This document shows, piece by piece, positions 1 to 64,000 of a DNA stretch of 64,000 bases. Each line of letters opens with the position of its first letter. Within the stretch, counting starts at the first letter, position 1. Under the pieces are notes generated by a model. That model was not told the origin of the DNA and ran no database searches. It saw nothing but the letters and a program-made list of their open reading frames with translations. The position numbers and the translations under genes were made by a program. The stretch comes from Asterias rubens (taxonomy: Eukaryota): assembly GCF_902459465.1 (NCBI RefSeq), contig NC_047068.1:14818001-14882000 (forward strand), read 5' to 3'.

Positions 1-351
1 ACAAATCTCATCGACTTCATACTTCTTAGAAAGCTTGATAAAGGAATAGACAGTATCTTTACTGATCTCAATTGTCTCTGTATACATGAACTTTAAAAAG
101 TCAGAGAAGATCACCTCATATTCTTGATCGTCCTCCAAGACATGTGGCTCGTCTGAGTTTGACCTCTTGAGTAACATCTCCTTGAATACTGGACTCCATG
201 AAGATAAGATCAGTTTATGGGCATGGAAGATGCTTGACCCAACCATCAAAGTGATGTCACTTAGACTGCCGCTGTCAAAGAATGGCGAAAGTTTGAGCAG
301 AAGATGATCACTGGGTTGAGTTTCGTCTTGGTCTTGAGATGGGTCATCAAA
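1..351 (-). pseudogene. BTB-BACK gene B, copy 1: 5' part of the main exon only (the rest runs off the left edge); start-codon exon deleted
   Basis: 1-812 matches 5725-6536 (offset 5724). The splice acceptor is retained at 352-354. The start exon seen in the other copies (6907-7030) lies inside a 976-bp segment missing from this copy. Confidence 0.8.
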
Positions 352-3324
352 CTGCTTGTGTTAAAAAAAGTTGGATAAAAGTGTGTTGTAAACGCATTGA
401 GGTATGACATTAGTAGTTAATGATCCGTGTTGTTACTTTACTTAAACTACCAATTGCTCACACTGTTTTATCGTGTTCTATAATTTTTTTCTTTAAGTAA
501 AAAAGATTACAAACTTTGCACATTACTCCCTTTAATGAAGACTGGTTACACTGTTGCGTTTTGTGTGTGTTAGAGTTAACAGTGTGTGACCTGTGAAATT
601 AAGGATATTTAGGACAACCAATGAGAGAATTAGGCTTTAGGCCTACGTAAGTTTGGTTTGGCTTGCTAGTGATTTAAAAACAAGGCTGACCAATAAGGTT
701 TGGTCTGCAAATGAGTGGCTGAAAGTTAGGCGGAAGCATATTTATTGTCACAGTTTATTTCTGGTAAGGACATTAATTTTGTCCAATTTCATCAAGTCTG
801 TTGAAAGGTCCATAAATTAGTTTATAAATTAATTGGTTTTAGTTTACAACAACAATATTAATTGATGAAATGAAAGTTCAGATAGGAAATTTCAGATAGG
901 ACATAACAAGCCCAAATGCCACCCTCACACTGAAGTCAATGGAGACATACCATTGGCGGTGAGTTGTGAACAGTACATACTTGCATGCATGTTTCCAAAG
1001 TTAGCATAGACAATGGCAACTTATGCTAAGGGTCGGTTACTGATCTAACTTGGTTTTTAAAGTCAAAGAACAGGGTTGGTATGTACACTCATGTAGTCAT
1101 ACACAGTTAATATTTCTCATTTCATTTCATTAATTCTGGGGACTTTCATTAAAAAGTGAACATGCAACAGCAATAACAGCCCCATGCAAAAATGACAAAG
1201 AAGGGTTTCAGTTTCTAATGTGGGAAAAATGCTTTGATTCTACTTACTTAAAAACAGAATTTTGTGAAGTTCAGCCACCAGCAAAGTCACCCAACCTGAT
1301 TCATCTCCAGAATGGTTGTAGAAGAGAAATAACTCAGGATACAAATTCTGTCAACCCTCAGCAGGAACAAGAGACTTGTCAAAAAATTTGCTAGCTGAAT
1401 TTCAGACACACAGTTTGTTCATATTACCAACTCATACCAACTTTACGAGCTTGCAATATCATACAAGGAACCCAATGCCAAACTATGCTGAAAAATCATT
1501 ATTATGGTACACTGAACACACCCACAACGGACAATGGAAATCACAACACAATCATTATTTGTTTACTCGTCAGTAAAAAAATTCTCAAAATTGGAATTCC
1601 TCGGGATGTGCAATGTCCCACAATCCCTTGGGCATAGTTAGTTATTGACCTGAAGACCAGATAACTTTGATGAACTTTGATATTTACAGAGCTGTGGATT
1701 CCAAGCAAAGATAATTCAGAAACTGTTTAGTGTGAACTCAAGTTGTACTCTAATCGCTATAAAAAAAAGTAAATAAACTCAATTTTTAAAGTTATTTAAA
1801 GCTGCAATAATGTCTAGTCTAGTGGGAATAATTACAAACATAGTTACTATCAGAGTTTGCTAATACATGTAAGTTGCAAGACAACAAGACTTTAAGGTTT
1901 CATTAAAAACTCAATGAGATTTTTGTATTATAAGGAAGACATGTTTTTGCTCATATTAGTGATGTAATAGGCCTAATTCATGAATGGATTTAACTGATTT
2001 GACCAGTTTCCTAGGAACTGTACAAAATGTTTTACTGTGAAACATGGACCCTAACTCAAAAGTCTCTAGACGGTTGATACACAGGGGCCCAATTTCATAG
2101 AGATGCAAGCAGAAAATATTGCTCAACATTTTTCTACTCAGCAGAAATGAGCACGATACCAGTCAAAACTTTTGACATGGTGGTTTGGCTTGTAACCTTA
2201 TTGTGGTTAGTGTAATTTTGTTATGCTTAGCTACAAAATTTGTGCTCAAGCAGCTCTATGAAATCCGGCAGCAGAATCAATGCTGATGAAAACAAGAATC
2301 TCTTAGTGAATTACCGAGCAGTCAACAATAATGTTTTGTACACGTTTTAATTTCAATCGCTTCATGCATACATTATTTTGTTTAAATAGCTCTTCAATGA
2401 AGGAAACATATGTCTGGTAACATTCCAGCTTTAGTGACATTCACAATAACCCATGAGTCTAGCAAGTGTCTTTTTGAGTCTTTTAAGGTCTATAAAAAAC
2501 TCACTGTAGGTGTTTTAAAAATCTTGACAAACTTTAACCTAAGGCAAATCAATTATGATAAACAGCTTGCCAAGTTGATCAATATTTTATTTTCTAAAAA
2601 TCTTGTTGCTGTGATGCATGTGCGATTAGGTTTACATTTTATATCTTCTCTACAATTGTCAAAATCAAACACTTTTTTGTTGGAGACATCAGTACTAGAA
2701 CGAGGGAGTCTTGAGTTCTGAACTTAGTGGAGGGCAGTAAGTAGCACATAATGCAAAATTTCCACAAAAGGGTCGAGCTTTAAAGGTTAAAGGCACTGGT
2801 ACAAACACTTTAGGTAATTTTCAAAGAATAGTTTTCTCCCTTGTTGTATCCAAATATAAAATAGCAAACCTGTGAAAATTTTGGCTCAATTGGTCATCGA
2901 ATTTGCAAGAGAAGTCTTTTACTATCTGAGTGATTTTTTTTAAACCTCTTTCTGAAAAACTACCTTGCTTCAGAGGAAGCCGTTTCTCACAATGTTTTAC
3001 ACTACCAACAGCTCTCCGTCGCATGTTACCAAGTAAGTTTTTATGCTTAAAATTACTTTGAGTAATTACCACAAGTGCTCCGCAGTACCAACATGAACAT
3101 TGGTCACAGAGTGAGAGCCCAAGAACAATGTGGATGTTGTGTAGTCATGGCGTTGGATCCTTATGGCACACCAAACAGCTATCCATTTGATTCTTTCCTA
3201 ATAGATTTGTGTCCTGAGTGAGTTTCAACTAAACGTTTTACACGTTTCACATAAAAAAAAAAAAATAATGTTAATAGTACCCCCCAAACCCCCTTTAGGC
3301 ACACACAACTGAAAAAAAAGTTGT

Positions 3325-4564
3325 CTACTTCTTTACCCAACTCTTATCACAACCCGAAATAAAAATTGCCACTTTTATCCAAAGGTGTTGAGGGCTACAA
3401 TCTAGAGCCTCCCAAGGTACATCCAGCTCTAGTTTCTTCCCAACATCTCCTTTAGCCACAGAGGAAATACAGTCAATGTACGTTTGGTCTTTCCTAATGA
3501 GCAATGCCATGACAAAGCTTCGTCCAATATCCTCAAAATGTGGTAGTACTCTGAACTTTATGCTCCACCTAGCTGCGTCATCTTCTTTGACAGCGCGACC
3601 ACCGACTTTCCACATGTCTTCGTTAATGAGGTACACATTCCCCTGTTCTCCCTGACGCGCCACAGGACAAAACAACTTGAACTTTTCAAAATGTTCAAAT
3701 TCTTTATCCTCTTCCTCCTTTTCAAGAGTAAGCCGTCTGAAGGGTGATGATTCCACCTGATGCTGACACACAGGGTTGGATATTCTTACGCAGAACTCTG
3801 GCTCCATGTAGACACGAGGGTCGGAAAATCTAGCCATGCTGGTGTATGAGCCCTCCCCTGCAAATGCCCTGTACTTGAATGCCTCAAACACACACTCCTT
3901 CAGCATCGGCTGGAGTATTAGAGACTGTTCCAGAAATGACAGCTTTTCCAAATCTCTTGCCGGGATGTGCTCATAACGAATCAGTGACAAAACTTGCTTA
4001 ATCAGTCCTTCCAATTCCACACGGTTCTTGCTGAGCCAAGCTTTTGCCCTACGAAGCACAAACTTCTCATTAGGAACGACTAGGCCCGATCTACCCAGTA
4101 AAGCAAGAAAAACATCAGGCCGTAGGTTGTTACTCTCTGGTATTGCATAAAAGTTGTTTTCCATGAGACTGTAGCACTTTTCCTGGATCCTAGTAAGCCC
4201 CTCTGTTGCCGTTGTCATAGCCTGTACAGCATCAACCCAAGGTGTTGTTGTTGATTCTAATACTTGCATTAGATACGCTTCACAAATCTCATGAAGATCA
4301 CTGACCATATACTTGTCAGCCAATAGCAGCATAGGGTGTACAGTCTCTTTGGTCAGCTCCAGTTCTTCTGTGTACATGAATTTCAGGAAGTGTTCAAAGC
4401 AGTCAGCACAGTCTTCTGGCTCATTCAGTGTCTGGGTGCGGACACTGTCGCCACTTGGTTTTGGTGCCCATTTCTTATCAAAAAGCATCGTCTTGAAGAT
4501 TTCACTCCAAGTACCGAGTATGAGTGAATGGGCGTGGTAGGAACGCGTGCCAACTTTCAGAGTT
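3325..4564 (-). pseudogene. 5'-truncated copy of BTB-BACK gene A (unit 1)
   Basis: Matches 16457-17696, but is cut at the duplication junction within the first BTB strand (SDVT|LKVG). It lacks the start exon and the native acceptor. The ORF stays open to the stop at 3325. Confidence 0.85.
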
Positions 4565-4644
4565 GTGACATCACACTACGGACTCAATTTTAACAAGACA
4601 ACATGCTTTTATAACAAGTTTTTCTTTACTTTATAGTTGGCCAA

Positions 4645-7005
4645 CTACCAGTACCATGGATTTAGAACTAATCCCGGGTCATTTTCATAACTCATGGGCC
4701 AAAAGTCTGATAGCCTCACCTCCAGTTCTTCTACATATATGGGTTCTTTGGGCATCTGCAAGTGGTCCCAAAAACGGTGAGAATTTCTCACCATGACAAC
4801 AACTTTTATCTCGACTGACCCAAGTTCTCGATCAACCTCAGCATGGTGAAGAACCTGCTCTACTTTGACTTCTGTTTCTGTTACAACTCCTTCAGAAGTT
4901 GTCACGATTGGATTCATGTGTGGCCTAACACGTGTCAGTATCACCAAACGATATGTACCGCCTATATGATTTTGGTCTGGTTTTAACCGGTAACTAATTT
5001 CCCATTTCTCAGATTTTGCGTTGAAGCATTTTGATCCAGTAAGTGACCACATACAAGACTCGTCTGATAAGGTGTCATAAGCAGACACACTAGTAACAAG
5101 TAAACTCAACGCTTTGGGGTTTTTTTCTGACAAACTCAGATGCTGATAGTTACTACTGACAGGCCCCGAGATGCAAATACGAGGTTCAACACAATGTTTT
5201 TTAGATAAGGTGCTTTTTGTGTCACATGGAAGAAGACTTAATTCTTTTTCCTCAGATACAAGAGCTTTCCACTCAAAAGCGTCATGAATTGAATCTTGAA
5301 GACCTGAATCATTCAGTGAACTTTGGATCTGCAGTGACCTATCAGACATAACAGCGGGAGCTGTAATTCCTCTTTTAAGTGAACAGAGATCTAAGGAGGA
5401 CATATGGGTAAAGTGAATCTTGGAGATGACTTCCTTAGTGTACTTATCATAGTCATGACCACCTGTGTAAAGCCAATCAACAGCTTGATTGAAAAGATGC
5501 CTTTCACTTAGCACAACCAGGTCGGAGCTCTCCAACATCTTAAGAAACAAACTCGGACCCATCTTTTGTAAAGAGGAATCGGATAGGTGAAAAAAGTTTG
5601 TTTCAAGGAACTTGAAACAGTGATCATACATCTTGGTAAATCCAAACTCTTCAGCATCTGTAAGTGTTTGGAGGGCTATAGTGTCATTGGAAACCTCTCC
5701 TATAAGAAATTCCTCACACAGCTCACAAATCTCATCGACTTCATACTTCTTAGAAAGCTTGATAAAGGAATAGACAGTATCTTTACTGATCTCAATTGTC
5801 TCTGTATACATGAACTTTAAAAAGTCAGAGAAGATCACCTCATATTCTTGATCGTCCTCCAAGACATGTGGCTCGTCTGAGTTTGACCTCTTGAGTAACA
5901 TCTCCTTGAATACTGGACTCCATGAAGATAAGATCAGTTTATGGGCATGGAAGATGCTTGACCCAACCATCAAAGTGATGTCACTTAGACTGCCGCTGTC
6001 AAAGAATGGCGAAAGTTTGAGCAGAAGATGATCACTGGGTTGAGTTTCGTCTTGGTCTTGAGATGGGTCATCAAACTGCTTGTGTTAAAAAAAGTTGGAT
6101 AAAAGTGTGTTGTAAACGCATTGAGGTATGACATTAGTAGTTAATGATCCGTGTTGTTACTTTACTTAAACTACCAATTGCTCACACTGTTTTATCGTGT
6201 TCTATAATTTTTTTCTTTAAGTAAAAAAGATTACAAACTTTGCACATTACTCCCTTTAATGAAGACTGGTTACACTGTTGCGTTTTGTGTGTGTTAGAGT
6301 TAACAGTGTGTGACCTGTGAAATTAAGGATATTTAGGACAACCAATGAGAGAATTAGGCTTTAGGCCTACGTAAGTTTGGTTTGGCTTGCTAGTGATTTA
6401 AAAACAAGGCTGACCAATAAGGTTTGGTCTGCAAATGAGTGGCTGAAAGTTAGGCGGAAGCATATTTATTGTCACAGTTTATTTCTGGTAAGGACATTAA
6501 TTTTGTCCAATTTCATCAAGTCTGTTGAAAGGTCCACAGACACAAGGCTCTACTCACAAACAAAACGCTCTACTCACAATGATTTTGTATAGTATTTTTC
6601 AATTTTGAATGGTAAAACCGAGATTAAAAAAAGAGGAAATCAGCTGATCTGAGGAACAGTCACACGATTGTACAGACTCATATACACGAGGGACCTCTCC
6701 TTATTCGGGAGTTATCATTCACAAGATATCTTGTGCTATATCACATGGGACAGTTTACAGGCAAACTGTCACATTAATTTCTACAGAGTATGGGTATGTA
6801 CTGTAACAAAATCACTGTAGAAATCTGTATGGTATTTTATAAACACCCGTTTAAATTTGAGAGGATGGTCTAAAAGTGCAAAATGAATCAAAGTAAATAT
6901 ACCAACCTGTTCTGTATCTTCTATTTGATGTTCTTGCAAAGCAGCAAGAAAAGCCATGTGTGATGCCATTCCACGAATAAAATCTCCACTATCTATTAAA
7001 TCCAT
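4645..7005 (-). CDS. BTB/POZ-BACK protein B (BTBD17/LGALS3BP-like, ~509 aa), intact copy; coding exons 7005-6907 and 6075-4645
   Basis: BTB motifs SDITLMVG..FHAHKLILSSWSPVFKEM and FLKFMYT; BACK motifs VLSERHLFNQAVDWL and IHFTHM; then AFEWKAL..EPRI. Exon 1 (MDLIDSG...EDTEQ, 33 codons) ends CAG|gttggt in phase 0. Acceptor ttttttaacacaagcag|TTT at 6075 is in phase 0 (1431 nt to the stop). The track start at 5973 is an internal TTG. Confidence 0.85.
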
Positions 7006-7356
7006 TGCGATTGTGAAACTACATTTGGATCTGAAAATTTGAACGAAAAAAAGAAGTTTGGGGGCGATTGTCAGAAAAAAAATACATGTATCGTGAAAGA
7101 TATTCCTGATGAACAGAGATTGACAGATCAGAGAGAACATCAATATGGGGCTCAGTTGGTAAACTCAACTGGAGTTTGCAGTTCAAATCCTGCTCTATAG
7201 GCATTTTTATACTCGTTCACCCCTTCCCCTGTAATTTTTGTTTGCTTTTTTGTTTCCGAACATCAGAATTATATAATCTTAAAACACACATGCATTTGGT
7301 TCAACGGGTGATACGTAGAGAGCACCAGGAAAAAGCCTAGGCTTATACAGGGCCTG

Positions 7357-7503
7357 GGGTGGATTTCACAAATAGTTAGGACTAGTCTTATCTCAAGTTA
7401 GGACCAGTTACTCGTCCTAACTTAGGACTATCCATGCAATTTGTATATCTCCCAGGACTAGTCATAAGTTAGGACTAGTCCTAACTCTTTGTGAAATCGA
7501 CCC
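7357..7503. mobile_element. PIF/Harbinger-like MITE (GGGTGGATTTCAC... TIRs, CWG target duplication); other copies at 14054-14200, 21542-21708, 34544-34683, 43259-43405
   Basis: Terminal inverted repeats gggtggatttcacaaa / tttgtgaaatcgaccc are flanked by ctg on both sides, with internal ttaggactagtcctaa palindromes. The superfamily call rests on the 3-bp CWG TSD and GG termini. Confidence 0.75.
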
Positions 7504-10020
7504 CTGATCCCTTTAGTTTATAAATTAATTGGTTTTAGTTTACAACAACAATATTAATTGATGAAATGAAAGTTCAGATAGGAAATTTCAGATAGGACAT
7601 AACAAGCCCAAATGCCACCCTCACACTGAAGTCAATGGAGACATACCATTGGCGGTGAGTTGTGAACAGTACATACTTGCATGCATGTTTCCAAAGTTAG
7701 CATAGACAATGGCAACTTATGCTAAGGGTCGGTTACTGATCTAACTTGGTTTTTAAAGTCAAAGAACAGGGTTGGTATGTACACTCATGTAGTCATACAC
7801 AGTTAATATTTCTCATTTCATTTCATTAATTCTGGGGACTTTCATTAAAAAGTGAACATGCAACAGCAATAACAGCCCCATGCAAAAATGACAAAGAAGG
7901 GTTTCAGTTTCTAATGTGGGAAAAATGCTTTGATTCTACTTACTTAAAAACAGAATTTTGTGAAGTTCAGCCACCAGCAAAGTCACCCAACCTGATTCAT
8001 CTCCAGAATGGTTGTAGAAGAGAAATAACTCAGGATACAAATTCTGTCAACCCTCAGCAGGAACAAGAGACTTGTCAAAAAATTTGCTAGCTGAATTTCA
8101 GACACACAGTTTGTTCATATTACCAACTCATACCAACTTTACGAGCTTGCAATATCATACAAGGAACCCAATGCCAAACTATGCTGAAAAATCATTATTA
8201 TGGTACACTGAACACACCCACAACGGACAATGGAAATCACAACACAATCATTATTTGTTTACTCGTCAGTAAAAAAATTCTCAAAATTGGAATTCCTCGG
8301 GATGTGCAATGTCCCACAATCCCTTGGGCATAGTTAGTTATTGACCTGAAGACCAGATAACTTTGATGAACTTTGATATTTACAGAGCTGTGGATTCCAA
8401 GCAAAGATAATTCAGAAACTGTTTAGTGTGAACTCAAGTTGTACTCTAATCGCTATAAAAAAAGTAAATAAACTCAATTTTTAAAGTTATTTAAAGCTGC
8501 AATAATGTCTAGTCTAGTGGGAATAATTACAAACATAGTTACTATCAGAGTTTGCTAATACATGTAAGTTGCAAGACAACAAGACTTTAAGGTTTCATTA
8601 AAAACTCAATGAGATTTTTGTATTATAAGGAAGACATGTTTTTGCTCATATTAGTGATGTAATAGGCCTAATTCATGAATGGATTTAACTGATTTGACCA
8701 GTTTCCTAGGAACTGTACAAAATGTTTTACTGTGAAACATGGACCCTAACTCAAAAGTCTCTAGACGGTTGATACACAGGGGCCCAATTTCATAGAGATG
8801 CAAGCAGAAAATATTGCTCAACATTTTTCTACTCAGCAGAAATGAGCACGATACCAGTCAAAACTTTTGACATGGTGGTTTGGCTTGTAACCTTATTGTG
8901 GTTAGTGTAATTTTGTTATGCTTAGCTACAAAATTTGTGCTCAAGCAGCTCTATGAAATCCGGCAGCAGAATCAATGCTGATGAAAACAAGAATCTCTTA
9001 GTGAATTACCGAGCAGTCAACAATAATGTTTTGTACACGTTTTAATTTCAATCGCTTCATGCATACATTATTTTGTTTAAATAGCTCTTCAATGAAGGAA
9101 ACATATGTCTGGTAACATTCCAGCTTTAGTGACATTCACAATAACCCATGAGTCTAGCAAGTGTCTTTTTGAGTCTTTTAAGGTCTATAAAAAACTCACT
9201 GTAGGTGTTTTAAAAATCTTGACAAACTTTAACCTAAGGCAAATCAATTATGATAAACAGCTTGCCAAGTTGATCAATATTTTATTTTCTAAAAATCTTG
9301 TTGCTGTGATGCATGTGCGATTAGGTTTACATTTTATATCTTCTCTACAATTGTCAAAATCAAACACTTTTTTGTTGGAGACATCAGTACTAGAACGAGG
9401 GAGTCTTGAGTTCTGAACTTAGTGGAGGGCAGTAAGTAGCACATAATGCAAAATTTCCACAAAAGGGTCGAGCTTTAAAGGTTAAAGGCACTGGTACAAA
9501 CACTTTAGGTAATTTTCAAAGAATAGTTTTCTCCCTTGTTGTATCCAAATATAAAATAGCAAACCTGTGAAAATTTTGGCTCAATTGGTCATCGAATTTG
9601 CAAGAGAAGTCTTTTACTATCTGAGTGATTTTTTTTAAACCTCTTTCTGAAAAACTACCTTGCTTCAGAGGAAGCCGTTTCTCACAATGTTTTACACTAC
9701 CAACAGCTCTCCGTCGCATGTTACCAAGTAAGTTTTTATGCTTAAAATTACTTTGAGTAATTACCACAAGTGCTCCGCAGTACCAACATGAACATTGGTC
9801 ACAGAGTGAGAGCCCAAGAACAATGTGGATGTTGTGTAGTCATGGCGTTGGATCCTTATGGCACACCAAACAGCTATCCATTTGATTCTTTCCTAATAGA
9901 TTTGTGTCCTGAGTGAGTTTCAACTAAACGTTTTACACGTTTCACATAAAAAAAATAAAAATAATGTTAATAGTACCCCCCAAACCCCCTTTAGGCACAC
10001 ACAACTGAAAAAAAAGTTGT

Positions 10021-11260
10021 CTACTTCTTTACCCAACTCTTATCACAACCCGAAATAAAAATTGCCACTTTTATCCAAAGGTGTTGAGGGCTACAATCTA
10101 GAGCCTCCCAAGGTACATCCAGCTCTAGTTTCTTCCCAACATCTCCTTTAGCCACAGAGGAAATACAGTCAATGTACGTTTGGTCTTTGCTAATGAGCAA
10201 TGCCATGACAAAGCTTCGTCCAATATCCTCAAAATGTGGTAGTACTCTGAACTTTATGCTCCACCTAGCTGCGTCATCTTCTTTGACAGCGCGACCACCG
10301 ACTTTCCACATGTCTTCGTTAATGAGGTACACATTCCCCTGTTCTCCCTGACGCGCCACAGGACAAAACAACTTGAACTTTTCAAAATGTTCAAATTCTT
10401 TATCCTCTTCCTCCTTTTCAAGAGTAAGCCGTCTGAAGGGTGATGATTCCACCTGATGCTGACACACAGGGTTGGATATTCTTACGCAGAACTCTGGCTC
10501 CATGTAGACACGAGGGTCGGAAAATCTAGCCATGCTGGTGTATGAGCCCTCCCCTGCAAATGCCCTGTACTTGAATGCCTCAAACACACACTCCTTCAGC
10601 ATCGGCTGGAGTATTAGAGACTGTTCCAGAAATGACAGCTTTTCCAAATCTCTTGCCGGGATGTGCTCATAACGAATCAGTGACAAAACTTGCTTAATCA
10701 GTCCTTCCAATTCCACACGGTTCTTGCTGAGCCAAGCTTTTGCCCTACGAAGCACAAACTTCTCATTAGGAACGACTAGGCCCGATCTACCCAGTAAAGC
10801 AAGAAAAACATCAGGCCGTAGGTTGTTACTCTCTGGTATTGCATAAAAGTTGTTTTCCATGAGACTGTAGCACTTTTCCTGGATCCTAGTAAGCCCCTCT
10901 GTTGCCGTTGTCATAGCCTGTACAGCATCAACCCAAGGTGTTGTTGTTGATTCTAATACTTGCATTAGATACGCTTCACAAATCTCATGAAGATCACTGA
11001 CCATATACTTGTCAGCCAATAGCAGCATAGGGTGTACAGTCTCTTTGGTCAGCTCCAGTTCTTCTGTGTACATGAATTTCAGGAAGTGTTCAAAGCAGTC
11101 AGCACAGTCTTCTGGCTCATTCAGTGTCTGGGTGCGGACACTGTCGCCACTTGGTTTTGGTGCCCATTTCTTATCAAAAAGCATCGTCTTGAAGATTTCA
11201 CTCCAAGTACCGAGTATGAGTGAATGGGCGTGGTAGGAACGCGTGCCAACTTTCAGAGTT
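10021..11260 (-). pseudogene. 5'-truncated copy of BTB-BACK gene A (unit 2)
   Basis: Same junction and truncation as 3325-4564. I saw one coding difference between these two copies (R/S at LLIRKD/LLISKD). Confidence 0.85.
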
Positions 11261-11340
11261 GTGACATCACACTACGGACTCAATTTTAACAAGACAACAT
11301 GCTTTTATAACAAGTTTTTCTTTACTTTATAGTTGGCCAA

Positions 11341-23847: not shown

Positions 23848-26392
23848 TTAATCAACATACACTGCTTCCCTTGTGTAAACATATTCGGGTTTCTTCTCGA
23901 AGGTGAACGGTGTAAACAACATAAAACCATCAGCTGCCCCTCGAGCTCCCCCTTTAGCAACCACCCCACTAAACACAATAATGATCGGATCCAGCACATC
24001 TTCCTTAATCTTGATGCTCAGAGCCAACTTGATCTTCTTATTAATGTGGTCCTTGGATGGCAACACAAGAAACTGTAGTCTCCATAGGCTACCTTTGTTC
24101 TCCTGTGCAGAGCGTACCCTCACCTCCCAGCTCTCTCGGTCCTCTTGCTGGTAAATGCCTTTCTTGGCTCGCCACACAGTCGCCCGGTGGTCTGAATAGG
24201 CGGTCAAAGAGTTACTACACCGAATGCGGGTATACAGGTCTGTTGAATCTCTCTTGCTTGATAGCTTGCTCGATAGCTTTCCCCCAGGGGAGACGTACTT
24301 CAGGTACAGACGGGGAGGGACAAAGCATTGCTCAGACACCTCCAAGAAGTCAGTCTCCTCGGATGCTAGGGCGCGGGCTTGGAGGGCATCTATGATGACC
24401 TCCGGGTGCTTGGTGGAGATGAGAAGGCCGAGTTTTGTTTTCTTGATTTGCTTCAGCTGCCAGATTGTCATGTTAGAGAAGCGGATATGGGGAAGAATCT
24501 TCTCAAGATTCTCCAAGATATGTTCCTCTTTACCTCCCCTACAATCAATCCATGTATCAATCTGAAATTCAATCAAGAGATAATCAAATTAAAAAAATGG
24601 CTGAAAAATATAGCACCAAGACCAGGACAAGGGCAACAGTGGTCATGGCCTCTGCTCCCTGTCAAACTAGGCCTGAGAAAAAAATATTATATGAAAATAT
24701 CAGGTTTTTAAAACAAAAGTTCTAAAGACAAATGATTGTACTTTTTTCTTTACCAACATACTTGTTGAAGTCCTAAAGAAAACCAAGATAAAAGTGAGCA
24801 ATTCTATACAAAATGGGTCAAAAGATACATGTGAAAATTAAATTTCAAAAGGTAGTTGCGTTTATCGCCGAAAATCCGCAGTAAATATGTCTGCGACCAG
24901 GTAGGAAGAATAATCCCTAATAATAGGAATCACAATCTCAGAAAAACTACTAATGCATCTTTTGGGGCATCAAAACTGAAATTTTTTACTTAACCAAACT
25001 ACTTGTTTTGAAATGTTTCTCACAATACTTTATACTATGGAAAGTTGCTGTAGGCTTCTGATTAAAAGTTTGTAATTATTTTTAAGAGTGATACAAAACA
25101 TAGACCTGCCCTTTAATAACCAGAAAGAATCAACATCAACAATGATCATCAAACTTTTGTATTATTGAACATGAAGTCTCTTTCTTATTGGCCATTTTGA
25201 CACATTGCTAGCTTAGTTTTCAGATGCAATAAAGTAAACCAAGATTCTAAAAAATAAATTTTCCATCTTAAAACTTACCCTCGAAAAGAGAGCATATTCA
25301 TCTTCCACCACAACTTCTGAGCTTTCAATAATGCTAATCATTTGATCAAGGCGTAGTACTTGCCAGGAAACATCCGGAATGTACTGGAAGTACGCACGCA
25401 GCACCTTCATACAGTTCTCCTGGAGTAGAACGAGGCGTTTCTTCTCTGCCTCTGCAAGCCACTCCAAGGCTTTATCCACACTGTGCTGGCCGATCTCTTT
25501 CCCGATAAACTGCTCACACAACTCCTGCAGTGGTTGGATCTTGTATTCCTGTGCCAAGTTCATGATCACCTTGACTGTAGTTTCAGTCAGATCGGCCTTT
25601 CCGGAGTACAGGAAGCTGAAAAATGTTGAGAGGCCGCCGTTGATATCAGTATTGCCACCGCTGTCTACTGAGATACCAGGGTCAACGTCTATGACAAGTA
25701 GCTCCTTACAGTCGCCCCCCTTTGCTGGTTTGCTTCCTTTGGCAAGTCTCTCTTCAAACACAGGACTCCATGCACTGAGGATCAGTCTGTGTGATCTGTA
25801 CTGAATGTAACCACACCGGATTAAGACATCGCTGAGCTCGGGCTGGTTGAAGAAACTCTTCATGTGGTTAGCAAGGGCACCAAACTTCCTGCAGGTCTTC
25901 CGTCCGGATTTCTTACCCTCTCCCTCAGCATCATCATTTGACCCCTCCATCTAAAATAAAACAAATGTGAAAAAAAAAAAAAAATTAGTTAAATTAGTTC
26001 CTTTTATCTAAAAGACTAGAACAGAACAGGAATATCTTTTTGAACATCTGCAAAACTCAAAAGTTTGAATGAATTGGTGTCTACAGCTTTCGCTGAAGTT
26101 TTTGCATCATAATGCGTTGAAGTACAGGACATATTTAGCAACACCCTTAGCAAAGGTCATAACTGTAGCTGCCATATCCAATTCAGTCTTAAAGTTAACT
26201 CATGTCAATCGCCATTTTTTTCTGTACAGCAGATGATGTAAAAATGGACCAATCAGAGAAGACTGCCCGTAAAACAGTTTTGGATCCTTTTTCCTCTCAC
26301 TGGCCACTTGTTCTGATGTCTTTTTGTTTTTGTTTACTCACTTTTGGTGTCTTTATCGAAACTCCTGGCTGCCAGTCCATATCCGATGCCAT
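23848..26392 (-). CDS. BTB/POZ-BACK protein C (~478 aa); coding exons 26392-26342, 25950-25279, 24561-23848
   Basis: Motifs FFNQPELSDVLIRCG, SHRLILSAWSPVF, FFSFLYSG, LAQEYKI, VVVEDEYALFSR|IDTWID, IRFSNM, PPRLY. Donors AAA|gtgagt and AGG|gtaagt, acceptors ttattttag|ATG and aatttcag|ATT, all phase 0. The first exon is less certain. Confidence 0.85.
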
Positions 26393-26757
26393 CAGTTTGC
26401 TTAAGAAATAAAAACCAAGAGAAGAAATTTAGTAGTAGAATGGGTTTGGCCAGTTACAAGTTGAGCCAAGAATAAAAAACAGAACTGAAGTAATTTGAAC
26501 TGGAGTGATAAAAAATAAAAAAACATCTAAAAAAAAAAAAAAAAACTAAACATATGAAAGTTACAAAAATATAAAATAAAATCAATTAATTAACAAAATA
26601 AATAAACTTTGGTAGTGCTGTAGTAGTGGATATGATTATTGCAGGCACCTTTTACTTGAACACTTAGGGCCTATAAGCAGGTTTACAGTACAACACCGTC
26701 TTTGGCGTTGTTTGCATGAATTTGCATACATGTCAGGTAAAGTAAAATACCCCATCT

Positions 26758-26848
26758 GTGCTTTGTGTAGAAACATATATGGACACGCGTCTGGGAACTA
26801 CAAAGAATAGTTCCCAGACGCGTGTCCATATGTTTGTACACAAAGCAC
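26758..26848. repeat. ~90-bp near-perfect inverted repeat (hairpin)
   Basis: gtgctttgtgtagaaacatatatggacacgcgtctgggaacta / tagttcccagacgcgtgtccatatgtttgtacacaaagcac. Confidence 0.75.
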
Positions 26849-27025
26849 GGATCGGGTTTATTTTCTTTCAGGACGAACGTGTGCAGATAATTCTCCACGT
26901 TTGTCCTGGAAAAAAAATATGCGCACGGTCGAGGACAATCGGCATTAGTAGTGTAGCGGTAAAAGAGCGGTAGTTGAGAAAATTCACACTAAAAATTAAT
27001 TCGGTTTTTACTGAAAACCTGTGAT

Positions 27026-27432
27026 ATATGTGACCCGCTACGTGAAAATGAGTCAGATGTCGCCCAATGCATTATTAAGTAATGGACAGTTTAATGTGAA
27101 AAAAATTTTTTTTAAAATCTATATTTGGATGTTTAACCGTTAGAACACTTCCTTTTAGGCAATAAAGCTTTGAAAACAACCATTTTGTGATCCTACTTAT
27201 GTCTTATTTGTATCCTTTTGCACGAAATGGTAGTTTAAAACATCACGCTACTTGTAATTCGTTTTTCAGACACACTGATGTGTTGGCTCATTTCAAACGG
27301 AACTAACTCCGCAACGCGATACACCCCAAGACATATACCAAATTACTGCTGTTGGTGTGGTCTTTCCATGCATATAACTCAATCCTTTAAATTGTCAACA
27401 TCTGACTCATTTTCACATAGTGGGTCACATAT
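27026..27432. mobile_element. MITE with ~35-bp TIRs
   Basis: atatgtgacccgctacgtgaaaatgagtcagatgt ... acatctgactcattttcacatagtgggtcacatat. Confidence 0.7.
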
Positions 27433-27701
27433 TTGAACAATTCCAAGTGTAGGGCTATCTCATCTGCAACTTCTGAAGCATTTAGATCGGTAAGTTACAT
27501 GATGCAGATCGTTGCACTTGCAGATGGTTTTTCAAGAAAGCGAAAGATTTTGATATCAGACGTGATGGGGCCAAGGATAAGGAGTGGATTGGACCGATTT
27601 ATGGGGCTAGTAGGCTATATAAGCAGAGTTTTGCTAAAGGCAATTTAACGGAGCGTGATTTGCCGGTTCATGGGGTGGTTGGTGGCCGAGAGGACTTTTT
27701 G

Positions 27702-28472
27702 GGGTTGTTCTAAAACCCCCTGGACCCACGACCCCCTCGACCCCTCGACTTTTGTGCGATTTTTTTTTCTGTACACTGAAATTGCCACAGTTCACAACCT
27801 CAGCCAATCACGCACACAATTTTGTATGCTGACGTCGACTACCATGCCTTGCTCATCACAACACAGCGTACGAGACAGACCATACACACGTAGTATGCAC
27901 GAAGCAAACTTCACGTGTTTGGCTGCTGTGATCGGGCCTGTGGCAATTGTGATGTACATGTGTACAGATAAAGAAAACGCGGCATTTCCACGCGTATTTC
28001 TTGGCAGATCCGAGATTATTATCCCAACTGGGAACCTGCGTTTACCGCCCGAGTACGATTACGGCCAACTCATTACGTGATGATCAGGCGGACCCATTTC
28101 CGGCCGATTGCTCCCGTCCTGTGCTGTGTACTTCCATGGTACTGAAGCGGAGCTCAAGGTTGTAGACCCGACCGATCAAATTGCCCACACGTGTTTTGGG
28201 GTCCCCAATCGTTGTGCATGTGACGTGCGGAAGCGGAGAGTAAATACTCCCAATTCTGTGTGTGGCTCTGTGTGTGTGACTTGAAATCAAGCCTAGTCGT
28301 GGAAGGAAAATTGCGTCGCGGATCACACACTTCTAAATCGGGGACTTAAATTAAATTCTTACTCAGCCGTAAAGCGACATTTCATAAATTCGGAATTGGG
28401 ACATTCTTCGAACACGGGGATGACGTCGAGGGGTCGTGGGTCGTGGGGGTCGAGGGGGTTTTAGAACAACCC
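27702..28472. mobile_element. Non-autonomous Mutator-like (MULE) element, 771 bp, with a 9-bp TSD
   Basis: TIRs gggttgttctaaaaccccct... / ...agggggttttagaacaaccc. A perfect 9-bp direct repeat GACTTTTTG is present at 27693-27701 and 28473-28481. Confidence 0.8.
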
Positions 28473-30043
28473 GACTTTTTGCCCGATCCGATGCACTTAC
28501 TTTTTAACGTTTTTTTAGTGAGATGTTTAATTACTTTATAAATTAGATGAAATTGAAAGAAACAATCCTAAACTAGACATTAAGTGTTTGTGAACAAACA
28601 CGAAGCTGTTCCTTGTTGTTTTGCTTGGATAAAGAAACAATCCTAAAAAAAAACAACTATTACTAAGCATCGACTTAAAAACACTTACCTTAAATTCCTT
28701 TGCGTAATCTACAAATCTTTAATGCGCCTTTAAGTGTCATAAGGTCGACCTCACACACCAAAAAAAGACAAATTATTGACTTGGTTGAAGCATAGAGACT
28801 TACTCTATCTATGGTTGAAGTTGTTGCGCGGTGTTGCAAGAAAACGGGGATTTTTTTAGCACGAAATATAAGTTTAGAAAATAGCGCCACCATGTGTATT
28901 GCTGATGCCATGGTAAGGAAAGCCCAAGGAACAAAACACACAAATTTCACCACCTCCGGATTGCTTCACAACCGCTGCCAGATGGAGTGGAGTAATCTGC
29001 TACAGTTTTACAGGGTTTTAACGCGGTTTTAATTTATCAAGTTTTCAGTCCATTTTTTAGGCCACTAAAATGGTTGTTATGGAACATGACCAGCAAAAAC
29101 TACTATATTTGTATAGGAACAGAGTACGTTTTGTTTGCATCATTTGTTACATTTTTGGGGCTCCATAAGTTTTCTACAACTAGGCCCTTTTCGAAACCAC
29201 GGCTTCGGCTCCAGATTAGGCTTAGGCTTGGCCCCGCGGTACGTGCTCAGCAGGCTTGGCTTCAGATGAGATAACGGAGACTGAAGCCGAATCCAAAGCC
29301 AAAACCGTATGTTCGAAAAGGCCTGTCACAGTCGTGCATTAATTTGCAAGAAATGCTGGCGGTAGTGTCGGCTGCATGGAGTGTTAATCGACCTGTTTGA
29401 CAGCAATAACACTCATTTATTCCAACAAGCAGTACTCTTCTCTTTCTGATATCTCCAGTCATTCAACAACTAAGGACGAATTCAGTACGTGAGAATAAAA
29501 AATAATTGGTCTAATCATGGATGGAGGTGGTAGGGCCTAGACATTTTAAATTTTTAATTCTCTACCTCCGCTCCATCATCCATGAATGAATGAATGATTT
29601 GATTTTGATGAGTTGATGGTCTGAATGATTTTGATTATGATCCTAAGTTTACACCATGTTGTTATTTTTGGTAATTGTATTGTAATGTTTATAGTATTTT
29701 TGGATAATCTTCCGCACGTCGCCACCAATTTATCCGCGGTTAATTAACTCCAAAACCACAGAATTTTTTCCTTACCTGGCTGAGAAGAAGGGTTACCGCA
29801 TGTCTAGTAATAATTATAATTTATTCAAATCAAAGTCAAATGAAGTTTTTAAAAAAGGGACATTTTCAACATTCCTTTTGTTGGAAAGGTTTCCGTATGG
29901 CGCCACCACTTTTTCATTCGAAATAAAATAATATAGTATCTAATTTACCTGATTGATATATCCATTTTTGTAAAAATGAGTGAAAAAGTGGTGGCGCCAT
30001 ACGGAAAGTTATCCCTTTTGTTTGGTAAAATGTGAGTGAAAAA

Positions 30044-30166
30044 TAGACCCAGTAACTGGGGGCGCTGGGGCGCTGTACTCCTTTTTCGAAATTTTGACAT
30101 TCTCCGAGAATGTCAGAATGTCAAAACTTCGAAAAAAGGAGTACAGCGCCCCAGTTACTGGGTCTA
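30044..30166. mobile_element. Palindromic MITE (tagacccagtaactggggcg TIRs); related ends near 18706, 38497, 38695-38712 and 38770-38790
   Basis: An almost perfect inverted repeat spans the whole element and is flanked by TA. Confidence 0.6.
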
Positions 30167-30752
30167 AGTGAAAAAGTGGTGGCAGGATACGGAAATCTTT
30201 CTCGCTGGATTGCAGAGTATACTGTTCAATTCAAACGTTGCGATCCAAACTGACGTGGACCAATTTCATAGAGCTGCTAAGCACAAAAATTTGCTTAGCA
30301 TGAAATGTTTAGCCTTGATAAAAACAGGATTACCAACCCAATTCCCACGTGATTTTCAGGATAAGCAAACAACATCTGAATACCAATAACAAGCAGTATG
30401 CAACAAATAAAAAATTTGTTGTTAATCCTGTTTTTATAAAGGAAGAAATGTCATGCTAAGCAAATTTTTGTGCTTAGCAGCTCTATGAAATTGGGCCCTG
30501 AGCTTGATAGTAGAACTATAAGTTTTAGAACCAACACTCCACAAACAAAAGAGATTTTACACGTGGTTGTACAGTGTACAAGCAGGTTTCCTTATAACAG
30601 ATAATTCTTACTCCGAGAACTATGAGGTTTGTGGAATCGTATATCGATAACGAAGCGAACCTCAAATTTCTAAAGAAATTTCTAGGATTATGCTAATTTT
30701 GTCAAAACAATTATTATTATTTTTATTCTCTTGACCTTTCTAGTAAGTAAAG

Positions 30753-33671
30753 ATGATGTTTGACGACTATGACGTGGATTATGATGATGATGACATCGAT
30801 GATGAGTTTCTGTACGATGCTGGCTCGGACGACGACGAATATTTCATGACTAGGAACGGAGAGCTGGTTTATGCTGGCGATGTCTATGAAGACTACTATG
30901 AATATGCCAATCATTTCGCAAAGAGCTCTCACTATTCGAAAAATGATTACTACAAAATGGAGGAGGCAAAAGTGAGATTATTCGCCAAATTTGTGTTAAT
31001 GATATTGGTCAAACCTTGCTTGCATGCTTCAGGGCTCGAATTTGGGGTTAAAAACCACAAGAACGCAGGGCTTTGTACGTAGAGCCCTTTAAAATGTTTA
31101 CTAGACCAGAATTTCATTTAACAAGACCGAACTTAAAAGGAGTTGAACTAGGACAAGATCTTGATACATGTAGATCTTAATTGTTTATGAAAGCGTACTT
31201 TGAATTGATATTCAAGAGAACTGAAGATATCAGATTGTTTTCAAAAAGTTTTCACAATGAGGTAGCCCATTATTTATTATTGAACGGAAACAGTAAGACC
31301 ACCTGGCTTGACAGGTCGGGAGTTTGAGTTCACTGGCCCGACGCTAAAATCTCTTGCCTCTGGCCTGAGGTCCAGTGTTAATTTTCAGCCCATGCTTCAT
31401 TTTTGAAAGGGCACCACAGGCATTTTCTCCTTTGTGTCAAAGGGCACCCTGTGAGGAAATAGTAAATTTCTACTGGAGCAATTGAAGGACACCAATGCAA
31501 TGACCAGGGGGCATGGAGGCAATCGCCTTTGCTGCCTTTATGGTGACGTATCAGGCCTGACCTTTAAAGGCAGTGGACACATTTGGTAATTGTCAAAGAC
31601 AAGTCTTCTCACTTGGTGCATCTCAACGTATGCATAAAATAACAAACCTGTGAAAATTTGAGCTCAATTGGTCATCGAAGTTGTGGGATAATAGTGAATG
31701 AAAAACACCCTTGTCACACGAAGTTGTGTGCTTTCAGATAATTGATTTCAAGACCACAAATTCTAAACTTGAGGTGTTGAAACCAAATTCGTGGAAATTT
31801 ACTTCTTTCTCGAAAACTATGGCACTCCAGAGGGAGCCGTTTCTCACAATGTTTTGTATTATCAACAGCTCCCCATTACTCATGACCACAGTAAGGTTTT
31901 ATGCTAATAATTATTTTGAGTAATTACCAATAGTGTCCACTGCCTTTAAGAAGACCCATCCAATTAAAATCCAACGGTATGATTAAATGTTTGGTTATGT
32001 AAGAGGATTGCACTTGTAAACTAAACTTTTAAATAAAAAACCTTAACATTGAAGTTATTACGTCCTGACTGCTGATAAAGTTTTCCATTTATGAAACAAT
32101 GTTGTCCTATTCCTGATAGCAAATTGTAGTTGGGTCTTAAATCTTAATTTCTGCTGCCTTGCATTAAATAAAACAAAACAATGTCTGCTATTTCCCAAAA
32201 CAAAACGATGTCTGCTGTTTCCTCAAGATCTTCCTCAAATCAAGGACAATTTTAGTTTTAGAAAAGGAACATCTGTTGCTTCAACTCTTATTTACACTCG
32301 TAATTTCTTTTCAATTTGCAGAATGAACTTGAGACCAACAATAAGCTTCTGGTCGGTGATCGCATGGCACGTTTTCTTAACAACCCTAAGCACAGTGACG
32401 TGACGCTAAAAGTTGGCCGTACTGTTTATCACGCCCATAAGATAATCCTTTGTTCCTGGAGCGAGGTGTTTCGGAAAATGTTCATCGATCCTTTGTGGTC
32501 CAGTCCAAGGAAAGGTGAAACCAACAGGCCGGGGCCTCAACAGCAGGTGCTTGTCGAGCCAGATGAATGCGTCAAGGTCTTCAAGGACTTCTTGAAGTTC
32601 ATGTACACAGAGACGGTAGAGTTGAGCGCAGAGAGAGTGTATCCCATCCTCACACTGGCTGATAAGTACATGGTTCAAGATTTGCGTGATGCCTGCGAAG
32701 ACTTTCTTCTAGAAGAAGTTGCTCACATCAGTGGGGAGGAAGCCTTGAAATTGTACGCAGAAGCGGAGAGACTTGGATTGGAAAGAGTCCAAGACCAATC
32801 AATCAAGGTTTTAGAAGCTAATATCGGCTACCTACCAGAGAGCTGCATACAGAGCATGAATGCTGATCTCCTCATCAGGTTACTTCAGAGTTCAAAGCTG
32901 CTAGTTGAAGACGAGCATGCCGTGTGTGAGCTTGCTGTGCAGTGGCTTAGCGTCGAGGGAGAACAAGCGGAGCGAAAGGTACACGCAGTGGAAATCTTAT
33001 CGCTTATCCGCTTTCCTCACATGCCATCTAAAAAACTCAAGAGCATTCTTGATTCATCACTACCACAGGATATGGAGAATGCCTACAACTCCAAGTTGAC
33101 GGAAATGATTTACAAAGCATTTGAATGGCGGGCCCTAGTCGCAGAGGAGGCGCACACAGCCATGGAAGATGATTTCGTGGAGCCGCGCATATATCTGAAT
33201 CAAGCCTTTTCACTTCACAACAAGGGTTTCTCAAGCATGACCCAAAGTGATGGTGAAAAGTTTCGGAAACTGACACTCTACACCGAAGAACAAGACGATT
33301 ACTACCACTCTAAACTCACCTTCCGTGCTTCCTCAGCAACCGACAAAAACATCTACAAGTTTGGTAAAAGTTCCTGGGAGGTGAGCGCCTATTCCTCCAA
33401 GGAATGCGATGCCTGGAACATTAACTACACCATCCGAACGAGTCAAGAGCTTGGACAGCCGTACAGAGTAGCAGTCTTAACTCGCCTGACTGATGAAGGC
33501 CAGGACCCCATAGTAACCATACACGATGGAAACACTAAGGAGAAGTTCACGCTTAGTGTTTCCTCAGCTCTGCTTAAACTCAACGAGATGCCCATCAAAG
33601 TGTGGACCAAGATGGCAATTTTTATAGGGAGGAAGAAGAGTGATCCAAACGCACACATACACGTGGACTGA
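30753..33671 (+). CDS. BTB/POZ-BACK protein D (~522 aa) with an acidic Asp/Tyr-rich N-terminus; coding exons 30753-30971 and 32322-33671
   Basis: Motifs FLNNPKHSDVTLKVG, YHAHKIILCSWSEVF, FLKFMYT, LTLADKYMV, LLVEDEHAV, IRFPHM, AFEWRAL..EPRIY. Donor AAA|gtgaga after 73 codons and acceptor ttttcaatttgcag|AAT are both phase 0. An upstream acceptor cctttctag lies at ~30743. Confidence 0.88.
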
Positions 33672-36600
33672 AGGTCCATATTATCAGAGTTCTTAAACTC
33701 CTTTTCAAATAGTTGGATTGAGGCAACAATACATGTCTACGGTCGTGTGCGAAATGACGGCTTCGGCTACAGCTACGTCGCACACTTCTGCCTATGCATC
33801 ACTGGCAGATGCGCTGGTCTAGCCATAACTGAAGCCGAAGTCGCTGTTTCAGACACAGTCTAAGTTGTTTTCTTTCTGATTATGCCATGAAGTTAAATGG
33901 AATGTCCATGCCGTACATTTATGACGAAAAAGATGTGTTTGTTTATGTTTGGGGGGGGGGGGGGGGGTGATGTTGGACTTAATGTAATAATCTCAAAGCA
34001 TCATCATAATTAGGTTCTTTTGGATCGTAAAAAAAAAAGATTTTTCAAAGTTTACCTTCAATCTACTAACTGGTATGAAGAAATAAAATGTACATTAAAG
34101 AACCTATTAAATCAATTGGAGGTATTCTTGAGGATTTTTGGGGAAATGGTAAACACATAATTTGGTCATTTAAAATGTTCTGGGCAGAAACAGGGTATCA
34201 ACCAAAATAGCATTGAAAAAAGTAGTGTTTGTGGCAGGTTCGTGGCTCATTTTTGCTAGTCACATCCATTTGCGCAAATTTATTTCTTGCTAAGGATTTC
34301 TTTGTAACTTGCTGCCACCAGACACTGACATAACAACCCCCCCCCCCCTCCTTGTATTTTTAGGGCCATGTCACATGAGCTAATTTAAAGGCAACCAGTT
34401 CAAAGCAATCTCTATAAAGACAAGTTGTTTCAATTCCATCTTCATATAAGTTTCTTGGGAATAGGTAAGATATTGTTACATGTAGAAGACTAACTCATTT
34501 TCCTTTTGCATGCAGTGTAATTGGTTACCTCTAAAGTTGCCAGGGGTTGATTTCACACAGATAGTGCTAACTTAAGACTAGTCCTAGGAGATATTAAAAA
34601 ACTTAAGGGTAGCCCTAAGTTAGGACGAGTAACTTGTTCTAACTTGAGATAAGAATACTCCATACTCTGTGTGAAATCCACCCCTGTAAAAGCAAAGTGC
34701 CTTGTGTGACAAGACCTATACAGTACAGGCTTCAAAGTTCATTTAAAGTTCAAACTATAAATGTATCAACTTTTCACATGATAGTTAGGAATGTTCTTCA
34801 CATTCGTTTTCTATTGAAGATATAAAAGTGAAGATCGCCAGAGTGTTGGTAATGTTAACTTTAATCCAGTATACTGTACACATTTGTAATTTGTAAGTAT
34901 ACATATATGTGGGTCCATAGAAGACCAGATGAAAAGAGAGTTCAAGAAGTTTAAATCATTAAAAAACTGCTTTATTGATCAGGTTTCATTTCACATTCTT
35001 TTAAGTCAAAAATTGTGTAAAGTTCAGGAAAACTTAAATTGTAAAAGATTTTTGGTTTCAGAGCGTTGTAAAAGCCATTGGACACTTTCGGTACAGAATT
35101 TTTTTTTAAAGTTCACAGATTTACAAAAGATTTACAGGGTTTACTTTTTTAGAAAACATTAAAACAATATCAATTCTTGATATCGAGAATTTCGGATTTT
35201 TTTTTAAACACATGTCATGACACGGCGAAACATGCGGAAACAAGGGTGGATTTTGCGTGATTTTCTCCTTGTGGGCCTTGGACATTACTGTTAACCGAAA
35301 GTGTCCAATGGCTTTAAAGACTATTTGCATAAATATGTATCAAGTCTCAGCTACCCCCCCCCCCCAAATAACGAGGTTTAAAAAAAAAAAGGCAGTTGTA
35401 CTTGGTGTATACAAACTTCTATGCCCGCAGATAAAGCGCTGTAAACAAAAAAACTAAATCTTCATCTTCTTTTTCATATTAACATTTCATTTCATTTGAT
35501 ATGATTTTGATATGATTGATATCTTGTTTTATTCCAGAAGGACGGACCCCCTCCCCCCCCCCACATTACCCTTGGGAAGAGTAACAACAATGCTTAAAAT
35601 AATACATACTGCGGTTTTATTGTGATGGAAGAGTTAGTAAAAAGCACCCATGTTAATTTCATTTTAAAGGCAGTTGGACACTATTGGTAATTACTCAAAA
35701 TAATTATTAGCATAAAACCTTACTTGATAACGAGTTATGGAGAGCTGTTGATAGTATAAAACATTGTGAGAAACGGCTCCCTCTGAAGTAACGTTGGTTT
35801 GATTTCGTTACCTCAGAATTAGATTTTGAGGTCTCGAAATCAAGCATCTGAAAAGCACACAACTTCGTGTGACAAGGGTGTTTTTTCTTTCATTATTATC
35901 TCGCAACTTTGACGACCAATTGAGCTCAAATTATCACAGGTTGTTGTTTTATGCATATATGAGCAGACTGGTCTTTGACAATTACCAAATTACCAATAGG
36001 GTCTGAGTGTCTTTAACTCGGATCAATTATTATAAGAGTGGATACCGTTTGATTTGGCTGTATACAGACAATTTACACAAACCTTCAGTGTCATTGTTTA
36101 GTTTTCTGTCGCCATCTCAAAACTACTTATTCATGATGAGTTTGAATTCATCTTTACAATGTTAATGTATCTTTAAACTTTTATTAAATGGGATCATGGT
36201 ATTATAATACGATGTCTGTCACCTTATGATTTGCTTGTGTTTCTGGTTGAAGTTGAATAAAAGCTCAAATTGTAGCCCAATACTGATGGCCTCTTCTGTG
36301 TTTTTAAATGTGTTTTCAAATGTTTTGGGTTTTTGTCCCATTTGCGAAACAGAAAAACCAAAAGCAACTCCACAACACAGGCCAACATGGACAAAGGACA
36401 AACAAAACGAAAGGACAAGTGAAGATTAGAGCCTATTATACAGTTTTCTCTACTCTTATCAAACGCTAGTCCTGCATAAAAAATAAAAAATATTTTTTTA
36501 AAACTGTTTTCCAAAAGTCTAATTTTGTTCAACCAGAAAATTATAAAACAACAGTTTAGGATGTCACCTAAGTTGATACCTTACATATTTTAGACCTTTG

Positions 36601-36939
36601 ACTGAGAGATGCTAAGCCTCATTCTTACTTATATTAAACCTAATAGTTTGAGGTTTAATTTGATGCATGAAATTTTTGCCTTGATAAAAAAAAGGATTGC
36701 AACCAATGATTTTCAAGATTAGCAAACATCAGCTGAATTCCAGTAATAAGCACAAATCAACAAATGGAAATTTGGTTGGTAATCTTGTCATAATCAAGGA
36801 AGAAATTTCATGCTAAGCAAATTTTTGTGATTAGCAGATCTATTGGTGTTCATTTCATGCACAATGCATTGTGTATTAATATTCGGTCAACATAGTGAGC
36901 TGCTTGTTGTCAATGGAGGGCGCAGTTCAAAATTACCGG

Positions 36940-37026
36940 TTGTTGACGATCGACTCGACTGGACTCGCGCCACCGTCGATTGATCGCGTGCAGATCGCGG
37001 GATTTACAATTTACAACAGCGGGAAG
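36940..37026 (+). promoter_or_regulatory. CpG-rich patch and candidate non-coding first exon of the LRR gene
   Basis: A local run of CpG/CGCG in otherwise CpG-poor DNA ends in GAAG|gtatga. The LRR coding exon has an acceptor (ttgttttgcag, 38927) upstream of its ATG, so an upstream exon is required. Confidence 0.4.
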
Positions 37027-38995
37027 GTATGATTCTGTGTACTGTTTTACTGATTTTACACTTCACAACATTATGCCCCCCCCCCCCATGAATCGGTCCA
37101 ATCCACTCGTTACTGCAACCTTGTTGATGATCAGATGATACGGAGTGGATTGGCCCTTTGCGTGGACCGCCGATATTTGTAACCCTCCATCGCAACTAGA
37201 GAATGGTTGGTAGCCCGAATGTAAGGTTAGCTAGGTTGGGCCATTTTATTCAAATAGACCATGGAGCAATAAACTAGAATAGACTGAATTCCGTTGATTT
37301 AACCTATTTTATAGTATAAATTCGTCACTCGTTCGTACCACGAAGATGAAGTGACCTGTCAAAAATCACAATTTTTCGCAATATTTTAATTTTAAATTAA
37401 TATATCGTAGGAGGTCCTGTTTTCGAGGTGTCCCTAAAATCGTGGCAAATCTTTTACCTCTCTGTGCGCGATGTAAACAGTCCCTAGATAAAAATTGTGT
37501 GGTTTTATTTGCCAAGCAAAGAGTCTCCTCTCCCTTGACCAAAACTTAGAAACACGTAAGGCTCCACTAGTCATTTGCACTTGTAAATGCAAAAAGTTTG
37601 GTATTTTAGGCATTTCTACAAGGTACAAAAATATGTCATAATGTTGAGGCCATATAAAAATATTTACCCACCGAAGAAGTTTCATCAAACGCTATTTCAA
37701 TTCACAATTCATGATGATCAAAATCATGTGACTGAATGTTTTGCTGAGCATTCTTGAAAAAAAAATACCGAGGCTTAAAGAAGCCATATGTGCCTTATAT
37801 CATTTTCTAATATTTTTTGAGATTTTTATTTTGTAACCCTGGTATCAATACTATTATTAATATTAAAATTTAAACATCAGCTCGTTGATTCAATTATCAC
37901 TGTTTATTTATACGCTTTATGATAAATATTAAGAAAAAAACATATAAAAAAAAAATATAAAAATCAGATTTGGAAGCCAGTAATTATTCACACTTTTTAT
38001 ATATATTTTTTATTTTTTTTATTTTTTGCAAGTTACCATGGAAATTAAAAAAATTTAATAACAAAATATTTTGAATAAAATGAAGGCAACTGCTGGCTAT
38101 ACAGTCATACATAGAGTCTCAAAGAACACTTGTAGTCACTGCAGATGTTTCTTTCATGTATGGCTTCACCGGGAAACCATACTTTCTTGTTTGCCGTGAA
38201 AACAGGAAAAACTCAAAACAAATGGGGCCAGTTGAAGTCATTGAAGATCGGTGTGTGGTGTGAACATTTCAATGTCCATCAAGTTTTAATACATGTTTGC
38301 ATACTTTATATTAACATGAAGATAATTAGGGCATCGGTTGATATATGGCATCATTATTTTTTTCCCAATTCAAAGAAAAAGGCATAATAGCGTGAAAACT
38401 GGTAAGCAGAGGATAAACATTTCTCATTGTCAAATCAAACTCTCCTAGTGCTAATGTTTACCATGATATGATTAAAAATAAACACAAAAACAAGGTAGAC
38501 CCAGTAGCTGAGGCACAGTGTTAGAGGTTGCGTTCGGCTATCGTACGGCAGCTATACTCTATAGCCGAACCCCACTTGTGTGGCCAAGGCTAGCTGAATC
38601 ATTACAGCTAGCCTTGGCCACACAAGTGGGGCTAGGCTCTGTACTCCTTTTTGGACTAGCAATAATGACAAAAATTGAATAAAGGAGCACATCGCCCCAG
38701 TTACTGGGTCTAGTACAAAAGTAGTATGACCAATAATGACAACATTTGTTTTCAAAAAACATGAGTGCAGTGCCCCAGTTACTTGGTCTAATAACAAAGC
38801 TAACTAAAATGCATTCAGTTACCGTAATCACCTCCAAATCAAGCTTATTGGTGGAATGGTTGGGTTGTTCATTTACAACTTAAAGAGAGGAAACTTTTAA
38901 TGTAGGAAATCTGTTTTTGTTTTGCAGATATTTTGCTTCCAGTCTCAGCTGCCATATCCGTCAGTGCCAAAGAGTGTAAGACGCTTTATTAAACG

Positions 38996-41900
38996 ATGGA
39001 AGAGAAGCACAGAGGAACCCAGAATGGTAGAGCTGGCTCAGTAACATTAGATTTCTCCTCCACAAATCTATCTTCTTTCGAGATAAGCAAGTCAGATTTG
39101 GCCTCTTGCACAACTCTCATTCTGAATTACAATGAAATCTGTGAGCTGCCAGCTGATATTGGAGATACCCTTCACAGTCTTAGCAGTCTGTTACTCATTG
39201 GTAATCAGTTAAAGGAGCTGCCTGAATCACTTGGTAAACTTGTGAGTCTCAAGGAGCTCAACCTGTCTGAAAACGGCCTGATATCCCTACCCAAGACACT
39301 GGGTTTCCTTACGCATCTAGCAATCCTCAAGTTGGTCGGAAATGAGTTGAAGAATCTCCCGGAGGGATTTGGAGGACTCGAGTCTCTGAGAAGTCTAGAA
39401 CTTGATGAAAACTTTCTGACGTCGCTGCCGGAATCGTTTGGACTCGTGGAGAGTTTAGAGGTTCTGGAGGCCTGCGACAATGCCCTGGTGGAGCTCCCAG
39501 CAAGCTTTGGAAATCTAAGACATTTACAGGTACTTAACCTGAGCAATAATCGTCTGGAGACCCTGCCTGATTCATTTGGGTCATTGCAGTGCCTTAAAAT
39601 GGTGGATTTATCTGGGAACAAAATTAAGGCTCTAATGCCCGAGTTTAAGTCTTGCCACTGTCTTAAGAAGCTCTATCTCACAGGGAACAGATTAACCGTT
39701 CTTCCTGTTTGGATCGGGGAGCTTCCTAAACTACAGGAATTGAGTCTAAGAGATAACCAGTTGGAGCACAAAGCTTTACCGGAATCATTTGGGGAGACGA
39801 GCAGAAACACCCTTAGACACCTGGACATTTCAGGGAATTTTCAGACTGAACTTCCATCGACGCTAGGGCTTCTTGTCCACCTGGATTTCTTGCACATGGG
39901 CAGCGTGATCGGAGAACTGGAGCGTCAAAACTTTCAGAATGGAAACTGGATCGCAAGGTTCCCGGAAAACTTCGGAAACCTGCATCTATTGCGGGAACTT
40001 CATGCCGAGGAAAATCAGTTGAACTGCCTTCCAGAGAATTTTGGAGACCTTGCGTCTTTAGAGTTCCTAGACTTGGGCCAGAACATGCTGAGGCAGCTTC
40101 CAGAGTCTTTCTGCGAGCTGAAAAGTCTACAAGTTTGCCTGCTCTCCAAGAATCACATAGAGTGCCTTCCAAAGGAGTTTGGAAAACTGGGTGGACTTCA
40201 AGTTATCCGACTCGACTGTAATAAAGTATGGTGACTACTTACCTAGTTTCATAACTCATTCAAACTTGAAGTACATACACAATGTCAAGATGGGATGGCA
40301 TTGTCACACATGTTCATCATTTACCATTTATAATCATCTATAAATAAAAAGTAGGCCTACAAATGAGAATTATTGAGCGCATAATGCTGAGCCAACCTTA
40401 CGCAACTTACACTATTAAAACATCTCAACGAATATAAAGAAACTTAATTTCAAAAGGCTCACAAAGCACAGAAAACACTTATCTACAAGGGGTTTATATT
40501 TTTTTAATATTTAAAAAGCAACACGTGTTTATAATTTTACTCTTCACAGCTGACTGATTTACCAGAATCGTTTATGAAGTTGACCAACATCGAACTGCTG
40601 GATCTGTTTGATAATCGGCTGACAAGGATACCCTCGGTGCTAAAGTATCTGACGAAACTAACAAGGCTGGACCTTGATTTGGTGAGTGAAATAATTAAAA
40701 CACAATCGCACCTTCTACAAAAATGTTTTGGTCAGGTGTCAGGTGTGTGTGATCATTGAAACCAAGGACTTAATAGCCAAGTATACTTTTTATTTGTTTA
40801 AACATTTGATTGTTTCAAATGATGATGTATAAAACTTGCAAAAGGTAGTCCGGAGAGGATATGTTCAGGCAGGAAGAATTTATAATCCCTGCTAGGAGTA
40901 CACAATCTTAGCAGCGTTACTGACAGTAAAGCTCGGTTCATTCTTCCTGCGAATGCTTCATGCGATGCGAATTTCATTGCGTCACAAAGGGAAATGGAGC
41001 GCGTACCGATTGTTGCGTCACCCAAATTCGCTTCGCATTCGCAGGAAGTATGAACCGGGCTTTACTCTTCTCAGATTCACATTTCGAGGCCTAACAACAT
41101 ATATCTTTTTGTATAGAACCACATTACTTTGATGTGAATTTTTCTCCCAAGATATTATTTGAAACTAAGCCAGGTTTACGGGTCGCTTCTATGTGTGTGG
41201 TTTCAAAATGAATACCCAGAGAGGTTTCCAAATTATTTATATGGTTATCTACTTCAAACAGAATAAATTTGACATGCCAGCACTGTCGGTGCCTAACTTA
41301 ACCAGACCCAACCAGTACCCATCAGGAAAGTCGGCTACCAGCGATAACTGGAGAACCAGGGCACGAGCCGATGAAGTTGCCATCGCTGAACAACAATTAG
41401 CCGAGGTAATGGTTTTCTATAAAGACTTTGATTGAAACCTATTAACTTTGTAAATGTTGGGCATGAGATTTTCAATTGGAGAAACTAACTCATGAACCCT
41501 ACATTGGGTTGATGGTTAAATGTCGTCGTAATTTCATTTATTTATAATTTCATGACATCTTGTTTTTGTAGTTGACACCAACTGAATGTCTATTTTTTTA
41601 ATGTTGTTCTTCATCAGGTGGTTTTGGATGAAATGAGTTCCCAGAACTCGATTAACACAGTACTCAATAACAGCATCATCTCGCAAGCCTTGCGTAATAA
41701 AGCATCTATCTGGCAGTCACACGAGGGCACTAAAATCAGGGAATCTCGCACGGACACCATACTGCTTGAAAAACGGATGTCCAGACGCCATCAAAAGTAC
41801 TCCTACAGTTCTGATGCCAATTCAGAGGACCCAAATGGTAAGTAGTGGGACATCATCAATCGCTATGTTTAAATAAGCCGTTTGCAAGTTCGATTTGAAT

Positions 41901-43715
41901 AATGTCTGGTACAATGACTTGCTTAGTCACAAAGTGCCGCTTACATTTGAATTCCTCAGACTATAGAGACAACTGCTATGTCAAACGATTGGCAAGCCAT
42001 TGTATAGCAACCTCCAGATTAGCAAGCCCTGGTTACGGTACTTACCTAGTACGCAAAAGCTTGCCCCTAATCATGTGACATAGCAACTGTCTCGATAGTC
42101 TGAGGAATTCAAATTTAAGTGGTAGCTTGTGATCAAGCACATCACTGTACCAGACAATAATCTTTCTACCACGCAAATGGCTTATTGTTTTATTGGCTTA
42201 TTGGCTCATCATCATCATTATCTTTCCCCATTCTACATGTATCTTGTCTTGTGCTTATCTCCGGATCACTAGTGAAGAAAGCAGAACATCCTGTGACACT
42301 AAACTTGCGATGTACTCTGTGTACAGTAAGCGCTGATGAACTTGGCCCAATTTCATAAAGAGACCAAACTTTCCTTCCAATAGTGTACCTTCACAGAACT
42401 CGGGAAAGTTCTGAGTATACAATGCTTAACACACACCAGTGTATGGGTAAACATGAATAAGGCAGAAGAGATCAAAATTTCATTCCAACATGGTATGTTT
42501 ACTTTTTTGCTTGGATTCCATTTGCAGAGCTGGATGATTGCAGTAGTGATGGCAGCCACGATGAGCAAGGAACTGGTAGCAACATCGTCACCCAAGAGGA
42601 GATAGAAAAGGCTGAGGAAAACTGGGATGAAGATCTGATTGATATCTCGTGTTTCGGTGAGTAGGTAAACACATTCAAACATTCAAACACATGGAAAACC
42701 TATAACACAAGAGGACAATAGAGTCCACATGTTCGGGAAAGGTCCACAGTTAAAAACGTGTACAAAACCAGTGGGAGATGTTGCAAAAAAGTTAAGAGTA
42801 TAAACAAAAGAGGGACACAAGGAGGTCCACGGTTGCAGGTGTATACAAGCTTGGGTGAGTTGGATCAGAGGACAAGGAAGATTAATTGTGTATCACATAT
42901 CAAGAAATAGAATATTTTTAACACCAAATATGTAATATTTTAGCTTTGAGGGCGAGTGCTGCAAAACGGTCTGAAACTTGGACCTAATTATGTAGCGTCT
43001 TATAAGGGTTTACAAGATGCTGCGGTGCACTCGGGAGTGACTGCCAGACGAACCGGGGCAAACCCCTTCTCTTTTAATAGCGATGGGCGTAATTGGGTTC
43101 TTTTAAATGCATTACACAATACAAGGACCCACAGCTTTACATCCCAGTCGAAAGACGAAGCAATAATGGTTAAGTGTCTTGCTTAAGGACACAAGTGGCA
43201 ACACTTGGACTCGAACCCACGCTCTGTCCAACAGAAACACCAGAGCTTAAGTATCCTTGGGTGGATTTCACAAAGAGTTAGGACTAGTCTTATCTCAAGT
43301 AAGGAAGAGTTACTCGTCCTAACTTAGGACTAGCTGTATGTTTTTGATATCTTTTAGGACTAGTCCTAAGTTAGGACTAGTCCTGACTCTTTGTGAAATA
43401 GACCCCTGGACCGCTTGTACACAACACACCACATAATGCATGCTGGCATAGTGTATTTATCAGTCAAAATCATGCGAATGAAACTAAGCGCTACAACAAC
43501 ACATGTAGGATGATAAAGAGACTATATAGCTATCATTTCTTTTCTCTTTTTTTTAAGGGTCTGACAGGCTTTACCGTCATCCCCAAGACATGGACAAGAC
43601 AGTAGATGCAGACTCTTGTTTTGTCTTCACACCCTCTGATGAGCATGTCCCAAACCTCCCTAATGCCTCCATCAACGACGACGCTGAGGATGGACAGTTT
43701 GATGATGCAGATTAA
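38996..43715 (+). CDS. Leucine-rich-repeat protein (~670 aa, ~19 LRRs plus an acidic low-complexity tail); coding exons 38996-40225, 40550-40681, 41262-41405, 41618-41837, 42528-42656, 43558-43715
   Basis: 23-aa LPESFGxLxxLxxLxLxxNxL repeats. The repeat register continues across splices (LDCNK|LTDLPES; LDLDL|NKF). All junctions are GT-AG and phase-compatible (0,0,0,1,1). The total is 2013 nt ending in TAA. The last exon is the least certain. Confidence 0.85.
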
Positions 43716-45482
43716 ACTCTTATCCAGGAAGTTGTGTGACTCGGTAGGATAGGGACTGTGGGTGTCGTAGACCTTTTCGCAATACCCATTGCGCAAGCTC
43801 TAAAAACTGAGGTGCACTTGATCACTAGGAAGACCAGCATGCACCTCGTTCCCCGCCTAATGCATGCACACCTAGTATTTGCTGTAAGGTCTGTAGGGAA
43901 ATCTGAATCCGGAGATTCTGTCCCCAAATATGGGAAATTAACATGGGCTGGTGAAGGAGGAGATATCAGAAGTAGTTTGTACACAGTTCCAAAGTATGGG
44001 GGGCAGAATCTCTGGGGGAAGGGAAACAAGGTCTCCTGCCATACCAGACCAAACCACAATCATTGGGCCAGACACAACCTCATTCAAGTCAAAACACGTG
44101 TGTATTGGGTTAGCATAGGGTGAAGTATTATGGAAGATTGTGGAGGATCCCAAGCCAAAGTTACATTATAGTAAATGGAATTATATTTGCTGCTGCATTA
44201 AGCTATGAAAAATGTAAGTATGGGGCCCACTTTCATAAAGCTGTTAAGCTGAAAGTATTGCTTAATAGCAAGTTTCGTTGCTGAGCTAAAAATGAGTGAG
44301 GCAACAATGTAAACTGGCATTTTGGCTGGTAACCTGTTTCTGTTTAGCAACACTTTTCTGTGATAAGCAAGTTTTTGTGCTTACAGGTTATATGAAATTG
44401 GGCCCTTGTATACTTATTCTTGAAAAGTTGTTAAGTGTATTAATATTATATTTTTATTAACTTCTCAGGCCGTCATATTATTGAATTAATTTTAAATGAT
44501 TTTGACTTTGTTCTAGATTAGACCTTTGGGTGCGACTAGCAAAAGTTCCTTCATACATCTTATCATAGAGCTGCTTCAAAAGCAAACAAAGTAGCTAAGT
44601 TCATAACTATGTTGCTCACCAGAATAAATTGACCAGCCTATACATACTATGCATGGCTATGTCTGATTTAGAGACTGTGGCTACGGCTGCACCTTGAAGG
44701 CCATTGGAACAAGCGTCCAGATATAGGATGCCCCAACAGCCACAGCCATGTTTTCCAAATCTAGGTATCTGACTATTTATATTTGTTCAAGATTAGTCAT
44801 AAAAAAGCCCTTCTGTTTCATCATGCATTTTTATCTATAAATATCGTTGTCGAATGTCAATTTAAGGAATGATATTTGAGCACTAAAATATACCTGATGT
44901 TTTTGCACCAGAATGAAAGCCATGACAAAGCTGATTCCTGATTGAAAATAAACACCAAATATGTTTGTTTTCTCTATTTTCTTTCAACATTTTTTTTTCT
45001 TTTTTCTTTTATTCTTTTCAACAAAGACGCACTGACAATCAGTTGGAGCCAGCATTTGAATTTTTTGCTTTTGTAATTTGTCAAGTTATGGGCAGTTACC
45101 TCTGAGTTCTTTTATGAGTTCTCATTTTGAGCTATCATTTGAGTTCTTATTTGAGCTCTTTTATGAGACTTTAACATGTATAAAAAGTGTTCATAGGATG
45201 CCCCTTAAGAAAAAAGCTACCAATCAACTCTTAAAGAATGCTTTATTGAGTTGTATTTTTTGGTAGAGTTATTTTTGTAATTTTTAAAATACTAACTACT
45301 GTGCTTTTGTTGACTGCCAAGTAGCAAAATGTCAGATATTTGATAAATTGTTTACTAATTTTCTAATAAAGTTTGTTACATAAACAATTTTACCTGTTGT
45401 CATCATTTGATATTTCTTCTCTAAAAAAAATCAAGCACCCCCGAACAAAGATATTGACAAAATAGGAATACTGCCAACATAG

Positions 45483-45556
45483 GGCTTGATAGCTCAGTTA
45501 GAGACACGCTAATCCGGAGGTCGTAGGTTCTAGTCAATTCTTTGTTCAACCCAAAA
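45483..45556 (+). mobile_element. Degenerate short tRNA-derived SINE; another copy at 22755-22847 (-)
   Basis: A-box-like tagctcagttagag and a partial B-box ggttc, with a shared tail ttctttgttcaa. No complete cloverleaf. Confidence 0.55.
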
Positions 45557-45919
45557 ATCATTAAAAAAATAAGCATTACATAAATGTGGACCACCTGAGA
45601 TCCGCACAGTGTATGGACTTCGAACACTCTGTGGGCTTACACACACCCATAGTTTTTTGTTTTTACAGTTTTTAATAATATGATTTTTCGTCACTGAGTA
45701 TGCAACACAGTGCTGTGTGCGTCCGCTCTGAGCTTTGGGAAATTGATTCCAACTTTCAACACCCCTTAGAGTGTTTTCCTAACCCTAGTGTGTACCATCA
45801 GGGGCTGTCGGAACCTGGGTGTTTGGAATATATAGCAGTCACCCTTTCAATAATAGGGATTTGAGTGGTATGACAGACCAAGGAACTCCTCAGTTTGACT
45901 TTATAATAATAATTTGAGA

Positions 45920-46268
45920 TAATAATTATAATAAATTTGTATATACAAATGTAGCGCTTTATCACAGCTCGAACTAGGGCGTATCAAAGCGCTTCTGACA
46001 TAATTACCCCTGGTAACCGGGCTATATACATTTCATTCTTTCAACCATCTCAGCTCCCTGGGGAGTTTACAGCCGGTGCTGCAGGTTACCGCGCTCCAAG
46101 CTAATCATTCACATAAACATCTCTGCCCTCACAGGTACCCATTTTACCACTGGTTGGAGAGAAGCTTTTACTCAAGGACACAGGTTCACGACCGGGATTC
46201 GAACCCACAAACCGATGACTAAACCACCAGAACTTGAGTCCGAAGCTCTTATCTGCTCGACTAGACAC
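45920..46268 (-). mobile_element. tRNA-derived SINE with a central core and an L2-like 3' tail
   Basis: The minus strand has a B-box-like gtgggttcgaatcccggtc, a core gtgtccttgagtaa...ctctccaaccagtggtaaaatgggtacc, and a tail aagcgctttgatacg...ataaagcgctac followed by an AT-rich end. A related fragment at ~43160-43430 is interrupted by the MITE at 43259-43405. Confidence 0.65.
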
Positions 46269-46799
46269 CCCATAAAAACCAACAAGGAAAACATTATAAA
46301 ACCAATGTGGAGGTCATTTTAACAAAAGGGAGAGTCAAGTGAAGTACCCAACAAATGTGTATTAACATTCACTAACTATACAGATAGAGACCAAAGACAA
46401 TAGGGATGAAAGGTCAACACAGAGGAGTTCTATACAGATGCGGATAACTTCCACAAGGAATTTTGTGTACAAATTATAATGGGAGTATGGTACAACGAAA
46501 AGTAGAGACACAACCATATCTCAACAGGAACAAAAGTTAAAATGTTTGTTGGTGTGTTTTTAAATTAAAAATCACATAACTGGGTTAGGAAGATTAATCT
46601 GTGAAGTTAAGAATGTTTGTTTCCTTTTCCTGCTCATTTCTGCCAAATTGTTAACCAATAATAATGGCTTACATCTCATGACTTAGTATACATCAATTAT
46701 GACTTGAGTGCAAGTCATAATTGGATGCACCGTACATTAATTAATCTCTCCCGATTGTGACTACAATAATTGTGACTTACTACAAGGCAACATATGAAT

Positions 46800-47285
46800 T
46801 GTAACCTCAGAATTATGATTCCACGACTTTATTACATGATTTGTAGAGCCTCATAATTATTACTTAGTACAATTCATAACTATGAGTATGAATGATAATA
46901 ATCATTACTTAGTACAAGTTATTATTATGAATTAATACAGTCTCAGAATTATTACTTTCTTTTGAGAAAGAAAGAAAACGGACAGAAGAGAATTCAAAAT
47001 GTACCTGTAACGAGCTAATTAATTAAGCTAATAGTACCCAAGCATTAATTAATGATAACCTCAGAATTGTGATTCTCAATTACTTTGTTACATGATTTGT
47101 AGAGACTCAAAACTATTATGAATGATAATAATCGTTACTTAATACAAGTTATCATTATATGAATTAGGCTACATAAAAACAGTCTCAGAATTATGACTGT
47201 CTTTTGAGAAAAAAAAAGAAAACTGACAGAAAAAAATTCAAAATGTACCTGTAATGAGCTAATTAATTAGGCAGATAGTTCCTTA
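46800..47285. repeat. Diverged AT-rich tandem duplication (~250-bp unit)
   Basis: aacctcagaatt...cagtctcagaattat...ttcaaaatgtacctgtaa(c/t)gagctaattaatta occurs twice. Confidence 0.75.
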
Positions 47286-49006
47286 GAATTAATGCCTAAA
47301 TTAGAACCAGCTAAAATAAGCAATTCCACTGCAACTTTAAACTTACGCGAAACAGCAAGTTGAACAGTCCAGTCGCTATCTCTTAGTGCAGACACCGTGC
47401 ATATGGGGACATTTCTACGTGAAGCTTTTACACGCACACAACGGCGTCGTCTGCTTCAGAGAATTTGCTGTTTTTGAGCCTCCTCGATACAACGACACTG
47501 TCTCCTGACGAACACACTTTGTGTACATTCTCTATGGGAGTGTGTGTCCGCGGTTTGTACGCGCAAAACCGACCTTATGTGGACATTATCTGCCGTAGGT
47601 AATCTGCACAGTTGTATGGCACTCAGTCGGTCATGGAATCCCTCCATTTCTGGGGTTCACCACTTGTCGGCGTGCAGTTTTGAAATGGCGTGTTTTGAAA
47701 TGGAGGCGTATGCGGTCGGGGTTTGCCCCGTCCGGTACTCGAATTATGGCATTGTGGCGGTTCTCTCCGACTCGGAATGGGCATCGGGTCTCCAATACGA
47801 CTGGAGTAATTTTCGTCTGCAGTTCCGGAACGAAAAAACATGCGAATGAGGAGGCAATTCCTGTAGTTTCCAAAATGCGCACATTGACAGAGTTGCCTCT
47901 CAAAGACGGGACGGGGTCGGTCTGCGGAATTTCCGTGTGGATCCTTACAATATGGGGGTATTTTAGCAGCTACCCCACTCGTTCGTTCGGTTCCGTGTGT
48001 TCGTTCATTCAGTTTGAAAACGGGGTTGAAAAATTGGTGTATACGGAAATCTTTCCAGCAAAAAAAATTTATGTCTAAATTTCGAAATAATTTTGTCAAA
48101 TTTCTCCTTTTCAATACATATTATTTTATTCGCTCTTCATCCCCGGTGGTTTGTTTTTCTCTTCTCTTTATAAACAAAAAATAACACACCCCAAGTGCAC
48201 ACACATCACCAATTCGTGTTGTTGGTTGGATCATGGAGGTAGAAATAGGGACCACGGGGGTTTGGATTGGGTCCATTTATTTTATTATTCGGCCTCAAAC
48301 CGGATCGATCAGCCAGTTTGAGGGATCGAAAAAGATATCCCGTTTTCGTTCCCATAAACCTCGTTTCTGGCCACTTTCCAAAGCCGTTCATTTCGATCAC
48401 AAACAATGATAATAGCGTTCTGTGGTGGACCTCGTATATAGCCAAAATCATCGGCTGCCAGCTAAACAAGTGAAGCCGAGGGAGCGGTGTGGATAAAGTA
48501 GACAAATTTACCTACCTTCTTTGTGCGGCTTGTGGTGGCCTAGTGGCACCGTTGAAACGGATGATTTTTTAGAGCAACCATTGATGCCTCTTTGTGAACT
48601 GGACCATGTAGAAAATGTCTCAACAAATGCACATACATCGCGGTGAAGTCCCGAACACATTGACCGCATTGGCGGCATTAGGTTTGTACGTTGTTGACGG
48701 TCGTCTGGCGACGGGACCTACATCGTTGTGAACCCAAGATATGGCTACATTTTAAGAGATTGACCGAGTGAAGAAAGTCAGTCATTCATGAACCGACGCT
48801 AAATGCCCTTCGTTCTCTAGATATAAGGAACATTTACGTGAGATGGAAAGGGTCATTCATTGTTGTTGTTTACCGTTTACTCAGGATCATGTTCTTGTTG
48901 TTAAATGTTTCCTATTATAATACTAATGAGGTAATAAAATGTAAACACGAATGAGAGAATGAATTATCTATGACAAGTAGTGTATGTATGTTCGCATGGC
49001 TCTTGC

Positions 49007-49260
49007 AGCATTGAGTTGCAGTTTGAATTTCGCATACAATTTAGATCGGGTGATTTTCCAGTTAGTTCATTATTTTATTATTTATAATTATGGCGATTTA
49101 TTTTCAGGCACTGGACACTATTTATATAAAAAGCATTGAGTTGCAGTTTGAATTTCGCATACAATTTTAATAGATCGGTTGATTTTCCAGTAAGTTCATT
49201 ATTTTATTATTTATAATTATGGCGATTTATTTTTAGGCACTGGACACTATTTATATAAAA
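49007..49260. repeat. Tandem duplication of ~125 bp that includes a degenerate Kolobok-like terminus
   Basis: gcattgagttgcagtttgaatttcgcatacaattt...aggcactggacactatttatataaaa is repeated directly. Confidence 0.8.
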
Positions 49261-52200
49261 ACTTTTTTGCATAAAAACGTTTAACTTGGTAACGAGCAAT
49301 GGAGAGAGAGAGAGAGAGAGAGCTGTGTTCCCTGTGAAAAACGGCTCCCCGTAAGCACAAATTGTGCAACAATGGCGTTTTTTTCCCCTTATTCTCTTGC
49401 TGACCAGTTGAGTCAAAATTTTCACAGATTTGTTACTTTATGCGTAAGGGATACACACACCAAGTCAGAATACAGGTACTGGTATTTGAAAATTCAGTAT
49501 ACCTAACGAATAGATTGATGCAAAAGTGTTAAAGGCCCTCTTTTACTTCCTGGAGACAGGATTTGTGGCTGTGAATTCATTCCAGAATCTAAATAAACAG
49601 CGCCACCAATTCTCAGACAGTTCAATAATTAATTATTCATGACCCACAAAGTTACCGCAGTTAAACTTAGGACTATGATTGTCACAAAGTTAACAATGGG
49701 GTCCACGTTTTTATCAGGACAAAGAGTTGAAAAAGGAGGGTCCACAATTGGAAGTCGTTACAATCACCTGTGTGCTTACTGGAGAGCCCTTGTGGGGTCT
49801 TTGCACAATGGACCGTAAAGGGAATTGTTTATGCAACCTGGACCCCACAATAATATATATTTTGTATAGGAAATAATAGAACAAAATTAAGAACCGTGTA
49901 GCTGTGTAGGGGAAAATAAGTCTGGCTGATAATGTGGGAAGTTACCATAGACGGCATTGTGAACTAATTTGATTAAACCCATCTTAATTTCAAAAACACA
50001 ACATCAGTTTAGAAGTCCGAGGGTCAGCTTGAAGTGTAAAGGCAGTGTGACACTACTGGTAATTATTCAAAATAATTATAAGCATAATTTTTTTGTTTAA
50101 TTACCAAAGGTGTCCAGTGTCTTGAATGCGCCCCATTTTCTTTTGCAGTTTAATTTGATTATCTTTAATTAAGGTTGGCATTACAATTTGACCAATTTGA
50201 CCCAATACAGCTCTGGTAAATTTTAGACAAGCTTATATTATTCACAACGGGAAACCCAACCACAGTTAACCATAAATAGCTTCTTTTAAACAAAATGTCA
50301 AACTACTGAAATTAATCCTCACAGCCAGTTATTTGTTTGTATTTATATACTGGTTTATTATAGCGTTATTGTGCAGTTACATTTTAATTATCGATGCACT
50401 ATACTGTTAAATACTGACAAACTATAAAAACCCATATTTTTTTTAAATTCAATTGCTGTATTTTCAAGGCGAATTAAGAAACAAAAAAGCAAAAACCAAA
50501 AACAACAAACATATCCTCCGAAACGGAAGTCGATAATATTAAACATACATCAGGTTTGTTCTTAAATACAAAGTAAACATAAATAATATTCGATTCTGGT
50601 ATCGAGGGATAGTCGGCCTTACACTTTCGTGTTATACTACAGTGACTCTTTATCTGTGTACAGAGGGAGAGTTCTATCTAGGGCTAGTGCCGAGGGCATC
50701 CAATCCGAGTAAGCCGACCCCACCTGCGTCCAATTTCAAGGCTAATGCTTGCTTACCGCGAAAATCTGCACTTTAAGAGCCATGTTATAAAACACACCAT
50801 TCTTTAATGGGATAGTGCAGAATTCCAGGCAGAGCCATGACATTCGACCCTGATTTGCTGGGATTTCGATAGGAAAGCACTGGTCAATTAAAAAATTAAT
50901 CAACGTAAACATTAGCTCACATTTCTTTCGTAGGTACAAGTAAATTTTGATCTTGTCCAAATCATTGGTTCACATTCTCAAAAAACACCCTTAATATTAT
51001 TATTATTCACACGGCCAAAAAAACCTTCCCAAATAAGTCTAAGTCATTTTCTTTTAGTAAACACAAGATATCTAGAAAGTAAACATTATATACACGTCAT
51101 AAACAAATACAGCTAATTGTAACGAGAGAGTAGCCCCCATCCATAATCTCCATTATCAAAGTTTTGGACAAAGTTGCGTATAAAGACTGCCGATTGGAAG
51201 AAAACTTGGTTAGAAATTACCGCGCATGCGTCATAGGCCTTAATAAGCAACGAACAGTTAGTTGTGGTGTCACCAAATCAAATTGGGGTTCTTTATGAAA
51301 GATTTTGTCAGAAAACCACCATGGTTATACTCTCACAAATCTAAGTTGTTCAATATTTGTTTTACCCCTCCGTTTCTCTGACAAGTACGGGTCTTTCGCC
51401 AAATACACTCATATCGATAACCAAAACCAGGGACTGTGCACCATTAAATGAAACATTAAGTACAACATAATTAACTAGACATAAAGTTACCACCAATGTT
51501 AGGCGCACCGAGTATAAAAGTCACCGTCAAACGAAATCCAAGTACAGAAGCGTTTTAAAGACTCTTAATTTTTTTTATATAAAACGAAAAGTATACCTTG
51601 TCATCTTTTATTAATATTTTGTTATTAAATATTACTCGTATTTTTTTCCGGATGAAATACTTTCCTCGATGAGTCTAAATAATGCTTAGTTAACCCCACA
51701 TATGCGTTTACAAACAATTTGTGCAACGCCTGACCATGAATGTAATACTTTCGTATGAAAACAAGCAATCTGAAAGCACATTAATTAATTTTTACTCACT
51801 CGATATTATGGAATGTGGTGTTGCCTCTTATAATATGAGAAAATTTGGTCTCTCATCTCCAGATGGGAAGATGGTTGGATATCAAATGAGCTGTGAATAA
51901 GCGACTTTTGATGAGGAGGTTATACCACCGAGTAGCGCGCCGGCAAGACGGCCTAAGGGGTGTCCTCCCGTTGCGGTGGTTTATGTTACACCATGGTTAC
52001 ACCGCCATAGAGTCAGCGTGTGAAACTCATTTTCATGTCATCGCGACCTCATCACTCACAGTACGTGTGAATGCGAGAATGGTGCATGAACAACGATGAC
52101 GCTGTCATTGAGCTCAATATTGAAAATTCCCGTTTCAAAGGGCAACAAGCTCATTGAGAGGTTGGTAAAATTTACCTTTTTATAAAAATGCATAGTTCTC

Positions 52201-52541
52201 CTGATTTGGTAAACACAAATACTGAACTTGTCAGCACTTGTGTGACTTTGTATGTTAAGCCAATAAGCTTTCATTTCTGCTTATATAGTCACAGACAGAG
52301 CTACTTAAGAATAATTTAAGTACAATTTCTCTTTTGTTTTCTTAACTATAAGCTGAAACAATTTATCTTCACAAAACCCCTTTATGGAAATTTCACTACA
52401 AAATATTTCCTTTTCTTGGAATAATGAGGCAATTTGTGAAAATTTCTTCAAGTTTGCAAGTATAGAAAAAACAAAAACAGCTTTTTAAATGTTTATACAT
52501 TAATTGTTTGGTTGTAGAAAAGGCTTATGATAAGAAACGCT

Positions 52542-53985
52542 CTAGAATTCCCAGAGGGTGCTTTTGTTTGCTTCGACCCCTGTTGCACGCATTTCTCCGT
52601 GTTGTTTGCCCTCTAGGAGTCGACCGTTGGAAGCACGGATAAGGAACTTTGATCGCTCTAAGAACTCCAAGGTGAACTTCTCTGGTGCACCTTCACTCAA
52701 CGTGTAGTTGCCGTCACCGTCGGCTGTCCACGCCTTGGTTTCGTCACGACCTGTACCCAAATACACGGAAAAAACTGTTATTGCTTCACGCATGTCAATA
52801 GTTGTACTCTAGACCTACTTAAATTTCTGCCGTTTAAATTGAATGGAATATTGAAGAATTTTTGTTTTCATTCGAGAGGAACTTGGATTGTGACTCATCC
52901 CTTGGTTATAGATAGCGCCCTCTATCAGCAGTAAGTCTTTCTTTGAAAACAAAACAAAAAACACAATGGCTTGACGTTTCGACACGGGAGTCCTAGTTAA
53001 AATCTGAACCGACATTGAACAGAAAAGTCTTACCTCTGAAGATGTAAGTTCCATCATTCTCATATGATACTTGGATGATCTCATTGTCCGCTGTTGTTCG
53101 GTTGCACTCGAGCATCTTCCTCAGGCCGACGAAGCCATGTTCCCCCTTCAGTACCAGGTTGGGTCGGTTGCTCAGCTTGAAGCGGAACTTCTCGGTGTTT
53201 GTGACTTCGGAGCCGGATGCCACCAGGGGGCCGCTGCTCTTGATGCCGACGAATTTGCCGTTGGAGACGGCACGAAGCGATACGGTGCCCTCATCGCCGT
53301 AGACGAGCTCGAACAGGCAGGCTTCTTTTCTAGAAGATTTGAAAAGGGGAAGGCGAAGTTTTACAAGGAGCAAGGCACATTGAGTGGATTTCGTTTTCCA
53401 ATAATCTTCTGACATTATCAACATCACACACTATCACATTCCACATAATAGTTTTAGGCCTTAAAACATTTAAACGTCTTGAAGTAAAGAAAACAAATGT
53501 AGGACGTACAACCAAACAAAAATAAACACAAGCTTAATTCAGAAGATACCAATCCGTCTTGTCTTTGTAATTCGGCTTTCTATTTTGTTAAATCTATCCC
53601 TGTCTTTTAAGATTCGAGTGAGAAATTACCTCTTTCTCAAAAACTCTAGTTGCTTCAGAGAAAGCCGTTTCCCACAATTCTCTATACTATCAACAGCTCT
53701 CCATTGCTCGTTACCAATTATAAGTTTGTAAGCTAACAATTATTTTGAGTAGTAACCATAATAGTGTCAATCCATTGACTCTAAGTTCTGATATTGTTCT
53801 TGAGAATGGACCAGTCACTAACCTGGATAATCCCTTGTTGAGGATATCCTGCTTGCCAGCATCCATGGCCCAGTACTTGCCATTGGAGCTGCGGATGGCC
53901 CACTCGTTCTTCTTGCCAACGGCGCATTCCAGCTGGAAGGTCTCGGTGTCTGATTCTTCATGCTGATTGGCGGACACGTGGATAT
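52542..53985 (-). CDS. FSCN: Fascin (actin-bundling beta-trefoil protein), last three exons: 53985-53823, 53329-53034, 52750-52542; 5' part not in the window
   Basis: Motifs VSANQHEESDTETFQLE, RSSNGKYW, LRAVSNGKFV, KLSNRPNLVLKGEHGFVG, RASNGRLL and the terminal STLWEF* match fascin repeats 3-4 as I recall them (human FSCN1 LSANQDEETDQETFQLE ... SLWEY). Splice sites are GT-AG with phases 1, 2, 1. Confidence 0.93.
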
Positions 53986-54260
53986 CTGCAAAATGGCGGG
54001 AATATAAAAAGTATTTGGTGTTCAATTGTTGGCATGGTTGAAACGTGCGTTTTAAATAACATTGTGCGTGATATCAATTGGACGCAGGCATGAAATTACC
54101 TCCGTTGTCCCATTTATTCCTAATTATTGGGCGAAAAGAAAATGAAGTTTGTTAAATTAGACTACTGTCTAACAATACATTTAACAATCCACTTGAAAAT
54201 GTATACTTTTATGTTATGTGAGAAAACGTTACTGGAACACCTGTCGTAATAACTTTTTAA

Positions 54261-54637
54261 AGGCAGTGGACACTATTGGTAATTACTCAAAATAATTATT
54301 AGCATAAAACCTTACTTTGTAATGAGTAATGGGGAGAGGTTGATGGTATAAAACATTGTGAGAAACGGCTCCCTCTGAAGTGACATAGTTTTCGAGAAAG
54401 AAGTATTTTTCAACGAATTTGATTTCGAGACCTCAAGTTTAGAATTTGAGGTCTCGAAATCAACCATCTAAAAGCACATAACTTCGTGTGACAAGGGTGT
54501 TTTTCTTTCATTGTTATCTCGCAACTTCGATGACCGATTGAGCTCAAATTTTCACAGGTTTTTTATTTTATGTATATGTTGAGATACACCAAGTGAGAAG
54601 ACTGGTCTTTGACAATTACCAATAGTGTCCACTGTCT
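54261..54637. mobile_element. ~380-bp non-autonomous TIR element with TTAA flanks (Kolobok-like); copies at about 2790-3075, 9485-9770, 15805-16160, 17930-18354, 22184-22531, 31568-31945, 35668-36012, 49240-49480, 53570-53770, 59921-60298, 63020-63180
   Basis: TTAA|AGGCAGTGGACACTATTGGTAATT ... AATTACCAATAGTGTCCACTG(T/C)CT|TTAA, with an internal gatttcgagacctca/tgaggtctcgaaatc palindrome. More than 10 copies occur in both orientations. TTAA TSD plus purine-purine termini fit Kolobok. Confidence 0.8.
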
Positions 54638-56290
54638 TTAAGGGAAAGTTTACATTGTATTAATTTGGTAATCCACTCTCAAAATTAATGGCAAAAAAAA
54701 CCTTTGGTTTATCCCTAGCTCTATAGTTTGTCAAAGCGAAAGTCTACCCTAGTATTCGATTCAACTTCGAAGTAATGAGGTTTATATATAAAACAGTGTA
54801 AAAGAAATCAGTTATAATATTATTCACCAACATTTGAATATGAGAAGCGTTACTGTTAGCAACGCTTCTCATATGGTGTATTCCTATTTGGGATTAGTCT
54901 TCTTTGCGTAGAAATAATATTCGCTGCGGATTTTCAGCGATGTTTGCCAACACTACAAAATCTGTCTTCAGCATAATAAACCAACACCACGCAATCACAC
55001 AATGGTAGTACACCTTTTAACCTGAGCCCCAAACCTATTAGGCACAGCTGCGATCGAGCCCCCGCATGCAGCCTACAATACTGGTATTGTCACCATTTAT
55101 ATCACCTTATCTTGCACCTTGACGCTTTGCGACCCCCAGCGTCATCACCGATTGCTGATTGCATTTGACGCCCAGGAAAAGCTCACAATTCCTACCCATT
55201 ACACCTTGTTTCGTTTCCTTTAGAATCGCAATCTTCCGCAATCAGTCCCATGTCAAAAACATGAATGGCCGACAATTAACGTTAACAAACAACTTGAGTT
55301 GTTTTCATATTGGTAAATGTTAATCAGTGTATAATAGTTGGAGCATAGAAAACCAGTGCTCAAACAAACAACATAATATCATTTCCTGCAAAGGCCGTCT
55401 TTGGTCATTGATTGCTTAGTTCTCAAATTGTAAACGGTTTTAGGGCAATTTACTTCTTGTAGCTGTAGGCCTTTTCCAAATAATAAATAATGACGTCATT
55501 TTGGCGAGCCAACTAGCGGCCAAGTACCAGTGATCAAGAAGCCTCAGGGTTCTTTACGCAGGAGGGTCGACCCTGGTGCGCCGCAGACACCAAAATGTAA
55601 ACACAATAGCGCCTCTCATCAGCTGGCCAAGAATAACATTCCTCAACTCTGCCGTCAGACACTCTCAAATTTTCCCACAATCACACCCTTTGTTCGGAGT
55701 GGAAGTATCCTTGTCTGAGATATTATTATTACTTCTTCGGTAGAACCATAGAACAAGGACACAAACATCTCTGTGGTGGGGTAGACCAGGCCCTCCAAAT
55801 ATTGTGGAAACCTTGCATTATCTTTATAAGAGCATGGTTGTTGATTTTTGTGGGCCAAGTGGAGATTTCCCTGAGGGGTAATGCACGTTAACCATGAACC
55901 CAGAGCCAATGACATTTTGTTTGTAAATTGAAAATACCAATTAATTTCCGATGAAATACACTTTAACTTCTTTGAATGGGAAATTTTTAATCGGCAATCA
56001 AATGAACAATGTTTGGAGTAAACTAAATTTTGGAGAGACTCTTTTTTTTCTATCGAGGTGTGTGCATACATGGGACACGCCATCTGGTTTTTCCTCCCAC
56101 TCATAATATCAATGAAACCAAACAGAGGTCTGACTATATGTGGTGTGAATAACCGTTCATTCTGTTAAAGACGAGAGGAAAATGGCGGCAAATTCAATTA
56201 ACCCACATAAAAATCCAACACCACAGACCCAACCCAAACTGCTGGACTCTGATTAGGGTGGTCTGTCTGGTCTGATGCGTAAAGATATTA

Positions 56291-56492
56291 GGGACTTTTC
56301 GTTTTCGACAACGGATGGTTCTGCGACGGTAAAGATGACATTTCGCGTCATCTGCGCATGCGTCGGCTTTGAGGACGGTCGTCCCTCAATTTCTACGACA
56401 GTACTTGGGATGAATCTTCGTTGTGCTGAAAACGACAACGTTTAGCTGAACAACCGTCGCAGAACCATCCGTCGTCGAAAACGAAAAGTCCC
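56291..56492. mobile_element. MITE with ~40-bp TIRs and TA flanks, in a fascin intron
   Basis: gggacttttcgttttcgacaacggatggttctgcgacgg ... ccgtcgcagaaccatccgtcgtcgaaaacgaaaagtccc. Confidence 0.7.
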
Positions 56493-59015
56493 TACTATTA
56501 GTTCGGGAGATCCTTTACCATCTCGCCACGTGCGCTATAGGGAGGCTTCCTCCATGATATAACCAAGAACACTTTCGTAAGAAAAAGTACAACATTTTCT
56601 GATGGTGACTCTGGTGTTCACAAATACCAAATCAGCCAAAACATGCAGTTTGATCATGAAATATTCAGGATGCAAGGGTTAAGGAACGAGGAAAAACAAT
56701 CACAGCTTTCTCGATCAGATAACGCACTTGTCACTGAAGTAGGTCAGAGCTTGACCCCAACACCTCCTTTACAAAACTGCTAAGCCAGAACCATTTATGA
56801 CAAATACAAACCATATGAAAATGAGCCACATCTTTAACTGAAACAGGTTAAAAACCTTCCTCCATGGTTTAACCAAAAACTGGACGGCATAGCACCACGT
56901 AACAGTTAGTACGGTAATATTCCTACATGAGAACACCATGATGGATCAACGAAATACAAAAGCACAAAAACACAACCAAGGACAAACAGACAATCAAAAA
57001 AATCTCTTCATGGTAACCCAGGTATGGTAAGCCGGAACAAGGATTCACTCTGCTTTATCATCACCTTTATTACGGCCATGAATTGACTCATCCATAAAAA
57101 CAAAATGATGAATACGAACACGGCAGGGCCGCCTCAACTTGTTCAGTGACTACAGCCAGCGTTTCACTGGTCCATCAGCGTTGTCACTGGTTCACATTCT
57201 TCAAACAGTCCAAATGTTAGAATGTCAAATGGGTTAACTTTAATTTGAAATCATGCATAGGCTTGGGTTAACAGGTAGGTCTTTAGCCAGCCAGACTACT
57301 TGGACCATGGAGGGTTCTACCTCAATGCTTGGACAGAATATTGTAACTGGTCCTCGTATCAGCCGTTACCAGCAGACCATTGCTGAAGGACACAATGCAT
57401 TTACTTAGTATCTTGGTCATGTTCCTCGTATCGACTAACAGTAACGAATGATAATAATCATTTTGCAAAAAGGAACCAGACTATTTTTTTTCAGCTTCGG
57501 TTTGACATTGATATAAATGGGAAAAAATCAACATGGCTGCACCGTGACAAAAGTCTATTGTTGTTACAGTTGACGGTTTCAACCTGTACATTTTACAAAG
57601 TAAACTTAAACTAAAGGCCTATAATAAGCGCAATTTTAACACATTTTTGTGTGAACATTTTAACACATTTTTGTGTGAACTATTTGCAAAAATTTAGACT
57701 TACTCTCCCAATCCACGCTAAAACGTAAGCTTGCCAGGGATCGCATGCTCCACTATCAACATTATAATAAGTTTTGTACAGTCTTGCACATGAACTCTAC
57801 CGTAGTCACCCCTAATTCAGTGGCGACTCCTTGCTGTGTCACACACGCCAATCCGAGGGCCAGGCAGACGGCATGCCTGATCGAATATCAACATGGACCG
57901 CTTAAAAATTAATGACCCAGCATCAAGTATTCAGGATTTCAGGATCGCATTACATACAATAATCTACATCTTTCCAACAATCTTTGGCATTGCCTCAGAT
58001 GCATATTATTCTACATCGAAATGACTACACTGGAAAAAACGAACAAAGAAAGCAGGCAAGAAAAATATTCAGAGATTGTAAGAGAATCCATCGACCATTA
58101 TCAATGTGTGGATGGATCCAGGCTTTCAAATTTCTACCTGCTGGGTACGATAATCACTTCGTTGGCGCGAAATCAAAAGTCATCACGATGACTTTTGTGA
58201 GTGCTCGCAGTCATATCAGTTCTGTCATTGCTTATTTAGAGTGTACAATTTCAACTCCTTGCTGCTTTTAAAAAGTCTAATCTTAGAAGTATTCATTCAC
58301 GAAAAAATATGATACAAGTTATTGCTATGCTGCTCGACGCAGCGCAGTATATATTTGATTCGAAATTATTAACGCATCCATGCAAGCAAGGCAGGCCTTA
58401 CGTGTATTTCAAACCACAGTCAGTTTTGACAGATGCTCTTCAACATAAGACAGCTGCCAAATGTGATTTCACAATTTGGATGAAAACCAAAAATGTATGT
58501 TGTCGTAAAACGTCTTTGGCTGAAGTTGTAAAAGAAAAAAAAATGCCATTTCAAGCCCAAATACTTGTCCATTGTTTTGTATAATATGCATGAATTAGGT
58601 TGTGTCGGCTCTCTCCAGACTATGCTCGTTAACACCTTTATACATCAAGTATACGGACCTAAAAGGTGGCTAAAAAGACACCCAACCACAATTTGTTAAT
58701 TTGGATGCACGTCCGGTGTCCTTGGACCGTAATCTGAAGCACCCCACCCCACCCCACCAGCAAGCCAAGGAAATCCCGGTAAAGGGACCGGAATACTACC
58801 CTGGTACAGCCGGTAGGGGAAGTGCCAATTTACCTCAAGTCCCAAACTGTGAGGATGAGTGGCAAACCACCAGGGTTTTTAGAGAACATTGGGAACCATC
58901 TCACTGAATCTCCACAAAAGTAATGGCATACAATACATAAATGTTCACAACATTTCCTTGATTAAATTACCAGAGAGTTTTGATTACAACAAAAACTTGT
59001 CCTGTGTAAGAGCAG

Positions 59016-59254
59016 GGCCCAAATTCATAGAGCTGCTAAGCACACAAATTTGCTTCGCATAACATTTCTTCCTTGATTAAAACAGGATTACCAACTAAAT
59101 TTCCACTTGGTTTTCAGGATTTGGCAAACAACAGATGAATACAAGTAACAAGCAATGTGCAACAAATGGAAATTTGGTTGGTAATCCTGTTTATCAAGGA
59201 TGAAATTTCATGCTAAGCAAATTGTTGTGGTTAGCAGCTCTATGAAATTGGGCC
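59016..59254. mobile_element. Harbinger-like MITE (GGCCCAATTTCAT TIRs, CAG TSD); related copies near 2085-2265, 8780-8960, 23410-23590, 30260-30497, 36660-36840, 44185-44403
   Basis: cag|ggcccaaattcatagagctgctaagc ... gcagctctatgaaattgggcc|cag. Confidence 0.75.
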
Positions 59255-62200
59255 CAGGTATACTGCTGTCAGATGATGATGTCTGCAAAACTCCCCAGAT
59301 TGGTTTACCAATAAATGCAAGTTTTTGTTTTTCAGACCATACTTATTCAATCCAACATGATACATTTTTATACCTGAAAGAAAATTAATTGTTATTCTTC
59401 CTTATTATTGGAGACTCTCAAACTACATTTGAAAACATTTACTTATCATTTACTGTTCTGTCAAGTTGAACAATCAACATATTTTATTACTAAAAACACA
59501 AGACAATGGATATCTTATGTGTTAGTGATCGTGTTCTATCCTATATATATATAATTGAAAACAAAACACTGCTCAAGAAACCATTTTTCAAATATCTGTA
59601 CTGCTGAAGACTCAATTCTCGTCTATTAAAAAAAAGAAGGTGTGTTACGATATTTCCTTCATTTAGAATAGACACTAAACTGTATCTTATTTAGAATGGG
59701 GGTCTATTGTTTAATTACTGATGAGAAGACTGGAAATACACGATTATTGTTCTCACACATACTGAAACAATCAACAATCACACAATCTCCAAAATGACAC
59801 ATAGTGTCAAAGGTCAGCAGGCAAAAGATGTGCACGACCTCCCCACACATAACACACCATTTCTGCAGAATTGAATTTTACTGGGAATGTGGTTCTTTCA
59901 AATGTATTAGTTTTTTTTTAAGGCAGTGGACACTATTGGTAATTACTCAAAATAATTATCATCATAAAACCTTTCTTGGTTACAAGTAATTGGGAGAGGT
60001 TGATTGTATAAAACATTGTGAGAAACGGCTCCCTCTGAAGTGACGTAGTTTTTGAGAAAGAAGTACTTTTCCATGAATTTGATTTCGAGACCTCAGATTT
60101 AGAACTTGAGGTCTCGAAATCAACCATCTAAACGCACACAACTTCGTGTGACAAGGGTGTTTTTTCTTTCATTATTATCTCGCAAGTTCGACGACCGATT
60201 TAGCTCAAATTTTCACAGGTTTGTTATTTTATGCATATGTTGAGATACACCAACTGTGAAGGCTAGTCTTTGACAATTACCAATAGTGTCCACTGCCTTT
60301 AAAGTCAAGTAAATCAAGTAATAAACCACAAGGGGAATCTGACTGAGTAAATTTAACGGGCACTATGGCTTGAAGCACTAATTAAATTGAATTAAAACGT
60401 TATTTTGGTCAAATTTGATTATTATGCAGAAACTGGTGGGAAAATGCACTTATTTATGCATACACCCCATAGAGCTTTCCACTTGAACATTTCAAGAGTC
60501 CACAAGGTTATTCTTCTTGCACATAACAAAACTGACACCTACACCTCAAATTGAATCAGACAAGGCAGCATTATAAAAACAACCCCATGTTATAGCTCCA
60601 TGGTTAAACCATAGAGAAAGGACAATTGGTTTAAACATAGGTAGGGCTTGTATAGGTCTCGTAACTCGACAGAAATCACACACGATAACCCTGTATTGAC
60701 CCGTTCACAGTTTACCGTGGTGTGTTTCATTCGGCAAGCAAAACCTGCAACCCTATTCAGAGCTATGAATACAAGCCCAGACAAGGTTATCCAAATTAAA
60801 TCTATTATACTGCAACATCGAACCATCGATAGAAATCACACGCTGTTTTGTTATTGCGACATTTTGTTTATTGCAGTGTTTTTAATTTAAAGAGAATATG
60901 ATATCATGCATGCGGCATATTGAAGGGGGTGGGTGTGGTGGTGAGGCAGAATTTGCATGATACTGTTATAGTGTCAACTGTCATATTCCAATGTTCACCG
61001 TTCGATAATATTTCTGTACACAATCAAAGTGAAGAAGTATAAAGGAACCAACCCCATTGCACAGTGGGCGTCTGCTCCGCTCAAACCACAAATAGAATTG
61101 AAACACCATGTCCATCACGATTTGCTCGAGTTGGAGGAAAATGGTTTAGATCATCAGAATAAGAATTATGACACGAATCTCAGATTGGCTTCTCACTTTA
61201 GAGTCTCCATGCACAAAATCAACAAATAATGTCATATTTTTATGTCCAAATGCCAGATAAAACGGACTAGTGACGTGTAGGATCCCCTCAACGTGGTCCT
61301 GTACGGCATACGCAGGGTGTTAGCAAGGATTAGGTAAAAGTATTTCCAAATTTGCATGAAATTTTAAAAAGTGATGTATCGATTGTGCACAAATACATAA
61401 CGCCTACATTTACACGTGATGACATATAAGACAGGGTTTCACACCATGTACACTCTGAAAACACCTTGTTCAGAATTGAACCGCATTCCGGGTCACAGGA
61501 AACCTGCTAAAAACTGGTATTAGTAAAACAAAATTGAACTCTGACCCTGATGCTGCATCCTTTCTTTTTTGACCAATGTCTGTGTCATTTTGATACAGAT
61601 TCAATGTCACTCCTGACACAGCAAATGGGTCAGGACCCACGGAACCCCGATCTGGGTCAAGTCGACCCGGTAGTTCTGAGACTCATAAAATGGCAAGCTT
61701 AACCTGTCATGCTGCATTCACTGAAAACACGTTAAAGAACAAACTCCAACGTCATCATAGATAAACCCATTCATTAAACACATGCACTATTGGTTCAGCA
61801 GAACTCCATCACACCATAAACCTCGTTTCATCAGTCAATCACAACATTGTTGAATGAATTCACATTCTTTGCGTTGCCCGGATATAAAGATAAAATTAAT
61901 GTGCAGTTATAATAGGAGTGGTCACTATAAAATGTTAATTTGACATGGACCCTATCTAAAGGTCCCTATATATATATTAATATGACAATTTATTATCAAT
62001 AATAAGCTTCAGATCGTGTACAGTGACGTCATACAGGATGTAAAGGATGATGGTAAAGCAACTCCGGGGATATACATGTTGTATTTATCTCTGATTTATT
62101 TACTCAAGACAAATCCTATACTCCCATGGCATTCTGGCTGTACATGTATCACAGATTCAGGAACTCATTGAACGGCTTTAACTCTACCTACGTACCCTTC

Positions 62201-64000
62201 TTCGCATCAGCAGCGCCAATGTGGGCGGTGCCCATTTGCAGAAATAAATTTTCAGGGGAGTCGTATAGAAAACATTACTAAATTGCAAGGAAACGAAAGT
62301 TTCATTGCAAAAATGGGTAATTCTACATTTTAAAAATAATTAGTTTTGGTATTGTATTTTACTATTAGCATAATACTTTATATCTCAAAACTTTCCTAAA
62401 TATAACTGTTTGCAGCAGTTCTACTTTTCATTACATTAATTGAGAAACTGACGCTGGGATCAGATAACGCGTTCTTTTCTTCTCATGTAATGCAATATCC
62501 TGTTTCCTCACTTTTCAAAGCCATCGAAGTCCATCGACTTAAAGCCACCATCAAGTACATGTTAGGTCTCGAAACAACCCATGTATAACCCACAGCCATT
62601 GCTGCGCTGGGACAATGCTCTTTTGCTGTGGTGCCAGTCAAGCTTAAATACAAATTTACATTTTCCCCAAGTGTCCCTTACCAACAATGGAGCTCAGCTA
62701 TAAAACCGCTGCGCCCCTTCAAGAGCGACGTGCAAGGCATGTATACATGTACATGTCCATGATTTTCAAACATTTTGAAGACGTTCCTATAGCGACGCAA
62801 TATACCTTGACCCCATGACCTAAGAGCAAGAGTCTGGGAAAAGCAATGAATTTTGCACTTGGCGAGACACAGAATGACCGGTTATCGCTTAATTTCCAAA
62901 TGATTTTCGTTTCCTGTTGTGACTGAAATCATTCTAACGCAGGAACCTTGCTCTCTTTCAATACATTATAATAATGTTTTGCCTCATCTTCTTCAGTAGG
63001 GCTCTATTGCCTTCATCTGCACCTGAAAGCACACAACTTGTGCAAAAAGGGTGTTTTCTTTCATTTCATTATTTTCTTGCAACTCCGATGACCAATTGAG
63101 CCCGAATGTTTACAGGTCTGTTATTTTATGCATAATTTGGCATACACCAAGTGAGAATATTGGTCTTTTGGCAACTACCAAACGTCAAAGCCAAACAATT
63201 TGCAGTCTACGTCGTTTTGTAGAACAGCGGGCCCGGAGCCAAACTGAACCGCACATTATATAACCATTTACTGTTATCTCGTACGTTTACACTAAGGATA
63301 CAATGGCAAATAGAGTTATCTGATTCGAATTGGCTATCCGGTTGAAGTTGAAGTGGTTCCAACAGAGTAGGGTCAAACTTTCCAGGTTTCCTGTGTGCGG
63401 GTAAATCCAAGATGGATTCCGTGTTCTAGATTTACGATATCACATGTACAAGTATATCTCTCTAAAGTTATACATACTCGATCCAATGTTGAACTTCAAA
63501 AAACTTAAAAAATAAAATTGTTGCTACAATGATAGGTCAATTACATTAGAGTCAATAACAAATGAATGTTTAAATACGTGGTATTTACTAATTTATCAAA
63601 AGTGTACTGCATGCAAAGTGCCATTACACAGTTGAATGTTCTGCCAACCTAGCCATTTTCCTATTTTATAACTTTGAGCATTGTGCGATCAATTCTTTTG
63701 TGGGAATTAGGGCAGGGGCCTTCCCAAAAAGGAACATTACGAGAATCTGTTTTATTTTGGCTATTTGTACCAGGCGATTAACACTGCCATGCTGCCAACT
63801 CTAGAATATTCCATTCATAACACAAAACCAACATTGTCAAATTGTTCACGTCTATGTAAATTGCAGACAGATGTTAAACTGTTAATCGTATCATTCTAAA
63901 TTAAATGTACCACCATCTACCCTTATAAATAACCCGGTAGGTCTACCACTTTAATGGGTTGTACATCTTAAATCCAGACGTATGATGATTCATGTAGCTG

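Follow-up and report, generated by a model that had tools for sequence, protein, structure and literature searches.

Positions 1 to 33,671 of the window, by which we mean the whole 64,000-nucleotide stretch of Asterias rubens DNA that was analysed (NC_047068.1, positions 14,818,001 to 14,882,000), contain four lineages of BTB-BACK paralogues, which we call X, Y, C and D. Gene D lies on the forward strand and has two exons, the first (30753..30971) encoding an acidic, Asp/Tyr-rich N-terminus and the second (32322..33671) the BTB and BACK domains, a linker and a C-terminal beta-sandwich; the full protein of 522 aa is 100% identical to P0001, a RefSeq 'BTBD17-like' protein. Genes X, Y and C are on the reverse strand. 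Exon 1 of C (25279..25950, with the splice donor AGG|GTAAGT) carries the N-terminus, the BTB domain and the start of BACK, and exon 2 (23848..24561) carries the end of BACK, the linker and the C-terminal beta-sandwich. The main exon of X (16457..17812) is preceded by an acidic, tyrosine-rich coding exon (18373..18498), and the first four residues come from an exon further upstream whose position we did not locate; the whole gene gives rise to P0015 (497 aa) and P0012 (489 aa). RefSeq had already annotated these starfish genes, under the name 'BTBD17-like', and a search of the literature on BTBD17-like genes in echinoderms brought up no paper.

Two Y genes, Y1 and Y2, and partial copies of X occupy a tandem array (817..15107) of a 6696-bp unit made up of a truncated X, a spacer and a Y. 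The main exon of Y1 (4645..6081) encodes BTB, BACK, linker and C-terminal beta-sandwich in an intact frame, and its first coding exon, of 33 codons (6907..7005), was placed by analogy with RefSeq model P0021, which describes Y2. Y2 has its main exon at 11341..12778 and its first coding exon at 13604..13702, as in that model. A first exon modelled on P0006 was rejected for Y because it is absent from Asterias. The third copy, Y0, is partial: tblastn placed the 5' part of its main exon at 1..357, and the gene runs on before the window start. The truncated copy X'1 (3325..4566) lacks X codons 1-84, has a stop codon immediately upstream, starts 80 bp beyond the Y1 stop codon and retains an open frame of 387 aa (P0014); X'2 (10021..11262), likewise truncated at its 5' end, differs from it by one amino acid. 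An earlier note on this DNA had described the N-termini of the paralogues as unrelated, which holds only in part. An acidic, tyrosine-rich exon opens D and X alike, the D exon 1 N-terminus is conserved in Patiria and Acanthaster and is resembled by that of a sea cucumber relative, and the Y first exon resembles the first exon of its Patiria orthologue.

In the assembly, the repeat unit is duplicated at 99.25% identity (817-8423 versus 7513-15107), and window positions 1-812 are 100% identical to both 5725-6536 and 12422-13233. No N runs were seen in the array, and more than two full periods lie within continuous sequence. The unit contains a Y and an X copy without codons 1-84, and A. rubens in total has three copies of Y and two of X that are truncated at the 5' end. 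The copies are not uniform: the unit closest to the start of the window lacks a 976-bp segment with Y exon 1, and the Y0 3' end has diverged by approximately 33 substitutions. Over 1.5 kb aligned, Y2 differs from Y1 by just one substitution and one +1 frameshift, the latter at a homopolymer near 11800 that reads GG A8 C3 where Y1, near 5119-5128, has G A7 C4; this frameshift may be an assembly error. The sole frame break in Y0 falls at the same A7C4 homopolymer, outside the window, in same-genome sequence past the window start (L004). Two of the three A. rubens Y copies are thus frameshifted at one shared site, where the intact state is that of A. amurensis, and, this site excepted, all three are open to their stop codons. 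X and X' are separated by 11 coding substitutions. Since dS between them is 0.015, as against 0.054 between A. rubens and A. amurensis, the triplication is by this measure recent, and would have taken place after the two species split. The two 5'-truncated X copies are probably dead.

The rest of the cluster is conserved in other starfish. One orthologue was seen per species where any was found, for D in Patiria and Acanthaster, for X in Patiria and for C in Acanthaster, and each of the three has one orthologue in A. amurensis. The Acanthaster order, C(-), D(+), LRR(+), is that of the window; in Patiria, X adjoins Y; and in A. amurensis the order is D, C, X, Y, followed by the same orphan membrane gene. 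Orthologues of Y persist in Patiria and Acanthaster. At the orthologous position in A. amurensis, Y is broken by a 55-bp deletion and is unannotated, and two intact Y-type genes, Yb1 and Yb2, lie in 13 kb of sequence that A. rubens lacks. The loci examined have one to three Y-type copies each, among four lineages in all. From these comparisons, turnover by gain and loss is confined to the Y lineage, and is seen between two congeneric species.

Selection differed along the same lines. Between A. rubens and A. amurensis, dN/dS was 0.10 for C, 0.21 for X and 0.125 for D (first 206 codons of exon 2), values that indicate purifying selection on all three, and 0.38 for Y. Within Y, paralogues gave 0.2-0.3 in the BTB domain, 1.75-7.9 in the linker and 0.85-0.9 in the C-terminal domain, and a comparison of the 3' parts of Y1 and Y0 gave 2.2, which was not significant. 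The Y values above 1 come from few sites, with a best nominal p of 0.019 (linker) before correction for the many segments tested, and those near 1 are statistically indistinguishable from neutrality. The chance that the Y C-terminal halves, those of Yb1 and Yb2 included, would have stayed stop-free under random substitution is at most 0.005. The earlier note had envisaged active duplication and loss, by birth and death, across a diversifying cluster. For Y, the 6696-bp repeat and the different gene content of A. amurensis bear this out; for D, X and C, with one orthologue where found, conserved order and dN/dS of 0.10-0.21, it is not supported, stable single orthologues under purifying selection being what the note itself had named as evidence against it.

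All four proteins match Pfam BTB/POZ (PF00651; E 1.5e-15 to 2.3e-22) followed by BACK (PF07707; E 8e-5 to 2e-15), and the BACK domain is helical in the structure model (pLDDT 84-94). A C-terminal beta-sandwich of approximately 130 residues follows in each gene, beginning at a conserved PRxY motif. In an alignment of 24 sequences this motif reads PR[ILFM]Y, with Arg invariant and Tyr present in at least 90%; Asterias Y has Cys in place of the near-invariant Tyr. The shared architecture that the earlier note had read by eye is therefore sound, and so is its remark that the paralogues align loosely, since they share 20-50% identity across BTB and 16-28% across the C-terminal domain. Even so, the latter domain is homologous among D, X, Y and C (hhalign probability 98-99%). 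The Pfam search found neither an SRCR nor any other domain beyond BTB and BACK in the four proteins, and scanning the annotated proteins over their full length for hydropathy revealed no N-terminal hydrophobic stretch or transmembrane segment; the N-termini are charged, with a maximum 10-residue hydropathy of 1.55 or less. Because they have no signal peptide and no SRCR domain, the X, Y, C and D proteins are probably intracellular, as had been proposed.

The nature of the C-terminal domain is less clear-cut. Pfam PF23651 (TRAF_BTBD17) matches canonical BTBD17-family members at E 5e-27 to 6e-53, but it has no match in the four starfish proteins or in 24 echinoderm C-terminal domains. When echinoderm and canonical C-terminal domains were compared by hhalign, E values were 0.003 or worse (0.068 among them), and the PRxY motif was the sole segment to align. 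The full-length model has a mean pLDDT of 69.5 and the C-terminal model a pLDDT of 83. The nearest fold matches of the isolated domain were consistently of TRAF/MATH type, with weak scores in the noise range (Z 6.6, TM of 0.52 or less), so the model makes the domain TRAF/MATH-like only weakly, as a lead to be followed. A PHR-type domain, as in BTBD1/2/3/6, was also considered, and was rejected on the basis that Pfam gave no PHR match and that the isolated domain resembles MATH/TRAF-type sandwiches.

BTBD17 and LGALS3BP gave the best whole-protein structural matches, the former with Foldseek E values of 4e-19 to 3e-17 and an atlas TM of 0.62/0.67 over 395 residues, and the latter with a TM of 0.65/0.59. 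PRxY is common to the starfish and canonical BTBD17-family alignments, with Arg invariant and Tyr invariant or nearly so in both, and the resemblance to BTBD17 and LGALS3BP first noticed from the sequence is upheld on both counts. A search by sequence for a solved structure of LGALS3BP BTB-BACK found none, either with a single sequence or in the top 60 of 100 profile matches. A tree rooted on Pfam-positive BTBD17 proteins put the starfish genes apart from the canonical members, in a clade of echinoderm sequences only (support 100/99). Within it, the C group falls with urchins (97/93), D, X and Y form an all-starfish group (98/98), and D, X and Y each receive 100/100. To judge from this tree, the genes form a branch that is confined to echinoderms and is sister to the BTBD17/Tango10/LGALS3BP family; canonical BTBD17 orthologues are ruled out by the tree together with the absent PF23651 match.

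The proposed link to CUL3 turned out weaker than the earlier note had assumed. We aligned the phi-x-E site, in the alpha3-beta4 loop that contacts CUL3, to L-S-E of KBTBD2 and to W-x-E/D of canonical BTBD17-type proteins. The site reads W-S-S in D, W-A-P in X, N-S-D in Y and K-P-A in C; the acidic residue is replaced in all four genes, Y and C have lost the tryptophan as well, and the length of the loop varies among the genes. Pfam-positive BTBD17-type proteins, to whose architecture group Tango10 belongs, keep W-x-E/D here. Drosophila Tango10 binds CUL3, as shown by co-immunoprecipitation and a matching phenotype (PMC8617488), and it is the one relative with a demonstrated CUL3 partnership. 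We can only infer CUL3 recruitment by the starfish proteins from this analogy, and given the degenerate contact motif, the proteins could about equally well be scaffolds that act independently of any ligase as partners in a cullin ligase.

We suggest, with a probability of roughly 0.6, that the locus is a small and old starfish cluster in which stable D, X and C genes accompany a tandemly turning-over Y, all encoding intracellular BTB-BACK-sandwich proteins of an echinoderm-only branch. The cluster is found in three starfish genera. C, which has sea urchin relatives, would be the oldest paralogue, and D, X and Y would have arisen by duplications within the starfish lineage, before Asterias split from Patiria and Acanthaster. 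D, X and C would have stayed single-copy under purifying selection, and the Y subfamily would have kept a nearly constant BTB domain while its linker and C-terminal domain changed fast and stayed open. In A. rubens, a segment from X codon 85 to just past Y would then have been triplicated after the A. amurensis split, leaving three Y copies and the two 5'-truncated, probably dead X copies. The BTB domain presumably forms dimers, and the TRAF/MATH-like sandwich may bind short motifs in partner proteins, which might, by analogy with fly Tango10, be handed on to a cullin ligase.

Other readings of the locus deserve consideration. The array, or at least its frameshifts, might be an assembly artefact of stacked haplotypes and unpolished long-read homopolymers. 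Its copies are indeed 99.25-100% identical, and the frame-breaking Y differences all sit in one A7C4 run whose intact state is found in A. amurensis. Stacked haplotypes, however, accord poorly with an array that runs without N gaps through more than two full periods, in which one unit lacks the 976-bp segment with Y exon 1, the Y0 3' end carries its approximately 33 substitutions and X' differs from X at 11 coding positions, and we regard this reading as very unlikely. Alternatively, Y could be a redundant paralogue drifting to loss through relaxed constraint and incipient pseudogenisation, in an otherwise ordinary housekeeping or developmental BTB set. The deleted and unannotated Y of A. amurensis, the frameshifts in two of the three A. 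rubens copies, the Tyr to Cys change in the PRxY motif of Asterias Y and a dN/dS near 1 that is statistically the same as neutrality would all fit such decay. Yet the A. rubens copies are open save at one homopolymer site, Yb1 and Yb2 are intact where stop codons would be expected with a probability of at least 0.995 under random substitution of the C-terminal halves, the BTB domains of Y are still constrained (dN/dS 0.2-0.3) and Y orthologues have been retained in Patiria and Acanthaster. Decay of Y is therefore unlikely, although we would give it some weight.

The earlier note favoured another reading, in which the entire cluster supplies CUL3 with a diversifying set of substrate adaptors that serve in intracellular surveillance or immunity and evolve by birth and death, as the MATH-BTB and F-box families of nematodes do. 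The sharply different Y copy content of the two Asterias species, the open Y C-terminal halves with dN/dS of approximately 0.85-2.2 (and up to 7.9 in the linker), the weak TRAF/MATH-like matches of the C-terminal domain, the binding of CUL3 by fly Tango10 (PMC8617488) and the interferon-stimulated expression of LGALS3BP (PMC5015019) are in keeping with it. It fits badly with single D, X and C orthologues under purifying selection and with the loss of the phi-x-E glutamate; moreover, the likeness to the nematode expansions does not survive the count, since the repertoire is tiny, with no more than three Y copies among just four lineages. We consider it improbable. A narrower version, that Y alone is a fast-diversifying intracellular recognition module, with a constant BTB-BACK dimerisation scaffold and a recurrently positively selected TRAF/MATH-like end that tandem duplication and loss reshuffle between sister species, as a starfish counterpart of MATH-BTB and TRIM-type host-pathogen adaptors, is also one to which we would assign a low probability.

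The present result is modest comparative genomics and not a new system. Very little work exists on BTBD17, and LGALS3BP is best known as a glycoprotein that is secreted and induced by interferon; an echinoderm-only, probably intracellular branch shows how the scaffold has evolved outside vertebrates. The C-terminal domain of this branch escapes current Pfam models, and one member of the branch turns over between sister species. We believe that the contrast between D, X and C, which are stable, and Y, which is volatile, offers a tractable way to ask what the TRAF-like end binds. Were the Y genes under immune regulation, a family built on BTB would join the diversified sets of recognition genes in echinoderms, and if Y were truly a recognition module, this would link it to its antiviral, interferon-induced vertebrate relative LGALS3BP.

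Among known systems, vertebrate BTBD17 and LGALS3BP (also BTBD17B, Mac-2BP or 90K) share with the starfish proteins the order BTB, BACK, C-terminal beta-sandwich and a PRxY motif at the start of the last of these, at approximately 17% sequence identity. LGALS3BP, however, is secreted as a glycoprotein, carries both a signal peptide and an SRCR domain, and is encoded by an interferon-stimulated gene (PMC5015019), whereas by Pfam and hydropathy scan the starfish proteins have neither feature. The Drosophila Tango10 cluster (BTB, BACK and TRAF_BTBD17) is one of the clusters closest to gene D in language-model features (score 0.94), and Tango10 is intracellular, as the starfish proteins probably are. 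The BTB-BACK part is also clearly homologous to that of the BTB-BACK-Kelch proteins KLHL11, KBTBD2 and KLHL3 (PDB profile search, E 1e-25 to 1e-21; Foldseek E of approximately 3e-12 for KLHL11-CUL3 complexes), but the starfish proteins have a different C-terminal domain in place of the Kelch propeller and do not conserve the phi-x-E glutamate. MATH-BTB adaptors, such as SPOP, the C. elegans BATH proteins and TDPOZ, likewise combine a BTB dimerisation module with a substrate-binding TRAF/MATH-type beta-sandwich, and MATH/TRAF domains were the best matches, if weak and in the noise range, of the isolated starfish C-terminal domain; the Pfam MATH domain itself has no match in the starfish proteins, and SPOP carries MATH before BTB, the reverse of the starfish order. 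MATH-BTB adaptors are known for lineage-specific tandem expansions with fast-evolving binding domains, and relative to these the starfish repertoire is very small.

The Asterias rubens window holds a conserved cluster of four lineages, which belong to a divergent branch of the BTBD17/Tango10/LGALS3BP family specific to echinoderms; three members (D, X and C) are stable and one (Y) is volatile. The four paralogous genes were delimited by open-frame listing, tblastn and splice-site reading, and the window contains no N runs. X (main exon 16457-17812 and an upstream exon at approximately 18373-18498, encoding P0015 and P0012), Y (a first coding exon and a main exon, in three copies) and C (25279-25950 and 23848-24561, 461 amino acids) lie on the minus strand, and D (30753-30971 and 32322-33671) lies on the plus strand. 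The largest open frame, 32316-33671, is identical to the RefSeq "BTB/POZ domain-containing protein 17-like" record P0001 (522 amino acids). Pfam BTB and BACK were matched in all four genes, a scan of which found no other Pfam domain, and each has a conserved PR[ILFM]Y motif ahead of a beta-rich C-terminal region of approximately 130 residues. The earlier note's description of a cluster of BTB-BACK paralogues is therefore correct, although its remark that their N-termini are unrelated fails for D and X, which share an acidic, tyrosine-rich first exon. Existing annotations name these genes "BTBD17-like", "gigaxonin-like", "kelch-like" or uncharacterized, and literature searches for echinoderm BTBD17-like genes found no paper on them.

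When 1.84 billion representatives were searched with a profile, scores fell sharply past the starfish proteins, from at least 463 bits to at most 245 bits. In a maximum-likelihood tree of 37 proteins, with the root placed on Pfam-positive BTBD17-type proteins, there is an echinoderm-only clade (support 100/99). Within it, C joins sea urchin proteins (97/93), and D, X and Y make up a clade of starfish proteins alone (98/98), whose sister is a clade of sea urchins and sea cucumbers (94/91). The D, X and Y clades, each supported at 100/100, contain Asterias together with Patiria and/or Acanthaster orthologues. From clade membership in this rooted tree, C predates the starfish/sea urchin split, and D, X and Y arose before the sampled starfish lineages (Asterias versus Patiria and Acanthaster) diverged. 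The proposed kinship with BTBD17 thus holds at the level of the family, but the genes fall outside canonical BTBD17.

D, X and C each have a single orthologue in every other starfish where one was found. Acanthaster planci has C on the minus strand and D and a leucine-rich repeat (LRR) gene on the plus strand, as in the window; in Patiria miniata 7 kb separates the orthologues of X and Y, and D is on the same chromosome; and in A. amurensis D, C, X and Y are followed, in that order, by two additional Y-type genes (Yb1 and Yb2) and then an orphan membrane-protein gene. Yb1 and Yb2 are both intact and 77% identical to Y in nucleotide sequence, and the unannotated A. amurensis Y in the orthologous position carries a deletion of 55 bp. 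The A. rubens array is likewise bordered by this orphan gene, and the 13-kb interval with Yb1 and Yb2 is absent from the A. rubens locus. Therefore, the Y part of the cluster differs completely between these two congeneric species, whereas D, C and X are collinear, and the active duplication and loss previously ascribed to the whole cluster applies to Y alone.

RefSeq treats Yb1 and Yb2 (10499-11926 and 16212-17654 of the A. amurensis locus L005) as a single gene with isoforms of 476 and 579 amino acids. The two show no synonymous difference in BTB, whereas dS is 0.02-0.27 elsewhere, which points to gene conversion in the 5' part. A 136-amino-acid histone-fold protein has a plus-strand gene model that takes in all of L005 and of another A. 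amurensis locus, L003, BTB cluster included; this is probably an annotation oddity, with either an extremely long intron or an erroneous join. In the Patiria miniata locus L001 (1-8187, minus strand), a 563-amino-acid BTB-BACK gene is annotated from between X and Y across X; it may be the D orthologue, with its 5' exon far away and X inside its intron.

The Y copies of A. rubens belong to a 6696-bp unit repeated head to tail: 817-8423 and 7513-15107 are 99.25% identical, and 1-812 is 100% identical to 5725-6536 and to 12422-13233. Each unit comprises a Y gene and, starting 80 bp past its stop codon, a 5'-truncated X copy (X') that begins at X codon 85, closely preceded by a stop codon, and has an open frame of 387 amino acids. 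The minus-strand layout (X, Y2, X'2, Y1, X'1, Y0) is the one expected from triplication of a segment running from codon 85 of X to a point just beyond Y. Since dS is 0.015 between X and X' and 0.054 between X of A. rubens and of A. amurensis, the triplication is younger than the split of these species; a single nonsynonymous change separates X'1 from X'2, and X' is absent from A. amurensis. A 1.5-kb alignment of Y1 with Y2 shows a single substitution and a single indel. Frame-breaking differences among the three Y copies are confined to one homopolymer, G A7 C4 in Y1 and A. amurensis, one base longer in Y2 and one shorter in Y0. Y0 is open in the shifted frame up to its stop codon, and the Y2 and Y0 frameshifts may be long-read assembly errors. 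The 976-bp segment with the first coding exon of Y is carried by two units (6537-7512 and 13234-14209) and is missing between 812 and 817, in the unit closest to the start of the window; for Y0, RefSeq (P0020) models a different start, of two codons.

Between A. rubens and A. amurensis, dN/dS was 0.10 for C (with no nonsynonymous change in the C-terminal domain), 0.125 for the first 206 codons of D exon 2, 0.21 for X and 0.38 for Y at the orthologous position. Among Y-type paralogues it was 0.2-0.3 in BTB, 1.75-7.9 in the linker between BACK and the sandwich and 0.85-0.9 in the sandwich. Protein identities across BTB, BACK and C-terminal domain were 72/62/54% for D, 52/39/43% for X and 44/45/29% for Y (Asterias versus Patiria), and 50/63/46% for C (Asterias versus Acanthaster). 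The 3' parts of Y1 and Y0 differ by 29 nonsynonymous and 4 synonymous changes (dN/dS 2.2, not significant), and the linkers of Yb1 and Yb2 by 25 and 1 (Fisher's p 0.019, nominal and for one of many segments tested). Simple decay of the Y C-terminal halves is disfavoured, because the chance of no stop codon with the observed differences placed randomly would be 0.005 for Yb1 versus Yb2 and at most 0.0004 for Y1 versus Yb. We read this half of Y as evolving fast yet remaining coding, which is compatible with diversifying selection but no proof of it. The picture of a diversifying repertoire thus survives as a divergent BTBD17/LGALS3BP-type branch with one volatile lineage, but not for the other three members; an immune or surveillance role is speculation.

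Elsewhere in the window, an interspersed repeat of approximately 390 bp, probably a short non-autonomous transposon, has at least six copies, which are spread over both strands and 77-93% identical (17924-18216, 22179-22521, 31558-31952, 35662-35958, 54254-54641 and 59914-60307); three of the copies flank the BTB genes. The X-C spacer contains a tandemly duplicated 219-bp unit (19184-19610, 2.0 copies, 96% identity). A 412-amino-acid plus-strand frame rich in leucine-rich repeats (38996-40234; LRR_8 E = 3e-41) is a conserved neighbour, since Acanthaster has a 683-amino-acid LRR gene downstream of D in the same position and orientation. Two minus-strand frames with Pfam Fascin matches (52993-53427 and 53711-54025; E 2e-6 and 3e-8) are probably exons of one fascin-like gene.

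The full-length model of D combines a confident BTB-BACK (pLDDT 84-94) with a beta-sandwich at 388-508. Its best whole-protein matches in AlphaFold-SwissProt are frog, human and mouse BTBD17 (E 4e-19 to 3e-17), then LGALS3BP, with structural alignments to both extending through the C-terminal domain; ESM Atlas TM values are 0.62/0.67 to BTBD17 and 0.65/0.59 to LGALS3BP. The nearest ESM Atlas clusters, BTBD17 and fly Tango10, both have PF23651 (TRAF_BTBD17). This family matches canonical members strongly but gave no hit in the four starfish proteins or in 24 C-terminal domains from echinoderms, and hhalign of starfish against canonical domains aligned only the PRxY motif. The four starfish C-terminal domains are themselves mutually homologous (hhalign probability 98-99%). 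A separate model of the isolated domain (pLDDT 83) matched MATH/TRAF proteins in AlphaFold-SwissProt by Foldseek (E ~2e-3), USP7 TRAF-like, SPOP MATH and TRAF6 in the PDB by VIA-align (Z 6.6, 5.7 and 5.4), and the CYHR1 TRAF domain in ESM Atlas by structure (TM 0.52) and by features (0.88). As these matches are weak though concordant, and Foldseek against the PDB gave nothing significant, we keep TRAF/MATH-like as a lead.

A hydropathy scan of the complete annotated N-termini found them charged, with no hydrophobic stretch or transmembrane segment; the proteins are likely intracellular, as previously proposed. In KLHL3, substitution of the glutamate of the phi-x-E CUL3-contact site impairs CUL3 binding. 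Among relatives of the starfish genes, fly Tango10 co-purifies with CUL3, depletion of which mimics the Tango10 mutant phenotype (PMC8617488), and for LGALS3BP the reported link is to complexes of cullin-7 and cullin-9, not to CUL3 (PMC7672578). Because the phi-x-E site is altered in D, X, Y and C, we regard the CUL3 recruitment suggested in the earlier note as possible but unsupported: canonical BTBD17-type proteins keep W-x-E/D there, as against W-S-S in D, W-A-P in X, N-S-D in Y and K-P-A in C, within a loop whose length varies.
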